DNA from: a virus
Lineage: Duplodnaviria; Heunggongvirae; Uroviricota; Caudoviricetes
Length of the DNA stretch: 64,000 nucleotides
Virus record (IMG/VR): IMGVR_UViG_2687453424_000001
Strand: one strand, 5' to 3'
Part shown: one piece after another, positions 1-64,000 of the stretch
How the letters are laid out: the number at the start of each line of letters is the position of its first letter
Numbering within the stretch: position 1 is the first letter of the stretch
Notes under the pieces: model-generated
Told to the model about the DNA's origin: nothing
What the model saw: only the letters and a program-made list of their open reading frames with translations
Database searches by the model: none
Program-made: the position numbers and the translations under genes

Positions 1-3000
1 NNNNNNNNNNNNNNNNNNNNNNNNNNNNNNNNNNNNNNNNNNNNNNNNNNNNNNNNNNNNNNNNNNNNNNNNNNNNNNNNNNNNNNNNNNNNNNNNNNNN
101 NNNNNNNNNNNNNNNNNNNNNNNNNNNNNNNNNNNNNNNNNNNNNNNNNNNNNNNNNNNNNNNNNNNNNNNNNNNNNNNNNNNNNNNNNNNNNNNNNNNN
201 NNNNNNNNNNNNNNNNNNNNNNNNNNNNNNNNNNNNNNNNNNNNNNNNNNNNNNNNNNNNNNNNNNNNNNNNNNNNNNNNNNNNNNNNNNNNNNNNNNNN
301 NNNNNNNNNNNNNNNNNNNNNNNNNNNNNNNNNNNNNNNNNNNNNNNNNNNNNNNNNNNNNNNNNNNNNNNNNNNNNNNNNNNNNNNNNNNNNNNNNNNN
401 NNNNNNNNNNNNNNNNNNNNNNNNNNNNNNNNNNNNNNNNNNNNNNNNNNNNNNNNNNNNNNNNNNNNNNNNNNNNNNNNNNNNNNNNNNNNNNNNNNNN
501 NNNNNNNNNNNNNNNNNNNNNNNNNNNNNNNNNNNNNNNNNNNNNNNNNNNNNNNNNNNNNNNNNNNNNNNNNNNNNNNNNNNNNNNNNNNNNNNNNNNN
601 NNNNNNNNNNNNNNNNNNNNNNNNNNNNNNNNNNNNNNNNNNNNNNNNNNNNNNNNNNNNNNNNNNNNNNNNNNNNNNNNNNNNNNNNNNNNNNNNNNNN
701 NNNNNNNNNNNNNNNNNNNNNNNNNNNNNNNNNNNNNNNNNNNNNNNNNNNNNNNNNNNNNNNNNNNNNNNNNNNNNNNNNNNNNNNNNNNNNNNNNNNN
801 NNNNNNNNNNNNNNNNNNNNNNNNNNNNNNNNNNNNNNNNNNNNNNNNNNNNNNNNNNNNNNNNNNNNNNNNNNNNNNNNNNNNNNNNNNNNNNNNNNNN
901 NNNNNNNNNNNNNNNNNNNNNNNNNNNNNNNNNNNNNNNNNNNNNNNNNNNNNNNNNNNNNNNNNNNNNNNNNNNNNNNNNNNNNNNNNNNNNNNNNNNN
1001 NNNNNNNNNNNNNNNNNNNNNNNNNNNNNNNNNNNNNNNNNNNNNNNNNNNNNNNNNNNNNNNNNNNNNNNNNNNNNNNNNNNNNNNNNNNNNNNNNNNN
1101 NNNNNNNNNNNNNNNNNNNNNNNNNNNNNNNNNNNNNNNNNNNNNNNNNNNNNNNNNNNNNNNNNNNNNNNNNNNNNNNNNNNNNNNNNNNNNNNNNNNN
1201 NNNNNNNNNNNNNNNNNNNNNNNNNNNNNNNNNNNNNNNNNNNNNNNNNNNNNNNNNNNNNNNNNNNNNNNNNNNNNNNNNNNNNNNNNNNNNNNNNNNN
1301 NNNNNNNNNNNNNNNNNNNNNNNNNNNNNNNNNNNNNNNNNNNNNNNNNNNNNNNNNNNNNNNNNNNNNNNNNNNNNNNNNNNNNNNNNNNNNNNNNNNN
1401 NNNNNNNNNNNNNNNNNNNNNNNNNNNNNNNNNNNNNNNNNNNNNNNNNNNNNNNNNNNNNNNNNNNNNNNNNNNNNNNNNNNNNNNNNNNNNNNNNNNN
1501 NNNNNNNNNNNNNNNNNNNNNNNNNNNNNNNNNNNNNNNNNNNNNNNNNNNNNNNNNNNNNNNNNNNNNNNNNNNNNNNNNNNNNNNNNNNNNNNNNNNN
1601 NNNNNNNNNNNNNNNNNNNNNNNNNNNNNNNNNNNNNNNNNNNNNNNNNNNNNNNNNNNNNNNNNNNNNNNNNNNNNNNNNNNNNNNNNNNNNNNNNNNN
1701 NNNNNNNNNNNNNNNNNNNNNNNNNNNNNNNNNNNNNNNNNNNNNNNNNNNNNNNNNNNNNNNNNNNNNNNNNNNNNNNNNNNNNNNNNNNNNNNNNNNN
1801 NNNNNNNNNNNNNNNNNNNNNNNNNNNNNNNNNNNNNNNNNNNNNNNNNNNNNNNNNNNNNNNNNNNNNNNNNNNNNNNNNNNNNNNNNNNNNNNNNNNN
1901 NNNNNNNNNNNNNNNNNNNNNNNNNNNNNNNNNNNNNNNNNNNNNNNNNNNNNNNNNNNNNNNNNNNNNNNNNNNNNNNNNNNNNNNNNNNNNNNNNNNN
2001 NNNNNNNNNNNNNNNNNNNNNNNNNNNNNNNNNNNNNNNNNNNNNNNNNNNNNNNNNNNNNNNNNNNNNNNNNNNNNNNNNNNNNNNNNNNNNNNNNNNN
2101 NNNNNNNNNNNNNNNNNNNNNNNNNNNNNNNNNNNNNNNNNNNNNNNNNNNNNNNNNNNNNNNNNNNNNNNNNNNNNNNNNNNNNNNNNNNNNNNNNNNN
2201 NNNNNNNNNNNNNNNNNNNNNNNNNNNNNNNNNNNNNNNNNNNNNNNNNNNNNNNNNNNNNNNNNNNNNNNNNNNNNNNNNNNNNNNNNNNNNNNNNNNN
2301 NNNNNNNNNNNNNNNNNNNNNNNNNNNNNNNNNNNNNNNNNNNNNNNNNNNNNNNNNNNNNNNNNNNNNNNNNNNNNNNNNNNNNNNNNNNNNNNNNNNN
2401 NNNNNNNNNNNNNNNNNNNNNNNNNNNNNNNNNNNNNNNNNNNNNNNNNNNNNNNNNNNNNNNNNNNNNNNNNNNNNNNNNNNNNNNNNNNNNNNNNNNN
2501 NNNNNNNNNNNNNNNNNNNNNNNNNNNNNNNNNNNNNNNNNNNNNNNNNNNNNNNNNNNNNNNNNNNNNNNNNNNNNNNNNNNNNNNNNNNNNNNNNNNN
2601 NNNNNNNNNNNNNNNNNNNNNNNNNNNNNNNNNNNNNNNNNNNNNNNNNNNNNNNNNNNNNNNNNNNNNNNNNNNNNNNNNNNNNNNNNNNNNNNNNNNN
2701 NNNNNNNNNNNNNNNNNNNNNNNNNNNNNNNNNNNNNNNNNNNNNNNNNNNNNNNNNNNNNNNNNNNNNNNNNNNNNNNNNNNNNNNNNNNNNNNNNNNN
2801 NNNNNNNNNNNNNNNNNNNNNNNNNNNNNNNNNNNNNNNNNNNNNNNNNNNNNNNNNNNNNNNNNNNNNNNNNNNNNNNNNNNNNNNNNNNNNNNNNNNN
2901 NNNNNNNNNNNNNNNNNNNNNNNNNNNNNNNNNNNNNNNNNNNNNNNNNNNNNNNNNNNNNNNNNNNNNNNNNNNNNNNNNNNNNNNNNNNNNNNNNNNN

Positions 3001-3083
3001 NNNNNNNNNNNNNNNNNNNNNNNNNNNNNNNNNNNNNNNNNNNNNNNNNNNNNNNNNNNNNNNNNNNNNNNNNNNNNNNNNNN
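1..3083. other. assembly gap (N run)
   Basis: uninterrupted run of N. Confidence 0.99.
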
Positions 3084-3311
3084 CTTTAGTGACTTGACCT
3101 TATCTGGCAAGGTATAAGTTAAAACAACCTTCTGGTCTTGCTCAACAACATTAACTAACTGCAAGAAATTGGGATCAGCTTGCTTTAATTCGTTTAGCTC
3201 ACTTAATTGGTCGTAGCGAAATTGATTGTGATTGAGTTCGAGGATTAGCTTGTTCCCTTGTCGTTTGAACGTGCCAACCTCAATATTCAATAGCTGGTTT
3301 GCTTTACTCAT
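3084..3311 (-). CDS. hypothetical protein, 5' part only (76 codons, runs into the gap); downstream gene of the conjugation operon
   Basis: Minus-strand ATG at 3309-3311 overlaps the VirB4 stop (ATGAGTAA arrangement). Translation MSKANQLLNIEVGTFKRQGNKL... stays open to the contig edge at 3084. Low-GC bacterial codon usage. No family recognised. Confidence 0.5.
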
Positions 3312-5167
3312 TTAAAGTCCCTCCTTCTTCTTCGGTGGTGGTCAAGGCGTCAATTTCACTCGGTGTCAGGATCACACGCTTTTGATAATCCGGTTGTCCG
3401 GCGGTCTCACGGTTGTATTTTTCTTGGTAAGCTTCTGGGTCGATTAACCGCAATTCTTCTTCGGTTAGCTCCACCCGCATAAAAGCGCGTTGGCTACCAT
3501 AGATCATCAGGGCTTCACCTTGTCTACGGCGTTCTAGTAACTTCTTTTCCTTATCCGAGAACGTCATTCTTAACTTAGTAATGACATCATCAACACCTTT
3601 ACCATCAAGGCCAAAGAATACCTTGGTATAGGAGTTCCCAATAATGGCTTCACCAATGTTCTGCCCAGTATCTGTCGTTCCTTCAATCACATCTTGAATT
3701 TGTTGCGTTCCGGCAATCGCCCCGGCATTGTACTTTCTAAAGCGCTTATAGGCTTGATGGAAAAAGGTAGCGGCCGCTTTATGCAAGGTCAGAAAATGAA
3801 ATTCGTCAACAAACAATTTCTTGCGGCTATGCCGATCTTTCGTGATTTCGTCCCACAAATATTGAAAAGTATTCAGGTAGGCTGCTGATTGGACTTCCTG
3901 TTCACTTTGCAGCGGTTTTAAATCAAAGGAAATGATCTTGCCCTTTAAGTTGACGTTGGTGTGTCCGTCAAATAGGCTGTTAGAACCATGGGTATAACTG
4001 CCTAAGATGTAGTAGAAGTCTTTAACCCGACTGAATTTGTCAGCGTCCTTATCAGCTAGTTTTTCCAACTCGTCATAGACATTGGATAAGGTCGGCCACT
4101 GATCGTCTTTAATCTCTTTTAAGCGGCTATATTTCAAAACGCCACTGTTGACATAAGCCTGTTTAACAACATCATCAAGGATTGCCAATTCAACTTGGGT
4201 AATCCCGGTTTTGAGGACTTCAAAGAATCCCTTTAGTCGTTGAATTTTATCTTTGACTAGTAAATCAAGGTTTGTGACCGCTTCATCAGCGCTTAGGATT
4301 TCTTCGGAAAAGATTTGTAGCGGGTTAATTTTGTACTTCGCATTGGAAGTTAAATGCAAGACTGCCCCACCCAAGGCTTCAACAATCTTGGTATATTCAT
4401 TTTCTGGATCAATAATGTAGAGTTGATAGTCTTGAATGGCATAGCGTAGGATTTTTTGGATCATATAGGTGGTCTTGCCGACCCCACTGGTACCAATAAC
4501 CACCATGTTTTGGTTCAACGTTTTGTTGCGATCCAACATATCCACGGCAATTAAGCTGTTGGTGTCTTTGTTAACCCCTTCAATATCGCTTCTAGGCTTT
4601 AAGTCCAAAATCTCGGCGTCATCAAAAGGAAACATGCTGCTGGCAACTTCGGTATTACTTTCCTTATACGTATAATCGCCTAATAGATTTTCGTTGATTG
4701 GCATAGTAGACCAAAAACTTTGAAAAGTTGCTTTAACGGGCACTAAGGGCTTCATTTGTAGCTTAATCAGTGTATTTTTAACGTTGTCAGTTAAATCGTC
4801 TAGTTCCGCTAAACTGTTAGCCCGCAGATAAACCAGCATATGTTGGTACACAAATGTGGTAGAATTATCGAGGTATTTATCTAGTTGCATATTGGCCGAA
4901 TCAATATAATTTTGCAGAATTTTCTTTTTATACGGGTCGAACGTATTTAGCTTCTGCGCTTCCTTATTTTGGATCGTCTTTTTGTAATAGGTAATCATTG
5001 AATTGTTACTGGCGCTGTCGATATATTGCACAATATCGATAACGCCTTTTTTGCGCTTTAATTCTGATAGCCAGTTGCCGTGAACTCGCTTGGGATAGTC
5101 AGCAATCGCTAACACCCGGATAAAGTTCTCCCCCGACTGCACGTAGGTGGGGTACTGTTCCCAACTG
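3304..5167 (-). CDS. VirB4-family type IV secretion / conjugal transfer ATPase (TrsE/TraE/PrgJ-like), 5'-truncated
   Basis: Bacterial part of minus-strand ORF 3304..5364. Walker A GTSGVGKT is encoded at 4471-4494; Walker B-like LFVDEFHF at about 3795-3818; AGTQ motif follows. Stop TAA at 3304-3306. The N-terminal ~65 residues of the listed ORF are read from avian repeat DNA and are not part of the protein. Confidence 0.8.
3319..3324 (-). promoter_or_regulatory. Shine-Dalgarno-like GGAGGG, 7 nt upstream of the downstream-gene ATG
   Basis: Minus strand reads GGAGGGACTTTAAATG. Confidence 0.45.
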
Positions 5168-5172
5168 CAGGT
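5165..5172. other. chimeric junction between bacterial DNA and avian repeat DNA, at a CTGCAG (PstI) site
   Basis: Homology to the avian repeat copy at 45160-45365 runs up to about 5171. Beyond it the sequence is low-GC bacterial coding DNA. No N gap at the junction. Confidence 0.7.
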
Positions 5173-6130
5173 AGTCTCATGTCCCTTTGATGGCTGGAAC
5201 CCCAAGAGGTGTAGCATGGAGACAAGAAAGATGAGGAGGGTGGATGCCCCCTGCATGAAGGGGAAACTTGGATTTCTGGAGGTCCTCTGTGTGACAGGGA
5301 ACAGGTGGGGTTGGCTTTTGTGACTGAGGATCAGAGGAGTGGATAAGAGGGACATTGTGCTCACAGTTACAAACTACTTGCTCAGGGAGGGGAAACAGAA
5401 AAGGTCTTTTGTCAGCACCTGAGGAAGCCTCCAGGCTAATGAGCAGGTACCTTGCAGGTAATTGCCCTGGTGGTCCCTGGCCATGCAAAGCAACAGGGTG
5501 CAACAATGTGGAGGGTCTTGGCACAACCGGTTAACACAGGTGCAGGGCGGGCCAACAAGGGTGATGCTCCCCTGGAAAAGCTGCTCAGGATGTGATCATC
5601 AGTGTCAGCCTTGGCTGTCATGAGCATGCAATAGTGGGGACTCAGATGCTAAAGGGCATGAGGAAGGCCAGCAGCAGAGAACAGACTCTGGACTTACTTG
5701 GGGACAATTCCAGGAGTTTCCATGGGAAGCGGCTCTGATGGTGAAGGAGCATGAGCAAGTCTGCTAACGATCCCTGAGCCTGGAATACCTGGAGGGCTTC
5801 CAAGGTCCACCAGGGCTTTTGCCACCTTTCTGAATGCCGGTCAGGCTCCTGAGGGCTTTAGCACAGTTGCAGAGCACCAGCGCATTCTGGAATGGCCGGT
5901 GTTATTCCTCAGCCTTGCCAGAGCCTGCTGAGGCCTCTGCCTCCATCTAGAATGCTTGGGGAGATTCTGCAGGATTGGTGCAGACTGCCAGGGCCCTGCC
6001 ATGTTCTGCAATGTTGGGTGTCCTTCCAAGCGTGCTGGTGCAAGCACTTCCCTGGGCATTGCTGGAACCCTCCAGTTTCCCAGCAGGGCCTTCGCCGCCT
6101 TCCAGTAGCCTCGATGTGCTGCCGCGGTGC
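5173..6130. repeat. avian satellite-like repeat (family A), inverted relative to the copy at 44291-45400
   Basis: Translations of the two regions are near-identical on opposite strands (e.g. LEASSGADKRPFL.PLPEQVVCNCEHNVPL; GRTPNI.E.GRALAVCTNPAE.PQAF). Degenerate ~60 bp internal periodicity. Confidence 0.6.
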
Positions 6131-6139
6131 TGTGGTTTA

Positions 6140-6317
6140 AGTCCAGTCAGTAATTCAGAACCACGTAGTCGCTCGCTCACTCTCCCCCCTTCCTCCCCCC
6201 CACTCCCAGAGGGATGGGAAGGAGAATCGAAAAAATATAACTCGCACAGGTTGAGATAAGAACAGTCAAGTAACTAAGGAATAGCACAAACCACAGCCGC
6301 TACCACCAGTAATAATA
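6140..6317 (+). mobile_element. partial LTR (family L), 5' portion, truncated by CR1
   Basis: Same sequence pattern as the start of the LTR at 31296-31836 (gtggtttaa..cagtcag ... ctaccaccagtaataatag). Confidence 0.5.
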
Positions 6318-6376
6318 GTAGAATCATAGAATCGTAGAATCATAGAATAGTTAGGATGGGAAAGGACCTTAAGACC
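6318..6376 (-). mobile_element. CR1 LINE 3' terminus (ATTCTRTG-type octamer repeats), continuing into the gap
   Basis: Plus strand reads tagaatcatagaatcgtagaatcatagaat then ttaggatgggaaaggacc; minus-strand translation GLKVLSHPNYSMIL matches the CR1 3' end seen at 60430-60476. Confidence 0.7.
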
Positions 6377-8004
6377 NNNNNNNNNNNNNNNNNNNNNNNN
6401 NNNNNNNNNNNNNNNNNNNNNNNNNNNNNNNNNNNNNNNNNNNNNNNNNNNNNNNNNNNNNNNNNNNNNNNNNNNNNNNNNNNNNNNNNNNNNNNNNNNN
6501 NNNNNNNNNNNNNNNNNNNNNNNNNNNNNNNNNNNNNNNNNNNNNNNNNNNNNNNNNNNNNNNNNNNNNNNNNNNNNNNNNNNNNNNNNNNNNNNNNNNN
6601 NNNNNNNNNNNNNNNNNNNNNNNNNNNNNNNNNNNNNNNNNNNNNNNNNNNNNNNNNNNNNNNNNNNNNNNNNNNNNNNNNNNNNNNNNNNNNNNNNNNN
6701 NNNNNNNNNNNNNNNNNNNNNNNNNNNNNNNNNNNNNNNNNNNNNNNNNNNNNNNNNNNNNNNNNNNNNNNNNNNNNNNNNNNNNNNNNNNNNNNNNNNN
6801 NNNNNNNNNNNNNNNNNNNNNNNNNNNNNNNNNNNNNNNNNNNNNNNNNNNNNNNNNNNNNNNNNNNNNNNNNNNNNNNNNNNNNNNNNNNNNNNNNNNN
6901 NNNNNNNNNNNNNNNNNNNNNNNNNNNNNNNNNNNNNNNNNNNNNNNNNNNNNNNNNNNNNNNNNNNNNNNNNNNNNNNNNNNNNNNNNNNNNNNNNNNN
7001 NNNNNNNNNNNNNNNNNNNNNNNNNNNNNNNNNNNNNNNNNNNNNNNNNNNNNNNNNNNNNNNNNNNNNNNNNNNNNNNNNNNNNNNNNNNNNNNNNNNN
7101 NNNNNNNNNNNNNNNNNNNNNNNNNNNNNNNNNNNNNNNNNNNNNNNNNNNNNNNNNNNNNNNNNNNNNNNNNNNNNNNNNNNNNNNNNNNNNNNNNNNN
7201 NNNNNNNNNNNNNNNNNNNNNNNNNNNNNNNNNNNNNNNNNNNNNNNNNNNNNNNNNNNNNNNNNNNNNNNNNNNNNNNNNNNNNNNNNNNNNNNNNNNN
7301 NNNNNNNNNNNNNNNNNNNNNNNNNNNNNNNNNNNNNNNNNNNNNNNNNNNNNNNNNNNNNNNNNNNNNNNNNNNNNNNNNNNNNNNNNNNNNNNNNNNN
7401 NNNNNNNNNNNNNNNNNNNNNNNNNNNNNNNNNNNNNNNNNNNNNNNNNNNNNNNNNNNNNNNNNNNNNNNNNNNNNNNNNNNNNNNNNNNNNNNNNNNN
7501 NNNNNNNNNNNNNNNNNNNNNNNNNNNNNNNNNNNNNNNNNNNNNNNNNNNNNNNNNNNNNNNNNNNNNNNNNNNNNNNNNNNNNNNNNNNNNNNNNNNN
7601 NNNNNNNNNNNNNNNNNNNNNNNNNNNNNNNNNNNNNNNNNNNNNNNNNNNNNNNNNNNNNNNNNNNNNNNNNNNNNNNNNNNNNNNNNNNNNNNNNNNN
7701 NNNNNNNNNNNNNNNNNNNNNNNNNNNNNNNNNNNNNNNNNNNNNNNNNNNNNNNNNNNNNNNNNNNNNNNNNNNNNNNNNNNNNNNNNNNNNNNNNNNN
7801 NNNNNNNNNNNNNNNNNNNNNNNNNNNNNNNNNNNNNNNNNNNNNNNNNNNNNNNNNNNNNNNNNNNNNNNNNNNNNNNNNNNNNNNNNNNNNNNNNNNN
7901 NNNNNNNNNNNNNNNNNNNNNNNNNNNNNNNNNNNNNNNNNNNNNNNNNNNNNNNNNNNNNNNNNNNNNNNNNNNNNNNNNNNNNNNNNNNNNNNNNNNN
8001 NNNN
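6377..8004. other. assembly gap (N run)
   Basis: uninterrupted run of N. Confidence 0.99.
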
Positions 8005-9515
8005 GTCCTCGTGGCCCTCCTCTGGACTTGTTCCAACAGTTCCATGTCCTTTTTATGTTGAGGACACCAGAACTGCACACAATACCCAAGTGAGGTCTCA
8101 CGAGAGCAGAGTAGTGGGGCAGGATCACCTCCTTCGACCTGCTGCTCACGCTCATTTTGATGCAGCCCAGGATACGGTTGCTTTCTGGGCTGCGAGCACA
8201 CACTGCAGCTGGCTCATGTTCATTTTTCATCGACCAACACCCCCAAGTCTTTCTCCACAGGGCTGCTCTGGATCTCTGCTATCCCCAACCTGTAGCTGTG
8301 CCTGGGATTGCTCCGACCCAGGTGTAGGACCTTGCACTTGGCATGGTTAAACTTCATCAGGTTGGCATCAGCCCACCTCACAAGCGTGTCGAGGTCCCTC
8401 TGCATGGCATCCCTTCCCTCCGGCGTATCAACCGAACCACACAGCTTGGTGTCATCGGCAAACTTGCTGAGGGCGCACTCAATCCCACTGTCCATGTCAG
8501 CGACAAAGATGTTGAACAAGACCGATCCCAACACTGATCCCTGAGGAACACCACTTGTTACCGGTCTCCAGCTGGACATCGAGCCATTGACCACAACTCC
8601 TTGCGTGCGGCCATCCAGCCAGATCTTTATCCACCGAGTGGTCCACCCATCAAATTGATGTCTCTCCAATTAGAGACAAGGATGTCATGTCGGACAGTGT
8701 CGAACGCTTTGCACAAGTCCAGGTAGATGACCTCAGCTGCTCTACCCCTATCCATCAGTTCCATAGCCCCATCATAGAAGGCCACCAAATTGATCAGGCA
8801 GGATTTCCCCTTTGTGAAGCCATGCTGGCTGTCACCAACCACCTCCTTGTTTTTCATGTGCCTTAGCATGCCTTGCAGGAGAATCTGCTCCAAGAGTTTG
8901 CCAGGCACAGAGGTGAGACTGACTGCTCTGTAATTCCCCTGATCATCCATTTTCCCCTTCTTGAAAACAGGGGCTATATTTCCCTTTTCCCAGTCATCGG
9001 GAGCTTCACCTGACTGCCATGATCTTTCAAATATGATGGACTGTGTAAACTTCATTTGCCAGCTCCTTCAGGACCCGTAGATGGATTTCATTAGGTCCCA
9101 TGGACATGTGCACGTTCAGGTTCTTAAGATGGTCTTGAACCAGATCCTGTCTTACAGTGGGCCCAAGGTCTTCATTCTCACAGTCCCTGCTTCTGCCTTC
9201 CAAGACTTGGGTGATGTGGTCAGAGCCTTTGCCAGTGAAGACTGAGGCAAAGAAGTAATTCAGAACCTCAGCCTTCTCCAAATCCAGGGTAGCCAGTTCT
9301 CCTGCTAGTTTCTGGAGGGGGCCTATGTTGTCCCTAGTCTGTCTTTTATTTGCTACATACCTATAGAATCCCTTCCTGTTATCTTTCACATCCCTAGCCA
9401 AGTTTAATTCTAACTGGGCCTTAGCTTTCCTAACCTGGTCCATAGCTTCTCAGACAACATCCCTGTATTCTTCCCAGGCTGCCTTCCACCATCCCCTAAA
9501 GTTCAAATGCTTTTT
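8005..9515 (-). mobile_element. CR1 LINE ORF2 fragment (reverse transcriptase domain and C-terminal region), degenerate
   Basis: Minus-strand ORFs 9027..9443, 8627..9055 and 8220..8669 carry RT motifs ([29 protein letters not shown]; [13 protein letters not shown]; KCKVLHLG). 8005-8201 encodes [27 protein letters not shown]. Frameshifts between the pieces. Confidence 0.8.
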
Positions 9516-12500
9516 NNNNNNNNNNNNNNNNNNNNNNNNNNNNNNNNNNNNNNNNNNNNNNNNNNNNNNNNNNNNNNNNNNNNNNNNNNNNNNNNNNNNN
9601 NNNNNNNNNNNNNNNNNNNNNNNNNNNNNNNNNNNNNNNNNNNNNNNNNNNNNNNNNNNNNNNNNNNNNNNNNNNNNNNNNNNNNNNNNNNNNNNNNNNN
9701 NNNNNNNNNNNNNNNNNNNNNNNNNNNNNNNNNNNNNNNNNNNNNNNNNNNNNNNNNNNNNNNNNNNNNNNNNNNNNNNNNNNNNNNNNNNNNNNNNNNN
9801 NNNNNNNNNNNNNNNNNNNNNNNNNNNNNNNNNNNNNNNNNNNNNNNNNNNNNNNNNNNNNNNNNNNNNNNNNNNNNNNNNNNNNNNNNNNNNNNNNNNN
9901 NNNNNNNNNNNNNNNNNNNNNNNNNNNNNNNNNNNNNNNNNNNNNNNNNNNNNNNNNNNNNNNNNNNNNNNNNNNNNNNNNNNNNNNNNNNNNNNNNNNN
10001 NNNNNNNNNNNNNNNNNNNNNNNNNNNNNNNNNNNNNNNNNNNNNNNNNNNNNNNNNNNNNNNNNNNNNNNNNNNNNNNNNNNNNNNNNNNNNNNNNNNN
10101 NNNNNNNNNNNNNNNNNNNNNNNNNNNNNNNNNNNNNNNNNNNNNNNNNNNNNNNNNNNNNNNNNNNNNNNNNNNNNNNNNNNNNNNNNNNNNNNNNNNN
10201 NNNNNNNNNNNNNNNNNNNNNNNNNNNNNNNNNNNNNNNNNNNNNNNNNNNNNNNNNNNNNNNNNNNNNNNNNNNNNNNNNNNNNNNNNNNNNNNNNNNN
10301 NNNNNNNNNNNNNNNNNNNNNNNNNNNNNNNNNNNNNNNNNNNNNNNNNNNNNNNNNNNNNNNNNNNNNNNNNNNNNNNNNNNNNNNNNNNNNNNNNNNN
10401 NNNNNNNNNNNNNNNNNNNNNNNNNNNNNNNNNNNNNNNNNNNNNNNNNNNNNNNNNNNNNNNNNNNNNNNNNNNNNNNNNNNNNNNNNNNNNNNNNNNN
10501 NNNNNNNNNNNNNNNNNNNNNNNNNNNNNNNNNNNNNNNNNNNNNNNNNNNNNNNNNNNNNNNNNNNNNNNNNNNNNNNNNNNNNNNNNNNNNNNNNNNN
10601 NNNNNNNNNNNNNNNNNNNNNNNNNNNNNNNNNNNNNNNNNNNNNNNNNNNNNNNNNNNNNNNNNNNNNNNNNNNNNNNNNNNNNNNNNNNNNNNNNNNN
10701 NNNNNNNNNNNNNNNNNNNNNNNNNNNNNNNNNNNNNNNNNNNNNNNNNNNNNNNNNNNNNNNNNNNNNNNNNNNNNNNNNNNNNNNNNNNNNNNNNNNN
10801 NNNNNNNNNNNNNNNNNNNNNNNNNNNNNNNNNNNNNNNNNNNNNNNNNNNNNNNNNNNNNNNNNNNNNNNNNNNNNNNNNNNNNNNNNNNNNNNNNNNN
10901 NNNNNNNNNNNNNNNNNNNNNNNNNNNNNNNNNNNNNNNNNNNNNNNNNNNNNNNNNNNNNNNNNNNNNNNNNNNNNNNNNNNNNNNNNNNNNNNNNNNN
11001 NNNNNNNNNNNNNNNNNNNNNNNNNNNNNNNNNNNNNNNNNNNNNNNNNNNNNNNNNNNNNNNNNNNNNNNNNNNNNNNNNNNNNNNNNNNNNNNNNNNN
11101 NNNNNNNNNNNNNNNNNNNNNNNNNNNNNNNNNNNNNNNNNNNNNNNNNNNNNNNNNNNNNNNNNNNNNNNNNNNNNNNNNNNNNNNNNNNNNNNNNNNN
11201 NNNNNNNNNNNNNNNNNNNNNNNNNNNNNNNNNNNNNNNNNNNNNNNNNNNNNNNNNNNNNNNNNNNNNNNNNNNNNNNNNNNNNNNNNNNNNNNNNNNN
11301 NNNNNNNNNNNNNNNNNNNNNNNNNNNNNNNNNNNNNNNNNNNNNNNNNNNNNNNNNNNNNNNNNNNNNNNNNNNNNNNNNNNNNNNNNNNNNNNNNNNN
11401 NNNNNNNNNNNNNNNNNNNNNNNNNNNNNNNNNNNNNNNNNNNNNNNNNNNNNNNNNNNNNNNNNNNNNNNNNNNNNNNNNNNNNNNNNNNNNNNNNNNN
11501 NNNNNNNNNNNNNNNNNNNNNNNNNNNNNNNNNNNNNNNNNNNNNNNNNNNNNNNNNNNNNNNNNNNNNNNNNNNNNNNNNNNNNNNNNNNNNNNNNNNN
11601 NNNNNNNNNNNNNNNNNNNNNNNNNNNNNNNNNNNNNNNNNNNNNNNNNNNNNNNNNNNNNNNNNNNNNNNNNNNNNNNNNNNNNNNNNNNNNNNNNNNN
11701 NNNNNNNNNNNNNNNNNNNNNNNNNNNNNNNNNNNNNNNNNNNNNNNNNNNNNNNNNNNNNNNNNNNNNNNNNNNNNNNNNNNNNNNNNNNNNNNNNNNN
11801 NNNNNNNNNNNNNNNNNNNNNNNNNNNNNNNNNNNNNNNNNNNNNNNNNNNNNNNNNNNNNNNNNNNNNNNNNNNNNNNNNNNNNNNNNNNNNNNNNNNN
11901 NNNNNNNNNNNNNNNNNNNNNNNNNNNNNNNNNNNNNNNNNNNNNNNNNNNNNNNNNNNNNNNNNNNNNNNNNNNNNNNNNNNNNNNNNNNNNNNNNNNN
12001 NNNNNNNNNNNNNNNNNNNNNNNNNNNNNNNNNNNNNNNNNNNNNNNNNNNNNNNNNNNNNNNNNNNNNNNNNNNNNNNNNNNNNNNNNNNNNNNNNNNN
12101 NNNNNNNNNNNNNNNNNNNNNNNNNNNNNNNNNNNNNNNNNNNNNNNNNNNNNNNNNNNNNNNNNNNNNNNNNNNNNNNNNNNNNNNNNNNNNNNNNNNN
12201 NNNNNNNNNNNNNNNNNNNNNNNNNNNNNNNNNNNNNNNNNNNNNNNNNNNNNNNNNNNNNNNNNNNNNNNNNNNNNNNNNNNNNNNNNNNNNNNNNNNN
12301 NNNNNNNNNNNNNNNNNNNNNNNNNNNNNNNNNNNNNNNNNNNNNNNNNNNNNNNNNNNNNNNNNNNNNNNNNNNNNNNNNNNNNNNNNNNNNNNNNNNN
12401 NNNNNNNNNNNNNNNNNNNNNNNNNNNNNNNNNNNNNNNNNNNNNNNNNNNNNNNNNNNNNNNNNNNNNNNNNNNNNNNNNNNNNNNNNNNNNNNNNNNN

Positions 12501-13706
12501 NNNNNNNNNNNNNNNNNNNNNNNNNNNNNNNNNNNNNNNNNNNNNNNNNNNNNNNNNNNNNNNNNNNNNNNNNNNNNNNNNNNNNNNNNNNNNNNNNNNN
12601 NNNNNNNNNNNNNNNNNNNNNNNNNNNNNNNNNNNNNNNNNNNNNNNNNNNNNNNNNNNNNNNNNNNNNNNNNNNNNNNNNNNNNNNNNNNNNNNNNNNN
12701 NNNNNNNNNNNNNNNNNNNNNNNNNNNNNNNNNNNNNNNNNNNNNNNNNNNNNNNNNNNNNNNNNNNNNNNNNNNNNNNNNNNNNNNNNNNNNNNNNNNN
12801 NNNNNNNNNNNNNNNNNNNNNNNNNNNNNNNNNNNNNNNNNNNNNNNNNNNNNNNNNNNNNNNNNNNNNNNNNNNNNNNNNNNNNNNNNNNNNNNNNNNN
12901 NNNNNNNNNNNNNNNNNNNNNNNNNNNNNNNNNNNNNNNNNNNNNNNNNNNNNNNNNNNNNNNNNNNNNNNNNNNNNNNNNNNNNNNNNNNNNNNNNNNN
13001 NNNNNNNNNNNNNNNNNNNNNNNNNNNNNNNNNNNNNNNNNNNNNNNNNNNNNNNNNNNNNNNNNNNNNNNNNNNNNNNNNNNNNNNNNNNNNNNNNNNN
13101 NNNNNNNNNNNNNNNNNNNNNNNNNNNNNNNNNNNNNNNNNNNNNNNNNNNNNNNNNNNNNNNNNNNNNNNNNNNNNNNNNNNNNNNNNNNNNNNNNNNN
13201 NNNNNNNNNNNNNNNNNNNNNNNNNNNNNNNNNNNNNNNNNNNNNNNNNNNNNNNNNNNNNNNNNNNNNNNNNNNNNNNNNNNNNNNNNNNNNNNNNNNN
13301 NNNNNNNNNNNNNNNNNNNNNNNNNNNNNNNNNNNNNNNNNNNNNNNNNNNNNNNNNNNNNNNNNNNNNNNNNNNNNNNNNNNNNNNNNNNNNNNNNNNN
13401 NNNNNNNNNNNNNNNNNNNNNNNNNNNNNNNNNNNNNNNNNNNNNNNNNNNNNNNNNNNNNNNNNNNNNNNNNNNNNNNNNNNNNNNNNNNNNNNNNNNN
13501 NNNNNNNNNNNNNNNNNNNNNNNNNNNNNNNNNNNNNNNNNNNNNNNNNNNNNNNNNNNNNNNNNNNNNNNNNNNNNNNNNNNNNNNNNNNNNNNNNNNN
13601 NNNNNNNNNNNNNNNNNNNNNNNNNNNNNNNNNNNNNNNNNNNNNNNNNNNNNNNNNNNNNNNNNNNNNNNNNNNNNNNNNNNNNNNNNNNNNNNNNNNN
13701 NNNNNN
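9516..13706. other. assembly gap (N run)
   Basis: uninterrupted run of N. Confidence 0.99.
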
Positions 13707-13707
13707 G

Positions 13708-13725
13708 TGGTGACCCCGACGTGAT
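13708..13725 (+). other. retroviral primer-binding site complementary to the 3' end of tRNA-Trp (alpharetrovirus type)
   Basis: Exact 18-mer TGGTGACCCCGACGTGAT immediately after the gap; the 5' LTR would lie in the gap. Confidence 0.6.
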
Positions 13726-14350
13726 AGCGATGGATGTGAGCCACGTGGTACAGGTACTGGAGGCCCTCGTGCAGCAAGCTGGGTTGCCGAAGGCGATAAA
13801 CTTGGAGCCAGCGGGCCACTGCATCCAATGGTTGCGAGGCCGGGGGGCGGTGGAGGCCCCTGTGGACGTATTAGATACCTCCCGATGGGGACGGATCTGC
13901 CAAGAGCTTTTGGAAGCAGTCTTGGCTGGGGAAAAGAAAGCAGGAGATCTAGGGGAGACGTGGGGTGCCATCAAGAAAGGTGTCTCCGGGAGAGGAGTTG
14001 CAGGAGCAGCTGCGGGACACGGAGGCGCTGCGGGTGGAGGAGCCGCGGGTGCAAGCGCGGGAGCTGTGGAGGAAAGTGCCCCGGGAGGTGCGGCCGGAGC
14101 CCCCGAGCCGCGCGGCCGAGCGGGCAGTGCCGGGGCTGCAGCATGACTGCCAGAAACCGCGGCAAAGGCAACAGCAAAAAACCGGGAAGCGGAGTCTTGT
14201 GAGCCCTGGTAACACTCCCCTTTGTGCGACAGGGCAGGGGACAGGGGGGTTCCCCACAACGAGCGACAGCAACCCTCAAAGCCTACCCTGGGGGAATCCT
14301 CCCTACTAACGACATTGTCTTTATCCTTGGCTACCAGGCTGGAGTGTTTA
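13726..14350 (+). mobile_element. putative ERV leader / 5' internal region; no recognisable gag motifs
   Basis: Position directly 3' of the primer-binding site; GC-rich; the ORFs here are Gly/Ala/Arg-rich low-complexity. Confidence 0.3.
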
Positions 14351-16002
14351 GTTTGGTTTTGATTTTCTAGAAAAAAAAAAAAAGGTAACCCTTATAGCCT
14401 TTTGAACACGGTGTGTGAGTGCCGTGGTGGACTGTGGACTTGAAACCCCATATACAACTCATTTGATAGTCTCTCTGTGATCCACATGTACTAGAAGTTG
14501 GCAAATATATATCCATGTATATCCATGTTTCTGTTAGCCCTTGGAGAATTTTTATGGATATTGCTGACCACTTCTTCCAATGTAGGCTGGCCACCTGCAT
14601 CGGAATGAGTGTGCATTTTGGTCAGTGTAAAAGCCCAAGGCTCGTGCGATGTGGGGGGGGCAGAGCCTCTGCGGGGACGCCTGCTAAAGTTGAGCCTGCC
14701 GCCTTACACTGCAGTGATGCTGCTTGGAGCTGATTTTTGATTGTCTTCACAGGGTCCTTATGCTACGTTCTGTATGAGGGACCATATAGTGGGAATAATG
14801 ATTGTCTAGGTTTTGTGTTTCAAATATTGTAATTGTATGGAGTGTGCTTGTGGGATCCCATGCGTGTGTGCGTGTGTGTGTGCTGAGGGCGGACAGTGCT
14901 CTATGTATTTTTTGTTGTTGGGTTTGTGTAAAAGTTTTAATGGGTAGCAGATTAACATTTTGGACAAGAAAGGGTTAATGCAAACTGCCGTTGCTGGCAG
15001 GTATTTACTGCTGCTGCTAAGCAGGCAGGCAGCTGTAGCTTCACATTTCTTTCCCATCAGAATGCCTTTGAATCACTTTAACGGGCCTCCTTCTCAGGAG
15101 CTGATAGCGTGGGAGAGGGGGTATGTTTGTGTTCTCCTACCTACAGGTCCATGGCAGCTGCCTGCAAAGTTTGCAAAGCCTTGCCATGAGCTGGACAAAC
15201 AAGTGGAGGAACCCGATGCCTCAGCTACAGAAGCTGACAGTGAATACCCCGAGCAGAATGAGATAGAGGAGAAGAAAAATAAATGATTACAGGACATCAC
15301 TTGAGGGCAACTGAAAAGTAACAACTTGAATATGTGTGCTTGTAACGTAGCTATTATTAGAGGCTGTGATTTTGTGTATAAAACCACTTGTATTTACTAG
15401 CCAGTTGCTAAAGAGAAACTATACCTTGTATTGTGTGCATTTGTTACTTGTAAAAGATGTTAGAGCATGCAAATTTGCAGCAGCTGCTAGAAAATGCTAA
15501 GACAAAAGCTAGAAAGATTCTAATATGATGGTAGTGTTATAAACCAGGTAATGGAACAAATTAAGAGGGTGGAAGAACTCCACTGGTAAGAAAATTCTTT
15601 GGCTAGTTTCTTGCTGCCATCAGCATTTTCAACATGCTGTTGTAACCTGTAATAGTTACTCTGGTAATGTAAATCTGTGTATGCTTTGCCACAGTAGCAA
15701 CTTGTTACTGGATGAAGCAGGTGAAACTCTGCATTGACAACGAGGTACAAGAACTGAGGTTGACCAAATGCCTGCTGCCACAGTCAAGGGCAAGACTGGG
15801 TTGGCCTCTGTATTTGCCACCAAGAAGAACCTTTAGCTCTGCTGTTGGCTGCGACCCAGCAGGCGTGGAGCGATGGGGACACATGCCATGCCAGGCCTTG
15901 ATGTGAGGGGATGGCCTCCCCTGTTATCAGAGAGACATCCAGGAGAAAAAGGGCAGACCCAGCAGCCTGTGACTGACCTGTGTTGAAGAAATATGAAAAC
16001 AT

Positions 16003-16788
16003 GCTAAGATCTTACACATGGTGTATGAGGATGGGCAAGCCTTTTGGCTGGACAATTTGTTAGGTGAATGGGGACTGACAGGTTGGCTGGTTGCTCTAGT
16101 AAAAGGTGGACTAATGGTGTTTATTGTCATTTTAACGATTTTGATTTTGTTGCTGTGTATTTTTAATGTATCCAACGAATGATTATGAGTGCTACAAAGC
16201 GTGTTTGGCTTGTATAAAAAGAAAAAGGCGGAGATGTGGATGACTTTCTGGCAAAGAACAGCCATGTACCCAGATCAGCAAGTGCCTACGTGGAGTCGGA
16301 CATGAACCAAGGGTCAACAAAAGCTGAAGGAATCCCAGCAAGATAAGAAGGAACTGACAAATGCTACTATGCTTGCACTAAGTGGGCTCTTGACTGATGT
16401 TGATAGTGTTCGTCATGCCACCTTACAAATAGGGCAGCAATCGACTTTTTATTGTTGGCACAGGGGCATGGTTGTGCTGAATTTGAGGGGATGTGCTGCA
16501 TGAATTTGTTAGATCATTTGGAATCAATTTATAAGAGTATACAACAATTGAAAGAGGGGGTTAAATGGCTAACGAAAGATGATGGATGGAGTAGCTATAT
16601 TATGTGTGTTAGTTTTATTTGTATTAGTAGCAAGTTTTATGTTGCGGTGTGTGATATCTATGGTTAAGAAAAATGTAACATCCGTCTGCTTTGCTCAAAA
16701 ACAAAAAGAGGGAATTGTGGAGTGGCTGAGGGACGGTGGATATTTCGTGACCAACCGAGAGGTCAGCCTTAGGAGATGGTGGTTATGA
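16003..16788 (+). mobile_element. ERV env transmembrane-subunit remnants (alpharetrovirus gp37-like), frameshifted and partly duplicated
   Basis: [30 protein letters not shown] (CX6CC motif) encoded from 16428; hydrophobic membrane-spanning segments at about 16064-16160 (GEWGLTGWLVALVKGGLMVFIVILTILILLLC) and 16590-16660 ([22 protein letters not shown]). Confidence 0.55.
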
Positions 16789-17180
16789 AGAATACAGCTG
16801 AACAATGGACATGTGAGCAATCCCAGCTGTTTGGTTTTAGCCAAACTCTGACTTAAGTTGCAAGGTCTGAATTCAAGTTACTCAGGCTGTGAGGCCTAGC
16901 CTTAGGTTACTAAAGGACAGTTACGTGCAGTAGAATAAGGAACTTGGCATTTGCTCAAGGCTAACAAGATGTGGGAGCGGGATGGTGAAACTGCAAGTTA
17001 TGTGAGAAAGGTAGCGAATGGATAATTTTAGCTAGCTTGTTATCTGCTTCAAAATGTGTGGACTGCACTTCTGAGCCAATCACAATCTATATTGGTTACG
17101 TCTAGCCAATAGCAGTTCAATTTCTGGAAGCATATACTGTAGCTACTGTAGCTACTGTGCTACGACAGTGGTCTGTGGAC
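16789..17180 (+). mobile_element. possible LTR-like segment between env and pol remnants
   Basis: Position after the env stop; CCAAT-box-like motifs (ccaatcacaatc, agccaatagc). Boundaries not defined. Confidence 0.25.
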
Positions 17181-17244
17181 CCCATTGGCCATTGAGACTA
17201 CGATGGAATGTGCGCAAGTCCTTTTTCAGGCTTTGTCTGAGCGA

Positions 17245-17660
17245 GCTGCTGAAATTTGCCCAAATCACTGTAATAGTCATTCGCACATCCCTGGACTCCT
17301 GACTGAAGGTAGCAATAGTGCAGACCGTGTTGCACAAGGTCTGCCAGTTCCTGACTGTTGTGCTCCAGTTTTTATGCGCTATTTACATGTCACGGTTGAT
17401 ACCTGTAGCAGTGTCATTTTGGCTACAGCACAACGCAAGCAAGACGCCAAAGCAGCCATTTTGCATTGGCGCGAGGTCATGGCGATTTTGGGAGTCCCTA
17501 GCCAGATCAAGACCGACAATGGTCCAGCATATTCAAGTCAACTGGTGGCTTCATTTTTATGACAGTGGGGCATTGAGCATAAGACCGGTTGTCCTTATAA
17601 CAGCACTGGCCCAGCTATCGTCGAACGCGCGCACCGGACTCTGAAAGCTCGCCTCGTGTG
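17245..17660 (+). mobile_element. ERV pol remnant: RNase H C-terminus and integrase catalytic core, frameshifted
   Basis: ORF 17185..17562 has GNSADRVA (RNase H end), HVTVDTCSS and IKTDNGPAYSS (the two Asp motifs). The next frame at 17563-17640 gives [28 protein letters not shown] (the Glu motif). Confidence 0.65.
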
Positions 17661-18371
17661 TCTTGAGGCGGGGGAGACCGTACCCGGAAGAGCTCCCGCA
17701 GTCCGTGTGCGCTGACTTTTACTTTCTGCTCTGACTCGTTTAAATCAATTCTCGCATGGATCAAGTGAACAATCCCCGATGAGCTCGCACTTTGCCTCAC
17801 CTCTAGACAAACCCTCGTATCCACAGGTACGGGTGAAAGATCTGGAAAAGGGCAAGATAGGTCCATTTGCCCTACGTGCTCACGGGTGAGGCTATGCCTG
17901 TGTGGAGGGGGAGACTGGGCTAAGCTGAGCACGGGCAAAATGGTTATTACCGTATTTGTAGCTGTGTCTGTAAGTTTGTATTTGAGCTATGTTTCACAGG
18001 TGGTGATTGGTGCTTGGCTGTATCTGGGAGAGAGTGATGGAAAGAGGTGTGAAATGACATCCATGGCCCTTATGTGTCCAGATGACTTCGCTCACGGATC
18101 CAGTCAAGATGTGCCTTACGAACTTTGTAGCCAGCCGTTGAATACGACATCACTCAGGCCGGAAACACCTGCGTCTAGGTCCCTTTAGGCTGACGCTCTG
18201 TGTTTATTAGTATTAGGATGTTTGTTTCCTTCTTGTTTGATTATGTAATGCGCACTGTGTTTGAATACTTAGTGGCACAAACCTTTCTTACTTAGTTAAT
18301 AAGAGTTATAAGTTGCTTATCTGGAATAGCTGTTAAAACCCTGAGTTTTCTAGTCTTGAGGCGGGGGAGAT

Positions 18372-21300
18372 NNNNNNNNNNNNNNNNNNNNNNNNNNNNN
18401 NNNNNNNNNNNNNNNNNNNNNNNNNNNNNNNNNNNNNNNNNNNNNNNNNNNNNNNNNNNNNNNNNNNNNNNNNNNNNNNNNNNNNNNNNNNNNNNNNNNN
18501 NNNNNNNNNNNNNNNNNNNNNNNNNNNNNNNNNNNNNNNNNNNNNNNNNNNNNNNNNNNNNNNNNNNNNNNNNNNNNNNNNNNNNNNNNNNNNNNNNNNN
18601 NNNNNNNNNNNNNNNNNNNNNNNNNNNNNNNNNNNNNNNNNNNNNNNNNNNNNNNNNNNNNNNNNNNNNNNNNNNNNNNNNNNNNNNNNNNNNNNNNNNN
18701 NNNNNNNNNNNNNNNNNNNNNNNNNNNNNNNNNNNNNNNNNNNNNNNNNNNNNNNNNNNNNNNNNNNNNNNNNNNNNNNNNNNNNNNNNNNNNNNNNNNN
18801 NNNNNNNNNNNNNNNNNNNNNNNNNNNNNNNNNNNNNNNNNNNNNNNNNNNNNNNNNNNNNNNNNNNNNNNNNNNNNNNNNNNNNNNNNNNNNNNNNNNN
18901 NNNNNNNNNNNNNNNNNNNNNNNNNNNNNNNNNNNNNNNNNNNNNNNNNNNNNNNNNNNNNNNNNNNNNNNNNNNNNNNNNNNNNNNNNNNNNNNNNNNN
19001 NNNNNNNNNNNNNNNNNNNNNNNNNNNNNNNNNNNNNNNNNNNNNNNNNNNNNNNNNNNNNNNNNNNNNNNNNNNNNNNNNNNNNNNNNNNNNNNNNNNN
19101 NNNNNNNNNNNNNNNNNNNNNNNNNNNNNNNNNNNNNNNNNNNNNNNNNNNNNNNNNNNNNNNNNNNNNNNNNNNNNNNNNNNNNNNNNNNNNNNNNNNN
19201 NNNNNNNNNNNNNNNNNNNNNNNNNNNNNNNNNNNNNNNNNNNNNNNNNNNNNNNNNNNNNNNNNNNNNNNNNNNNNNNNNNNNNNNNNNNNNNNNNNNN
19301 NNNNNNNNNNNNNNNNNNNNNNNNNNNNNNNNNNNNNNNNNNNNNNNNNNNNNNNNNNNNNNNNNNNNNNNNNNNNNNNNNNNNNNNNNNNNNNNNNNNN
19401 NNNNNNNNNNNNNNNNNNNNNNNNNNNNNNNNNNNNNNNNNNNNNNNNNNNNNNNNNNNNNNNNNNNNNNNNNNNNNNNNNNNNNNNNNNNNNNNNNNNN
19501 NNNNNNNNNNNNNNNNNNNNNNNNNNNNNNNNNNNNNNNNNNNNNNNNNNNNNNNNNNNNNNNNNNNNNNNNNNNNNNNNNNNNNNNNNNNNNNNNNNNN
19601 NNNNNNNNNNNNNNNNNNNNNNNNNNNNNNNNNNNNNNNNNNNNNNNNNNNNNNNNNNNNNNNNNNNNNNNNNNNNNNNNNNNNNNNNNNNNNNNNNNNN
19701 NNNNNNNNNNNNNNNNNNNNNNNNNNNNNNNNNNNNNNNNNNNNNNNNNNNNNNNNNNNNNNNNNNNNNNNNNNNNNNNNNNNNNNNNNNNNNNNNNNNN
19801 NNNNNNNNNNNNNNNNNNNNNNNNNNNNNNNNNNNNNNNNNNNNNNNNNNNNNNNNNNNNNNNNNNNNNNNNNNNNNNNNNNNNNNNNNNNNNNNNNNNN
19901 NNNNNNNNNNNNNNNNNNNNNNNNNNNNNNNNNNNNNNNNNNNNNNNNNNNNNNNNNNNNNNNNNNNNNNNNNNNNNNNNNNNNNNNNNNNNNNNNNNNN
20001 NNNNNNNNNNNNNNNNNNNNNNNNNNNNNNNNNNNNNNNNNNNNNNNNNNNNNNNNNNNNNNNNNNNNNNNNNNNNNNNNNNNNNNNNNNNNNNNNNNNN
20101 NNNNNNNNNNNNNNNNNNNNNNNNNNNNNNNNNNNNNNNNNNNNNNNNNNNNNNNNNNNNNNNNNNNNNNNNNNNNNNNNNNNNNNNNNNNNNNNNNNNN
20201 NNNNNNNNNNNNNNNNNNNNNNNNNNNNNNNNNNNNNNNNNNNNNNNNNNNNNNNNNNNNNNNNNNNNNNNNNNNNNNNNNNNNNNNNNNNNNNNNNNNN
20301 NNNNNNNNNNNNNNNNNNNNNNNNNNNNNNNNNNNNNNNNNNNNNNNNNNNNNNNNNNNNNNNNNNNNNNNNNNNNNNNNNNNNNNNNNNNNNNNNNNNN
20401 NNNNNNNNNNNNNNNNNNNNNNNNNNNNNNNNNNNNNNNNNNNNNNNNNNNNNNNNNNNNNNNNNNNNNNNNNNNNNNNNNNNNNNNNNNNNNNNNNNNN
20501 NNNNNNNNNNNNNNNNNNNNNNNNNNNNNNNNNNNNNNNNNNNNNNNNNNNNNNNNNNNNNNNNNNNNNNNNNNNNNNNNNNNNNNNNNNNNNNNNNNNN
20601 NNNNNNNNNNNNNNNNNNNNNNNNNNNNNNNNNNNNNNNNNNNNNNNNNNNNNNNNNNNNNNNNNNNNNNNNNNNNNNNNNNNNNNNNNNNNNNNNNNNN
20701 NNNNNNNNNNNNNNNNNNNNNNNNNNNNNNNNNNNNNNNNNNNNNNNNNNNNNNNNNNNNNNNNNNNNNNNNNNNNNNNNNNNNNNNNNNNNNNNNNNNN
20801 NNNNNNNNNNNNNNNNNNNNNNNNNNNNNNNNNNNNNNNNNNNNNNNNNNNNNNNNNNNNNNNNNNNNNNNNNNNNNNNNNNNNNNNNNNNNNNNNNNNN
20901 NNNNNNNNNNNNNNNNNNNNNNNNNNNNNNNNNNNNNNNNNNNNNNNNNNNNNNNNNNNNNNNNNNNNNNNNNNNNNNNNNNNNNNNNNNNNNNNNNNNN
21001 NNNNNNNNNNNNNNNNNNNNNNNNNNNNNNNNNNNNNNNNNNNNNNNNNNNNNNNNNNNNNNNNNNNNNNNNNNNNNNNNNNNNNNNNNNNNNNNNNNNN
21101 NNNNNNNNNNNNNNNNNNNNNNNNNNNNNNNNNNNNNNNNNNNNNNNNNNNNNNNNNNNNNNNNNNNNNNNNNNNNNNNNNNNNNNNNNNNNNNNNNNNN
21201 NNNNNNNNNNNNNNNNNNNNNNNNNNNNNNNNNNNNNNNNNNNNNNNNNNNNNNNNNNNNNNNNNNNNNNNNNNNNNNNNNNNNNNNNNNNNNNNNNNNN

Positions 21301-22565
21301 NNNNNNNNNNNNNNNNNNNNNNNNNNNNNNNNNNNNNNNNNNNNNNNNNNNNNNNNNNNNNNNNNNNNNNNNNNNNNNNNNNNNNNNNNNNNNNNNNNNN
21401 NNNNNNNNNNNNNNNNNNNNNNNNNNNNNNNNNNNNNNNNNNNNNNNNNNNNNNNNNNNNNNNNNNNNNNNNNNNNNNNNNNNNNNNNNNNNNNNNNNNN
21501 NNNNNNNNNNNNNNNNNNNNNNNNNNNNNNNNNNNNNNNNNNNNNNNNNNNNNNNNNNNNNNNNNNNNNNNNNNNNNNNNNNNNNNNNNNNNNNNNNNNN
21601 NNNNNNNNNNNNNNNNNNNNNNNNNNNNNNNNNNNNNNNNNNNNNNNNNNNNNNNNNNNNNNNNNNNNNNNNNNNNNNNNNNNNNNNNNNNNNNNNNNNN
21701 NNNNNNNNNNNNNNNNNNNNNNNNNNNNNNNNNNNNNNNNNNNNNNNNNNNNNNNNNNNNNNNNNNNNNNNNNNNNNNNNNNNNNNNNNNNNNNNNNNNN
21801 NNNNNNNNNNNNNNNNNNNNNNNNNNNNNNNNNNNNNNNNNNNNNNNNNNNNNNNNNNNNNNNNNNNNNNNNNNNNNNNNNNNNNNNNNNNNNNNNNNNN
21901 NNNNNNNNNNNNNNNNNNNNNNNNNNNNNNNNNNNNNNNNNNNNNNNNNNNNNNNNNNNNNNNNNNNNNNNNNNNNNNNNNNNNNNNNNNNNNNNNNNNN
22001 NNNNNNNNNNNNNNNNNNNNNNNNNNNNNNNNNNNNNNNNNNNNNNNNNNNNNNNNNNNNNNNNNNNNNNNNNNNNNNNNNNNNNNNNNNNNNNNNNNNN
22101 NNNNNNNNNNNNNNNNNNNNNNNNNNNNNNNNNNNNNNNNNNNNNNNNNNNNNNNNNNNNNNNNNNNNNNNNNNNNNNNNNNNNNNNNNNNNNNNNNNNN
22201 NNNNNNNNNNNNNNNNNNNNNNNNNNNNNNNNNNNNNNNNNNNNNNNNNNNNNNNNNNNNNNNNNNNNNNNNNNNNNNNNNNNNNNNNNNNNNNNNNNNN
22301 NNNNNNNNNNNNNNNNNNNNNNNNNNNNNNNNNNNNNNNNNNNNNNNNNNNNNNNNNNNNNNNNNNNNNNNNNNNNNNNNNNNNNNNNNNNNNNNNNNNN
22401 NNNNNNNNNNNNNNNNNNNNNNNNNNNNNNNNNNNNNNNNNNNNNNNNNNNNNNNNNNNNNNNNNNNNNNNNNNNNNNNNNNNNNNNNNNNNNNNNNNNN
22501 NNNNNNNNNNNNNNNNNNNNNNNNNNNNNNNNNNNNNNNNNNNNNNNNNNNNNNNNNNNNNNNNN
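18372..22565. other. assembly gap (N run)
   Basis: uninterrupted run of N. Confidence 0.99.
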
Positions 22566-23229
22566 CTTTTTCCCTTTCCTGGTGCTGGTGGCTGTGTGTG
22601 CTGGCAGAAGCAATGTGGCTCCAAGGACTCAGCTCTGTACCACTGCAGGGGTTTCATGAAGCCGCTCTGCGAAAGCTCCGATACCCACCAGGGCTGTTAG
22701 ATGTAAGAGAGTTTCAGTGTCTGCACTCACAACTATGAAGATTGTGGCTGCAGAGCAGAGCTTCAGCGTGACTCTATCAGGATTTTTGCAGGAGTTTCTC
22801 AGCTGACAAATGCTATTTGAGGTGTAGAAATCCTAATTTTTGTAACTGAACGCGTGGTCAGTATTAGGACAGGAGAGATGAAAGGGCTTAGCAGCCCATG
22901 GATTAGTGCATAGTCTGGAGAGCTGCAGATTCCATCACTCTTGTTCCCAGCTGCCCTGCACTGGTCCTTGTGATGCCCAAAGTATTTCTGCACACACAGA
23001 TAAATTGAGAGAATAAAAGGAGAAAGAATGAGATAAAGAACAACTGGACTCTGGTGCCAGCTAGGGACCTCTGCTGTTGCAAAGGGCAGAACTTCTCCCT
23101 CGCATCCCAGGGTGCAACTGTGATAGACAGAGTAGGACACAGCCCTTGGAAGCAGAAGCAAAGGACTCTGAGTGCAGAGCGCCAACCCCAAGGGAAGGCT
23201 CCGCAATAGTCAGGACCCTACAGGAGAGC

Positions 23230-23700
23230 ATCTCTCTGCGTCCCAGGAGCCCAGCCCAGCTCAGCAGCAGAGGCCCAGCCCAAGGTGGCTCTGCCTCTGC
23301 CCGGCTGGGCACCATCCAGGGCTCCCTGGTGCTCCAGGGGAACACCATGGGAAACAGCCTGAAGCAAGCACTGATGTTCCCTCCCTCAGCTGGCAGACAC
23401 ACTGCCTGCCTGCAGTGTCATTTCTCTGATGAGAGACAGAGTTTGGTCTGAACAACAAGATTTTGTAGAATCATGGAACCATTTAGGCTGGAAAAGAACC
23501 TTAAGATCATTGAGTCCAACATTAACCAAACACTGGCAAGTCAACACATTAAGCATGTCCCTTAGAACATGTCTATTAAATACCTCCAGGGTTGATGACA
23601 AAACCACTTCTGCAGGCAGCCTGTTTCTTGTCCCATTATTAGACACCCTCTCACAGTAGAATGGGGTTTTGCTGAGCATGGCTCTTCCTGTGACCTATTC
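23230..23700. repeat. segment A of an inverted-repeat pair (partner at 46400-46878); includes a CR1 3' end at 23466-23660 (minus orientation)
   Basis: ORF 23061..23402 (minus) and ORF 46706.. (plus) both start MCLPAEG.NISACFRLFPMVFPWS.REPW. CR1 end tagaatcatggaaccatttaggctggaaaagaacc at 23466. Confidence 0.6.
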
Positions 23701-24141
23701 AAACTGACCCTAATGGACCAAAAAGAACTTTAATGTTCAAATCACCTCTTTTAAATACACTGAACCAACACATTTTGAGTGGGAAAAGGGACTCTTGTCT
23801 TTAGTCCCAGCAGTAAAACAAACTGAGAACACTAATCAAGAACAATCTTCCATTCAATCCATTCAGTCAACTTCATAGTATCCCAAAGGGAACTGCTCCT
23901 CAGGATGGAGCTGCACAAACCCACTGGCAGAAAACGGCATGCCTACCTACCGGGGTTTGCAGAGGAAGTGAAATTACCTGAAGGACAGACTGAAGTTTCC
24001 AAACTACTGCAGATGCCTGTAAATGCAGAGCCATCAGCGTTACAACAACCTTTCAAACCCTCAACAGGTTTAGAAGCACCTCCCTTCACCAAGGGAGCAC
24101 CAACAGAAAATACCTTGTTCACCGGTGCCTCAGCAAAAGGG

Positions 24142-25275
24142 ATCATAGAATCATAGAATCATCCAGGTTGGAAAAGACCTTTAAGCTCTTCCAGTTCAAC
24201 CCTTACCCCAGCACTGCCGAGGCCACCACTAACCCATGGCACTGAGGCCTCGTCTCCATGGAGTGTGAACACTCACAGGGACGGTGACTCCAGCCCTGCC
24301 CTGGGCAGCCTGTTCCAATGCCAGAGCACCCTCTGGGGAAGGAATTGTTCCTCAGCTCCATCTAAACCTGCCCTGGTGCAGCTTGAGGCCGTTTCCTCTT
24401 GTCCCATCCCTTGTTCCTTGGGAGCAGAGCCCAGCCTCTCCTGGCTCCATCCTCCTGTCAGGCAGTTGTAGGGAGCGATCAGGTCCCCCCTGAGCCTTCT
24501 CTTCTCCAGACTGAACCCCCCAGGTCCCTCAGCCGTTCTCCATCACACTGTGCTCCAGGCCCTGCACCAGCTCCGGTGCCCTTCTCTGGCCCCGCTCCAG
24601 CACCTCAATGTCTCTCTTGTTAGTCAGGGACCCAGAGCTGAACACAGGATCCGAGGTGCAGCCTCACCAGTGCCCAGTGCAGGACACAACCACTGCCCTG
24701 GCCCTGCTGCCGCACTGGTGCTGATCCAGGCCAGGATGCTGGTGGCTTCCTGGCTGCCTGGGCACAAGCTGCTCCTGTTCAGCTCCATCAATCAGCACCC
24801 CCAGCTCCTTTCCCATGAGCAGTTTCCAACCGCTCTTCCCCAAGCCTGGAGCATTGCAGGGGGTTGTTGTGGCCCAAGTGCAGGAGCCAGCACTTTGCCT
24901 TCTGGAACCTCATCCCATTGGCCACAGCCCATGGATGCAGCCTGTCCAGATCCCTCTGCAGAGCTTCCTACCCTCCAGCAGATCAATGTTCCCACCTGAT
25001 TTGGTGTCATCTGCAAATTTACACATCCCAGTATGGAGCAGTATGGACCAGTTTGCACCAGTACAGACCAATATAGGCCACTATGGCCCCAGATATTGCT
25101 GGGGTTTCAATATCCCAGTGCTCCCAGTCCCTGCTGCAGGTCTTCTCATTTGCAGCCATGCTCAACTCCCAATCCCTCCCAGTGCTCCCACTACCTGCTG
25201 CAGGTGCTCCCAATCCCTCTCAGTCCTCCCCAGTCCCTCCCAGTGCTCCCAGTCCCTGCCACCGGTGCTCCTTCT
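24142..25275 (-). mobile_element. CR1 LINE 3' portion (3' terminus at about 24142), degenerate, continuing into the gap
   Basis: atcatagaatcatagaatcatccaggttggaaaagacc at 24142; 24300-25020 has the same sequence pattern as 8005-8700. Confidence 0.6.
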
Positions 25276-28200
25276 NNNNNNNNNNNNNNNNNNNNNNNNN
25301 NNNNNNNNNNNNNNNNNNNNNNNNNNNNNNNNNNNNNNNNNNNNNNNNNNNNNNNNNNNNNNNNNNNNNNNNNNNNNNNNNNNNNNNNNNNNNNNNNNNN
25401 NNNNNNNNNNNNNNNNNNNNNNNNNNNNNNNNNNNNNNNNNNNNNNNNNNNNNNNNNNNNNNNNNNNNNNNNNNNNNNNNNNNNNNNNNNNNNNNNNNNN
25501 NNNNNNNNNNNNNNNNNNNNNNNNNNNNNNNNNNNNNNNNNNNNNNNNNNNNNNNNNNNNNNNNNNNNNNNNNNNNNNNNNNNNNNNNNNNNNNNNNNNN
25601 NNNNNNNNNNNNNNNNNNNNNNNNNNNNNNNNNNNNNNNNNNNNNNNNNNNNNNNNNNNNNNNNNNNNNNNNNNNNNNNNNNNNNNNNNNNNNNNNNNNN
25701 NNNNNNNNNNNNNNNNNNNNNNNNNNNNNNNNNNNNNNNNNNNNNNNNNNNNNNNNNNNNNNNNNNNNNNNNNNNNNNNNNNNNNNNNNNNNNNNNNNNN
25801 NNNNNNNNNNNNNNNNNNNNNNNNNNNNNNNNNNNNNNNNNNNNNNNNNNNNNNNNNNNNNNNNNNNNNNNNNNNNNNNNNNNNNNNNNNNNNNNNNNNN
25901 NNNNNNNNNNNNNNNNNNNNNNNNNNNNNNNNNNNNNNNNNNNNNNNNNNNNNNNNNNNNNNNNNNNNNNNNNNNNNNNNNNNNNNNNNNNNNNNNNNNN
26001 NNNNNNNNNNNNNNNNNNNNNNNNNNNNNNNNNNNNNNNNNNNNNNNNNNNNNNNNNNNNNNNNNNNNNNNNNNNNNNNNNNNNNNNNNNNNNNNNNNNN
26101 NNNNNNNNNNNNNNNNNNNNNNNNNNNNNNNNNNNNNNNNNNNNNNNNNNNNNNNNNNNNNNNNNNNNNNNNNNNNNNNNNNNNNNNNNNNNNNNNNNNN
26201 NNNNNNNNNNNNNNNNNNNNNNNNNNNNNNNNNNNNNNNNNNNNNNNNNNNNNNNNNNNNNNNNNNNNNNNNNNNNNNNNNNNNNNNNNNNNNNNNNNNN
26301 NNNNNNNNNNNNNNNNNNNNNNNNNNNNNNNNNNNNNNNNNNNNNNNNNNNNNNNNNNNNNNNNNNNNNNNNNNNNNNNNNNNNNNNNNNNNNNNNNNNN
26401 NNNNNNNNNNNNNNNNNNNNNNNNNNNNNNNNNNNNNNNNNNNNNNNNNNNNNNNNNNNNNNNNNNNNNNNNNNNNNNNNNNNNNNNNNNNNNNNNNNNN
26501 NNNNNNNNNNNNNNNNNNNNNNNNNNNNNNNNNNNNNNNNNNNNNNNNNNNNNNNNNNNNNNNNNNNNNNNNNNNNNNNNNNNNNNNNNNNNNNNNNNNN
26601 NNNNNNNNNNNNNNNNNNNNNNNNNNNNNNNNNNNNNNNNNNNNNNNNNNNNNNNNNNNNNNNNNNNNNNNNNNNNNNNNNNNNNNNNNNNNNNNNNNNN
26701 NNNNNNNNNNNNNNNNNNNNNNNNNNNNNNNNNNNNNNNNNNNNNNNNNNNNNNNNNNNNNNNNNNNNNNNNNNNNNNNNNNNNNNNNNNNNNNNNNNNN
26801 NNNNNNNNNNNNNNNNNNNNNNNNNNNNNNNNNNNNNNNNNNNNNNNNNNNNNNNNNNNNNNNNNNNNNNNNNNNNNNNNNNNNNNNNNNNNNNNNNNNN
26901 NNNNNNNNNNNNNNNNNNNNNNNNNNNNNNNNNNNNNNNNNNNNNNNNNNNNNNNNNNNNNNNNNNNNNNNNNNNNNNNNNNNNNNNNNNNNNNNNNNNN
27001 NNNNNNNNNNNNNNNNNNNNNNNNNNNNNNNNNNNNNNNNNNNNNNNNNNNNNNNNNNNNNNNNNNNNNNNNNNNNNNNNNNNNNNNNNNNNNNNNNNNN
27101 NNNNNNNNNNNNNNNNNNNNNNNNNNNNNNNNNNNNNNNNNNNNNNNNNNNNNNNNNNNNNNNNNNNNNNNNNNNNNNNNNNNNNNNNNNNNNNNNNNNN
27201 NNNNNNNNNNNNNNNNNNNNNNNNNNNNNNNNNNNNNNNNNNNNNNNNNNNNNNNNNNNNNNNNNNNNNNNNNNNNNNNNNNNNNNNNNNNNNNNNNNNN
27301 NNNNNNNNNNNNNNNNNNNNNNNNNNNNNNNNNNNNNNNNNNNNNNNNNNNNNNNNNNNNNNNNNNNNNNNNNNNNNNNNNNNNNNNNNNNNNNNNNNNN
27401 NNNNNNNNNNNNNNNNNNNNNNNNNNNNNNNNNNNNNNNNNNNNNNNNNNNNNNNNNNNNNNNNNNNNNNNNNNNNNNNNNNNNNNNNNNNNNNNNNNNN
27501 NNNNNNNNNNNNNNNNNNNNNNNNNNNNNNNNNNNNNNNNNNNNNNNNNNNNNNNNNNNNNNNNNNNNNNNNNNNNNNNNNNNNNNNNNNNNNNNNNNNN
27601 NNNNNNNNNNNNNNNNNNNNNNNNNNNNNNNNNNNNNNNNNNNNNNNNNNNNNNNNNNNNNNNNNNNNNNNNNNNNNNNNNNNNNNNNNNNNNNNNNNNN
27701 NNNNNNNNNNNNNNNNNNNNNNNNNNNNNNNNNNNNNNNNNNNNNNNNNNNNNNNNNNNNNNNNNNNNNNNNNNNNNNNNNNNNNNNNNNNNNNNNNNNN
27801 NNNNNNNNNNNNNNNNNNNNNNNNNNNNNNNNNNNNNNNNNNNNNNNNNNNNNNNNNNNNNNNNNNNNNNNNNNNNNNNNNNNNNNNNNNNNNNNNNNNN
27901 NNNNNNNNNNNNNNNNNNNNNNNNNNNNNNNNNNNNNNNNNNNNNNNNNNNNNNNNNNNNNNNNNNNNNNNNNNNNNNNNNNNNNNNNNNNNNNNNNNNN
28001 NNNNNNNNNNNNNNNNNNNNNNNNNNNNNNNNNNNNNNNNNNNNNNNNNNNNNNNNNNNNNNNNNNNNNNNNNNNNNNNNNNNNNNNNNNNNNNNNNNNN
28101 NNNNNNNNNNNNNNNNNNNNNNNNNNNNNNNNNNNNNNNNNNNNNNNNNNNNNNNNNNNNNNNNNNNNNNNNNNNNNNNNNNNNNNNNNNNNNNNNNNNN

Positions 28201-29433
28201 NNNNNNNNNNNNNNNNNNNNNNNNNNNNNNNNNNNNNNNNNNNNNNNNNNNNNNNNNNNNNNNNNNNNNNNNNNNNNNNNNNNNNNNNNNNNNNNNNNNN
28301 NNNNNNNNNNNNNNNNNNNNNNNNNNNNNNNNNNNNNNNNNNNNNNNNNNNNNNNNNNNNNNNNNNNNNNNNNNNNNNNNNNNNNNNNNNNNNNNNNNNN
28401 NNNNNNNNNNNNNNNNNNNNNNNNNNNNNNNNNNNNNNNNNNNNNNNNNNNNNNNNNNNNNNNNNNNNNNNNNNNNNNNNNNNNNNNNNNNNNNNNNNNN
28501 NNNNNNNNNNNNNNNNNNNNNNNNNNNNNNNNNNNNNNNNNNNNNNNNNNNNNNNNNNNNNNNNNNNNNNNNNNNNNNNNNNNNNNNNNNNNNNNNNNNN
28601 NNNNNNNNNNNNNNNNNNNNNNNNNNNNNNNNNNNNNNNNNNNNNNNNNNNNNNNNNNNNNNNNNNNNNNNNNNNNNNNNNNNNNNNNNNNNNNNNNNNN
28701 NNNNNNNNNNNNNNNNNNNNNNNNNNNNNNNNNNNNNNNNNNNNNNNNNNNNNNNNNNNNNNNNNNNNNNNNNNNNNNNNNNNNNNNNNNNNNNNNNNNN
28801 NNNNNNNNNNNNNNNNNNNNNNNNNNNNNNNNNNNNNNNNNNNNNNNNNNNNNNNNNNNNNNNNNNNNNNNNNNNNNNNNNNNNNNNNNNNNNNNNNNNN
28901 NNNNNNNNNNNNNNNNNNNNNNNNNNNNNNNNNNNNNNNNNNNNNNNNNNNNNNNNNNNNNNNNNNNNNNNNNNNNNNNNNNNNNNNNNNNNNNNNNNNN
29001 NNNNNNNNNNNNNNNNNNNNNNNNNNNNNNNNNNNNNNNNNNNNNNNNNNNNNNNNNNNNNNNNNNNNNNNNNNNNNNNNNNNNNNNNNNNNNNNNNNNN
29101 NNNNNNNNNNNNNNNNNNNNNNNNNNNNNNNNNNNNNNNNNNNNNNNNNNNNNNNNNNNNNNNNNNNNNNNNNNNNNNNNNNNNNNNNNNNNNNNNNNNN
29201 NNNNNNNNNNNNNNNNNNNNNNNNNNNNNNNNNNNNNNNNNNNNNNNNNNNNNNNNNNNNNNNNNNNNNNNNNNNNNNNNNNNNNNNNNNNNNNNNNNNN
29301 NNNNNNNNNNNNNNNNNNNNNNNNNNNNNNNNNNNNNNNNNNNNNNNNNNNNNNNNNNNNNNNNNNNNNNNNNNNNNNNNNNNNNNNNNNNNNNNNNNNN
29401 NNNNNNNNNNNNNNNNNNNNNNNNNNNNNNNNN
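25276..29433. other. assembly gap (N run)
   Basis: uninterrupted run of N. Confidence 0.99.
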
Positions 29434-30047
29434 ACCCCAAATCAGGCACCCTCCCACTCTGGGTCTGCCCCCCCCAGTCCCTGATATGGGGGGGCGTGGG
29501 GGTGGTGGGGGTGTTGGAATGCCACATGGAGTGTGGTATGGGGACAACAAGGAGCGTTTTGGTACTGGTGGCTTTGGGGGGAGCAGCTTTGTGGGGGCAT
29601 CCCCATTTGGGGTGGGGGTGCTTGGAGGGGCACTTCCAGGATTTGGTTCCCTGGGTTCATTTGGGAGGGCCCGAGGTGATGGTGGGGTGCAGGTCACTTT
29701 TGGGCTGCCCCAGGATCCCCATTTGTGGGTCCTGTCTGCTCTTGTGGTGCTTCAGGAAGATTTGGGGTACCCCAGGATTTTGGGTGGCACCGCAACTGGT
29801 TTGGGTGCCTCCAGGGCCCTTGGGGGGGGCAGCGTGGGTTTGGGGTGCCCCTTATTTGGGGTGCCCCCAGTGGTTTTGAAGTCCCAGAGCACCTTAGGGG
29901 ACCCCCAGGGCGGTGCTGGGGGAACCTTTCTTTTTAGGACACCCCTTTTTTAGTGAATTTGTGCCACTGAGCTGAGCCGGGGCAGCTTTGGAGCTGTGGG
30001 CTTTGGGTTTGGGGAGATTTTGGGGGATCCTGGGAGGATTTTGGGGA
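29434..30047. repeat. G-rich degenerate tandem repeat (about 40 bp period; tttggggtgcccc / ggattttgggg motifs)
   Basis: Repeated motifs seen directly; the ORFs here are Gly/Trp/Pro-rich translation artefacts. Confidence 0.45.
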
Positions 30048-30597
30048 TTCAGGCTGGTCCCCTTTCCTGGTTTAGCAGTAGCAGTCATTTTTTCTACTGG
30101 TGCAGTGCTGTGTTTTGACTTTCGACCTGGGAATAATACTGATAAAGCTGATGTTTTCAGTTGTGGGTCAGAATGTTTACCCTGACCAAGGACTTTGTGA
30201 GTCTCATGCTGTGCCAGGGAGGAGGAGAAGCCGGGAGGAAGCAGAGACAGGACACCTGACCCAAACTAGCCAAAGAGGTATTCCATACCACAGCACGTCA
30301 TGCCCAGGATGTAGAATGGAGAGGGCCCGGAAGGGCTAGATGACTGCGGGGTGAGGTACCGGTTGGTGAGCGATTGTATTCTCTTCCTTGTTATTTCCTT
30401 TATCATTATTACTATTAGTGGTAGCAGTAGTGATTTGTGTTATACCTTAGTTATTAAACTGTTCTTATCTCAACCCGTGGGAGTTGCATTCTTTCGATTC
30501 TCCTCCCCATCCCTCCAGGAGCGGAGGGAAGAAAGGTGTGGGGGGGAAGTAGACTGCGTGGTTCTGATTTATGGCCTGGGCTTAAACCACAACATCC
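30048..30597 (-). mobile_element. LTR (family L), copy 1, minus orientation
   Basis: Reverse complement matches the copy at 31296-31836 end to end; ORF 30100..30339 and ORF 31589..31786 (minus) give near-identical peptides (HA.PGRR.SREEA.TGHLTQ.SQRGIPYHSTSCPG). Confidence 0.65.
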
Positions 30598-31295
30598 CCA
30601 AAATGCCTCTGGGTGGCTCAGTTATTTGGGGGATTCCTCATCTCCTGCAAATAGGGGTCCATCAATCCCAGGGCAGCTGAATCTCCTTGGATGCCCTAGG
30701 GAGCCCCGTTGCCATAAATTGGAGGAATTTTGGGGTTTGGAGTCATTTGGGGGTTCAAGGAACGTTTGGAGGTTTGGCAGGGGTCCCCAAAACTCGCTGT
30801 AGGAGGCACATTATATTGGGAGATCTCCCATATACCGAAAACGGGGGATACCTGGGTCTCAGGTCACATTGGGTGAGCAATGATCCCTCAGAGTGGTGAT
30901 GTGTTGAGGGGAAGAGTTTGGGGCTCAGAGGGGATTTGGGCATTGGGGGAGATCCTCAAAGCTCCCGGGGTGAAGAGCAACGGAACGGCCAGGTACAAGT
31001 CCACTGCCACGTCCATCCCGCCCTGCTGCCAGAGCCCGCTCCTATTACAAGTCATTACCATAAAGTACAATGAAACAAGAACCTTAGCCCAAGGCCCACA
31101 CTTGGTAAACACTAACACAGCAAATACTGGCTGTAAGTAAGGTACAACATGCTGAAACTGTGACATCAAAACCAACAACTTTGAGAGCCAATAAATCAGC
31201 ATTGTGATGAGTGCTTTTCACAAATACGGTTAGACACACTCCGGTCAGATCTGTCGTTATCTCAACCTTTCATGCCCCACGTTGGGCACCAAAAA

Positions 31296-31836
31296 AGAAC
31301 TGTCGTGGTTTAAACCCAGTCAGCCATCAATCAGCCACACAGTCTCTCCCCCCACTTCTTTCCCTCCCCCTGCTCCCGGAGGGATAGGAAGGAGAATTGA
31401 AAGAATGTAACTCCCACAGGTTGAGGTAAGAACAGTTTAGCAACTAAGGTATAACACAAATCACTACTGCTACCACCAATAATAATAGTGATAAAGGAAA
31501 TAACAAGGGAAGAGAATACAACACCTCACCACCCGCCAACCGATAACTCACCCCCACCCAGCAGTGATCCAGCCCTTCCGGGTAACTCTCAGTTACCTCC
31601 CGGGCATGACGTGCTGTGGTATGGAATACCTCTCTGGCTAGGTTGGGTCAGGTGTCCTGTCCCTGCTTCCTCCCGGCTTCCCCTCCTCCCTGGCAGAGCA
31701 TGAGACTCAGAAAGTCCTTGGTCAGACCAAACATCGGTGTTATCAGCTCTGTTCCCAGGCTGAAAGTCAAAAACACAGCGCTGCACCAGGTACTAAGGAG
31801 AAAAAATGACTGCTACTTCTGAACCAGGACAGCACC
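31296..31836 (+). mobile_element. LTR (family L), copy 2, plus orientation
   Basis: Starts tgtcgtggtttaaaccc and ends ..gaaccaggaca; partial copies at 6140-6317 and about 39480-39980. Confidence 0.65.
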
Positions 31837-31839
31837 AAG

Positions 31840-32280
31840 TGACACCAAGTGACCCTCCAGACCTACAACTGCCCCCCAAAGTGACACCCCAGATCCACAA
31901 CTGCCTCCCCAGTTACCTGAAGGAGATTCCTCAGACCCACATCCGCCCCAAGTGACCCCACAGTGACCCCACATACCCACAACTGCCCCCCAAGTGACCC
32001 ACCCACACCCACAACTGCCCCCAGTGACCCCAAAGAGACCTCTCAGACCCACAGCTGATGCCCAAATGATACCCCAGACCTACAACTGCCATCCAAGTGA
32101 CCCTCCAGACCCACAAGTGCCCCCCACGTGACCCCAAAATAACTCCTCAGACCCACAACTGACCTACAAGTGATCCCAAGTGACCCCCATTACCTACAAC
32201 TGCCCCCAAGGTGACCACCAAGTGACCCCCCAGACCCACAACTGCCCCCCCAGTGACCTCAAAGAGACCGCTCAGAACAT
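31840..32280. repeat. tandem repeat, degenerate ~41 bp unit (cagacccacaactgccccccaagtgacccc), about 11 copies
   Basis: Periodic repetition seen directly; minus-strand ORF 31813..32052 is its translation. Confidence 0.7.
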
Positions 32281-33077
32281 GCTGCTCAGGCAGTAGACTT
32301 GCAGCTGCTTTCCTATGTTAGGAAATTGAAATGACTTTTGCCTAGCTAGAAGGATGGGATTATTTAGTTTGCTTCTTGGATCAGTTTGAAGTCAAGATCC
32401 TCACCTCTTTGTATACAGAGACAGAGGTTTGCACTCTGCAGAAGTGAAGATTCTGATGAGGTGAGGTGGTAAAAGGCAGAAGCTCCCTCCTGAATAGACT
32501 TAATGCTCTGTAAACACCAATGTATTGAAACAGAAATGGAATCATAGGAAGGACTCTAAGACACTCAGATTTATTCCACAAGAAGGCTTCTTGTGCAAAC
32601 ACGGCTCAGAATAAATCTGAACTCCAGCCTTTAAGTGCTACTTCCAAAAGAAACAGGGGAAAAATGGTCAAGAAGATTTTTAGAATTATTTCTTTTATGT
32701 ATCTCGAGCTAATCAAAAGATCCAGATTGTTGCTGAGATGTTAAAACCAATGAACAGATCAGCTGTGTAATCAAAAGAGGTGCACGCACGACTCAAGAGA
32801 GTTTCTCCTTCTTGCCTTTTTGTGCCAGGAGGCTGGTAATACCTTCTGACAGCCAAAGATCTCCGTGTCCTGACATACTGTCACTGGAGCTGTCTTTATT
32901 TCCAGCCAAACAAGGGGCAGGACAACTGCACCCAGTGAACAGTAACCAATAAAAACTCTCCTTTGAATTAATGCCCTTTTGCACTTCAGGCCTGCCCTGA
33001 AATGTGAAGGCTCTTTATTTTGACCTTAGCCTGGTAAGCAGATGGGAAGTCACCCAAGTGTTTGCTCACATACCTAA

Positions 33078-33428
33078 AATAGGGAAATGGGGCTTCTTTT
33101 GGTTAGTGCCTGTGTCACATCAGGCTGTTATGTTTTCATAGTGGGGTCCTATGTGCAGATCTTCAGGGCCGTGCTGAGGATCCCCTCTGAGCAGGGACCC
33201 CACAAAGCCTTTCCCACGTGCCTCCCTCACCTGGACGTGCTCTCCCTGTTTGTCAGCACTGGTACCTTTGCCTACCTAAAGCCCCTCTCCGTCTCCTCTG
33301 CCTCCCAGGATCTGGCTATGGTGGTGCTGTACTCAGTGTTGCCTCCAGCAGGAAACCCCCTCATCTGCAGCCTGAGAAACCAGGAGCTCAAGGATGCTCT
33401 GAGGAAGCTGGTGACCAGATGCGTTTGA
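33078..33428 (+). pseudogene. olfactory receptor fragment (C-terminal TM5-TM7 third only); truncated, probably pseudogene
   Basis: ORF 33087..33428: LRIPSEQGPHKAFPTCLPHLDVLSLF ... NPLICSLRNQELKDALRKL fits the olfactory-receptor C-terminal pattern (LRIPS..KAFSTC..HL.VV.LFY..NPLIYSLRN). In-frame TAA at 33075-33077 and no upstream TM1-TM4 in any frame. Confidence 0.65.
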
Positions 33429-33773
33429 GCAGCCATACACTGCTTGCTTTACCCTGGAAACGGTTTCCATTGTAGATCATGACAGACCACGTCTGTCTTT
33501 GCTGCTTTACAGTTCTTTTCCTTTTTCCACTTGAGAAGTTGCTGTCTTCAAAAAAGGTCAGTTTTCATCACCTCCTACTTGTCTGACCCACAGACTTTGT
33601 ATCAATAGAGGTCCCTTTTTGTATGTAAGCACAATAAACCATCCTGCAGCAACTTCTCTGTGCTATGTACTCACATGGCAGGAATGAAAGGGAATGAAAT
33701 CAGCTTTCTGGCTGCTCCAGCTCTGGGATGGCTGCTCTGTGCCTGGAGCAGAAGAGCTCTTGGAGAGCCTGGC

Positions 33774-36700
33774 NNNNNNNNNNNNNNNNNNNNNNNNNNN
33801 NNNNNNNNNNNNNNNNNNNNNNNNNNNNNNNNNNNNNNNNNNNNNNNNNNNNNNNNNNNNNNNNNNNNNNNNNNNNNNNNNNNNNNNNNNNNNNNNNNNN
33901 NNNNNNNNNNNNNNNNNNNNNNNNNNNNNNNNNNNNNNNNNNNNNNNNNNNNNNNNNNNNNNNNNNNNNNNNNNNNNNNNNNNNNNNNNNNNNNNNNNNN
34001 NNNNNNNNNNNNNNNNNNNNNNNNNNNNNNNNNNNNNNNNNNNNNNNNNNNNNNNNNNNNNNNNNNNNNNNNNNNNNNNNNNNNNNNNNNNNNNNNNNNN
34101 NNNNNNNNNNNNNNNNNNNNNNNNNNNNNNNNNNNNNNNNNNNNNNNNNNNNNNNNNNNNNNNNNNNNNNNNNNNNNNNNNNNNNNNNNNNNNNNNNNNN
34201 NNNNNNNNNNNNNNNNNNNNNNNNNNNNNNNNNNNNNNNNNNNNNNNNNNNNNNNNNNNNNNNNNNNNNNNNNNNNNNNNNNNNNNNNNNNNNNNNNNNN
34301 NNNNNNNNNNNNNNNNNNNNNNNNNNNNNNNNNNNNNNNNNNNNNNNNNNNNNNNNNNNNNNNNNNNNNNNNNNNNNNNNNNNNNNNNNNNNNNNNNNNN
34401 NNNNNNNNNNNNNNNNNNNNNNNNNNNNNNNNNNNNNNNNNNNNNNNNNNNNNNNNNNNNNNNNNNNNNNNNNNNNNNNNNNNNNNNNNNNNNNNNNNNN
34501 NNNNNNNNNNNNNNNNNNNNNNNNNNNNNNNNNNNNNNNNNNNNNNNNNNNNNNNNNNNNNNNNNNNNNNNNNNNNNNNNNNNNNNNNNNNNNNNNNNNN
34601 NNNNNNNNNNNNNNNNNNNNNNNNNNNNNNNNNNNNNNNNNNNNNNNNNNNNNNNNNNNNNNNNNNNNNNNNNNNNNNNNNNNNNNNNNNNNNNNNNNNN
34701 NNNNNNNNNNNNNNNNNNNNNNNNNNNNNNNNNNNNNNNNNNNNNNNNNNNNNNNNNNNNNNNNNNNNNNNNNNNNNNNNNNNNNNNNNNNNNNNNNNNN
34801 NNNNNNNNNNNNNNNNNNNNNNNNNNNNNNNNNNNNNNNNNNNNNNNNNNNNNNNNNNNNNNNNNNNNNNNNNNNNNNNNNNNNNNNNNNNNNNNNNNNN
34901 NNNNNNNNNNNNNNNNNNNNNNNNNNNNNNNNNNNNNNNNNNNNNNNNNNNNNNNNNNNNNNNNNNNNNNNNNNNNNNNNNNNNNNNNNNNNNNNNNNNN
35001 NNNNNNNNNNNNNNNNNNNNNNNNNNNNNNNNNNNNNNNNNNNNNNNNNNNNNNNNNNNNNNNNNNNNNNNNNNNNNNNNNNNNNNNNNNNNNNNNNNNN
35101 NNNNNNNNNNNNNNNNNNNNNNNNNNNNNNNNNNNNNNNNNNNNNNNNNNNNNNNNNNNNNNNNNNNNNNNNNNNNNNNNNNNNNNNNNNNNNNNNNNNN
35201 NNNNNNNNNNNNNNNNNNNNNNNNNNNNNNNNNNNNNNNNNNNNNNNNNNNNNNNNNNNNNNNNNNNNNNNNNNNNNNNNNNNNNNNNNNNNNNNNNNNN
35301 NNNNNNNNNNNNNNNNNNNNNNNNNNNNNNNNNNNNNNNNNNNNNNNNNNNNNNNNNNNNNNNNNNNNNNNNNNNNNNNNNNNNNNNNNNNNNNNNNNNN
35401 NNNNNNNNNNNNNNNNNNNNNNNNNNNNNNNNNNNNNNNNNNNNNNNNNNNNNNNNNNNNNNNNNNNNNNNNNNNNNNNNNNNNNNNNNNNNNNNNNNNN
35501 NNNNNNNNNNNNNNNNNNNNNNNNNNNNNNNNNNNNNNNNNNNNNNNNNNNNNNNNNNNNNNNNNNNNNNNNNNNNNNNNNNNNNNNNNNNNNNNNNNNN
35601 NNNNNNNNNNNNNNNNNNNNNNNNNNNNNNNNNNNNNNNNNNNNNNNNNNNNNNNNNNNNNNNNNNNNNNNNNNNNNNNNNNNNNNNNNNNNNNNNNNNN
35701 NNNNNNNNNNNNNNNNNNNNNNNNNNNNNNNNNNNNNNNNNNNNNNNNNNNNNNNNNNNNNNNNNNNNNNNNNNNNNNNNNNNNNNNNNNNNNNNNNNNN
35801 NNNNNNNNNNNNNNNNNNNNNNNNNNNNNNNNNNNNNNNNNNNNNNNNNNNNNNNNNNNNNNNNNNNNNNNNNNNNNNNNNNNNNNNNNNNNNNNNNNNN
35901 NNNNNNNNNNNNNNNNNNNNNNNNNNNNNNNNNNNNNNNNNNNNNNNNNNNNNNNNNNNNNNNNNNNNNNNNNNNNNNNNNNNNNNNNNNNNNNNNNNNN
36001 NNNNNNNNNNNNNNNNNNNNNNNNNNNNNNNNNNNNNNNNNNNNNNNNNNNNNNNNNNNNNNNNNNNNNNNNNNNNNNNNNNNNNNNNNNNNNNNNNNNN
36101 NNNNNNNNNNNNNNNNNNNNNNNNNNNNNNNNNNNNNNNNNNNNNNNNNNNNNNNNNNNNNNNNNNNNNNNNNNNNNNNNNNNNNNNNNNNNNNNNNNNN
36201 NNNNNNNNNNNNNNNNNNNNNNNNNNNNNNNNNNNNNNNNNNNNNNNNNNNNNNNNNNNNNNNNNNNNNNNNNNNNNNNNNNNNNNNNNNNNNNNNNNNN
36301 NNNNNNNNNNNNNNNNNNNNNNNNNNNNNNNNNNNNNNNNNNNNNNNNNNNNNNNNNNNNNNNNNNNNNNNNNNNNNNNNNNNNNNNNNNNNNNNNNNNN
36401 NNNNNNNNNNNNNNNNNNNNNNNNNNNNNNNNNNNNNNNNNNNNNNNNNNNNNNNNNNNNNNNNNNNNNNNNNNNNNNNNNNNNNNNNNNNNNNNNNNNN
36501 NNNNNNNNNNNNNNNNNNNNNNNNNNNNNNNNNNNNNNNNNNNNNNNNNNNNNNNNNNNNNNNNNNNNNNNNNNNNNNNNNNNNNNNNNNNNNNNNNNNN
36601 NNNNNNNNNNNNNNNNNNNNNNNNNNNNNNNNNNNNNNNNNNNNNNNNNNNNNNNNNNNNNNNNNNNNNNNNNNNNNNNNNNNNNNNNNNNNNNNNNNNN

Positions 36701-38838
36701 NNNNNNNNNNNNNNNNNNNNNNNNNNNNNNNNNNNNNNNNNNNNNNNNNNNNNNNNNNNNNNNNNNNNNNNNNNNNNNNNNNNNNNNNNNNNNNNNNNNN
36801 NNNNNNNNNNNNNNNNNNNNNNNNNNNNNNNNNNNNNNNNNNNNNNNNNNNNNNNNNNNNNNNNNNNNNNNNNNNNNNNNNNNNNNNNNNNNNNNNNNNN
36901 NNNNNNNNNNNNNNNNNNNNNNNNNNNNNNNNNNNNNNNNNNNNNNNNNNNNNNNNNNNNNNNNNNNNNNNNNNNNNNNNNNNNNNNNNNNNNNNNNNNN
37001 NNNNNNNNNNNNNNNNNNNNNNNNNNNNNNNNNNNNNNNNNNNNNNNNNNNNNNNNNNNNNNNNNNNNNNNNNNNNNNNNNNNNNNNNNNNNNNNNNNNN
37101 NNNNNNNNNNNNNNNNNNNNNNNNNNNNNNNNNNNNNNNNNNNNNNNNNNNNNNNNNNNNNNNNNNNNNNNNNNNNNNNNNNNNNNNNNNNNNNNNNNNN
37201 NNNNNNNNNNNNNNNNNNNNNNNNNNNNNNNNNNNNNNNNNNNNNNNNNNNNNNNNNNNNNNNNNNNNNNNNNNNNNNNNNNNNNNNNNNNNNNNNNNNN
37301 NNNNNNNNNNNNNNNNNNNNNNNNNNNNNNNNNNNNNNNNNNNNNNNNNNNNNNNNNNNNNNNNNNNNNNNNNNNNNNNNNNNNNNNNNNNNNNNNNNNN
37401 NNNNNNNNNNNNNNNNNNNNNNNNNNNNNNNNNNNNNNNNNNNNNNNNNNNNNNNNNNNNNNNNNNNNNNNNNNNNNNNNNNNNNNNNNNNNNNNNNNNN
37501 NNNNNNNNNNNNNNNNNNNNNNNNNNNNNNNNNNNNNNNNNNNNNNNNNNNNNNNNNNNNNNNNNNNNNNNNNNNNNNNNNNNNNNNNNNNNNNNNNNNN
37601 NNNNNNNNNNNNNNNNNNNNNNNNNNNNNNNNNNNNNNNNNNNNNNNNNNNNNNNNNNNNNNNNNNNNNNNNNNNNNNNNNNNNNNNNNNNNNNNNNNNN
37701 NNNNNNNNNNNNNNNNNNNNNNNNNNNNNNNNNNNNNNNNNNNNNNNNNNNNNNNNNNNNNNNNNNNNNNNNNNNNNNNNNNNNNNNNNNNNNNNNNNNN
37801 NNNNNNNNNNNNNNNNNNNNNNNNNNNNNNNNNNNNNNNNNNNNNNNNNNNNNNNNNNNNNNNNNNNNNNNNNNNNNNNNNNNNNNNNNNNNNNNNNNNN
37901 NNNNNNNNNNNNNNNNNNNNNNNNNNNNNNNNNNNNNNNNNNNNNNNNNNNNNNNNNNNNNNNNNNNNNNNNNNNNNNNNNNNNNNNNNNNNNNNNNNNN
38001 NNNNNNNNNNNNNNNNNNNNNNNNNNNNNNNNNNNNNNNNNNNNNNNNNNNNNNNNNNNNNNNNNNNNNNNNNNNNNNNNNNNNNNNNNNNNNNNNNNNN
38101 NNNNNNNNNNNNNNNNNNNNNNNNNNNNNNNNNNNNNNNNNNNNNNNNNNNNNNNNNNNNNNNNNNNNNNNNNNNNNNNNNNNNNNNNNNNNNNNNNNNN
38201 NNNNNNNNNNNNNNNNNNNNNNNNNNNNNNNNNNNNNNNNNNNNNNNNNNNNNNNNNNNNNNNNNNNNNNNNNNNNNNNNNNNNNNNNNNNNNNNNNNNN
38301 NNNNNNNNNNNNNNNNNNNNNNNNNNNNNNNNNNNNNNNNNNNNNNNNNNNNNNNNNNNNNNNNNNNNNNNNNNNNNNNNNNNNNNNNNNNNNNNNNNNN
38401 NNNNNNNNNNNNNNNNNNNNNNNNNNNNNNNNNNNNNNNNNNNNNNNNNNNNNNNNNNNNNNNNNNNNNNNNNNNNNNNNNNNNNNNNNNNNNNNNNNNN
38501 NNNNNNNNNNNNNNNNNNNNNNNNNNNNNNNNNNNNNNNNNNNNNNNNNNNNNNNNNNNNNNNNNNNNNNNNNNNNNNNNNNNNNNNNNNNNNNNNNNNN
38601 NNNNNNNNNNNNNNNNNNNNNNNNNNNNNNNNNNNNNNNNNNNNNNNNNNNNNNNNNNNNNNNNNNNNNNNNNNNNNNNNNNNNNNNNNNNNNNNNNNNN
38701 NNNNNNNNNNNNNNNNNNNNNNNNNNNNNNNNNNNNNNNNNNNNNNNNNNNNNNNNNNNNNNNNNNNNNNNNNNNNNNNNNNNNNNNNNNNNNNNNNNNN
38801 NNNNNNNNNNNNNNNNNNNNNNNNNNNNNNNNNNNNNN
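33774..38838. other. assembly gap (N run)
   Basis: uninterrupted run of N. Confidence 0.99.
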
Positions 38839-38949
38839 TTTTCCAACTCAGACTGAATCAAGCCTTGAACAATTTGCTCTGACCCTGTTCCTGATGGGTT
38901 AGACTTGAGAACTCCTGGGGTCCTTTCCAACCTCTGCTCTCTTATGATC

Positions 38950-39345
38950 CAACAATGATGGGTTTATGAAGAGTCACAAAAATGCTCCAAGGGCTGGAGC
39001 ACATCTCTGATGAAGACAGGCTGAGAGAGCTGGGGATGTTCAGCCTGGAGAAGACAAGGTTCCAGGGATACATCTTAGCAAGCTGCCCATTTCTAAACAC
39101 GGCCTACAAGAAATCTGGACAGGGGCTTTTTACAAGTGTGTGCAATTACAGGAGAAGGGGAGATGGCTTTGAGCTGAAAGAGGGGGATTTAGATCAGACA
39201 TTAGGAAGGAATTCTTCCCTGTGACAGTGGTGGGACACTGGCACAGGGTGCCCAGAGAAGCTGTGGCTGCCCCGTCCCCGGCAATGTTCAAGGCAAGGTT
39301 GGACACAGGGGCTTGGAGCAACCTGCTCTAGTGGACCACCATAAA
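38950..39345 (+). mobile_element. CR1 LINE 3' portion (ORF2 C-terminus), plus orientation, lacking the terminal octamer repeats
   Basis: ORF 38982..39224 GLEHISDEDRLRELGMFSLEK and, in the following frame, VVGHWHRVPREAVAAPSPAMFKARLD. Confidence 0.65.
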
Positions 39346-39479
39346 ACACCTCCATAACACCCAGAAACACCTGTGAAACACCTCAAAAATAACCCCAAAC
39401 CACTCCTACAACTGCCGAAGGACACCTTGAAACATCCCCAGAGCCCCCAAAACACCATTGGCATCCTCCAAACCATTCA

Positions 39480-39980
39480 GGTCCTTGTCTTCCCCCTGCT
39501 GTGATGCCGTGGCATAAATCAAACCCTAGACACAAAATCCCTGTTCTTGACCCTAATTTTAACCCTCACTGATTTTTATAATGTTATAATATTGTAATAG
39601 AATGTAAGTAAATTATCTATTATAATAATAGAAATGCTTGTCTGTCTATATTACTATTATAAATTATACACTAATATAAATGCTTTTCAGTCCAGTGGGC
39701 CCATGACACCTCAGGTCATAGAAACTGGCCTGAAGGGATGCGTTGCTGCTTGGGTTGGGCTGGGTGTCGCTCAGAACATGCTGAACAATTGCATTGGGCA
39801 TCACTGTCGCTATAGGTCCTTTCTTTTCCCTTTTGGTTCTGTATCTCTCCCCTTGTTGTTTCCATTCTTATTAATAACAATAACACTAATATTACATTGT
39901 GCTTGATTTCAGTTCCTGACCTGTTCTCATCTCCACCTGTGGGTTTCACATTGTTCCCATTCTCCCCCCTATCCCACGCG
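39480..39980 (-). mobile_element. partial LTR (family L-like), minus orientation, diverged
   Basis: Reverse complement shares blocks with the LTR at 31296-31836 (gggaacaatgtgaaacccacaggtggagatgagaacag ... aataagaatggaaacaacaagg). Confidence 0.4.
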
Positions 39981-40462
39981 GGTGCTGAGCGAGCGGCTGC
40001 TGGTGCTGAGTTCCCGGCTGGGTTTCAACACTGCCCCTGTCCTGGCCCCTTTGCTGTGGCAGCAGGGGCTGGACGTTTGCACTCTTGGAGCTGGGCTCTT
40101 TGTATGGGCACGCAGCTGGAAGCAGCATTCTTTGGCTCAGGAAGCGCAGCTCCCCAGTGTTGCTGGGGCTGGGGCAGTGCTTGCCAAGGGCAGGGGAGGC
40201 CCAGCAACAGCTCCTGTCCTGGCCCTGCTGCTGGGGGAGCAGAGGGGCTCCCGCGGGCATTGCCGCAGTCAGGATTGCGCAGGTGTGCCCAGAGCCCACC
40301 AGCTCCTTCCCACCTTGCGCAATGCCCGCTGGGCTTCTGGGCTGTGCCTGCGCCTGCCAGGGCCTTTGTCACCTTCCAGAATGCATTGGCAGAGCCCAGC
40401 AGAGCACTGGAGCCTTGCGCAATGCCCGCCGCTGGCCTGGCCTTTACCAGAGCCCAGCGGCA
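39981..40462. repeat. satellite-like repeat (family A; tgcgcaatgcccgc / cctttaccagagc motifs), running into the gap
   Basis: Same motifs as 44330-44560. Confidence 0.5.
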
Positions 40463-43400
40463 NNNNNNNNNNNNNNNNNNNNNNNNNNNNNNNNNNNNNN
40501 NNNNNNNNNNNNNNNNNNNNNNNNNNNNNNNNNNNNNNNNNNNNNNNNNNNNNNNNNNNNNNNNNNNNNNNNNNNNNNNNNNNNNNNNNNNNNNNNNNNN
40601 NNNNNNNNNNNNNNNNNNNNNNNNNNNNNNNNNNNNNNNNNNNNNNNNNNNNNNNNNNNNNNNNNNNNNNNNNNNNNNNNNNNNNNNNNNNNNNNNNNNN
40701 NNNNNNNNNNNNNNNNNNNNNNNNNNNNNNNNNNNNNNNNNNNNNNNNNNNNNNNNNNNNNNNNNNNNNNNNNNNNNNNNNNNNNNNNNNNNNNNNNNNN
40801 NNNNNNNNNNNNNNNNNNNNNNNNNNNNNNNNNNNNNNNNNNNNNNNNNNNNNNNNNNNNNNNNNNNNNNNNNNNNNNNNNNNNNNNNNNNNNNNNNNNN
40901 NNNNNNNNNNNNNNNNNNNNNNNNNNNNNNNNNNNNNNNNNNNNNNNNNNNNNNNNNNNNNNNNNNNNNNNNNNNNNNNNNNNNNNNNNNNNNNNNNNNN
41001 NNNNNNNNNNNNNNNNNNNNNNNNNNNNNNNNNNNNNNNNNNNNNNNNNNNNNNNNNNNNNNNNNNNNNNNNNNNNNNNNNNNNNNNNNNNNNNNNNNNN
41101 NNNNNNNNNNNNNNNNNNNNNNNNNNNNNNNNNNNNNNNNNNNNNNNNNNNNNNNNNNNNNNNNNNNNNNNNNNNNNNNNNNNNNNNNNNNNNNNNNNNN
41201 NNNNNNNNNNNNNNNNNNNNNNNNNNNNNNNNNNNNNNNNNNNNNNNNNNNNNNNNNNNNNNNNNNNNNNNNNNNNNNNNNNNNNNNNNNNNNNNNNNNN
41301 NNNNNNNNNNNNNNNNNNNNNNNNNNNNNNNNNNNNNNNNNNNNNNNNNNNNNNNNNNNNNNNNNNNNNNNNNNNNNNNNNNNNNNNNNNNNNNNNNNNN
41401 NNNNNNNNNNNNNNNNNNNNNNNNNNNNNNNNNNNNNNNNNNNNNNNNNNNNNNNNNNNNNNNNNNNNNNNNNNNNNNNNNNNNNNNNNNNNNNNNNNNN
41501 NNNNNNNNNNNNNNNNNNNNNNNNNNNNNNNNNNNNNNNNNNNNNNNNNNNNNNNNNNNNNNNNNNNNNNNNNNNNNNNNNNNNNNNNNNNNNNNNNNNN
41601 NNNNNNNNNNNNNNNNNNNNNNNNNNNNNNNNNNNNNNNNNNNNNNNNNNNNNNNNNNNNNNNNNNNNNNNNNNNNNNNNNNNNNNNNNNNNNNNNNNNN
41701 NNNNNNNNNNNNNNNNNNNNNNNNNNNNNNNNNNNNNNNNNNNNNNNNNNNNNNNNNNNNNNNNNNNNNNNNNNNNNNNNNNNNNNNNNNNNNNNNNNNN
41801 NNNNNNNNNNNNNNNNNNNNNNNNNNNNNNNNNNNNNNNNNNNNNNNNNNNNNNNNNNNNNNNNNNNNNNNNNNNNNNNNNNNNNNNNNNNNNNNNNNNN
41901 NNNNNNNNNNNNNNNNNNNNNNNNNNNNNNNNNNNNNNNNNNNNNNNNNNNNNNNNNNNNNNNNNNNNNNNNNNNNNNNNNNNNNNNNNNNNNNNNNNNN
42001 NNNNNNNNNNNNNNNNNNNNNNNNNNNNNNNNNNNNNNNNNNNNNNNNNNNNNNNNNNNNNNNNNNNNNNNNNNNNNNNNNNNNNNNNNNNNNNNNNNNN
42101 NNNNNNNNNNNNNNNNNNNNNNNNNNNNNNNNNNNNNNNNNNNNNNNNNNNNNNNNNNNNNNNNNNNNNNNNNNNNNNNNNNNNNNNNNNNNNNNNNNNN
42201 NNNNNNNNNNNNNNNNNNNNNNNNNNNNNNNNNNNNNNNNNNNNNNNNNNNNNNNNNNNNNNNNNNNNNNNNNNNNNNNNNNNNNNNNNNNNNNNNNNNN
42301 NNNNNNNNNNNNNNNNNNNNNNNNNNNNNNNNNNNNNNNNNNNNNNNNNNNNNNNNNNNNNNNNNNNNNNNNNNNNNNNNNNNNNNNNNNNNNNNNNNNN
42401 NNNNNNNNNNNNNNNNNNNNNNNNNNNNNNNNNNNNNNNNNNNNNNNNNNNNNNNNNNNNNNNNNNNNNNNNNNNNNNNNNNNNNNNNNNNNNNNNNNNN
42501 NNNNNNNNNNNNNNNNNNNNNNNNNNNNNNNNNNNNNNNNNNNNNNNNNNNNNNNNNNNNNNNNNNNNNNNNNNNNNNNNNNNNNNNNNNNNNNNNNNNN
42601 NNNNNNNNNNNNNNNNNNNNNNNNNNNNNNNNNNNNNNNNNNNNNNNNNNNNNNNNNNNNNNNNNNNNNNNNNNNNNNNNNNNNNNNNNNNNNNNNNNNN
42701 NNNNNNNNNNNNNNNNNNNNNNNNNNNNNNNNNNNNNNNNNNNNNNNNNNNNNNNNNNNNNNNNNNNNNNNNNNNNNNNNNNNNNNNNNNNNNNNNNNNN
42801 NNNNNNNNNNNNNNNNNNNNNNNNNNNNNNNNNNNNNNNNNNNNNNNNNNNNNNNNNNNNNNNNNNNNNNNNNNNNNNNNNNNNNNNNNNNNNNNNNNNN
42901 NNNNNNNNNNNNNNNNNNNNNNNNNNNNNNNNNNNNNNNNNNNNNNNNNNNNNNNNNNNNNNNNNNNNNNNNNNNNNNNNNNNNNNNNNNNNNNNNNNNN
43001 NNNNNNNNNNNNNNNNNNNNNNNNNNNNNNNNNNNNNNNNNNNNNNNNNNNNNNNNNNNNNNNNNNNNNNNNNNNNNNNNNNNNNNNNNNNNNNNNNNNN
43101 NNNNNNNNNNNNNNNNNNNNNNNNNNNNNNNNNNNNNNNNNNNNNNNNNNNNNNNNNNNNNNNNNNNNNNNNNNNNNNNNNNNNNNNNNNNNNNNNNNNN
43201 NNNNNNNNNNNNNNNNNNNNNNNNNNNNNNNNNNNNNNNNNNNNNNNNNNNNNNNNNNNNNNNNNNNNNNNNNNNNNNNNNNNNNNNNNNNNNNNNNNNN
43301 NNNNNNNNNNNNNNNNNNNNNNNNNNNNNNNNNNNNNNNNNNNNNNNNNNNNNNNNNNNNNNNNNNNNNNNNNNNNNNNNNNNNNNNNNNNNNNNNNNNN

Positions 43401-44042
43401 NNNNNNNNNNNNNNNNNNNNNNNNNNNNNNNNNNNNNNNNNNNNNNNNNNNNNNNNNNNNNNNNNNNNNNNNNNNNNNNNNNNNNNNNNNNNNNNNNNNN
43501 NNNNNNNNNNNNNNNNNNNNNNNNNNNNNNNNNNNNNNNNNNNNNNNNNNNNNNNNNNNNNNNNNNNNNNNNNNNNNNNNNNNNNNNNNNNNNNNNNNNN
43601 NNNNNNNNNNNNNNNNNNNNNNNNNNNNNNNNNNNNNNNNNNNNNNNNNNNNNNNNNNNNNNNNNNNNNNNNNNNNNNNNNNNNNNNNNNNNNNNNNNNN
43701 NNNNNNNNNNNNNNNNNNNNNNNNNNNNNNNNNNNNNNNNNNNNNNNNNNNNNNNNNNNNNNNNNNNNNNNNNNNNNNNNNNNNNNNNNNNNNNNNNNNN
43801 NNNNNNNNNNNNNNNNNNNNNNNNNNNNNNNNNNNNNNNNNNNNNNNNNNNNNNNNNNNNNNNNNNNNNNNNNNNNNNNNNNNNNNNNNNNNNNNNNNNN
43901 NNNNNNNNNNNNNNNNNNNNNNNNNNNNNNNNNNNNNNNNNNNNNNNNNNNNNNNNNNNNNNNNNNNNNNNNNNNNNNNNNNNNNNNNNNNNNNNNNNNN
44001 NNNNNNNNNNNNNNNNNNNNNNNNNNNNNNNNNNNNNNNNNN
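40463..44042. other. assembly gap (N run)
   Basis: uninterrupted run of N. Confidence 0.99.
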
Positions 44043-44104
44043 CCTGCGAGGGGTCACAGCTCAGCCTGGGCAATGGAACAGGGCATCACGGCCACCGACG
44101 AGAA

Positions 44105-44290
44105 GTGAAGAGTGACCGACATTGGCACAGCAGAAAATCATGGAATCCCAGACAGGGCTGGACTGGAAGGGAACTTAAAGCTCCTCCAATCCACTGCCAT
44201 GGGTAGGGACATCTTCCACTAGAACAGTTTACTCCAACCTCTGTCCAACCTGGTCTTGAACACTGCCAGAGTTGGAAGTCACTGATTAAT
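44105..44290 (-). mobile_element. CR1 3'-end fragment, minus orientation
   Basis: aatcatggaatcccagacagggctggactggaagggaac ... gggacatcttccactagaac ... ccaacctggtcttgaacactgccag is the reverse complement of the CR1 end region. Confidence 0.5.
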
Positions 44291-45400
44291 TACCATTGGT
44301 CATTAATAAGGCCCTCCTCACGCTGCCAGCAGGGGCCTGCGCTCTGCCCCTGCAGGGCTGCTGCAGGGTTACCAGAACCCGCCAGCCCCATTGCCCCCTG
44401 CCGCAATCCCTGCCAGGCTTCTGCAGGCCTTGCCAGAGCCCTCCTGGGGTTTGCCACCTCCTGCAATGCCCGCTCGGCTCCCACTGCCTTTACCAGTGCT
44501 CCGGGCCCCTGCAACACCTTCAGGAGCCGCCAGGCATTGAGGAAGGTGGCAGGGTCTGGTGGGATCTGGCACAACCTGTGCAGGCTTGACGGCGTTCTGC
44601 AAGACCGCACGGACCCTGGGGTGCCCATGGAACCTGGGTGTGCGTTCTAGACAGAGGCTGCAGCCTTGGGGGCCTCCAGCAATGCCCGCAGCAGCACATC
44701 GGGGCTGCTGGAAGGGGGCAAAGGTCCTTGTGGGCTCTGGCAATGCCCATGGAAGTGCTTCCACCAGCACGCTTGGAAGGACTCCCAACATTCCAGAATG
44801 TGGCAGGGCCCTGGCAGTCTGCACCAACCCAGCAGAAGCTCCTCAAGCATTCCGGATGGAGGCAGAGGCCTCAGCGGGCTCTGGCAAGGCTGAGGAATAA
44901 CACCAGGCATTCCAGAATGCAGCAGGTGCTCTGGAACTGTGCTAAAGCCCTCAGGAGCCTGTCTGACATTGTGGAAGGTGGCAAAAGCCGTGATGGACCT
45001 TGGAAGCCCTCCGCATTGTTGCACCCTGTTGCTTTGCCTGGCCAGGGAATGCTGAACAGGGAATGCAGTTCCATAGCAACCTGCTCATTAACCTGGAGGC
45101 TTCCTCAGGTGCTGACAAAAGACCTTTTCTGTTGCCCCTCCCTGAGCAAGTAGTTTGTAACTGTGAGCACAATGTCCCTCTTACTGACTCCTCTAACCCT
45201 CAGTGACAAAAGCCAACCCAACCTGTTCCCTGTCACATTGAGGACCTCCAGAAATCCAAGCTTCCCCTTCATGCAGGGGGCATCAACCCTCCTCATCCTT
45301 CTTGTCTCCATGTTACACCTCCTGAGGTTCCAGCCATCAAAGACACATGAGATTATCTGTACTATTCTCCCCTTACAGCGCTGGATCTAAGGAGCAGCTA
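44291..45400. repeat. satellite-like repeat (family A) with ~60 bp degenerate tandem units
   Basis: cattccagaatg-type cores at 44789, 44848, 44908 and 44967 (spacing 59-60 bp); inverted copy at 5173-6130. Confidence 0.6.
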
Positions 45401-46399
45401 TGGCAGGGGGATTGGACTAGATGATCTTTTGAGGTCCCTTCCAATTCCTGATGTTCTGTGATTCTGTGTGATTTTAAATGATGCCTCACAGAGTCCAGTG
45501 CCTTCCTCCTGGGACAGGAACAGACCAGCAGGTCCTGGTGAAAAACCTTTTCTCTGCAACTTGGATGCAACCTCTTCGGTCCCAAGGACTGGTAAGGGTG
45601 TAGTTTGCAAAGTAACCCCTGGCTTGATCCCCATCCAGTGCTGGTTGTTCCCCTTTTCCATCCAGAGCCTTAAAGCACAAAGTCCTGGGAAACCTGGCTG
45701 GTGGTAACTGAGGCAAAGAGGAGATAGGCGACCTGAGATCTACCTCTGTGTACTCTCACTTTATTTAGTGGTGGTCCTGTGTTATCTTGTTCCTTCTTTA
45801 ACTGTTCCTGAAGTAGCTGCAGCTCATCCTGGTGCCCTTGAATTCCTGTTTGACTGAGATTTGCTATGACCCATGGCTGTGCATGGAGGATGCTGTCTCT
45901 GAAGGCCACATGTACCCAACCACAAAGTTAAAATGCTTGGGTTGTTCCTCAGTTAAATCATCAAGGGAGTGAGTAAAGACACTGCAGTGATGTACTTTGT
46001 GTTCCCTCAATGCCTGCAGCTAAGGGGTGTCAGAAAGGACAGACCTTGCTTCGCTAATAGAAACTGATGGCTGATGCCTGTGAGTGCTACAAGAATATTC
46101 TCAACGATATTGTCTTGTCTCTCTCAGCCTGCACGTATCTTCGACCTGTCTCTATTACCTGTATGTAACATTGACCAACCCTGTAATGCCAAATGTCCCA
46201 GAGATTTGCATGCAGACAACTCACTCTTGGCCCCCATCGATTGTAATGCTGAGACAAAGAGTTGTCATGTAGGTACCTTTTAAATAAAGACCTGACCAGA
46301 GGCAGGAGGAATCCCACCTCCTATAGGTTTATGGTGTGCATGGGAGGGAGCTGAGTTCCCTTTCAACCCCAGGCCTACAGTCTCAGGAGGAGATGCCTC

Positions 46400-46878
46400 A
46401 ACTAACTATGGTGAATCCATTCCATCAGCAAGGCTAAAGGAGATCTCAGCCTGTCCTGTCCTGGCTGTCCAAATGATGGGACAAGAAACAGGCTGCCCAC
46501 AGAAGTGGTTCTGTCACCATCCCTGGCGGTCTTTAAAAGACGTGGAGATGTGGCACCTGTTGACATGGGTGGACTTGACAGTGTTTGGTTAGTGGTTAGA
46601 GTCAACCTTAAGGGTCTTTTTGAAATTTATGATTCTGGAATTCTGAGAAACTTTATTTACACCAAACTCCATCTCTCAGCAGAGCAATGACACTGCAGGC
46701 AGGCAGTGTGTCTGCCAGCTGAGGGAAGGAACATCAGTGCTTGCTTCAGGCTGTTTCCCATGGTGTTCCCCTGGAGCCCCAGGGAGCCCTGGAGGGAGCC
46801 CAGCGGGACAGAGGCAGAGCCACCTTGGGCTGGGCCTCTGCTGCTGAGCTGGGCATGGCTCCTGGGATGCAGACAGAT
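46400..46878. repeat. segment B of the inverted-repeat pair (partner 23230-23700); includes a CR1 3' end at about 46400-46650 (plus orientation)
   Basis: Reverse complement of 23230-23700; ends ..ttatgattctggaattctgag. Confidence 0.6.
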
Positions 46879-59924: not shown

Positions 59925-60476
59925 GAACATGAGCCAGCTGTGTGCAGTCGCTTGGGGTATTGTGTGCAGTTCTGGTGTCCTCAACATCAAAAGGACATGG
60001 AACTGTTGGAGCAAGTCCAGAGGAGGGCCACAAGGATGATCAGGGGACTGGAGCACCTCCCATATGAAGACAGGCTGAGGAAGTTGGGGCTGTTCAGCCT
60101 GGAGAAGAGAAGGCTGCGTGGAGACCTCATAGCAGCCTTCCAGTATCTAAAGGAGGCCTATTAATATGCTGGAGAGGGCCTCTTCACTAGGGACTGTAGT
60201 GATAGGACAAGGGGTAACATGCTCAAACATAAACAGAGGAAGTTGAGATTGGATATAAGGAAGAAGTTCTTGACTGTAAGGGTGGTGAGGCACTGGAAGA
60301 GGTTGCCCAGGGAAGTCGTGAATGCTCCATCCCTGGCAGTGTTCAAGGCCATTTTGGATAGAGCCTTGGGTGACATGGTTTAGTGGGAGGTGTCCCTGCC
60401 CATAGCAGGGGGGTTGGAACTAGATGGTCTTAAGGTCCTTTTCAACCCTAACTATTCTATGATTCTACAATTCTAA
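59925..60476 (+). mobile_element. CR1 LINE 3' portion (ORF2 C-terminus and 3' end with octamer repeats)
   Basis: ORF 59940..60164 [67 protein letters not shown]; then VVRHWKRLPREVVNAPSLAVFKA; terminal ctattctatgattctacaattcta. Confidence 0.8.
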
Positions 60477-60599
60477 GGCCATGCCGAGCCTCTCTTGTGC
60501 AGCCCAGACTCATCCGAGTCAGAAGTACAAATAGTGAACTTTACAATCAAGTTGGAATTTATCTGCTATCCCTTGTGATTATCAGAGCTGGACAAAGCA

Positions 60600-60679
60600 C
60601 TGCTTCAGAGCAAACCTGACTCCCATCCAACCTGGCCTTGAACACTGCGAAGGATGGGGCAGCCACAGCTTCTCTGCTG
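60600..60679 (-). mobile_element. CR1 3'-end-like fragment, minus orientation
   Basis: catccaacctggccttgaacactgcgaaggatggggcagccacagcttctctg. Confidence 0.4.
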
Positions 60680-60757
60680 GTTAGGGTTCTCTGCTGGGTT
60701 AGGGTTAGGGTTAGGGTTTTAGGGGGTTAGGGCGTTAGGGGGTTAGGGCGTTAGGGT
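60680..60757 (+). repeat. short degenerate telomere-like repeat (TTAGGG / TTAGGGGG / TTAGGGC units) abutting vector sequence
   Basis: ggttagggtt...gggttagggttagggttagggttttagggggttagggcgttaggg seen directly. Confidence 0.75.
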
Positions 60758-60763
60758 AAAAAG

Positions 60764-61106
60764 CTCGCTTTCAGCACCTGTCGTTTCCTTTCTTTTCAGA
60801 GGGTATTTTAAATAAAAACATTAAGTTATGACGAAGAAGAACGGAAACGCCTTAAACCGGAAAATTTTCATAAATAGCGAAAACCCGCGAGGTCGCCGCC
60901 CCGTAACCTGTCGGATCACCGGAAAGGACCCGTAAAGTGATAATGATTATCATCTACATATCACAACGTGCGTGGAGGCCATCAAACCACGTCAAATAAT
61001 CAATTATGACGCAGGTATCGTATTAATTGATCTGCATCAACTTAACGTAAAAACAACTTCAGACAATACAAATCAGCGACACTGAATACGGGGCAACCTC
61101 ATGTCC
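60764..61106 (-). other. phage lambda cos region (right end joined to left end across cosN), as carried in BAC/fosmid/cosmid vectors
   Basis: Reverse complement matches, from memory, the lambda left end (gggcggcgacctcgcgggttttcgctatttatgaaaattttccgg...) and right end (...cctttccggtgatccgacaggttacg); the cohesive-end junction lies at about 60890-60902. Confidence 0.85.
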
Positions 61107-61126
61107 GAGCTCGCGAGCTCGTCGAC
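61107..61126. other. synthetic polylinker (GAGCTC-TCGCGA-GCTC-GTCGAC: SacI/NruI/SacI/SalI sites)
   Basis: Restriction-site string between lambda-derived and F-derived sequence. Confidence 0.6.
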
Positions 61127-61435
61127 AGCGACACACTTGCATCGGATGCAGCCCGGTTAACGTGCCGGCACGGCCTGGGTAACCAGGTATTTTGTCCACA
61201 TAACCGTGCGCAAAATGTTGTGGATAAGCAGGACACAGCAGCAATCCACAGCAGGCATACAACCGCACACCGAGGTTACTCCGTTCTACAGGTTACGACG
61301 ACATGTCAATACTTGCCCTTGACAGGCATTGATGGAATCGTAGTCTCACGCTGATAGTCTGATCGACAATACAAGTGGGACCGTGGTCCCAGACCGATAA
61401 TCAGACCGACAACACGAGTGGGATCGTGGTCCCAG
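61127..61435. other. F-plasmid-derived vector backbone next to sopC, with the first sopC centromere repeats (about 61352-61435)
   Basis: tgggaccgtggtccca inverted-repeat cores in direct repeats (gaccgataatcagaccgacaacacgagtgggatcgtggtcccag), recalled as the sopC partition site of pBeloBAC11-type vectors. Confidence 0.75.
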
Positions 61436-64000
61436 NNNNNNNNNNNNNNNNNNNNNNNNNNNNNNNNNNNNNNNNNNNNNNNNNNNNNNNNNNNNNNNNN
61501 NNNNNNNNNNNNNNNNNNNNNNNNNNNNNNNNNNNNNNNNNNNNNNNNNNNNNNNNNNNNNNNNNNNNNNNNNNNNNNNNNNNNNNNNNNNNNNNNNNNN
61601 NNNNNNNNNNNNNNNNNNNNNNNNNNNNNNNNNNNNNNNNNNNNNNNNNNNNNNNNNNNNNNNNNNNNNNNNNNNNNNNNNNNNNNNNNNNNNNNNNNNN
61701 NNNNNNNNNNNNNNNNNNNNNNNNNNNNNNNNNNNNNNNNNNNNNNNNNNNNNNNNNNNNNNNNNNNNNNNNNNNNNNNNNNNNNNNNNNNNNNNNNNNN
61801 NNNNNNNNNNNNNNNNNNNNNNNNNNNNNNNNNNNNNNNNNNNNNNNNNNNNNNNNNNNNNNNNNNNNNNNNNNNNNNNNNNNNNNNNNNNNNNNNNNNN
61901 NNNNNNNNNNNNNNNNNNNNNNNNNNNNNNNNNNNNNNNNNNNNNNNNNNNNNNNNNNNNNNNNNNNNNNNNNNNNNNNNNNNNNNNNNNNNNNNNNNNN
62001 NNNNNNNNNNNNNNNNNNNNNNNNNNNNNNNNNNNNNNNNNNNNNNNNNNNNNNNNNNNNNNNNNNNNNNNNNNNNNNNNNNNNNNNNNNNNNNNNNNNN
62101 NNNNNNNNNNNNNNNNNNNNNNNNNNNNNNNNNNNNNNNNNNNNNNNNNNNNNNNNNNNNNNNNNNNNNNNNNNNNNNNNNNNNNNNNNNNNNNNNNNNN
62201 NNNNNNNNNNNNNNNNNNNNNNNNNNNNNNNNNNNNNNNNNNNNNNNNNNNNNNNNNNNNNNNNNNNNNNNNNNNNNNNNNNNNNNNNNNNNNNNNNNNN
62301 NNNNNNNNNNNNNNNNNNNNNNNNNNNNNNNNNNNNNNNNNNNNNNNNNNNNNNNNNNNNNNNNNNNNNNNNNNNNNNNNNNNNNNNNNNNNNNNNNNNN
62401 NNNNNNNNNNNNNNNNNNNNNNNNNNNNNNNNNNNNNNNNNNNNNNNNNNNNNNNNNNNNNNNNNNNNNNNNNNNNNNNNNNNNNNNNNNNNNNNNNNNN
62501 NNNNNNNNNNNNNNNNNNNNNNNNNNNNNNNNNNNNNNNNNNNNNNNNNNNNNNNNNNNNNNNNNNNNNNNNNNNNNNNNNNNNNNNNNNNNNNNNNNNN
62601 NNNNNNNNNNNNNNNNNNNNNNNNNNNNNNNNNNNNNNNNNNNNNNNNNNNNNNNNNNNNNNNNNNNNNNNNNNNNNNNNNNNNNNNNNNNNNNNNNNNN
62701 NNNNNNNNNNNNNNNNNNNNNNNNNNNNNNNNNNNNNNNNNNNNNNNNNNNNNNNNNNNNNNNNNNNNNNNNNNNNNNNNNNNNNNNNNNNNNNNNNNNN
62801 NNNNNNNNNNNNNNNNNNNNNNNNNNNNNNNNNNNNNNNNNNNNNNNNNNNNNNNNNNNNNNNNNNNNNNNNNNNNNNNNNNNNNNNNNNNNNNNNNNNN
62901 NNNNNNNNNNNNNNNNNNNNNNNNNNNNNNNNNNNNNNNNNNNNNNNNNNNNNNNNNNNNNNNNNNNNNNNNNNNNNNNNNNNNNNNNNNNNNNNNNNNN
63001 NNNNNNNNNNNNNNNNNNNNNNNNNNNNNNNNNNNNNNNNNNNNNNNNNNNNNNNNNNNNNNNNNNNNNNNNNNNNNNNNNNNNNNNNNNNNNNNNNNNN
63101 NNNNNNNNNNNNNNNNNNNNNNNNNNNNNNNNNNNNNNNNNNNNNNNNNNNNNNNNNNNNNNNNNNNNNNNNNNNNNNNNNNNNNNNNNNNNNNNNNNNN
63201 NNNNNNNNNNNNNNNNNNNNNNNNNNNNNNNNNNNNNNNNNNNNNNNNNNNNNNNNNNNNNNNNNNNNNNNNNNNNNNNNNNNNNNNNNNNNNNNNNNNN
63301 NNNNNNNNNNNNNNNNNNNNNNNNNNNNNNNNNNNNNNNNNNNNNNNNNNNNNNNNNNNNNNNNNNNNNNNNNNNNNNNNNNNNNNNNNNNNNNNNNNNN
63401 NNNNNNNNNNNNNNNNNNNNNNNNNNNNNNNNNNNNNNNNNNNNNNNNNNNNNNNNNNNNNNNNNNNNNNNNNNNNNNNNNNNNNNNNNNNNNNNNNNNN
63501 NNNNNNNNNNNNNNNNNNNNNNNNNNNNNNNNNNNNNNNNNNNNNNNNNNNNNNNNNNNNNNNNNNNNNNNNNNNNNNNNNNNNNNNNNNNNNNNNNNNN
63601 NNNNNNNNNNNNNNNNNNNNNNNNNNNNNNNNNNNNNNNNNNNNNNNNNNNNNNNNNNNNNNNNNNNNNNNNNNNNNNNNNNNNNNNNNNNNNNNNNNNN
63701 NNNNNNNNNNNNNNNNNNNNNNNNNNNNNNNNNNNNNNNNNNNNNNNNNNNNNNNNNNNNNNNNNNNNNNNNNNNNNNNNNNNNNNNNNNNNNNNNNNNN
63801 NNNNNNNNNNNNNNNNNNNNNNNNNNNNNNNNNNNNNNNNNNNNNNNNNNNNNNNNNNNNNNNNNNNNNNNNNNNNNNNNNNNNNNNNNNNNNNNNNNNN
63901 NNNNNNNNNNNNNNNNNNNNNNNNNNNNNNNNNNNNNNNNNNNNNNNNNNNNNNNNNNNNNNNNNNNNNNNNNNNNNNNNNNNNNNNNNNNNNNNNNNNN
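61436..64000. other. assembly gap (N run)
   Basis: uninterrupted run of N. Confidence 0.99.

Follow-up and report, generated by a model that had tools for sequence, protein, structure and literature searches.

A Lactobacillaceae plasmid fragment joined to bird repeat DNA in a fragmented scaffold is very probably contamination

The bacterial segment at positions 3084-5167 of the DNA analysed here is very probably contaminant DNA from a conjugative plasmid of the Lactobacillaceae that has been chimerically joined to a bird repeat, and not an integration. The segment is nearly identical to bacterial sequence, its composition is foreign to the DNA beside it, and a second foreign piece is found in the same assembly. 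One point stands against plain contamination, namely that a single contig physically spans the bacterial and avian DNA, which unjoined contamination would not produce. In the course of events proposed here, DNA from the plasmid of a lactic acid bacterium (Lactobacillaceae) with a Gram-positive type IV secretion system (T4SS) of the pSK41/pIP501 type would have found its way into the sequence data of the bird and been fused with one of its interspersed repeats through a chimera formed in the assembly or the library. It could have reached the sample from gut or crop microbiota, from reagents or by carry-over between samples. That the junction is artefactual is our inference, as is its mode of origin. 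Contamination of eukaryotic assemblies by foreign DNA is frequent and has been documented (PMC7218494, PMC10246020); a literature search on Lactobacillus contamination in bird assemblies returned no specific report.

In the window, meaning the whole stretch of 64,000 nucleotides, ten short, repeat-rich contigs (0.5-4.7 kb) are scaffolded with N gaps between them. These gaps measure 1.6-5.6 kb, and there is in addition a single 20-N gap at 53512-53531. Some repeat families are common to different contigs: 8911-9484 resembles 52771-53347 (89%), and 23230-23640 resembles 46472-46878 (84%). The scaffold may be a repeat-driven, poorly supported build. The bacterial segment opens the first contig (3084-6376) and directly follows the N gap at 1-3083. 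An earlier note had described a low-GC bacterial segment at 3084-5167, truncated on both sides, and these limits hold: it is bounded by the scaffold gap (3083) on one side and by the junction (5167/5168) on the other. GC content is 41.5% in 3084-5167 against 53.3% in 5168-6376, and the observed/expected ratio (o/e) of CpG is 0.99 against 0.23. The remaining contigs are CpG-depleted overall, with o/e values of 0.15-0.63. A search of the window for further bacterial segments, by long open reading frames (ORFs) and CpG-undepleted stretches, found none besides a vector piece at 60758-61435, the GC-rich stretch at 13707-14206 aside. The latter opens a contig, has 64.6% GC and a CpG o/e of 0.78, and could represent a CpG island or an LTR.

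Outside the foreign pieces, the window is avian. The earlier note had called the flank avian, and this agrees with the CpG depletion, with CR1 matches to bird proteins only and with a retroviral integrase fragment. The features concerned are the following.

5168..5515, no strand assigned: avian interspersed repeat flanking the junction; 88.7% identity over 353 nt to 45007-45359, in the opposite orientation; CpG o/e of about 0.2
8220-9055: broken, frameshifted reverse-transcriptase (RVT_1) ORFs of a decayed CR1 LINE
17185-17562: retroviral integrase core (rve)
59940-60383: C-terminus of a CR1-type ORF2, with thousands of protein matches

Every named match among the best 120 for the CR1 ORF2 stretch is a bird (Mycteria, Grus, Amazona, Limosa, Gavia), and the integrase core probably comes from an endogenous retrovirus. 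The repeat at the junction has its only other copy in the window at 45007-45359, where the upstream sequence is unrelated. On comparison with this single copy, the junction may or may not truncate the repeat.

The conjugation fragment had been called the only prokaryotic system in the window. That claim fails, as a second foreign piece was noticed during CpG profiling of the window.

60758-61435: BAC/fosmid vector backbone; 100% identity over 678 nt; CpG o/e 1.4

Its first 348 nt (60758-61105) are 100% identical to the lambda cos region, and its F-plasmid sopC-type repeats match thousands of Escherichia plasmids. All 678 nt find a 100% match in CP036489.1, where they adjoin sopB, sopA, repE, a resolvase and catA1. 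Judged by its gene content, this cos-sop-repE-cat arrangement is that of a pBeloBAC11/pCC1FOS-type vector backbone. The vector piece is fused to repeats in the scaffold, which demonstrates that foreign DNA has escaped screening in this assembly and that some of its joins are chimeric. The point where avian and vector DNA meet is occupied precisely by a degenerate, irregular, telomere-like (TTAGGG)n stretch (60680-60757, gttagggcgttaggggg...), which looks like a low-complexity chimeric junction.

The join between bacterial and avian DNA was placed by aligning the window with the plasmid and with the second copy of the avian repeat.

5167..5168, no strand assigned: bacterial/avian junction, abrupt in the three-way alignment

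The plasmid match ends with ...CCCAACTG (5167) and the avian repeat begins with CAGGTAGTCTCATG (5168); the alignment shows no adaptor, filler or duplicated sequence at 5167/5168. The match to bacterial relatives stops at 5166/5167 in every relative examined. At this junction the ATPase gene described below is cut in the middle of its ORF, and the sole other boundary of the segment is the scaffold gap. Possible microhomology at the junction extends to at most 1-3 nt.

One sub-variant of the artefact reading differs solely in where the join arose. Contaminant and host fragments could have been ligated during library construction, through mate-pair circularisation or fosmid/BAC co-ligation, and then faithfully assembled. 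We regard this as possible while stopping short of calling it probable. From the vector backbone in the scaffold it is clear that data from large-insert clones went into the assembly, and the junction is blunt, with microhomology so short that there is no long shared k-mer to explain a mis-join in a de Bruijn graph. However, the avian DNA that truly precedes the junction may still have had a k-mer in common with the plasmid. The PstI hexamer CTGCAG, which spans the junction at 5165-5170, could also point to ligation, but it is weak post hoc evidence: a random junction has a chance of about 8% of being spanned by some palindromic hexamer, and the plasmid relatives, which read CTGAAT or CTGAAC at this place, are without the site. 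It was thus rejected as decisive evidence for a cloning join.

The bacterial segment carries parts of two genes of a conjugation system.

3084..5167, no strand assigned: bacterial segment from a Lactobacillaceae conjugative plasmid, by nucleotide identity to a metagenome contig and plasmids, GC and CpG o/e
3304..5166, minus strand: VirB4/TrsE-type conjugative transfer ATPase gene, 3' 92%, by translation, Pfam, NCBIfam, 4AG5 and pSK41 TrsE
4471..4494, minus strand: Walker A / P-loop GTSGVGKT, located as a motif and aligned with the 4AG5 P-loop (HMMER alignment)
3796..3816, minus strand: Walker B LFVDEFH, located as a motif and aligned with VLVVDEAW of 4AG5
3319..3324, minus strand: GGAGGG ribosome-binding site within the ATPase coding sequence, read from the sequence; identical in NZ_CP044235
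3084..3311, minus strand: first 76 codons of a TrsF-like / YukC-EssB-like conjugal transfer protein, by translation; cut by the scaffold gap at 3083

The ATPase frame (5166..3304) is uninterrupted for 620 codons plus a stop, the TAA at 3304-3306. Compared with the full-length homologue of 672 aa in metagenome contig Ga0214925_100860, it represents codons 53-672 of 672, the first 52 codons being absent. A program-listed ORF at 3304..5364 (686 aa) was rejected as a real gene, as 65 of its codons are chance read-through into avian DNA. The earlier reading of the frame as the C-terminal ~620 residues of a VirB4-family ATPase is well supported. Pfam matches comprise P-loop_TraG (61 bits against a cutoff of 25.8), DUF87, AAA_10 and CagE_TrbE_VirB, although the N-terminal CagE/TrbE/VirB4 domain (PF03135) is marginal at 21.3 bits against a cutoff of 21, over positions 60-200 of the 204 in the profile. 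4AG5_A, a solved structure of the C-terminal domain of VirB4, is matched with E = 7e-43 over 374 aligned residues. Both Walker motifs seen previously are in place and follow the patterns of the VirB4 family, GxxGxGK[T/S] for Walker A and, for Walker B, a hydrophobic run then D-E (LFVDE). Several VirB4-type NCBIfam models also match the frame, all below their equivalog cutoffs: the fragment scores 204 bits for the CD1110 family (cutoff 325) and 240 bits for the Mbov_0397 family (cutoff 590), and the corresponding values for the full-length homologue are 207 and 242 bits. Since these scores fall under the curated cutoffs, the names 'VirB4-like ATPase, CD1110 family' and 'Mbov_0397 family' were rejected; the ATPase is related to both families and a member of neither. 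Sequence comparison places it in the TrsE-type lineage.

The likeness to TrsE of Staphylococcus aureus pSK41, the VirB4-like ATPase of Gram-positive conjugation systems of MPF_FATA type and the equivalent of TraE of pIP501, runs end to end across the whole fragment (42% identity, 65% positives, E = 3e-175). The two are similar in length; the Walker A sequence GTSGVGK is followed by T in the window and by S in TrsE, and the D-E of Walker B is kept. The neighbours in the pSK41 trs region are also alike, with TrsD upstream of the ATPase and a TrsF-like gene, then a CHAP/lysozyme TrsG-like gene, downstream. In contrast, the window ATPase is without a ~16-residue insertion of TrsE and forms part of a separate, Lactobacillaceae-specific subfamily. 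Unlike pSK41, the window also lacks the first 52 ATPase codons and holds no other T4SS gene complete. The Thermoanaerobacter pseudethanolicus VirB4 domain (4AG5/4AG6) is a distant homologue, in which chain residues 17-385 align with fragment residues 201-574.

Turning to the downstream gene, its ATG lies 7 nt downstream of the GGAGGG ribosome-binding site and is overlapped by the ATPase stop, the TAA (3304-3306) being contained in ATGAGTAA (3311-3304). The overlap and the ribosome-binding site are thus as first described. Moreover, the overlap is conserved in 38 of the 39 relatives aligned and in Ga0214925_100860, in keeping with the claim of an operon layout typical of Gram-positive conjugative plasmids. 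At 9245-9262 of NZ_CP044235, the ATPase gene stops six codons earlier at a TAG, and the overlap with the TrsF-like gene is lost. The 76-aa stub itself yields a weak TIGR03926 EssB match only (E = 2.5e-4, far under the cutoff). Its full-length homologue (472 aa, NZ_CP044235) matches Pfam YukC with 39.5 bits against a cutoff of 27.4 and pSK41 TrsF with 23% identity (E = 9e-19), and it occupies the same position after the ATPase gene. In a bacterial context, by analogy, the ATPase (TrsE/TraE) would serve as the VirB4-like motor driving the mating channel. The gene that follows is coupled to it translationally by the stop/start overlap and would supply a TrsF-like membrane protein whose N-terminal domain is YukC/EssB-like. 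In the scaffold, neither gene does anything.

When the surroundings of the ATPase in the window were searched for a T4SS gene cluster (relaxase, coupling protein, VirB6-like protein, cell-wall hydrolase), just the start of the TrsF-like gene was found. The cluster is present in Ga0214925_100860 and in NZ_CP044235. The earlier view that the element cannot be assessed as complete therefore needs revision, as the full module can be read in this contig, 99.9% identical to the segment, and in many plasmids. A megablast search of 3084-5170 against plasmids gave 201 matching plasmids at E = 0, mostly from Lactiplantibacillus and other Lactobacillaceae, and 197 of these are typed as conjugative; DNA identity to these roughly 200 conjugative plasmids is 90-95%. 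The best is L. plantarum BK-021 plasmid unnamed2 (NZ_CP044235), with 95.0% identity over all 2084 nt. It carries, in order, a MobQ relaxase, CagC-like, TrsD, the ATPase, TrsF-like, a lysozyme/CHAP hydrolase, thioredoxin, a VirD4-like coupling protein, TrbL-like and TopB, and its conjugation genes are colinear with the pSK41 trs operon. The order agrees with a published account of the L. plantarum group, whose conjugation systems are given as MOBQ / T4CP2 / MPF_FATA with VirB4, trsC, trsD, trsF and trsJ (PMC6807380). Compared with Lactobacillaceae conjugative plasmids, the window has the same gene pair and ribosome-binding site but holds a 2.1-kb slice only. Both searches proposed at the outset, of HMMs for VirB4 families and of Firmicutes plasmids by BLASTN, thus gave the matches that had been predicted.

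An exact 41-mer containing two window-specific variants retrieved a single JGI contig, Ga0214925_100860 (9.7 kb). This metagenome contig is 99.90% identical to the segment, with 2 mismatches in 2084 nt; the two are private substitutions of the window, and one of them alters an amino acid. The contig runs colinearly past both ends of the fragment, with the 672-aa ATPase, the 472-aa TrsF-like, lysozyme/CHAP and VirD4-like genes, and more. In the relatives' loci compared before it was found, 450 of the 2057 28-mers of the fragment were absent.

The segment can be assigned to the family Lactobacillaceae, whereas the naming of a source genus was tried and rejected: the ATPase protein is 98-99% identical across many genera, and the DNA is a mosaic of its relatives' variants. 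In a protein scan of one genome per GTDB species, this level of identity is reached in more than 40 species and at least 15 Lactobacillaceae genera. At 4480-4507 there are 12 mismatches in 28 nt to NZ_CP044235, and the identical 28-mer occurs exactly in other relatives. On these alignments, the plasmid backbone is read as a promiscuous recombination mosaic across the Lactobacillaceae.

A source in an integrative conjugative element (ICE) or a chromosomal copy, in place of a plasmid, is unlikely. Two GTDB matches do come from large replicons, one being the chromosome of Furfurilactobacillus rossiae and the other an L. helveticus scaffold of 782 kb. However, at the DNA level the segment is closest to circular plasmids of 40-75 kb that are typed as conjugative and carry RepA and ParA, most of the genome matches are on short, plasmid-sized contigs, and the 2.1-kb fragment carries nothing by which to tell a plasmid from an ICE.

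The 39 relatives align with the segment gap-free at 90-95% DNA identity. Between 6 and 13 of the 620 residues differ, dN/dS is 0.02-0.05, and the segment has no indels or stop codons relative to them. Divergence that is nearly synonymous and free of indels and stops indicates that it accumulated entirely in bacteria, under purifying selection. The segment was searched for signs of residence in a host (CpG depletion, relaxed constraint, frameshifts and stops), and none was found. Together, the undepleted CpG, the purifying selection and the distance of two substitutions from a bacterial contig give no sign of time spent in a vertebrate germline. A real insertion of plasmid DNA from Lactobacillaceae into the bird interspersed repeat, of very recent date and either germline or somatic, is highly improbable: plasmid and avian repeat are continuous in one contig without adaptor or filler, and a recent event would likewise leave ORFs intact and CpG undepleted, but the segment is 99.9% identical to free bacterial sequence with its ORFs under purifying selection, there is one junction only, with a gap at the other side and without the hallmarks of integration, cloning-vector sequence is joined similarly in the same scaffold, and the prior for transfer from a bacterial plasmid to a bird germline is extremely low. 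Horizontal transfer into the bird, which the earlier note did not claim, is thus a reading that the evidence argues against.

Contamination with chimeric joining also has close parallels in the contaminated eukaryotic draft assemblies catalogued by Conterminator and NCBI FCS-GX, which are alike in having a short segment of bacterial composition, a fragmented, repeat-rich scaffold and vector alongside (PMC7218494, PMC10246020). Here, in contrast, the contaminant is not a separate contig and is fused to host sequence within one contig, and whole-contig classification screens would miss it because of this fusion. The gene family, the operon layout and the type of artefact are all already known. 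The segment says nothing new about bird or bacterial biology, and its conjugation genes are ordinary and well represented in public data. Its value lies in quality control only: contig 3084-6376 is very probably chimeric, and both 3084-5167 and 60758-61435 should be masked or removed. If left in, they could give rise to erroneous claims that a bird genome carries bacterial genes, and Lactobacillaceae plasmid sequence could be mislabelled as avian in databases.

Two plasmid records came to light through the vector piece. CP036489.1 is held in PLSDB as the 49.3-kb plasmid pMEM40-2 of Rahnella aquatilis; by its match and gene neighbours it is probably a fosmid clone or contaminant that has been mislabelled as a native plasmid. 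The same 678 nt are matched at 99.9% by NZ_CP104070.1 (PLSDB; Alicyclobacillus fastidiosus, 39.8 kb). A similar mislabelling may be suspected there from the 678-nt match alone, less strongly than for CP036489.1.

Follow-up and report, generated by a model that had tools for sequence, protein, structure and literature searches.

Lactobacillaceae plasmid DNA joined without a gap to avian repeat DNA in the Escherichia coli MC1061(phi24B) draft: most probably a non-biological chimera of contaminants

The stretch of DNA analysed here (the window, 64,000 nucleotides) contains a point at which bacterial coding DNA passes directly into bird repeat DNA, which raises the question of whether this contact records a transfer of DNA from a bacterium to a vertebrate or was created during the production of the sequence. 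The window belongs to LN877770.1 (5,027,063 bp; GCA_001405275.1), an entry cited as MC1061 (PMC10203433). The paper on MC1061(phi24B) describes 5,027,118 bp in 15 scaffolds, for which a 454 mate-pair library of 8 kb was sequenced and Newbler served as the assembler (PMC4651098); the draft in LN877770.1 is a Newbler assembly of a 454 Titanium 8-kb mate-pair library, with raw 454 reads under PRJEB9491. The record is the draft of E. coli MC1061(phi24B) and not an avian one. At least 70 kb of its scaffold sequence consists of repeats from a bird, DNA of a Lactobacillaceae plasmid and cloning vector, and the bird DNA, the Lactobacillaceae plasmid and the BAC/fosmid vector are all contaminants foreign to MC1061. 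The initial annotation, made from the sequence alone, had framed the region as a bird scaffold contaminated by bacteria; this framing has to be abandoned, as the record is an E. coli draft and both partners of the junction are contaminants. The contig that carries the junction is 3293 bp long and flanked by N runs in a record labelled E. coli. It falls under the Conterminator definition of cross-kingdom contamination or a chimeric contig, which asks for an alignment longer than 100 nt that is more than 90% identical to sequence from a different kingdom and lies in a contig shorter than 20 kb between N runs.

A gap-free bacterial/avian junction had been proposed for 5150-5190, and it was located at 5167/5168 (junction 1), where plasmid and bird DNA are contiguous with no gap. 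The breakpoint is blunt, as seen both in the alignments and in the base composition. CpG observed/expected switches exactly at this position, from 0.99 on the left to 0.23 on the right, and the GC content is 41.5% on the left vs 53.3% on the right. The microhomology amounts to 0 nt with respect to the plasmid parent, and 0-3 nt are possible with respect to the true avian parent.

On the left side, sequence comparison identifies window positions 3084-5167 as conjugative-plasmid DNA of Lactobacillaceae, with 95.0% identity to NZ_CP044235 (L. plantarum) and 99.90% identity (2 mismatches in 2084) to the metagenome contig Ga0214925_100860. All plasmid alignments end at 5166/5167. The main feature of this fragment is a truncated minus-strand gene for a type IV secretion ATPase of the VirB4/TrsE family (3304..5167), whose membership follows from its domains and from the Walker A motif GTSGVGKT. 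On the chimeric ORF, PF03135 (CagE/TrbE/VirB N-terminal) reaches 23.3 bits (cutoff 21), covering only profile positions 46-200 of 204, and PF19044 (P-loop NTPase domain) scores 60.8 bits. Compared with Ga0214925_100860 and NZ_CP044235, codons 1-51 and 2 nt are missing, as are the ribosome-binding site and the promoter; the gene is therefore not complete with its own start codon, and its downstream synteny is intact. The start of the next conjugal-transfer gene (3084..3311, minus strand, 76 codons) is collinear with the NZ_CP044235 CDS FEM49_RS16500; the contig terminates within it, and this fragment gave no Pfam match. The nucleotide identity of virB4/trsE (3304..5167) to many plasmids is 88-95%, and the substitutions relative to divergent relatives are mostly synonymous. 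Within the Gram-positive VirB4/TrsE ATPases (MPF_T, MOBQ plasmids; Lactiplantibacillus, Levilactobacillus, Pediococcus), the bacterial half is unexceptional. Many of these proteins share 98-99% protein identity with it, and their plasmids have the downstream conjugal-transfer protein, lysozyme, 205-aa protein and thioredoxin in common with it. Unlike them, it is cut at codon 52 by the artificial junction, and the N-terminus of its deposited protein is false, being translated from bird DNA. No further plasmid-like DNA was found in the rest of the window.

On the right side, positions 5168-6376 consist of CpG-depleted avian repeat DNA. A repeat copy designated family A (5168..6127) shows 86-93% identity, in reverse complement, to a paralog at 44686..45359: segments 5168-5515 and 5791-6127 are homologous to 45359-45007 and 45012-44686, respectively, and the 275-bp segment 5516-5790 is missing in the paralog. 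The paralog had already been pointed out at 45160-45365, and the homology is in fact wider than that interval. It begins exactly at 5168, and the paralog continues unbroken beyond the position that matches the break. Further to the right, the 3' end of a CR1 retrotransposon, consisting of an octamer microsatellite and a hairpin region, was detected with TRF on the minus strand (6314..6376, with the octamer array at 6314-6351) and resembles 60426-60475; an ATTCTRTG motif has been described for the CR1 3' microsatellite (PMC8665684). The non-bacterial DNA also contains TTAGGG arrays, and its CR1 fragments elsewhere in the scaffold give RVT_1 matches. For the CR1 reverse-transcriptase fragments, every named best match is to Aves, with 70-87% identity (83-87% for the top ones). 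Judged by these CR1 retrotransposon features of its sequence and the TTAGGG arrays, the non-bacterial DNA is avian. A scan of JGI metagenome contigs with the avian repeat adjoining the break, aimed at an intact bird locus, returned 0 matches. A protein search with the 115-aa avian ORF adjoining the break gave nothing significant, two avian ORFs had no identical entry on look-up, and an avian contig matched none of 5,426 complete E. coli genomes.

The two sides are read as one frame. The minus-strand ORF 3304-5364 comprises 686 codons, of which 65 are avian-derived, one is the junction codon (TG/C) and 620 are bacterial, in agreement with the fusion of 65 avian-derived residues to the VirB4 frame reported in the initial annotation. 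The part in bird DNA (5168..5364, minus strand, 65 codons and 2 nt) is a spurious 5' extension of the ORF. In the deposited annotation the start is the ATG at 5355, which yields the 683-aa CUQ97495.1, present in nr as "protein TrsE [Escherichia coli]" with its first 62 residues derived from bird DNA. An exact protein look-up places this ATG-5355 form solely in LN877770.1, and the same look-up with the GTG-5364, ATG-5256 and ATG-5217 starts found nothing.

Two further gap-free joins bear on the origin of junction 1. In LN877770.1, if the loci follow the orientation of the record, junction 1 would fall at about 3,071,073/3,071,074 (window 5168/5167), junction 2 at about 3,080,145/3,080,146 and the vector junction at about 3,015,483/3,015,484. 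Junction 2 is the other end of the ~5.25-kb plasmid piece and lies 3.9 kb to the left of the window, where the plasmid meets bird repeats within the thioredoxin gene. Its sequence, CATCAGATTT/CCAACTC, has TTT as the sole ambiguity and contains no 6-bp palindrome. The left bird flank of the plasmid piece matches 38840-39303 and 60676-59719, and does not match 45360 onward, the continuation of the right flank's paralog, which is a proxy and not the true locus. The two plasmid contigs are set apart by 5316 N, where two reference plasmids have 1494 bp; the 99.9%-identical relative is collinear across this gap. Both contigs cross their plasmid-bird junctions without a contig break. As a counterpoint to an artefact, one collinear plasmid fragment with gap-free bird DNA on either side is also the architecture of a true insertion. 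Since the contigs run unbroken through both junctions, few or no reads extended the plasmid past the breaks; unless the coverage was very low, unbroken contigs would point less to a single rare ligation than to a chimeric molecule that was clonal, or to bird DNA cloned with a true insertion in it. A relaxase/oriT-mediated event in the manner of T-DNA was considered for the plasmid piece and rejected: oriT is expected beside the mobQ relaxase gene, and both breaks fall inside virB4 and the thioredoxin gene, kilobases (~2.5 kb) from mobQ.

The presence of vector elsewhere in the scaffold, also noted initially, is evident at 60758..61435, where a BAC/fosmid vector backbone fragment shows 100% identity over 678 bp to vector-bearing records and lambda. 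Lambda cos (60758-61105) passes directly into a polylinker and the 43-bp repeats of F-plasmid sopC, which extend up to 61435, as in backbones of the pBeloBAC11/pCC1 type. Sequence comparison places the gap-free junction between degenerate telomere-like bird repeat and vector at 60757..60758. This point is internal to the vector, 66 nt from its loxP and thus away from the cloning site, and the sequence TTAGGGT/AAAAAGC contains no 6-bp palindrome. The loxP, NotI and CAT of the reference copies are absent in the window because the contig turns to bird DNA 66 nt short of loxP. The vector is foreign both to the bird and to the MC1061 chromosome, yet it is joined to bird DNA without a gap; artificial gap-free joins are therefore present in this scaffold. 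Neither 454 paired-end linkers nor loxP were found at or near the junctions.

The most conspicuous feature of junction 1 is that the break falls at the centre of a CTGCAG hexamer (5165..5170), in which comparison with the parents assigns CTG to the plasmid and CAG to the bird. The initial annotation was correct in stating that the avian homology ends within this hexamer, and it took the site, together with the vector, as favouring a cloning or assembly chimera. In restriction-site cloning, bacterial and avian PstI fragments, or fragments with compatible ends, would have been ligated. For such a ligation, each parent must contain CTGCAG or a different site that leaves a TGCA-3' overhang. At the corresponding position the 99.9%-identical plasmid Ga0214925_100860 reads CTGAAC, with no TGCA, CTGCAG occurs in 0 of 117 plasmid relatives, and the avian paralog, a proxy for the true avian parent, reads GTACAG. 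The hexamer was therefore made by the join itself (CTG/CAG). A CTGCAG centred exactly on the break does favour the restriction route, as a CTGCAG that spans the junction is expected by chance in 0.17% of simulated random plasmid-bird joins. However, the parental homology changes over in mid-hexamer, so that the parents do not both share the six bases. Some 6-bp palindrome spans 6.7% of the random joins, which gives a chance expectation of ~19% for at least one among three junctions, and both junction 2 and the vector junction are without a palindromic hexamer. Furthermore, the library DNA was sheared and not digested (PMC4651098). The probability left to a restriction-ligation is close to negligible, and on these sequence comparisons the PstI-like site is a coincidence, a by-product of joining CTG to CAG. 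More generally, finding a hexamer of restriction type at a junction counts for little as evidence until its presence in both parents has been verified.

It is also conceivable that the contact exists in silico only, the assembler or a finishing step having abutted bacterial and bird contigs with no molecule or read carrying the junction. The region is indeed badly assembled, the size of the plasmid gap being off by 3.8 kb; the contig ends match repeat boundaries, and the 15 scaffolds were apparently merged into a single record. Nevertheless, no sequence at the break is common to its two sides (0 nt with respect to the plasmid parent), and the overlap-based Newbler thus has nothing to join on. 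In addition, there are three such gap-free junctions, whereas contigs elsewhere are separated by N runs, one of just 20 N, which indicates that contigs were not simply butted together. Such a misjoin is improbable. Even less credence can be given to a genuine and very recent end-joining insertion of the ~5.25-kb Lactobacillaceae plasmid piece into repeat-rich, possibly subtelomeric bird DNA, which, perhaps as a BAC/fosmid clone, would then have entered the E. coli data as a contaminant. Consistent with this are the presence of the plasmid as one collinear fragment between gap-free bird flanks, the little or no microhomology at the junctions, as end-joining would give, and the unbroken passage of the contigs across both junctions; if it were true, a bona fide bacterium-to-vertebrate DNA integration would have been found by accident. 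Against it, the piece has only 2 differences in 2084 nt from the free plasmid, 620 open codons and a CpG observed/expected of 0.99; taking this 99.9% identity, the open frames and the CpG value into account, nothing suggests that it has resided in a vertebrate genome. Because the left flank lacks homology to the paralog of the right flank from 45360 onward, the bird flanks appear not to reconstruct one locus, as far as the paralog can serve as a proxy. A junction of this type is also seen at the vector fragment of the scaffold, the breaks lie away from oriT, the record is E. coli and not an animal, and the chimeric ORF is on record in one contig only. To our knowledge, there is no mechanism or precedent for transfer from Lactobacillaceae to a bird. 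Contamination nearly always accounts for matches between kingdoms that exceed 90% identity (PMC7218494). The initial annotation had named independent long reads or PCR products across the junction, with host-like flanks on both sides, as the observation that would speak against a chimera. Junction 2 superficially supplies such flanks, but a plasmid with bird DNA at either end is of no significance here, since the sequenced organism is the source of neither partner. The initial preference for a chimera over horizontal transfer is thus retained, without its restriction-site cloning route.

Junction 1 is very probably a non-biological chimera within contaminant contigs of the E. coli MC1061(phi24B) draft, produced by in-vitro blunt-end joining. 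The ligation step and its timing are parts of this explanation that we infer. The read set contained three foreign DNAs, namely repeat-rich bird DNA, a ~5.25-kb fragment of a Lactobacillaceae plasmid and BAC/fosmid vector backbone. The plasmid fragment would have been joined at both ends to unrelated bird fragments without homology, most likely through in-vitro blunt-end ligation of sheared, end-polished DNA. This may have happened during cloning of the contaminating material, as a fosmid-type chimeric insert, or in one of the blunt ligation steps of the 454 paired-end procedure. Chimeric pairs make up 1.5-6.7% of Cre-loxP mate-pair libraries, and the 454 protocol includes two ligation steps (PMC3253782). 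Newbler would then have assembled contigs through the chimeric reads, the low coverage of the contaminants offering no contradiction, and mate pairs would have chained the contigs into a scaffold with sized N gaps; contaminant DNA is sometimes incorporated within contigs and scaffolds (PMC7218494). Finally, the annotation pipeline would have extended the truncated virB4/trsE through 62-65 codons of bird DNA.

On this reading the junction is an artefact, which in itself teaches nothing about biology. Its value lies in database hygiene, as LN877770.1 serves as a public E. coli MC1061 reference. Entries of this kind may lead to false calls of horizontal transfer, to bird reads being classed as E. 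coli, or vice versa, in metagenomics, and to misleading homology searches.

Comparable cases include an Acidithiobacillus segment at the end of the human alt scaffold NT_187580 and ~4 kb of E. coli DNA inserted in chromosome X of C. elegans, both embedded contamination (PMC7218494). As in these Conterminator cases, a segment with more than 90% cross-kingdom identity lies in a short contig that has N runs at its ends or continues directly into host sequence, and the foreign segment has passed into the public record and the protein set. Unlike in those cases, the labelled organism, E. coli, supplies neither partner of the junction: two contaminants are fused to each other, and vector is fused to bird DNA. 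The chimeras known from mate-pair circularisation and blunt cloning (PMC3253782) are similar in that unrelated fragments from a sheared, end-polished library are joined without homology or restriction sites. Classical Cre-loxP chimeras bear a loxP linker at the joint, in contrast to these junctions, which have none; the join would therefore go back to fragments ligated directly to each other, or to cloning at an earlier stage. The Wolbachia insertions of insects and nematodes, which are cited in the FCS-GX paper (PMC10246020), likewise show bacterial DNA between animal flanks with non-homologous junctions. Such integrants derive from germline-associated endosymbionts, have been confirmed by independent reads or PCR, and are usually decayed. 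The present donor, in contrast, is a food- or gut-type Lactobacillaceae plasmid, undecayed, in an E. coli record, with vector chimeras alongside.

The gap-free join of plasmid and bird DNA at 5167/5168 (junction 1) is confirmed; it is an artefact of a known kind, and its sole importance lies in the curation of LN877770.1/GCA_001405275.1 and of the nr entry CUQ97495.1. An exact-product look-up places the 683-aa product starting at the ATG at 5355 at one location among public assemblies, LN877770.1 (GCA_001405275.1; 5,027,063 bp), an accession cited elsewhere as the GenBank entry for E. coli MC1061 (PMC10203433). The MC1061(phi24B) genome is described as 5,027,118 bp in 15 scaffolds (BioProject PRJEB9491), obtained by whole-genome pyrosequencing with an 8-kb mate-pair library on the GS-FLX Titanium, assembled with the August 2010 R&D version of Newbler and annotated with RAST (PMC4651098). 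The nominal organism of the record is a laboratory E. coli, MC1061(phi24B), to which bird DNA and Lactobacillaceae plasmid alike are foreign; one of the window's avian contigs was compared with 5,426 complete E. coli genomes and matched none. The initial annotation erred in framing the sequence as a bird scaffold: LN877770.1 is a contaminated E. coli draft. In nr, the chimeric ORF (3304-5355, minus strand) appears as CUQ97495.1, 'protein TrsE [Escherichia coli]', 683 aa, whose residues 1-62 are translated bird DNA and which falls into one cluster with 2,718 authentic VirB4 proteins of Lactobacillaceae.

The window is a scaffold of ten contigs, each 0.5-4.7 kb long, with N runs of 20-5645 bases between them (62% N overall), and junction 1 is contained in the first contig, 3084-6376. 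About 200 Lactobacillaceae conjugative plasmids match the plasmid portion of this contig, 3084-5167. The top PLSDB match is L. plantarum NZ_CP044235 (95.0% identity), and every alignment stops at query position 2083/2084, i.e., 5166/5167 in the window. Its minus strand encodes a VirB4/TrsE-type ATPase (Pfam PF03135 and PF19044, Walker A motif GTSGVGKT), followed by only the beginning of the next conjugal-transfer gene. The plasmid on metagenome contig Ga0214925_100860 (locus L074) is 99.90% identical to this portion, with 2 mismatches in 2084 nt. Divergent relatives differ mostly at synonymous sites (75 synonymous vs 6 non-synonymous codons for NZ_CP044235), and the VirB4/TrsE half is an ordinary bacterial gene under selection, cut 155 nt (51 codons plus 2 nt) past its start codon. 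At 3304-3330, the frame in both the window and the 99.9% relative extends 8 codons beyond the NZ_CP044235 stop and overlaps the start of the next gene by 8 nt.

The presence of CTGCAG at 5165-5170 on this join is confirmed. The 99.9% relative reads CCCAACTG/AACGGG across the break, which gives CTGAAC at the site; among 117 relatives spanning the breakpoint, taken from species-representative genomes and metagenome contigs and including this one, the far side is (A/G/T)TT in all 117 and CTGCAG occurs in none. The avian paralog (44686-45359, a family A repeat) reads AGTA/CAGATAATC, i.e., GTACAG; the change from plasmid to bird homology thus falls between 5167 and 5168. Judging from these parental sequences, the hexamer is a product of the join itself. 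Microhomology amounts to 0 nt on the plasmid side, and up to 3 nt is possible if the actual bird locus reads CTG at the break. In simulated random plasmid-bird joins, some 6-bp palindrome spans the join in 6.7% of cases and is centred on it in 1.6%, while CTGCAG specifically spans 0.17%. Taking into account that any restriction-type site would be noticeable and that three foreign junctions lie in the neighbourhood, the coincidence is unremarkable, and the hexamer loses the value of a PstI or cloning clue originally attached to it. The ORF at 3304-5364 comprises 686 codons, namely 65 bird-derived codons, as already counted in the initial annotation, the junction codon and 620 plasmid codons; the bird-derived extension is biologically meaningless.

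From 5168 on, the contig shows reverse-complement homology to 45359-45007 and then to 45012-44686, and the paralog continues unbroken beyond the position equivalent to junction 1. At the junction, GC content rises from 41.5% to 53.3% and the CpG observed/expected ratio falls from 0.99 to 0.23, the latter step coinciding, in 200-nt bins, with the very boundary between the bin that ends at 5167 and the one that starts at 5168. The bird origin of the non-plasmid DNA is supported by a CR1 3' octamer microsatellite at 6314-6351, a motif reported for nearly all avian CR1s (PMC8665684), by reverse transcriptase and integrase fragments elsewhere in the scaffold, and by a CR1 reverse transcriptase fragment for which every named best match comes from a bird (Strigops, Grus, Limosa, Mycteria, Melopsittacus, Gallus). 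Frameshifted CR1 ORF2 (RVT_1) fragments at 8223-9449 (minus strand) and 52532-53255 form direct repeats of 88-95% identity, again with only birds among the best named protein matches, and an open frame at 17152-17559 (plus strand) carrying a retroviral integrase core domain (Pfam rve, E = 2.6e-8) is an endogenous-retrovirus fragment within bird DNA.

A second plasmid-bird join (junction 2) lies to the left of the window. The left-edge N run (1-3083) corresponds to 5316 N in the record, behind which stands a 3039-bp contig (locus L149). The initial 1672 nt of this contig are a collinear continuation of the same plasmid, with an NlpC/P60 lysozyme, a 205-aa protein and the start of a thioredoxin gene, at up to 97.5% identity to L. 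brevis pLBN-3. In two reference plasmids, the distance between the two plasmid contigs is 1494 bp, an interval over most of which the 99.9% relative is collinear; the scaffold gap estimate is thus off by about 3.8 kb, so that the gap sizes of this scaffold are unreliable. The plasmid piece is a single collinear fragment of about 5,250 bp (2084 + 1494 + 1672) with bird DNA on both sides. Junction 2 (L149 19257-19261, in scaffold coordinates some 3.9 kb to the left of where the window begins) falls gap-free inside the thioredoxin gene and reads CATCAGATTT/CCAACTCAG, with only a 3-nt TTT ambiguity, no palindrome and a CpG-depleted bird repeat beyond. The left bird flank matches 38840-39303 (79%) and 60676-59719 (95.8%), and has no match to the continuation of the right flank's paralog; on this paralog proxy only, the two flanks do not appear to rebuild one interrupted locus. 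No further plasmid-like DNA is present within the window.

Vector DNA, as the initial annotation had stated, is found elsewhere in the scaffold: 60758-61435 matches a BAC/fosmid backbone at 100% identity, comprising lambda cos (60758-61105), then the polylinker and F sopC 43-bp repeats. Reference vector copies carry NotI, loxP and 66 nt of lambda sequence directly to the left, with the CAT gene nearby; the window instead has a degenerate telomere-like bird repeat, gap-free within contig 59719-61435. The join at 60757/60758 thus lies 66 nt from loxP and not at the cloning site. Such a join cannot be natural in either a bird or MC1061, which proves that artificial gap-free joins occur in this same scaffold.

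A true insertion of a plasmid fragment into a bird genome would account for two-sided, collinear, non-homologous junctions. Against it stand the 99.9% match of the plasmid part to a free plasmid, its undepleted CpG and its intact reading frames, the non-collinear flanks, the parallel vector chimera, and the distance of the breaks from mobQ, the relaxase gene next to which one would expect oriT; we know of no mechanism for such an event and consider it highly improbable. The preference for a chimera over horizontal transfer is upheld; of the original interpretation, the chimera and the vector stand, whereas the PstI clue and the bird-scaffold framing do not. A purely in-silico join is unlikely, if somewhat less so: since the two sides share no sequence, an overlap assembler needed at least one read containing the junction, and elsewhere contigs are set apart by N runs, one as short as 20 N. 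Ligation of PstI or compatible ends deserves practically no credence despite the hexamer, because it needs a site in both parents and is thereby excluded for the plasmid parent.

The most economical explanation is that fragments, sheared and end-polished, were physically ligated end to end. It may have taken place in the contaminating material itself, for example a fosmid-type library from mixed bird and Lactobacillaceae DNA, which would bring vector, bird DNA and plasmid together and give unbroken contigs through both junctions. Alternatively, it may have occurred in the 454 paired-end protocol with its two ligation steps; related Cre-loxP libraries contain 1.5-6.7% chimeric pairs (PMC3253782). 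Neither a linker nor a loxP remnant is present to mark the ligation step in the sequence. Short contigs and the unassembled 1.5-kb plasmid stretch suggest low contaminant coverage, which would leave chimeric reads uncontradicted, and chimeric mate pairs could account for both the scaffolding and the erroneous gap estimate. Contaminant DNA inside contigs or scaffolds of another organism is documented (PMC7218494; PMC10246020).

The remaining bird DNA contains further repeats. Degenerate (TTAGGG)n arrays at 53685-54018 (about 51 copies, 83% matches, TTTTAGGG/CGTTAGGG variants) and 60702-60756 have a 61-nt stretch in common at 90% identity, and a C-rich complex tandem array at 31835-32262 shows nested periods of about 31, 42, 72, 83 and 114 bp with a unit like CCAAGTGACCCCCCAGACCCACAACTGCCCCC. 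The segments 30113-30547 and 31347-31772, 80-92% complementary in three collinear blocks with about 0.8 kb between, resemble 6128-6319 in the first contig and probably represent an LTR-like bird repeat present twice in inverted orientation. The start of contig 38839-40462 lies no more than 4 nt from the site that corresponds to the junction 2 breakpoint on the bird side (L149 19258), and the left-flank contig stops (L149 20626) exactly at the point matching the start of contig 59719-61435 (95.8% identity, 958 bp). These contig ends at homology boundaries suggest that the assembler split contigs at the edges of repeats and that the contigs of bird DNA may be assemblies of repeat families.

What the first reader, a model, noticed from the sequence alone, without database searches (positions are those of the whole stretch)
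33078..33428. Orphan olfactory-receptor C-terminal fragment
This is the only host protein-coding homology in the window: the last ~113 residues of an olfactory receptor (TM5 to the C-terminus) with the conserved NPLI.SLRN and KAF.TC patterns, but with atypical substitutions. It starts right after an in-frame stop, with no TM1-TM4 upstream. Likely a truncated pseudogene from an olfactory-receptor cluster.
Basis: partly seen in the sequence, partly recalled or inferred. Interest (0 to 1): 0.4.

Follow-up and report, generated by a model that had tools for sequence, protein, structure and literature searches.

The report
Dead olfactory-receptor gene fragment in bird
This is the broken-off tail end (last ~120 codons plus 3' untranslated region) of a bird family-14 smell-receptor gene that also carries a stop codon and damaged key motifs, which is an ordinary relic of the kind that litters avian olfactory-receptor clusters.

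Summary
Window 33063-33428 (+) is homologous to avian family-14 (gamma-c) olfactory receptors: Pfam 7tm_4 E=4.9e-12, 1386 avian OR14 protein hits, and 84% DNA identity to two full-length OR14 genes of the parrot Pezoporus. It covers the end of ECL2, TM5-TM7 and helix 8.

- The gene's own 3'UTR with a conserved AATAAA (33633-38) follows, and the downstream flank is collinear with the parrot OR14 unit.
- Upstream of 33063 similarity drops to 3/23 bases. No TM1-TM4 sequence exists in any assembled part of the window, by tblastn, six-frame Pfam and Smith-Waterman against shuffles.

The NPxxY tyrosine is Cys and KAFSTC reads KAFPTC.

The best reading is a non-functional, 5'-truncated OR14 pseudogene fragment. 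The main rival is an assembly mis-join. 62% of the window is N, and another contig of the same window fuses Lactiplantibacillus plasmid DNA to bird DNA. The kind is already known and interest is low.

The parts
33063..33428 (+). Coding remnant of an OR14 (gamma-c) olfactory receptor. It spans 121 codons plus the stop, equivalent to residues ~187-307 of a 311-aa gene: end of ECL2, TM5, ICL3, TM6, ECL3, TM7 and helix 8.
   Evidence: tblastn places residues 187-304 of a full-length OR14 at 33063-33416. blastn aligns 33063-33415 to pigeon L001 6214-6566 at 83%. Identity to the Pezoporus copy L004b is 83.7% with no indels (83.9% with one 2-column terminal gap against L004a). Pfam 7tm_4 also matches, as do PDB ORs at residues 197-306.
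33075..33077 (+). In-frame TAA nonsense codon inside the homologous stretch. It aligns to TAC/TAT (Tyr) of CSHSYLRE in intact genes.
   Evidence: Alignment A1 columns 36-38 and the window-private C>A change at 33077.
33087..33428 (+). Residual open reading frame of 113 codons. Its ATG aligns to a Val/Leu codon of intact genes, so it is not an ancestral start codon.
   Evidence: ORF list and the private G>A change at 33087, V>M.
33213..33215 (+). CCC (Pro) replaces the Ser of the TM6 motif KAFSTC.
   Evidence: Ser is present in 98.3% of 119 homologues and none has Pro.
33366..33368 (+). TGC (Cys) replaces the Tyr of the TM7 NPxxY motif, giving NPLIC.
   Evidence: Tyr is invariant in 119 of 119 homologues.
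33429..33660 (+). The gene's own 3' untranslated region, with the polyadenylation signal AATAAA at 33633-33638.
   Evidence: 82% identical to the 3' flank of both Pezoporus OR14 copies and 77% to kea, with 4 indel events. AATAAA is conserved in all three parrot sequences. The flank is not alignable in pigeon or sparrow.
33661..33773 (+). Downstream flank beyond the poly(A) site, running to the contig end. It is collinear with the parrot OR14 unit.
   Evidence: 92-94% identical to Pezoporus L004. The next contig, 38840-39303, matches L004 11617-12078 in the same order and orientation.
33062..33063 (.). 5' breakpoint of the remnant, where the switch from non-OR to OR sequence occurs.
   Evidence: The same first aligned base appears in comparisons with pigeon L001, both Pezoporus L004 copies and L006. 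Kea L002 cannot confirm this independently, because its OR sequence starts at its own scaffold end about 7 bp upstream of the equivalent position. The 23 bases before the breakpoint match at 3/23.
32277..33062 (.). Unique non-coding DNA abutting the remnant. It has no similarity to OR genes, to the OR14 units of other birds, or to anything else in the window.
   Evidence: No blastn hit at word size 7 and E<0.01 in L001, L002, L004, L006, L007 or the rest of the window. GC is 42% and CpG observed/expected is 0.14, which is vertebrate-like. There is no match in the plasmid or phage collections and no Pfam domain in six frames.
31832..32276 (.). C-rich minisatellite with units of about 31-32 bp, lying further upstream. 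This is context, not part of the gene.
   Evidence: Tandem Repeats Finder and self-blast.
31301..31834 (+). LTR-like repeat with TG...CA ends. An inverted copy lies at 30062-30594. This is context only.
   Evidence: Self-blast gives 80% over 561 bp. Copies occur in the kea and Pezoporus loci. The sequence was read.

Best explanation
The feature is a non-functional relic of a family-14 (avian gamma-c clade) olfactory-receptor gene in a bird genome, probably a parrot or close relative. The last 121 codons, the 3'UTR and the downstream neighbourhood are preserved. The first ~186 codons (N-terminus to most of ECL2, including TM1-TM4 and the MAYDRY motif) and the normal upstream flank are replaced at 33062/33063 by unrelated unique DNA.

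The most likely origin is a rearrangement inside an OR14 cluster with one breakpoint inside the coding exon. This could be a partial duplication, a deletion or another non-homologous join, as expected under birth-and-death evolution of OR arrays.

The remnant does nothing. It lacks a start codon, four of seven helices and its promoter side. It carries a Tyr-to-stop mutation five codons in and has lost the NPxxY tyrosine.

Shown: OR14 identity, the exact extent, the nonsense codon, the motif damage, the 3'UTR, downstream collinearity, and absence of the 5' part from assembled sequence. Inferred: that the breakpoint exists in the living genome, and how it arose.
For: Identity: Pfam 7tm_4 at 46.7 bits, 1386 avian OR14 hits and PDB OR hits.

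Extent: the alignment starts at 33063 in comparisons with pigeon and three Pezoporus gene copies. Kea L002 starts at its own scaffold end near the same point.

Loss of the 5' part: six-frame Pfam of contig 29434-33773 gives a single hit. tblastn of a 310-aa OR14 over the whole window gives a single hit. Smith-Waterman is no better than shuffles.

In Pezoporus, the markers that lie 1.3-2 kb upstream of the OR are absent upstream of this fragment, while the downstream markers are present in order.

Disablement: TAA at 33075-77 aligns to Tyr. There are 3 deviations at 52 columns that are at least 95% conserved, including the invariant NPxxY Tyr. The mean for homologues is 0.82, and only 6 of 119 have 3 or more.

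The bases just after the breakpoint carry many private changes. They would therefore differ from the other OR14 sequences compared here, although no paralogues from this genome were available. This argues against a simple repeat-mediated assembly join at that point.

Literature: naturally incomplete OR 'fragments' not at contig edges made up 12.6% of OR regions in a seabird genome (bioRxiv 10.1101/723924). Birds carry 111-221 OR pseudogenes, mostly gamma-c (PMC2758906).
Against: The substitution pattern does not by itself show relaxed constraint. Private changes are 26 non-synonymous to 14 synonymous, not different from the kea and pigeon lineages (Fisher p=0.42). Pairwise omega is 0.43-0.53, close to the family-wide 0.44-0.45 reported for functional gamma-c genes (PMC2758906).

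The 363 coding bases have no indel against Pezoporus copy b, whereas the 232-bp 3'UTR has four. The reading frame was therefore protected until recently. That fits either a recent truncation or a gene that is complete in the real genome.

The assembly is unreliable. It is 62% N, and contig 3084-6376 joins bacterial plasmid DNA to bird repeats without a gap. No reads are available to validate the 33062/33063 junction.
Confidence: 0.62

Rival explanations
1. Assembly artefact. The 33062/33063 junction is a mis-join made during contig building or gap closing in a collapsed, highly repetitive OR14 region. In the real genome the fragment would continue upstream into the rest of an OR14 gene, which would still be a pseudogene if the TAA is real.
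For: 62% of the window is N, in ten short contigs. Contig 3084-6376 is demonstrably chimeric, with 3084-5167 95% identical to Lactiplantibacillus plantarum plasmids and fused to avian repeats. Collinearity suggests that other OR14 copies sit in gaps, i.e. OR genes failed to assemble here. The kea scaffold L002, from a similar short-read project, has internal duplicated OR pieces. The frame is intact with no indels, and omega is typical of the family.
Against: The sequence on both sides of the junction shows no repeat to mediate a join. The upstream 786 bp matches nothing else in the window or in five other loci. The first 25 bases of the remnant carry about 7 private substitutions. The fragment is at least 16% diverged from every OR14 sequence compared.
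Confidence: 0.25
2. Gene split by a large insertion. A full-length OR14 (pseudo)gene was interrupted at codon ~186 by inserted DNA, namely the unique segment, the minisatellite and the LTR-like elements. Its 5' half would lie further upstream, hidden in the gap 25276-29433 or beyond.
For: LTR-like elements and a minisatellite lie 0.8-3 kb upstream. The contig ends at 29434 against a 4.2-kb gap, so a displaced 5' half cannot be excluded.
Against: No 5' OR sequence occurs anywhere in the 24.5 kb of assembled window. The DNA abutting the breakpoint shows no transposon terminus, no coding domain and no repeat copies elsewhere. No target-site duplication could be identified. The Pezoporus upstream markers X and Y are not found in the right orientation upstream.
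Confidence: 0.1
3. A retained, expressed short ORF. The 113-codon frame (TM5-TM7) would be transcribed, using the conserved 3'UTR and poly(A) signal, and would have some function as a protein or RNA.
For: The frame is open for 113 codons with no indels, although the adjacent UTR has four. Omega is below 1. AATAAA is conserved.
Against: The ATG is a private V>M change, not a conserved start. The invariant NPxxY Tyr and the KAFSTC Ser are lost. No gene with this product is on record anywhere in the collection. Omega equals the family background, so it reflects history as part of an intact gene. A three-helix piece of a GPCR has no known autonomous function (established knowledge).
Confidence: 0.03

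Closest known systems
Avian olfactory receptor family 14 (group gamma-c clade), e.g. 'olfactory receptor 14J1-like' / '14C36-like' genes of Pezoporus flaviventris, Nestor notabilis and Patagioenas fasciata
   Same: 70-79% amino-acid and 82-84% nucleotide identity over TM5 to the C-terminus. Family motifs are shared (SYVQIFRAVLRIPSEQG, KAF.TCLPHL, PPA.NPLI.SLRNQELKDA). The C-terminal tail KLVTRCV is identical to the Pezoporus copies. In parrots the 3'UTR, the AATAAA signal and the downstream flank are also shared.
   Different: Codons 1-186 are missing (TM1-TM4, MAYDRY). There is a nonsense codon at the fifth retained codon. NPLIY reads NPLIC, KAFSTC reads KAFPTC and GCFVF reads GCYVF.
OR 'gene fragments' and pseudogenes as classified in avian OR surveys (Sin et al. 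2019 preprint 10.1101/723924; Steiger et al. 2009 PMC2758906)
   Same: It meets their operational definitions. The coding region is incomplete and its 5' end is not at a contig or scaffold edge, being 3.6 kb inside the contig, so it counts as a 'fragment'. It has an internal stop and fewer than 7 TM helices, so it counts as a 'pseudogene'.
   Different: Nothing substantive. It is one more example.
The 195-aa 'olfactory receptor 14J1-like' database models that dominate the hit list
   Same: They are also N-terminally short OR14 products.
   Different: Those models start at the Met of MAYDRY. In the one case examined, the underlying full-length gene has an upstream stop: pigeon L001 has a complete 311-codon gene with a stop at codon 51. 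The Pezoporus models lie on full-length OR14 copies. Their 5' halves are present in the DNA. Here the 5' half is absent.
Processed (retrotransposed) pseudogene
   Same: It is 5'-truncated and retains the 3'UTR and poly(A) signal.
   Different: There is no poly(A) tract after the cleavage region. Homology to the Pezoporus genomic locus continues at 92-94% for another 110 bp beyond the poly(A) site and into the next contig. The copy is therefore genomic, not made from mRNA.

Membership tests
Olfactory receptor (Pfam PF13853 7tm_4; class II OR) | Significant match to the family profile above the curated threshold | tested here: met
   46.7 bits against a cut-off of 27, E=4.9e-12, profile positions 180-277 of 280. 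PDB ORs match at E=1.6e-21.
Avian OR family 14 / gamma-c clade | Closest relatives are OR14 (gamma-c) genes rather than other OR families | tested here: met
   All 120 listed hits are avian and all named ones are OR14-type (14J1, 14C36, 14A16, 14I1), at 66-79% identity. No phylogeny was built.
Intact OR gene (Steiger et al. 2009 criteria) | At least 250 aa, a start Met and all seven TM helices | tested here: not met
   Only residues ~187-307 are present. Nothing from TM1-TM4 occurs in the assembled window.
Intact OR gene (Steiger et al. 2009 criteria) | No interrupting stop codon or frameshift | tested here: not met
   TAA at 33075-33077 aligns to a Tyr codon. There are no frameshifts.
Intact OR gene / class A GPCR | Conserved functional motifs: MAYDRY (TM3), KAFSTC (TM6), NPxxY (TM7) | tested here: not met
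   The MAYDRY region is absent. KAFSTC reads KAFPTC (Ser 98% conserved). NPLIY reads NPLIC (Tyr 100% conserved in 119 homologues).
OR gene 'fragment' + 'pseudogene' (Sin et al. 2019 classification) | Incomplete coding region not abutting a contig or scaffold edge, with an internal stop | tested here: met
   The 5' end of homology at 33063 lies 3.6 kb inside contig 29434-33773. The stop is at 33075. The definition is quoted.
Processed retrocopy | Poly(A) tail at the 3' end, loss of genomic flank homology beyond the transcript, target-site duplication | tested here: not met
   There is no A-run after 33660. The flank stays 92-94% identical to the Pezoporus genomic locus to the contig end, and the next contig is collinear.
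Pseudogene evolving neutrally | dN/dS near 1 and indels in the former coding region | tested here: inconclusive
   Private changes are 26 non-synonymous to 14 synonymous, not different from controls (p=0.42). Pairwise omega is 0.43-0.53. There are no indels in 363 nt against Pezoporus copy b. This is compatible with recent inactivation.
Genuine genomic truncation (as opposed to mis-assembly) | Junction supported by spanning reads | not testable with these tools
   No reads and no second assembly of the species are available. The species itself is not identified.

The most novel reading that the evidence does not exclude
The 33063 boundary might reflect a preferred breakpoint in avian OR14 genes at the ECL2/TM5 border (around ...ILKLSCSHS...), producing 3' modules that are copied around the cluster. 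Several short contigs of other birds (kea, Manacus, Molothrus, Passerina) also begin within a few codons of this point. A further possibility is that the open 113-codon frame with its intact 3'UTR is transcribed. What I could check does not support either idea. The two contigs I fetched (kea L002, Manacus L003) simply start at their own ends, and comparable pile-ups of start positions occur at other sites for annotation reasons.
Probability: 0.03. Interest if true: 0.35.

Novelty: already known. Interest (0 to 1): 0.07.

Why it matters
It matters little biologically. Truncated and nonsense-bearing OR14 copies are an expected by-product of birth-and-death evolution of the largest avian OR family.

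Its practical value is for annotation. The locus should be labelled an OR14 pseudogene fragment spanning 33063-33660, not a gene. The scaffold should be treated as an unreliable, partly contaminated representation of an OR14 cluster in which the intact copies probably sit in the gaps.

OR counts taken from such assemblies will under-count intact genes and may over-count 'fragments'.

Tried and rejected
1. Splice-acceptor idea. The AG at 33081-82 made me consider that the fragment could be a terminal exon. I rejected this because homology to single-exon OR genes runs continuously across that AG from 33063.

2. A structurally short OR14 subfamily. Nearly all top hits are about 195 aa, which suggested this. 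I rejected it. In pigeon L001 the 195-aa model is the tail of a full 311-codon gene with a stop at codon 51, and both Pezoporus copies are full length.

3. Shared breakpoint with kea. Kea L002 aligns from the same base, but only because its scaffold starts there, with a duplicated 94-bp end.

4. Retrocopy. Rejected: there is no poly(A) tract, and genomic flank homology continues.

5. Bacterial or phage origin of the 786 bp upstream, prompted by the plasmid contamination in contig 1. There is no match in plasmids or phages, and CpG observed/expected of 0.14 is vertebrate-like.

6. Transposon identity of the upstream 786 bp. No copies occur in the window or in five avian loci totalling about 146 kb, and there is no Pfam domain. 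No avian repeat library was available, so this remains open.

7. Exact-product look-up of the 113-aa ORF. It is not on record.

8. dN/dS and lineage-specific N:S counts as a test of relaxed constraint. The result was uninformative.

9. Species identification. It reached only 'closer to parrots than to pigeon or sparrow'. The 3' flank and unit markers align at 82-94% to Pezoporus, the 3'UTR also aligns to kea, and neither aligns to pigeon or Zonotrichia.

Full report
**What is there.** The window is a badly fragmented vertebrate scaffold. 39,510 of its 64,000 bases are N, leaving ten contigs of 0.5-4.7 kb. The finding lies in contig 29434-33773. An ORF of 113 codons runs from 33087 to 33428 on the + strand. 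Its product matches Pfam 7tm_4 (olfactory receptor) at 46.7 bits against a curated cut-off of 27, E=4.9e-12, over profile positions 180-277 of 280. A search of the 5.8-billion-protein collection gave 1386 hits at E<=1e-3. All 120 listed are avian, the named ones are 'olfactory receptor 14J1/14C36/14A16/14I1-like', and identity is 66-79%. Solved class II OR structures match at residues ~197-306 of 312, i.e. TM5 to helix 8.

**Exact extent.** tblastn with 195-aa and full-length OR14 proteins, and blastn with genomic loci from pigeon (L001), kea (L002) and the parrot Pezoporus flaviventris (L004 with two copies, and L006), all begin the alignment at window base 33063. For kea this coincides with the start of its own scaffold.
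- The multiple alignment shows TGC TCA CAT ACC TAA AAT AGG GAA ATG in the window against TGC TCA CAC TCC TAC CTC AGG GAA GTT in intact genes.
- The 'in-frame stop just before the fragment' is a Tyr-to-stop mutation (33075-33077) inside the homologous stretch.
- The ORF's ATG is a private Val-to-Met change.
- The 23 bases before 33063 match intact genes at only 3/23.
- Downstream of the stop codon the homology continues through a 3'UTR that is 82% identical to Pezoporus and 77% to kea. Its AATAAA at 33633-33638 is conserved in all parrot sequences.
- Homology then continues at 92-94% to the contig end at 33773.
- The next contig (38840-39303) matches the segment that follows the OR in Pezoporus, in the same order and orientation.
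- The fragment therefore sits in its native 3' neighbourhood within an OR14 unit. Pigeon and sparrow loci align only in the coding part, so the source species is probably a parrot or near relative. That is an inference.

**Is the 5' part anywhere?** It is not in assembled sequence.
- Six-frame translation of the whole contig against Pfam gives only the one 7tm_4 hit.
- tblastn with a reconstructed 310-aa OR14 over the whole window gives only residues 187-304. All other hits have E>1.
- Smith-Waterman alignment of the first 558 nt of an OR14 gene against 31000-33062, on both strands, scores 23 and 22. One hundred shuffles of the query give 23.0 +/- 2.2.
- In Pezoporus two markers lie 1.3 and 1.9 kb upstream of the equivalent position. 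They occur elsewhere in the window but not upstream of this fragment.
- What does lie upstream is 786 bp of unique, CpG-depleted non-coding DNA (32277-33062). It has GC 42% and CpG observed/expected 0.14, and no match to the rest of the window, five avian loci, plasmids or phages.
- Further upstream come a C-rich minisatellite (31832-32276) and an LTR-like element (31301-31834) with an inverted copy at 30062-30594.

**Is it dead?** Several features disable it.
- It lacks 186 codons, a start codon and the promoter side.
- It carries the nonsense codon at 33075-33077.
- Among 52 alignment columns that are at least 95% conserved in 119 homologues, it deviates at three. GCFVF reads GCYVF, KAFSTC reads KAFPTC, and the invariant Tyr of NPxxY is Cys. 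Homologues average 0.82 such deviations, and only 6 of 119 reach three.

The rate tests are not decisive, however.
- Pairwise dN/dS is 0.43-0.53.
- Window-private changes are 26 non-synonymous to 14 synonymous, not different from the kea and pigeon lineages (p=0.42).
- Both values sit near the family-wide omega of 0.44-0.45 reported for gamma-c genes (PMC2758906).
- The 363 coding bases have no indel relative to Pezoporus copy b, while the 232-bp UTR has four.
- Together this means the sequence was part of a constrained gene for most of its divergence, and inactivation is comparatively recent.

**Explanations.** The best-supported reading is a genuine 5'-truncated OR14 pseudogene fragment, produced by a rearrangement with a breakpoint in the coding exon. 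This is the ordinary debris of birth-and-death evolution in OR arrays. Avian surveys report hundreds of OR pseudogenes per genome. One survey explicitly reports 12.6% of OR regions as 'fragments' that are naturally incomplete away from contig edges.

The serious rival is mis-assembly.
- The scaffold is mostly gaps.
- OR14 copies appear to have fallen into those gaps. Markers at 46676-46853 and 53538-53603 predict a whole OR14 gene inside gap 54074-59718.
- Contig 3084-6376 is demonstrably chimeric. Bases 3084-5167 are 95% identical to Lactiplantibacillus plantarum conjugative plasmids and encode a VirB4/TraG-type ATPase, yet they are joined without a gap to avian repeats.
- Against a mis-join at 33063, neither side shows a repeat that could mediate it, and the first 25 bases of the remnant carry about seven private substitutions.

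A split by a large insertion, with the 5' half hidden in the gap upstream of 29434, cannot be excluded but has no positive support. A functional short ORF is very unlikely. A processed retrocopy is rejected because there is no poly(A) tract and the genomic flank continues.

**Comparison with the known, and verdict.** The sequence is derived from, and closest to, avian OR family 14 (gamma-c). It fails the criteria for an intact member: seven helices, start codon, no stop, and the MAYDRY and NPxxY motifs. It meets the published operational definitions of an OR 'fragment' and 'pseudogene'. Nothing here is new in kind, and interest is low.

Noticed in passing
window 3084-5167 (ORF 3307-5373, minus strand): This stretch is bacterial DNA inside the bird scaffold. 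It is 95% identical over 2084 bp to Lactiplantibacillus plantarum conjugative plasmids (201 plasmid records match) and encodes a VirB4/TraG-like P-loop ATPase. It is fused without any N to avian repeat sequence (5372-5687, 6128-6319). The contig is therefore a contamination chimera, not horizontal transfer.
   Followed up: yes
window 54074-59718 (gap), with markers at 46676-46853 and 53538-53603: Collinearity with the Pezoporus OR14 unit (L004/L006 positions 8145-8322 and 8863-8927, which precede the OR by 1.3 and 0.7 kb) predicts that a complete OR14 gene is hidden in this gap. The intact, near-identical copies probably failed to assemble, and only the diverged fragment did.
   Followed up: partly
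window 30062-30594 (-) and 31301-31834 (+): An inverted pair of ~530-bp LTR-like elements with TG...CA ends, 80% identical to each other, separated by ~700 bp. Copies occur in the kea and Pezoporus OR loci and at window 6128-6319.
   Followed up: partly
window 31832-32276: A C-rich minisatellite with units of about 31-32 bp (consensus like GACCCACAACTGCCCCCAAGTGACCCC), absent from the Pezoporus, kea, pigeon and sparrow loci examined. A G-rich region at 29434-30060 on the other side of the LTR pair looks superficially like its mirror image but did not align.
   Followed up: partly
window 8223-9449 (-), 52532-52978 (-), 17152-17559 (+): Transposable-element coding remnants. There is a LINE (CR1-like, from my own recognition) reverse transcriptase (Pfam RVT_1, E=9e-25). 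There is also a retroviral integrase core whose score of 32.2 bits, E=1.3e-07, falls just under Pfam's 32.6-bit cut-off. No other host-gene domain was found among ORFs of at least 100 aa.
   Followed up: partly
window 33661-33769: The ~110 bp beyond the OR poly(A) site are 92-94% identical to Pezoporus. This is clearly more conserved than the OR coding remnant (84%) or its UTR (82%). It could be a conserved element or the edge of a younger repeat.
   Followed up: no
L001 5656-6588 (Patagioenas fasciata) and the hit list: Most top database hits are ~195-aa 'OR14J1-like' proteins that start at the Met of MAYDRY. In the case examined, the model is the downstream ORF of a full-length gene with a premature stop at codon 51. 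Many annotated avian OR14 'genes' of this length are probably pseudogenes.
   Followed up: partly
L002 1-700 (Nestor notabilis scaffold KK931953.1): The kea scaffold carries duplicated OR pieces (1-94 repeated at 95-188, and the TM6-to-C-terminus segment repeated after the first 3'UTR start). This yields a nonsensical 185-aa protein model (P0001) and is likely an assembly artefact of the collapsed OR14 family.
   Followed up: partly

What the first reader, a model, noticed from the sequence alone, without database searches (positions are those of the whole stretch)
39981..45400. Satellite-like family A with ~60-bp units on both sides of a gap, plus an inverted copy at 5173-6130
Repeat units with cattccagaatg-type cores recur every 59-60 bp at 44789-44967, and related motifs end the contig at 40462. 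The intervening gap (40463-44042) may be an unresolved array of this satellite. A ~1 kb copy in opposite orientation sits next to the bacterial junction, and a short fragment at 52440-52570.
Basis: seen in the sequence. Interest (0 to 1): 0.4.

Follow-up and report, generated by a model that had tools for sequence, protein, structure and literature searches.

The report
Decayed 60-bp repeat in bird DNA
This is a short, badly decayed run of ~60-base repeats inside a non-coding block present in a few diverged copies in a very fragmented bird-like genome scaffold; it is real but ordinary, and nothing shows that the neighbouring gap hides a large satellite.

Summary
The repeat is real, but it is not a satellite. 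A ~19-24-nt core (GCATTCCAGAAKGNGGCAG) recurs at 59/60/59-bp spacing at 44784-45012, with 6 matches in the window against 0.07 expected. Lag-60 autocorrelation over 44291-45020 gives z=5.7. Units are only ~52-55% identical, and Tandem Repeats Finder reports nothing. The array is about 12 units (~700 bp): roughly 3-4 units on the minus strand (44313-44527) meet about 8 on the plus strand (44530-45012).

The inverted copy is confirmed: 5168-5515 and 5791-6127 match 45359-44686 at 86-89%. A third copy (Logan contig L001, run SRR15669263) is 88-90% identical and ends the array at the same left boundary (44313). Copies align unit for unit, so the array decayed before the block was copied. Cores are no better conserved than spacers, and there are no Pfam or Rfam matches.

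At the left gap edge, 40200-40462 is a true distant relative with a 100-bp period; 39981-40199 is unrelated. The right gap edge (44043-44312) is unrelated sequence plus a CR1 fragment. The gap is one of eleven N runs covering 62% of the window.

Copy A ends at 5167/5168 against Lactiplantibacillus plasmid DNA, so that contig is chimeric. Low interest.

The parts
40200..40462 (-). Patch C: distant family-A relative at the end of the left contig. It has one clear unit (40335-40384) and weaker neighbours, with a 100-bp period.
   Evidence: nhmmer E 5e-8. Sensitive blastn to copy B gives 62.5 bits against a shuffle maximum of 39.7. Lag 100 has z=5.3.
40463..44042 (.). Assembly gap (N run, 3580 bases). 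Its content is unknown.
44130..44288 (-). 5'-truncated CR1 3'-end fragment lying between the gap and the array. It is not family A.
   Evidence: 44191-44276 matches 60411-60326 at 76.7%. That partner largely overlaps, and runs just past, the CR1 ORF2 C-terminal tblastn hit at 59952-60380. The limits 44130-44288 were set by reading the sequence.
44313..44527 (-). About 3-4 degenerate ~60-bp units in minus orientation. 44313 is the left end of homology with the external copy L001.
   Evidence: Unit at 44419-44469(-) with E 3e-7. 60-bp spacings in families D4, D5 and D7. Lag 60 has z=5.0. L001 alignment starts at 44313.
44530..45012 (+). About 8 units in plus orientation. The last four (44784-45012) are the clear 59/60/59-bp run, with an ABAB 119-bp higher-order pattern.
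45013..45359 (+). Non-repetitive part of the copied block, shared with copy A and, as far as 45184, with L001.
   Evidence: 88.7% to 5515-5168. 90.5% to L001 1208-1383. No Pfam hit.
5168..5515 (-). Copy A, non-repetitive part. It is cut at 5167/5168 by bacterial plasmid DNA.
5516..5790 (+). Segment present in copy A and in L001 but absent from copy B. It resembles the CR1 ORF2 endonuclease-RT linker. The ends of B's deletion carry CCCTCC microhomology.
   Evidence: Alignment A1. tblastn E 1e-4 in both A and L001, using a CR1 ORF2 sequence recalled from memory that also hits the RVT_1-verified CR1 at 8007-9500 at 66-79% identity. Junction sequences.
5791..6127 (-). Copy A, array part: four clear units at 5789-6013, orthologous to 44784-45012, plus weaker unit-like sequence to 6127. 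The copy is cut at 6128 by another dispersed repeat.
52462..52560 (+). Fragment F: one or two unit-like sequences; marginal.
   Evidence: nhmmer E 0.06. 44 bits against a shuffle maximum of 36.8.

Best explanation
This is a relic minisatellite: a ~60-bp unit, partly organised as a ~119-bp dimer, that was amplified in tandem long ago and has since decayed to ~52-55% identity between units. It lies in non-coding, CpG-depleted DNA of a bird-like genome, as about 3-4 units in one orientation abutting about 8 in the other.

After the array had decayed, the whole composite block was copied as an ordinary piece of genome. The block is the array, an adjacent old CR1-like fragment and ~350 bp of non-repetitive sequence, at least 1.35 kb in all. 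Most likely this was low-copy segmental or dispersed duplication. It produced copy B (44313-45359), copy A (5168-6127, inverted) and at least one more copy seen in an independent sequencing run. Patch C (40200-40462) and fragment F (52462-52560) are older, more diverged relatives.

The copies now drift neutrally and no function is indicated.

Shown: the periodicity, the homology, the unit-for-unit alignment of the copies, and the absence of coding or RNA signal. Inferred: the mode of amplification (slippage or unequal exchange), the mode of copying, and neutrality.
For: - Periodicity and core enrichment.
- The unit model finds 11 units at E<0.01, all within copies A and B and patch C.
- Units are 52-55% identical, while copies are 86.8-89.6% identical and collinear unit for unit.
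- Core positions are 81% invariant among the three copies and spacers 86%, so cores are under no extra constraint.
- CpG observed/expected is 0.18 for the contig.
- No Pfam family matches any ORF across the region or P0001, and there is no Rfam match in the window.
- The third copy, L001, carries the same array, bounded on the left by unrelated sequence.
- The segment present in A and L001 is CR1-ORF2-like and is absent from B, with microhomology at the deletion ends. The copied unit is therefore a composite genomic segment, not a single clean element.
Against: - The right end of the block was never seen. Copy A is cut by a chimeric join, L001 ends early, and copy B runs into a CR1 3' end. Segmental copying cannot therefore be separated from transposition.
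- Copy B and L001 share a sharp left boundary with different flanks, which would also fit a mobile element.
- With only three copies and ~230 aligned array columns, the core-versus-spacer test has little power.
- The source organism of L001 is unknown, so it may be an orthologue in another species rather than a paralogue.
Confidence: 0.6

Rival explanations
1. Family A is an uncharacterised non-autonomous transposable element (foldback-like or LTR-like) with internal head-to-head arrays of ~60-bp repeats. The copies arose by transposition.
For: - Copy B and L001 end their homology at the same point (44313) with unrelated flanks.
- At least four pieces of the family lie within the 24.5 kb of real sequence in this window, plus one elsewhere.
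- Units occur in both orientations around ~44527.
Against: - No terminal inverted repeats, LTR termini or target-site duplications were found.
- The head-to-head region does not fold notably better than shuffles (z=-1.84).
- The block contains a CR1-ORF2-like piece, which suggests a composite genomic segment.
- Only one related protein cluster exists among 5.8 billion, with none in the metagenome or viral collections. Those collections hold little bird DNA, so this is weak evidence.
Confidence: 0.2
2. One reading: the 3.6-kb gap hides a long unresolved array of this repeat, that is, a genuine satellite that short reads collapsed.
For: - The left contig ends inside family-A-like sequence.
- Other contigs in the window also break in repeats: 25275 in a 61-bp array, 54073 in telomere repeats, 61435 in a 43-bp repeat.
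Against: - The right contig starts with ~270 bp that are not family A.
- The array in copy B ends at 44313, exactly where it ends in L001, which continues into unrelated sequence.
- Units are about 50% diverged, so they would not collapse in assembly, and L001 shows that short reads assemble the whole array.
- TRF finds nothing.
- The gap is one of eleven similar N runs, which together make up 62% of the window.
Confidence: 0.1
3. The array is a functional cluster of binding sites. The near-palindromic core CATTC-CA-GAATG, spaced every ~60 bp, would bind a dimeric factor, for example as an enhancer near the olfactory-receptor gene fragment in this scaffold.
For: - The core is a near-perfect palindrome and is the best-kept part of each unit within an array.
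- An olfactory-receptor fragment lies at 33078-33425.
Against: - Between copies the cores change as often as the spacers: 81% versus 86% invariant. The exact palindrome is lost in several units.
- No tool here tests binding.
- Any resemblance to known binding motifs is from memory only.
Confidence: 0.05

Closest known systems
Minisatellites (tandem repeats with 10-100-bp units) in vertebrate non-coding DNA
   Same: Unit length of ~60 bp, head-to-tail order, G+C-rich composition, a higher-order dimer (119 bp) and a non-coding setting.
   Different: Units are only ~52-55% identical, too degenerate for TRF. There is no copy-number difference among the three copies over the shared part. Part of the array is inverted. 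It is a relic rather than an active array.
Avian satellite DNAs (e.g. the chicken 41-42-bp CNM and PO41 families; named from my own knowledge, not compared by sequence here)
   Same: Tandem G+C-rich units of tens of bases, in repeat-rich and poorly assembled parts of bird genomes.
   Different: Those families form long homogeneous arrays. Here there are ~12 diverged units in ~700 bp, fully assembled and bounded on the left in L001. No sequence comparison was possible because no eukaryotic repeat library was available.
Low-copy segmental duplications
   Same: A composite block (array, CR1-like fragment and unique sequence) occurs in at least 3 collinear copies, in either orientation, with an internal deletion at microhomology.
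   Different: Identity is 87-90% over about 0.7-1.0 kb, below the usual working definition (at least 1 kb and at least 90%). The full extent is unknown because every copy is truncated by contig ends or chimeric joins.
Transposable elements with internal tandem repeats (foldback elements, LTRs with repeated U3 segments)
   Same: A dispersed family with an internal short-unit array and opposed orientations of units. One sharp boundary is shared by two copies.
   Different: No termini, target-site duplications or coding capacity were found. The predicted hairpin is not significant (z=-1.84).

Membership tests
Satellite DNA | Long uninterrupted head-to-tail arrays (kilobases to megabases) | tested here: not met
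   The longest contiguous array is ~700 bp (44313-45012), of which ~480 bp is in one orientation. In L001 the same array is bounded on the left by unrelated sequence and on the right by the CR1-like segment. The content of the gap is unknown.
Satellite DNA | High identity between monomers (homogenisation, concerted evolution) | tested here: not met
   Mean pairwise unit identity is 0.52-0.55. TRF is negative at score 30. Copies align unit for unit at 87-90%, so there has been no homogenisation since copying.
Satellite DNA | High genomic abundance | not testable with these tools
   No bird genome or read set was available. There is only one related cluster in the protein collection and none in the metagenome, viral or prokaryote collections.
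Minisatellite | Tandem units of 10-100 bp, several copies, beyond chance | tested here: met
   Spacing 59/60/59. Lag-60 z=5.7. 11 units at E<0.01. Core pattern found 6 times against 0.07 expected.
Minisatellite | Variable copy number between alleles or copies | tested here: not met
   A, B and L001 have the same units in the same order over 44686-45012, apart from an 11-base indel. Allelic variation is not testable.
Transposable element | Defined termini (TIR, LTR or poly-A) and target-site duplication | tested here: inconclusive
   Copy B and L001 share a left boundary at 44313 with different flanks. The right boundary was never observed. No inverted terminal structure was found.
Transposable element | Coding capacity or derivation from an autonomous element | tested here: not met
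   No Pfam hit for any ORF of the block. The only TE-like part is a CR1 ORF2-like fragment in A and L001, which looks like a passenger.
Segmental duplication | At least 1 kb at 90% identity or more, collinear, including unrelated sequence types | tested here: inconclusive
   The copies are collinear and composite. However, identity is 86.8-89.6% over 697-889 aligned bases, and all copies are truncated.

The most novel reading that the evidence does not exclude
Family A is a previously undescribed lineage-specific avian mobile or regulatory element. Its head-to-head arrays of a near-palindromic CATTC-NN-GAATG core would serve either as terminal repeats of a foldback-type transposon or as a binding-site array for a dimeric factor, in a subtelomere-like, olfactory-receptor-bearing region.
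Probability: 0.07. Interest if true: 0.3.

Novelty: new member of a known kind. Interest (0 to 1): 0.08.

Why it matters
It matters little biologically. It is one more decayed tandem array in repeat-rich bird DNA, with no sign of function.

Its practical value is for assembly quality control. The copy at 5168-6127 is fused to Lactiplantibacillus plasmid DNA, and another contig in the window is fused to fosmid-type vector sequence. Apparent 'junctions' and repeat arrangements in this scaffold should therefore not be read as biology. The gap should not be annotated as a satellite without long-read evidence.

Tried and rejected
- Tandem Repeats Finder at minimum score 30 found no array in the region.
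- Rfam over the whole window found nothing.
- Pfam on all long ORFs of the block, on P0001 and on hand-stitched translations of the non-repetitive part found nothing. My by-eye reading that 45013-45359 is an antisense CR1 endonuclease domain is therefore not supported. Only the A/L001-specific segment has a tblastn hit.
- A literature search for the core sequence returned only unrelated papers, none on birds or repeats. The run accession SRR15669263 appears in no paper, so the source organism of L001 remains unknown.
- Exact-pattern scans of JGI metagenomes and IMG/VR, and degenerate-pattern scans of metagenomes and prokaryote genomes with P0001, found no relatives.
- The foldback hairpin idea was tested by folding 44313-44760 as DNA: z=-1.84, not notable.
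- Coding repeat: rejected because periods of 59/60/59 do not keep a reading frame and no family matches.
- Allelic or duplicate-assembly artefact for A versus B: rejected because of 13% divergence and a 275-base indel.
- I ran no further search on patch C or the right-hand part. The expected yield was low, given one cluster in 5.8 billion, and the outcome would not change the verdict.
Full report
**Setting.** The window is a very fragmented scaffold: ten contigs of 0.5-4.7 kb separated by N runs, and 62% of all positions are N. Most contigs have strong CpG depletion (observed/expected 0.15-0.30). They carry CR1 retrotransposon pieces: an RVT_1 hit at 8223-8669, and tblastn hits at 8007-9500, 52739-53507, 59952-60380, 38970-39328 and 24246-25038. 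They also carry a retroviral integrase fragment and an olfactory-receptor fragment. CR1 3' ends with the octamer tail are visible directly. I infer from content that this is a bird-like vertebrate genome; the species is not known.

- The repeat finder gives a 24-nt family at 44784/44843/44903/44962 with spacing 59/60/59, and further 60-bp spacings at 44348/44408 and 44397/44457.
- The core GCATTCCAGAAKGNGGCAG with up to 3 mismatches occurs 6 times in the window against 0.07 expected; no shuffle reaches 6.
- Base autocorrelation over 44291-45020 peaks at lag 60 (z=5.7; the 95th percentile of the best lag in shuffles is 3.4).
- In 44780-45020 the strongest lag is 119 (53% identity, z=7.0). The four clear units therefore form an ABAB dimer pattern.
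- A profile built from the four units and iterated with nhmmer finds 11 units at E<0.01. Four lie at 44789-45014(+), and their four counterparts at 5789-6013(-). The others are 44534-44577(+), 44419-44469(-) and 40335-40384(-). Weaker ones lie at 44645-44748.

The reason is that units are only ~52-55% identical in profile columns.

**The inverted copy is confirmed.** 5168-5515 matches 45359-45007 at 88.7%, and 5791-6127 matches 45012-44686 at 86.1%.

**The other pieces, tested with sensitive blastn and shuffle controls.**
- 40200-40462 is a true distant relative (62.5 bits against a shuffle maximum of 39.7).
- 39981-40199 is unrelated (24 bits, equal to the shuffle mean).
- 52440-52570 is marginal (44 bits against 36.8; nhmmer E 0.06).
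- 40200-40462 has a 100-bp period, not 60.
- No other part of the window resembles the family apart from shared CR1 pieces.

**Anatomy.** In copy B about 3-4 units lie in minus orientation (44313-44527), followed head to head by about 8 units in plus orientation (44530-45012). Then come ~350 bp of non-repetitive sequence (45013-45359) and a short CR1 3' end (about 45395-45470). To the left, 44130-44288 is a 5'-truncated CR1 3' fragment on the minus strand, and 44043-44129 is unrelated. The head-to-head part does not fold notably better than shuffles (z=-1.84).

**A relative from elsewhere.** The 171-aa ORF across the array was used purely as a handle. It found one protein cluster among 5.8 billion (P0001, E 2.5e-39, source Logan). 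That cluster lies on a 1384-bp contig of run SRR15669263, fetched as locus L001.
- L001 aligns to 44313-45012 at 89.2%, to 45007-45184 at 90.5%, and to copy A at 84.7%.
- In the three-way alignment the copies are collinear unit for unit, with pairwise identities of 86.8% (A-B), 88.3% (B-L001) and 89.6% (A-L001).
- L001 has the same unit layout. Its homology with B stops at 44313, with unrelated sequence to the left in each. The array is therefore bounded there in two copies.
- L001 was assembled from short reads across the whole array.

**An internal difference between copies.** A and L001 share a 275-316-bp segment that B lacks. The ends of the missing piece carry the microhomology CCCTCC, so a deletion in B is the simplest reading.

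That segment resembles the endonuclease-RT linker of CR1 ORF2. A tblastn search with a CR1 ORF2 sequence that I recalled from memory gives E 1e-4 in both A and L001. The same query matches the Pfam-verified CR1 copies in the window at 66-81% identity, which validates the recalled query. This part is moderately supported. My further by-eye reading that 45013-45359 continues into the CR1 endonuclease domain found no support from Pfam.

**What it is.** Units differ from each other by about half their positions, while whole copies differ by only 10-13% and align unit for unit. The tandem amplification therefore predates the copying of the block, and no homogenisation has happened since. That is the opposite of satellite behaviour.

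Among the three copies, core positions are 81% invariant and spacers 86%, so the cores are not under visible constraint. No ORF in the block matches Pfam, periods of 59/60/59 do not keep a reading frame, and Rfam finds nothing.

The best reading is a relic minisatellite inside a composite non-coding block that was later duplicated a few times and is drifting neutrally. Whether the copying was segmental duplication or transposition of an unknown element is open. The shared left boundary with different flanks favours mobility. The composite content and the lack of any termini favour plain duplication. The right boundary was never seen: A is cut by a chimeric join, L001 ends early, and B runs into a CR1 end.

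**The gap.** Only its left edge ends in family-A sequence. Its right edge does not, and the array's left end at 44313 matches the end seen in L001. Units this diverged do not collapse in assembly. Gaps of 1.6-5.6 kb separate nearly all contigs here. The claim that the gap hides an array cannot be excluded without spanning reads, but the evidence leans against it.

**The 'bacterial junction'.** 3084-5167 is 95% identical to conjugative plasmids of Lactiplantibacillus plantarum, covering a VirB4-like DUF87 conjugal-transfer gene. Homology to copy B starts at the next base. This is a chimeric contig or library contaminant, not a feature of the repeat. A second contig is likewise fused to vector-type sequence.

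**Comparison and novelty.** The feature behaves like an old minisatellite and like a low-copy duplicated segment. It fails the tested defining features of satellite DNA (long arrays, homogeneous monomers). I could not compare it with curated avian repeat libraries because none was available. Searches of metagenome, viral and prokaryote collections and of the literature gave nothing. It is at most a new member of a known kind, and of low interest.

Noticed in passing
window 3084-5167: This is bacterial DNA, 95% identical over 2084 bases to conjugative plasmids of Lactiplantibacillus plantarum (a VirB4-like DUF87 conjugal-transfer gene). It is joined at 5167/5168 directly to bird-like repeat sequence, and an ORF even reads through the join. 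Most likely it is a chimeric contig or contaminant, not gene transfer.
   Followed up: partly
window 60760-61435: This stretch is 100% identical to records deposited as plasmids of unrelated bacteria. By my reading it contains a lambda cos region. It also contains 43-bp repeats (GGGACCGTGGTCCC cores) like sopC of the F plasmid, which points to a fosmid or BAC-type cloning vector. It is fused at ~60757 directly to telomere-like repeats of the bird-like contig.
   Followed up: partly
window 53685-54018 and 60696-60756: There are degenerate telomere-type repeats, (GGGTTA)n: about 51 copies at a contig end and a short run next to the vector join. They may be interstitial or subtelomeric sequence, or a mis-scaffolded chromosome end.
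   Followed up: no
window 33078-33425 (+): The ORF fragment matches the C-terminal half of the olfactory-receptor family (Pfam 7tm_4, E 3e-12). No intact full-length ORF was seen.
   Followed up: no
window 17152-17559 (+): Retroviral-type integrase core fragment (Pfam rve, E 3e-8), probably an endogenous retrovirus remnant.
   Followed up: no
window 25113-25271 and 31835-32262: Two other tandem arrays that TRF does detect: a 61-bp unit (with a 19-bp sub-period) at a contig end, and a C-rich 31/72/114-bp nested array. They are unrelated to family A.
   Followed up: no
window 30062-30594 and 31301-31832; also 6128-6319: There is an inverted pair of ~530-bp repeats at 80% identity, with a third partial copy abutting copy A at 6128. 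It looks like an LTR-type dispersed repeat (from memory only).
   Followed up: no
window 8911-9484 and 52771-53347; 23230-23640 and 46472-46878: These are further repeat pairs between contigs at 84-89% identity. The first pair is CR1 reverse-transcriptase sequence. The same few repeat types recur across this scaffold.
   Followed up: partly

Follow-up and report, generated by a model that had tools for sequence, protein, structure and literature searches.

The window, a 64-kb stretch of DNA, is ~62% N and holds ten short contigs of 0.5-4.7 kb each. The N runs between the contigs range from 20 to 5645 bases, 20 N being the shortest gap used. Both window edges fall within N runs, so the scaffold runs on past the first contig (c1) and the last (c10). 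The window is a slice of a highly fragmentary scaffold in which gap sizes are estimated. No viral genes were found in the window, and its sole long real ORF is a bacterial VirB4-like gene. In c10, avian CR1 sequence is followed by a short telomere-like tract, which in turn abuts cloning vector sequence; in c1, Lactobacillaceae plasmid DNA abuts a bird repeat (Table 1). In both contigs the foreign segment occupies the end facing an N gap. Each join also coincides with a bird repeat: in c10 this is the telomere-like array, in c1 an interspersed repeat that also occurs in c7. The joins at repeats and the termination of c10 inside the sopC repeats are typical of assembler behaviour at repeats.

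Table 1. Coordinates of the features in the window.
Feature	Coordinates	Strand	Evidence
Lactobacillaceae conjugative-plasmid DNA, 5'-truncated VirB4/TraG-type ATPase gene (c1)	3084..5167	-	
Degenerate (TTAGGG)n interstitial array, 334 bp (c9)	53685..54018	+	TRF, 51 copies, 83% match
Contig c10 (last contig; carries the repeat/vector join)	59719-61435		
Avian CR1, sense 3' part: ORF2 C-terminus, 3' UTR, terminal 8-nt microsatellite (60454-60475)	59947..60475	+	
Antisense CR1 fragment, truncated	~60600..60676	-	Alignment to c6 and to the reverse-complemented sense copy
17/18-nt tandem duplication TTCTCTGCTGG(G)TTAGGG, spanning the CR1/repeat boundary	60670..60704	+	TRF, period 18, 2.1 copies, 95% match
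Telomere-like tract, 9 TTAGGG cores in 76 nt	60681..60756	+	TRF, core positions, spacing
Artificial junction, T60757 (bird repeat) / A60758 (vector), blunt	60757..60758	.	Base-by-base alignment, two vector references
Lambda left-end vector segment, lambda nt 145 to 1	60758..60901	-	Three-way alignment lambda/window/vector
Lambda right-end vector segment, completes the cos site	60902..61105	-	Lambda-type phage matches
Synthetic linker GAGCTCGCGAGCTCGTCGAC (SacI/NruI/SacI/SalI), cos to F-plasmid segment	61106..61126	.	Read directly; identical in L001
F-plasmid sopC flank and first 43-bp sopC repeats	61127..61435	-	100% to L001; TRF period 43

The frame-1 translation of the sequence left of the join matches only bird CR1 and reverse-transcriptase-type proteins, with E values down to 8e-80, and the best CR1 protein identities, 80-84%, are to parrot entries. 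As judged from these matches, the left side is bird DNA with CR1 copies closest to parrot entries. The 8-nt repeat that TRF finds at the end of the sense copy is the CR1 terminal microsatellite; this octamer tail has been described (PMC2612034). Further to the right, positions 908-958 of c10 match c6 by BLAST as an antisense CR1 fragment. The antisense homology stops at ...CAGCTTCTCTG, where other copies go on with GGCAACCTGTTCCAGTG, indicating that the telomere-like tract begins inside a truncated CR1. The tract is flanked by the truncated CR1 on its left and the vector on its right, and any resumption of the CR1 is hidden by the vector.

The nine TTAGGG cores of the tract start at 60681, 60699, 60705, 60711, 60719, 60727, 60735, 60743 and 60751. 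Their spacing of 18,6,6,8,8,8,8,8 describes one isolated core, three perfect hexamers and then five units spaced by 8 nt. The 8-nt units alternate between GG and CG spacers and form an exact 16-nt higher-order repeat, TTAGGGGG TTAGGGCG (TRF, 93% match). TTAGGG dimers with at most one mismatch occur 32 times in the window, compared to 0.19 expected from shuffles, all on the + strand and only in c9 and c10. Tandem TTAGGG units are far above chance here, as in vertebrate telomeric-type repeats. The G-rich strand runs 5' to 3' toward the vector, and only ~75 bp of repeat are present. Base-calling noise at a read tail was rejected as the source of the tract, given the exact 16-nt higher-order repeat and an architecture of 6,6,8,8,8... 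like that of the c9 array. By its sequence, the c10 tract looks like genuine bird DNA.

The left boundary of the tract is itself duplicated. The preliminary description, which had correctly reported the degenerate TTAGGG units, also pointed to a phrase recurring around the first of them, as a hint of slippage or mis-joining. The window indeed has two copies of TTCTCTGCTGG, at 60670 and 60687, and no more. The duplication is real and tandem, although it sits at the left boundary between CR1 and repeat and most likely belongs to the bird genome rather than to the mis-joining with the vector. Since the CR1/TTAGGG boundary is tandemly duplicated, it must be older than the duplication, and the simplest view is that the bird genome itself carries it. 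A TERC-derived flank of an interstitial telomeric sequence (ITS) was rejected; the TTCTCTG before the repeat is accounted for by CR1 homology. Telomeric repeats of a herpesvirus (MDV/HVT) carried in a viral BAC were likewise rejected, there being no viral genes in the window.

A larger array of the same kind lies in c9, 7 kb upstream and in the same orientation, with unique, non-repeat flanks on both sides. It includes a block of 8-nt TTAGGGTT units with the architecture 6,6,8,8,8,8,8, like that of the c10 tract. Positions 53842-53902 of c9 equal the c10 tract at 55 of 61 positions, a score reached by 6 of 5000 unit-order shuffles. The possibility that the two are the same locus was rejected, as their left flanks are wholly different. 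The difference in the left flanks indicates that the c9 and c10 tracts are paralogous variant arrays, ~7 kb apart. Such a pair fits a subtelomeric or ITS-rich locus; background on ITS is available (PMC2246262; PMC7215372).

Several other repeats were seen in the window. In c9 (53532-54073), a (GGTCAAA)x4.6 microsatellite (53653-53684) and A/T homopolymer runs precede the array. C-rich minisatellites lie in c5 (31835-32262, with units of ~31-42 nt around GACCCACAACTGCCCCCAAGTGACC) and in c4 (25113-25271, with a 61-nt unit, CTCCCAGTCCCT...). The C-rich minisatellites fit a GC-rich, repeat-dense bird region, possibly subtelomeric or microchromosomal. An interspersed repeat of ~579 bp is shared between c2 (8911-9484) and c8 (52771-53347) with 89% identity and the same 21-nt tandem duplication.

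To the right of the join, c10 is cloning vector. Our reference, L001 (CP036489.1 15024-33701, deposited as a Rahnella plasmid), contains a HindIII/polylinker, T7 promoter, lacZ-alpha, NotI, loxP, lambda cos, sopC/sopB/sopA, repE and cat, and is plainly a pBeloBAC11-type BAC clone. In BLAST, positions 60758-61435 of the window are 100% identical to L001 9001-9678 across 678 bp, confirming that the TTAGGG units run straight into vector. The first part of this match, 60758-61105, is derived from lambda and matches lambda-type phages at 100% across the annotated cos site. The contig terminates within the sopC repeat array, which in L001 adjoins the ParB/SopB and SopA genes. A second, independent vector-bearing record is NZ_CP104070.1 (8386-12063; L002). 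The window segment has a 1-nt deletion relative to lambda (GAGGC to GAGC) that is common to both vector records, which identifies the vector rather than phage lambda as its origin. Phage lambda DNA as the source was rejected on this deletion together with the SacI/NruI/SacI/SalI linker, which match the vector records and not NC_001416. Only this piece of vector is present: BLAST against L001 found no further match in the window beyond 60758-61435, and the MCS, T7, lacZ-alpha, NotI, loxP and 78 bp of the lambda fragment are nowhere in the whole window.

In PLSDB, both records are entered as 'native plasmids', L001 as Rahnella aquatilis pMEM40-2 and L002 as a plasmid of Alicyclobacillus fastidiosus. 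Each has the pBeloBAC11-type backbone in full, comprising the polylinker, T7, lacZ-alpha, NotI, loxP, cos, sopABC, repE and cat. Both 'plasmids' appear to be BAC clones that were wrongly deposited as natural plasmids. Their occurrence shows that clones of this BAC type do turn up as contaminants in projects unrelated to them.

Comparison with the vector sequence placed the breakpoint exactly, at 60757/60758, where the join reads ...GTTAGGGT/AAAAAGCTC... and the two sides share at most 1 nt. Lambda nt 1 is at window position 60901, so that the left cohesive end and the break are 144 vector nt apart (lambda nt 145), close to the 'about 137 bp' from cosN estimated in the preliminary description. 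In L001 the junction corresponds to 9000/9001, 495 bp away from the HindIII cloning site at 8506. Both CP036489.1 and NZ_CP104070.1 are continuous through the breakpoint, reading GAGGCC/AAAAAG.

The join is neither a cloning boundary nor a packaging end at cos. A pBeloBAC11-type boundary between insert and vector would be at the HindIII/BamHI/SphI site of lacZ-alpha, from which this junction is 495 bp off. The T7 or SP6 promoter and polylinker that would stand next to an insert have no match in the window. For a cosmid or fosmid packaging junction the break would be at the 12-nt cohesive end, cosN, which is intact here (60890-60913 region), the break lying 144 nt inside the left arm. None of HindIII, EcoRI, BamHI, SacI, MboI and HaeIII has a site at the c10 junction, and ligation of restriction fragments was rejected for c10 as the junction is without a cloning-enzyme site. 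Searches for Nextera, TruSeq, the 454 linker, loxP, M13, T7, SP6 and the pUC polylinker gave zero matches anywhere in the window; a library linker or adaptor at the joins was rejected on this basis. A recurrent engineered construct was rejected as well, the junction 29-mer, GGCGTTAGGGTAAAAAGCTCGCTTTCAGC, being absent from genome_contigs, viral_contigs and metagenome_contigs.

The break falls within the apical or loop part of a strong predicted hairpin with 16-nt inverted arms, AGAAAGGAAACGACAG and CTGTCGTTTCCTTTCT. Its DNA fold has a predicted energy of -18.8 kcal/mol (z = -5.7). The inverted repeat corresponds to L001 8980-9036; one arm is kept in the window at 60779-60794 and the other is lost, leaving a vector piece that holds cosN and one inverted arm only. 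The arms are presumably the terminase-binding R sites of cosB. The apex of such a predicted hairpin would be prone to polymerase pausing or breakage, which does not by itself single out a mechanism.

A second join of the same kind is found in c1. An ORF of 686 codons in this contig matches the Pfam families P-loop_TraG (1.2e-16) and CagE_TrbE_VirB. Over 170 conjugative plasmids of Lactobacillaceae, among them those of L. plantarum, match the DNA of this segment at 93-95% identity. The match stops at 5167, although the gene in the reference plasmid extends 155 bp beyond the c1 break. Homology to the bird interspersed repeat begins at 5168, and the GC content changes across the join from ~0.38 to ~0.55. 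The junction alignment shows that this join is also blunt. Ligation at a PstI site was rejected, since the CTGCAG across the join was created by the join and is absent from both parents. Lactobacillus plasmid DNA does not belong in a BAC insert from a bird; its presence indicates that the data set holds contaminant DNA fused to bird DNA non-biologically.

In both c10 and c1, the source taxon switches at a single base and each side matches its own reference up to that base, which makes these contigs chimeric. For bird DNA to become joined to an E. coli vector, the event has to take place in vitro, inside E. coli or within software. What stands at 60757/60758 is an artefact of the laboratory or of computation in a contaminated draft assembly, not biology. 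We consider it probable that contaminant DNA was joined to bird DNA through chimeric library fragments or assembler mis-extension. Where along the way the two were joined (ligation, PCR, E. coli or software) is something we infer rather than observe; most likely, two unrelated sheared fragments were blunt-ligated to each other while a shotgun or mate-pair library was being built, giving the chimeric fragment. An assembler stalled at the telomere-like repeat would then have lengthened the contig at its tip by following the one unique path on offer, that of the chimeric read. The extension into vector would have proceeded until a new break in the sopC tandem repeats. The same process would have produced the Lactobacillus-plasmid/bird join in c1. 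Everything left of the c10 join, namely the sense CR1, the truncated antisense CR1 and the short variant TTAGGG array paralogous to that in c9, is real bird genome. For the two joins together, a chimeric library fragment or mis-extension of contig tips with contaminant reads is the most economical explanation.

Three observations count against this reading. The sequence AAGCTT forms the exact first bases of contig c8 (window 52260), in a window with three HindIII sites in all; this start may reflect a vector-trimmed HindIII BAC-end read, or chance, and hints that the data included reads from HindIII BACs of this bird, in which case the vector DNA might stem from a real clone of the locus. The breakpoint at the hairpin apex could also favour a deletion in E. 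coli. Finally, the TTAGGG strand points outward, as expected for a captured natural chromosome end.

These observations bear on a different structure, a rearranged BAC clone or a captured telomere, which we regard as unlikely to be the true one. In this scheme, a bird fragment would have had one HindIII end and one non-HindIII end, the latter formed by a natural telomere or by breakage within a telomere-like array. The HindIII end alone would have ligated to the vector, and the linear molecule would have been resected and circularised in E. coli by illegitimate end joining, with deletion of 495 bp of vector, from the MCS to the middle of cosB, and of most of the repeat array. The orientation of the TTAGGG strand toward the vector is as such a scheme predicts, the lost vector part is dispensable for replication and selection, and the breakpoint sits at a hairpin apex. 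Moreover, the AAGCTT start of c8 could be the other end of the insert, and finding two telomere-like arrays within 7 kb points to a subtelomeric location. However, the equally blunt join between Lactobacillus plasmid and bird DNA in c1 is left unexplained. The rest of the vector is absent from the window, and the scaffold goes on beyond c10 as N. Illegitimate joining in E. coli usually uses a few nucleotides of homology, and microhomology is lacking at this join. The insert would also be only ~8.5 kb if c8 is its other end and the scaffold order is right. While the preliminary description had offered a chimeric read or contig and a rearranged clone side by side, the second blunt join in c1 favours the chimera. 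We regard it as quite improbable that c10 faithfully reflects a genuine clone, with a natural bird chromosome end, or a broken subtelomeric TTAGGG-variant array, captured in E. coli by illegitimate end joining at the apex of the cosB hairpin. If this were true, the 1 kb left of the join would be telomere-adjacent sequence of a bird, possibly parrot, chromosome.

A purely computational abutment appears very unlikely. Here, a scaffolder or gap-closer would have set the bird contig against a short vector contig with no Ns between them and with no molecule spanning the join. Both foreign segments do adjoin gaps, both joins are perfectly blunt and the assembly is very fragmentary, with ~62% N. On the other hand, the other gaps in the assembly are marked by at least 20 N. 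There is also no obvious reason for a vector contig to start at L001 position 9001, the inverted arms being only 16 nt, below usual k-mer sizes.

An ordinary insert-vector boundary, in a derivative with its cloning site at this position, or a cosmid or fosmid packaging junction at cos, is essentially refuted, in line with the preliminary description, which took the join not to be an ordinary boundary. Nothing beyond insert-like DNA adjoining vector DNA speaks for it. Two independent vector records read through this point, no common cloning-enzyme site is present, 144 nt separate the junction from the cohesive end at cosN, and the junction is absent from three large public collections.

The chimeric contigs agree closely with what is known of contaminated draft eukaryotic assemblies, in which the source organism switches abruptly within a contig and the foreign ends lie beside gaps. 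The foreign material is also of a familiar kind, vector backbone and plasmid DNA of a commensal bacterium, with two independent cases here in 64 kb. Only the telomere-like repeat as one join partner is unusual. Database contamination by vector and bacterial DNA has been reviewed (PMC10978663; PMC9765019). The vector part agrees with a pBeloBAC11-type vector (mini-F, lambda cosN and P1 loxP beside the lacZ-alpha cloning site) in its cos, linker and sopC, which are identical including the 1-nt deletion. Unlike the intact vector, it is broken 495 bp from HindIII, and loxP, NotI, lacZ-alpha, T7 and the MCS are missing.

The repeat part can be compared to vertebrate ITS at double-strand breaks (PMC2246262; PMC7215372). 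As in these, a short degenerate TTAGGG tract starts abruptly inside a CR1, and a larger ITS lies 7 kb off in the same orientation. However, the right flank, where the CR1 would be expected to resume, is vector here, so that the ITS diagnosis is incomplete, and the variant 8-nt/16-nt periodicity differs from the perfect repeats of a classic short ITS. Half-YAC or telomere-end cloning would likewise give a G-rich strand running 5' to 3' toward the vector. In contrast, the vectors and steps of such cloning are designed for blunt or telomeric ends, whereas here a standard HindIII BAC is broken at a non-site. In addition, only ~75 bp of repeat are present here, and the window holds a second, unrelated chimera.

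The value of these findings is practical only. The cloning-vector part (60758-61435) and the Lactobacillaceae-plasmid part (3084-5167) should be cut out of the assembly, and the contigs should be split at 5167/5168 in c1 and at 60757/60758 in c10. If left untrimmed, the segments might be taken for a horizontal transfer, for a telomere construct carried on a vector, or for the end of a chromosome. What belongs to the bird, two TTAGGG-variant arrays with shared 8-nt units, is ordinary subtelomeric or interstitial repeat biology.

Follow-up and report, generated by a model that had tools for sequence, protein, structure and literature searches.

The window analysed here, a stretch of 64,000 nt, carries at positions 60758-61435 a segment in which phage lambda DNA, a synthetic linker and F plasmid DNA follow one another. 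The segment forms the 3' end of the last contig (59719-61435) and is followed by a run of N, a scaffold gap, from 61436 to the end of the window at 64000. On its left it abuts a degenerate TTAGGG tract at 60680-60757 on the plus strand, preceded by a duplicated TTCTCTGCTGG motif, for which TRF reported periods of 6, 8, 16 and 18. The window consists of 10 contigs of 0.5-4.7 kb each with N runs of 20 to 5,645 nt between them, and approximately 62% of its length is N. In a local BLAST search, the rest of the window gave no further matches to vector, lambda or F, and no sopB, sopA, repE/oriS or chloramphenicol-resistance sequence.

Structure of the segment

Positions 60758-60901 correspond to the left end of phage lambda (nt 145 to 1) in reverse complement, as confirmed by both BLAST and alignment. 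The left end is joined as in a sealed cos site to the right end of lambda (nt 48502 to 48299), which occupies positions 60902-61105, likewise in reverse complement; the 12 nt of the cohesive end, AGGTCGCCGCCC, take up 60890-60901. Over the joined ends, 60758-61105 was identical to NC_001416 at 348 of 349 positions with one gap, while several further lambda-type records and the vector-bearing record CP036489.1 matched it at 100% (E-values for the segment matches were 0 or about 1e-164). The match to lambda ends at nt 145, short of nu1 at nt 191, and the flanks of the cos segment are the TTAGGG tract on one side and linker and F DNA on the other, not the phage genes expected of a natural phage or prophage cos site.

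The gap in the alignment is a one-base deletion within 60758-60901, where the window and the vector read GAGCTTTTT and reference lambda reads GAGGCTTTTT. In NC_001416, GAGGCTTTTT is located at nt ~135-146, in the stem upstream of nu1. The initial annotation had described GAGCTTTTT as a vector-specific variant. The difference from phage lambda is real, but it is not specific to vectors, since PV340536, KT232076, DE3, HK629 and HK630 are 100% identical to the segment from its first base on, and PV340536 has the same one-base deletion in the alignment. As GAGCTTTTT occurs in natural or laboratory lambda records, we ruled it out as a vector signature; the extra base in NC_001416 represents either a strain difference or an error in the reference. 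The true engineering signature is the linker, together with the juxtaposition of lambda and F sequences.

The linker, at 61106-61121, consists of two tandem 8-mer SacI linkers, CGAGCTCG (TRF period 8, 2.0 copies, 100%), with an NruI site made where the two copies of CGAGCTCG meet. Restriction sites were located for SacI at 61107 and 61115, for NruI at 61111 and for SalI at 61121, and the last two linker bases (61120-61121) overlap the start of the F match. An identical linker is present in CP036489.1; it is absent from lambda and, at this position, from F. In the alignments, lambda diverges after ...CATGTC and F diverges before CGTCGAC, and thus the linker belongs to neither parent.

The F plasmid DNA extends on the minus strand from 61120 to 61435, running from the SalI site (61121-61126) into sopC, and is identical to NC_002483 52402-52717 at all 316 positions. 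It is collinear with CP036489.1 9363-9678 in the numbering of the extracted locus. The first approximately two 43-bp sopC (parC) centromere repeats of F are located at 61353-61435 on the minus strand (TRF period 43, 1.9 copies), although self-offsets in BLAST place the start of the repeat similarity at about 61333, so that the repeats take up the last ~83-103 nt. Matches offset by 43 nt were also obtained from the window to the sopC arrays of F and CP036489.1. The full array in the CP036489.1 locus spans 9596-10065 and has 12 copies, and the contig end falls within this 12-copy array.

A reverse complement of the lambda cos junction, a SacI/NruI/SalI polylinker and F sopC repeats had all been proposed from the sequence, in the order of pBeloBAC11-type vectors. 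The cos junction was found at 60758-61105, the polylinker was recovered in the restriction-site listing and by TRF, and the sopC repeats were confirmed within the F part. The order sopC, SalI, SacI/NruI/SacI linker and cos (followed by loxP) also agrees with the backbone of CP036489.1 and NZ_CP104070.1.

Identity as a cloning-vector fragment

Matches to the entire 678 nt of 60758-61435 were obtained to two PLSDB records, CP036489.1 with 100% identity and NZ_CP104070.1 with 99.9% identity, and these were the only end-to-end matches in the three collections searched. None of the phage records covered at least 80% of the segment, and neither did any single place in the 5,426 complete E. coli genomes.

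The two records share a backbone block of 8,104 bp, which contains a pUC-type polylinker, T7 promoter, lacZ-alpha, NotI, loxP, cos, the linker and 12 sopC repeats, followed by sopB, sopA, repE, a resolvase fragment and catA1. Their inserts are located at the HindIII site or at the Eco72I site (CAC/GTG) flanked by BamHI. Based on this backbone and these insert positions, we read the two records as CopyControl pCC1-type BAC or fosmid clones of the pBAC108L/pBeloBAC11 lineage. Members of this vector family combine F oriS, repE, parA and parB (and parC) with chloramphenicol resistance, lambda cosN and P1 loxP (PMC8314000, PMC8466411).

Within the segment, the lambda ends form a closed cos, and the two SacI linkers connect it to F at its SalI site, a short distance upstream of sopC. 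By sequence comparison, we consider with a probability of about 0.96 that 60758-61435 is an unremoved mini-F vector fragment of the pBAC108L/pBeloBAC11 lineage, its identity being judged via surrogate records that are labelled as bacterial plasmids. The initial annotation had likewise proposed unremoved vector and not host sequence, and this proposal is supported by the full-length matches, by the linker and by the counts of zero among the phage records and among the 5,426 E. coli genomes. We take the segment to be common to the whole lineage, including pBeloBAC11, pECBAC1, pIndigoBAC, pCC1BAC, pCC1FOS and pEpiFOS. Because the segment is shared, the 678 nt do not separate pBeloBAC11 from the other five, and the particular vector cannot be named.

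We also considered contamination with natural E. coli DNA, in which an F plasmid and lambda or a lambdoid prophage would derive from the cloning host. Each half of the segment alone matches thousands of natural records, with the lambda half being 100% identical to many E. coli chromosomes and phages, and the F half being 100% identical to F and IncF plasmids. However, two synthetic SacI linkers, found in neither parent, stand between the halves, lambda identity ends at nt 48299, and F identity begins exactly at the SalI site. Where natural F or IncFIA DNA reads ...GAGGAGGCCGTCGAC, the window has lambda DNA and CGAGCTCGCGAGCTCGTCGAC. Moreover, no E. coli genome in the set carries the two halves in one place, at the 80% coverage given above, and lacZ-alpha, T7, loxP and cat are all present in the only two records that match over the full length. 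A natural E. coli source is thus extremely improbable.

The best E. coli match to part of both halves was NZ_CP081489.1, a 'complete' E. coli BL21(DE3) genome. The matching region, 4484959-4497487, comprises truncated pseudogenes, numerous tRNAs and an incomplete piece of cos and F. It is probably concatenated assembly debris, and this patchwork was rejected as evidence of a natural arrangement.

Contig and scaffold context

The non-vector part of the last contig, 59719-60757, contains interspersed repeats in common with five other contigs of the window. It includes a CR1-type 3' tail with an ATTCTACA octamer microsatellite, as identified by TRF; the assignment to CR1 is based on the 3' ends of avian CR1 elements. 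Pfam matches to reverse transcriptase were obtained in another contig of the window. No plasmid match was obtained for 59719-60757, also when the search was run in distant mode, nor for the remaining contigs with the exception of 3084-5167. The sequence at 59719-60757 is probably avian, and represents vertebrate-like, repeat-rich DNA.

CR1-like and other repeats are shared between contigs, as seen for 59951-60036 and 8006-8090 (95%), and for 60426-60475 and 6327-6376 (92%). Since repeats are common to the ten contigs, the scaffold may be held together largely by repeats.

The exception, 3084-5167, displayed 92-95% nucleotide identity to conjugative plasmids of Lactiplantibacillus plantarum. 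Encoded here are a VirB4-like DUF87 ATPase, with amino-acid identity of up to 99%, and part of a conjugal transfer protein, and the open reading frame of the VirB4-like ATPase (3307-5373, minus strand) runs on into host-like sequence. The contig to which it belongs, 3084-6376, switches abruptly at 5167/5168 to GC-rich host-like sequence with a CR1-type tail at the end. This contig is a clean chimera, and its plasmid part, 3084-5167, is a second contaminant in the same scaffold.

The window has only three HindIII sites, and one of them (AAGCTT) forms the very first bases of another contig, 52260-53511. We estimate the chance that any of the 20 contig ends would meet a given hexamer at ~0.005. 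The start of this contig looks like a BAC-end read from a HindIII library, which hints at the source of the vector. Taken together, the HindIII start and the Lactiplantibacillus chimera fit a clone-based, chimera-prone data set.

The junction between host and vector sequence

The contig next to the last one contains a degenerate interstitial TTAGGG array of ~340 nt at 53686-54018, followed by non-telomeric sequence; a gap of 20 N is located at 53512-53531. The tract at 60680-60757 is approximately 90% similar to the part of this array at 53842-53902. Both tracts have the same orientation and the same variants, such as TTTTAGGG, and the tract at the junction is therefore most simply explained as host sequence. 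It is telomere-like and probably interstitial, and is not part of the vector.

At the junction, 60757/60758, similarity to vector and lambda sequences changes from none on the left to 100% from 60758 onwards, with no microhomology in the alignment. In the vector, the lambda cassette reads ...GAAAGGAAACGACAGAGGCC up to this point and AAAAAGCTCGC... from it; to the left of this point, loxP follows after ~75 nt and the polylinker after ~500 nt. Both vector and lambda continue leftwards as ...CGACAGAGGCC, a sequence that is absent from the window. Thus, the junction does not coincide with the cloning site, and the break is located inside the lambda segment, a cos cassette of 400 bp. A junction away from the cloning site is not what a simple untrimmed clone end would leave, and a break inside lambda next to TTAGGG points to a chimeric read or clone.

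Two other causes of the break were examined and rejected. Healing of the vector end by telomere addition is at odds with the orientation of the repeats, as the G-rich strand, 5'-TTAGGG-3', runs towards the vector, which places the repeats on the host side. Nor does any restriction site fit, since the GGCC of the vector is located just upstream and the break occurs after it, not within it.

The vector could instead have been physically integrated in the animal or cell line, for example as a BAC transgene or as stray laboratory DNA that was end-joined beside an interstitial telomeric repeat. The random break point without microhomology is what non-homologous end joining would give, and the TTAGGG tract resembles the genuine host array of the neighbouring contig. 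Yet there is no sign of a transgenic source, and the fragment is located at a contig end beside a gap, with the other parts of the vector absent from the window. The second clean chimera in the scaffold, with unrelated bacterial plasmid DNA, argues for chimerism in the library or assembly. Integration is therefore very unlikely.

A purely computational misjoin, in which a spurious overlap led the assembler to combine a host read with one made up of vector only, agrees with the low coverage and fragmentation of the region (apparent from the number of contigs and the proportion of N) and with the recurrence of TTAGGG arrays and CR1 elements among the contigs. But the vector sequence upstream of 60758, GAAAGGAAACGACAGAGGCC, is unlike the TTAGGG tract, and identity jumps from 0 to 100%. 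There is thus no overlap on which to merge, so that the junction must lie within one or more reads, and we regard a pure misjoin as unlikely.

The join, we infer, goes back to a chimeric insert or read formed in vitro or in E. coli, and neither to the assembler nor to an event in the animal. For the preferred reading, that of an unremoved vector fragment, the following origin is the most likely. BAC or fosmid clones would have been part of the sequencing project or of the laboratory environment, and a randomly broken vector fragment would have been co-ligated or joined, in one clone or read, with a host fragment ending in TTAGGG. At low coverage, the chimeric read would then have been taken into the consensus. 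The contig may stop in sopC because the read ended there, or because the array of 12 x 43 bp blocked further extension.

Consequences for database records

The vector fragment is functionless in the sequenced organism. It is a laboratory artefact of a known kind, without biological novelty, and its relevance is restricted to data hygiene. Masking or trimming is called for over 60758-61435; the contig and scaffold joins around the fragment are suspect, and so is 3084-5167. If left unmasked, the fragment could give rise to false signals of 'horizontal transfer', to spurious matches to lambda, F and E. coli, and to wrong scaffolding.

Of the records with full-length matches, CP036489.1 is listed in PLSDB as Rahnella aquatilis pMEM40-2 (49.3 kb; 15024-33701 examined) and NZ_CP104070.1 as Alicyclobacillus fastidiosus unnamed3 (39.8 kb; 886-19563 examined). 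Judged by their sequences, both look like library clones that have been mislabelled as native plasmids. The Lactiplantibacillus chimera and these two clone-like plasmids indicate that such contamination spreads through public databases.

Comparison with known systems

Compared with the cos region of phage lambda (NC_001416), the segment takes in cosN, cosQ and most of cosB, but it stops at nt 145 on one side and at nt 48299 on the other, and no phage genes follow on either. The F part includes the first two 43-bp SopB-binding repeats of the F sopC centromere (NC_002483), without any mismatch over its full length. F itself runs on across the SalI site, whereas the window has the linker and lambda DNA to the left of this site, and sopA and sopB of F are missing from the window.

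The likeness to pCC1FOS and pCC1BAC (EU140751) is drawn via the two pCC1-type clones, with 100% and 99.9% identity over 678 nt; the window includes neither oriV nor a cloning site, which would set the pCC1 vectors apart from pBeloBAC11, pECBAC1 and pIndigoBAC. In comparison with pBeloBAC11, the fragment does not include the last ~75 nt of the cos cassette, loxP, the cloning site, cat, repE and sopA/B. The side of the vector that carries loxP, NotI and lacZ-alpha/T7 is missing; the vector sequence breaks off ~75 nt before loxP, and the TTAGGG tract is found in its place. Its absence would reflect a truncated fragment and not a different architecture. According to the literature, pBeloBAC11 (U51113) and its parent pBAC108L likewise have a mini-F backbone with lambda cosN beside the par/sop region of F.
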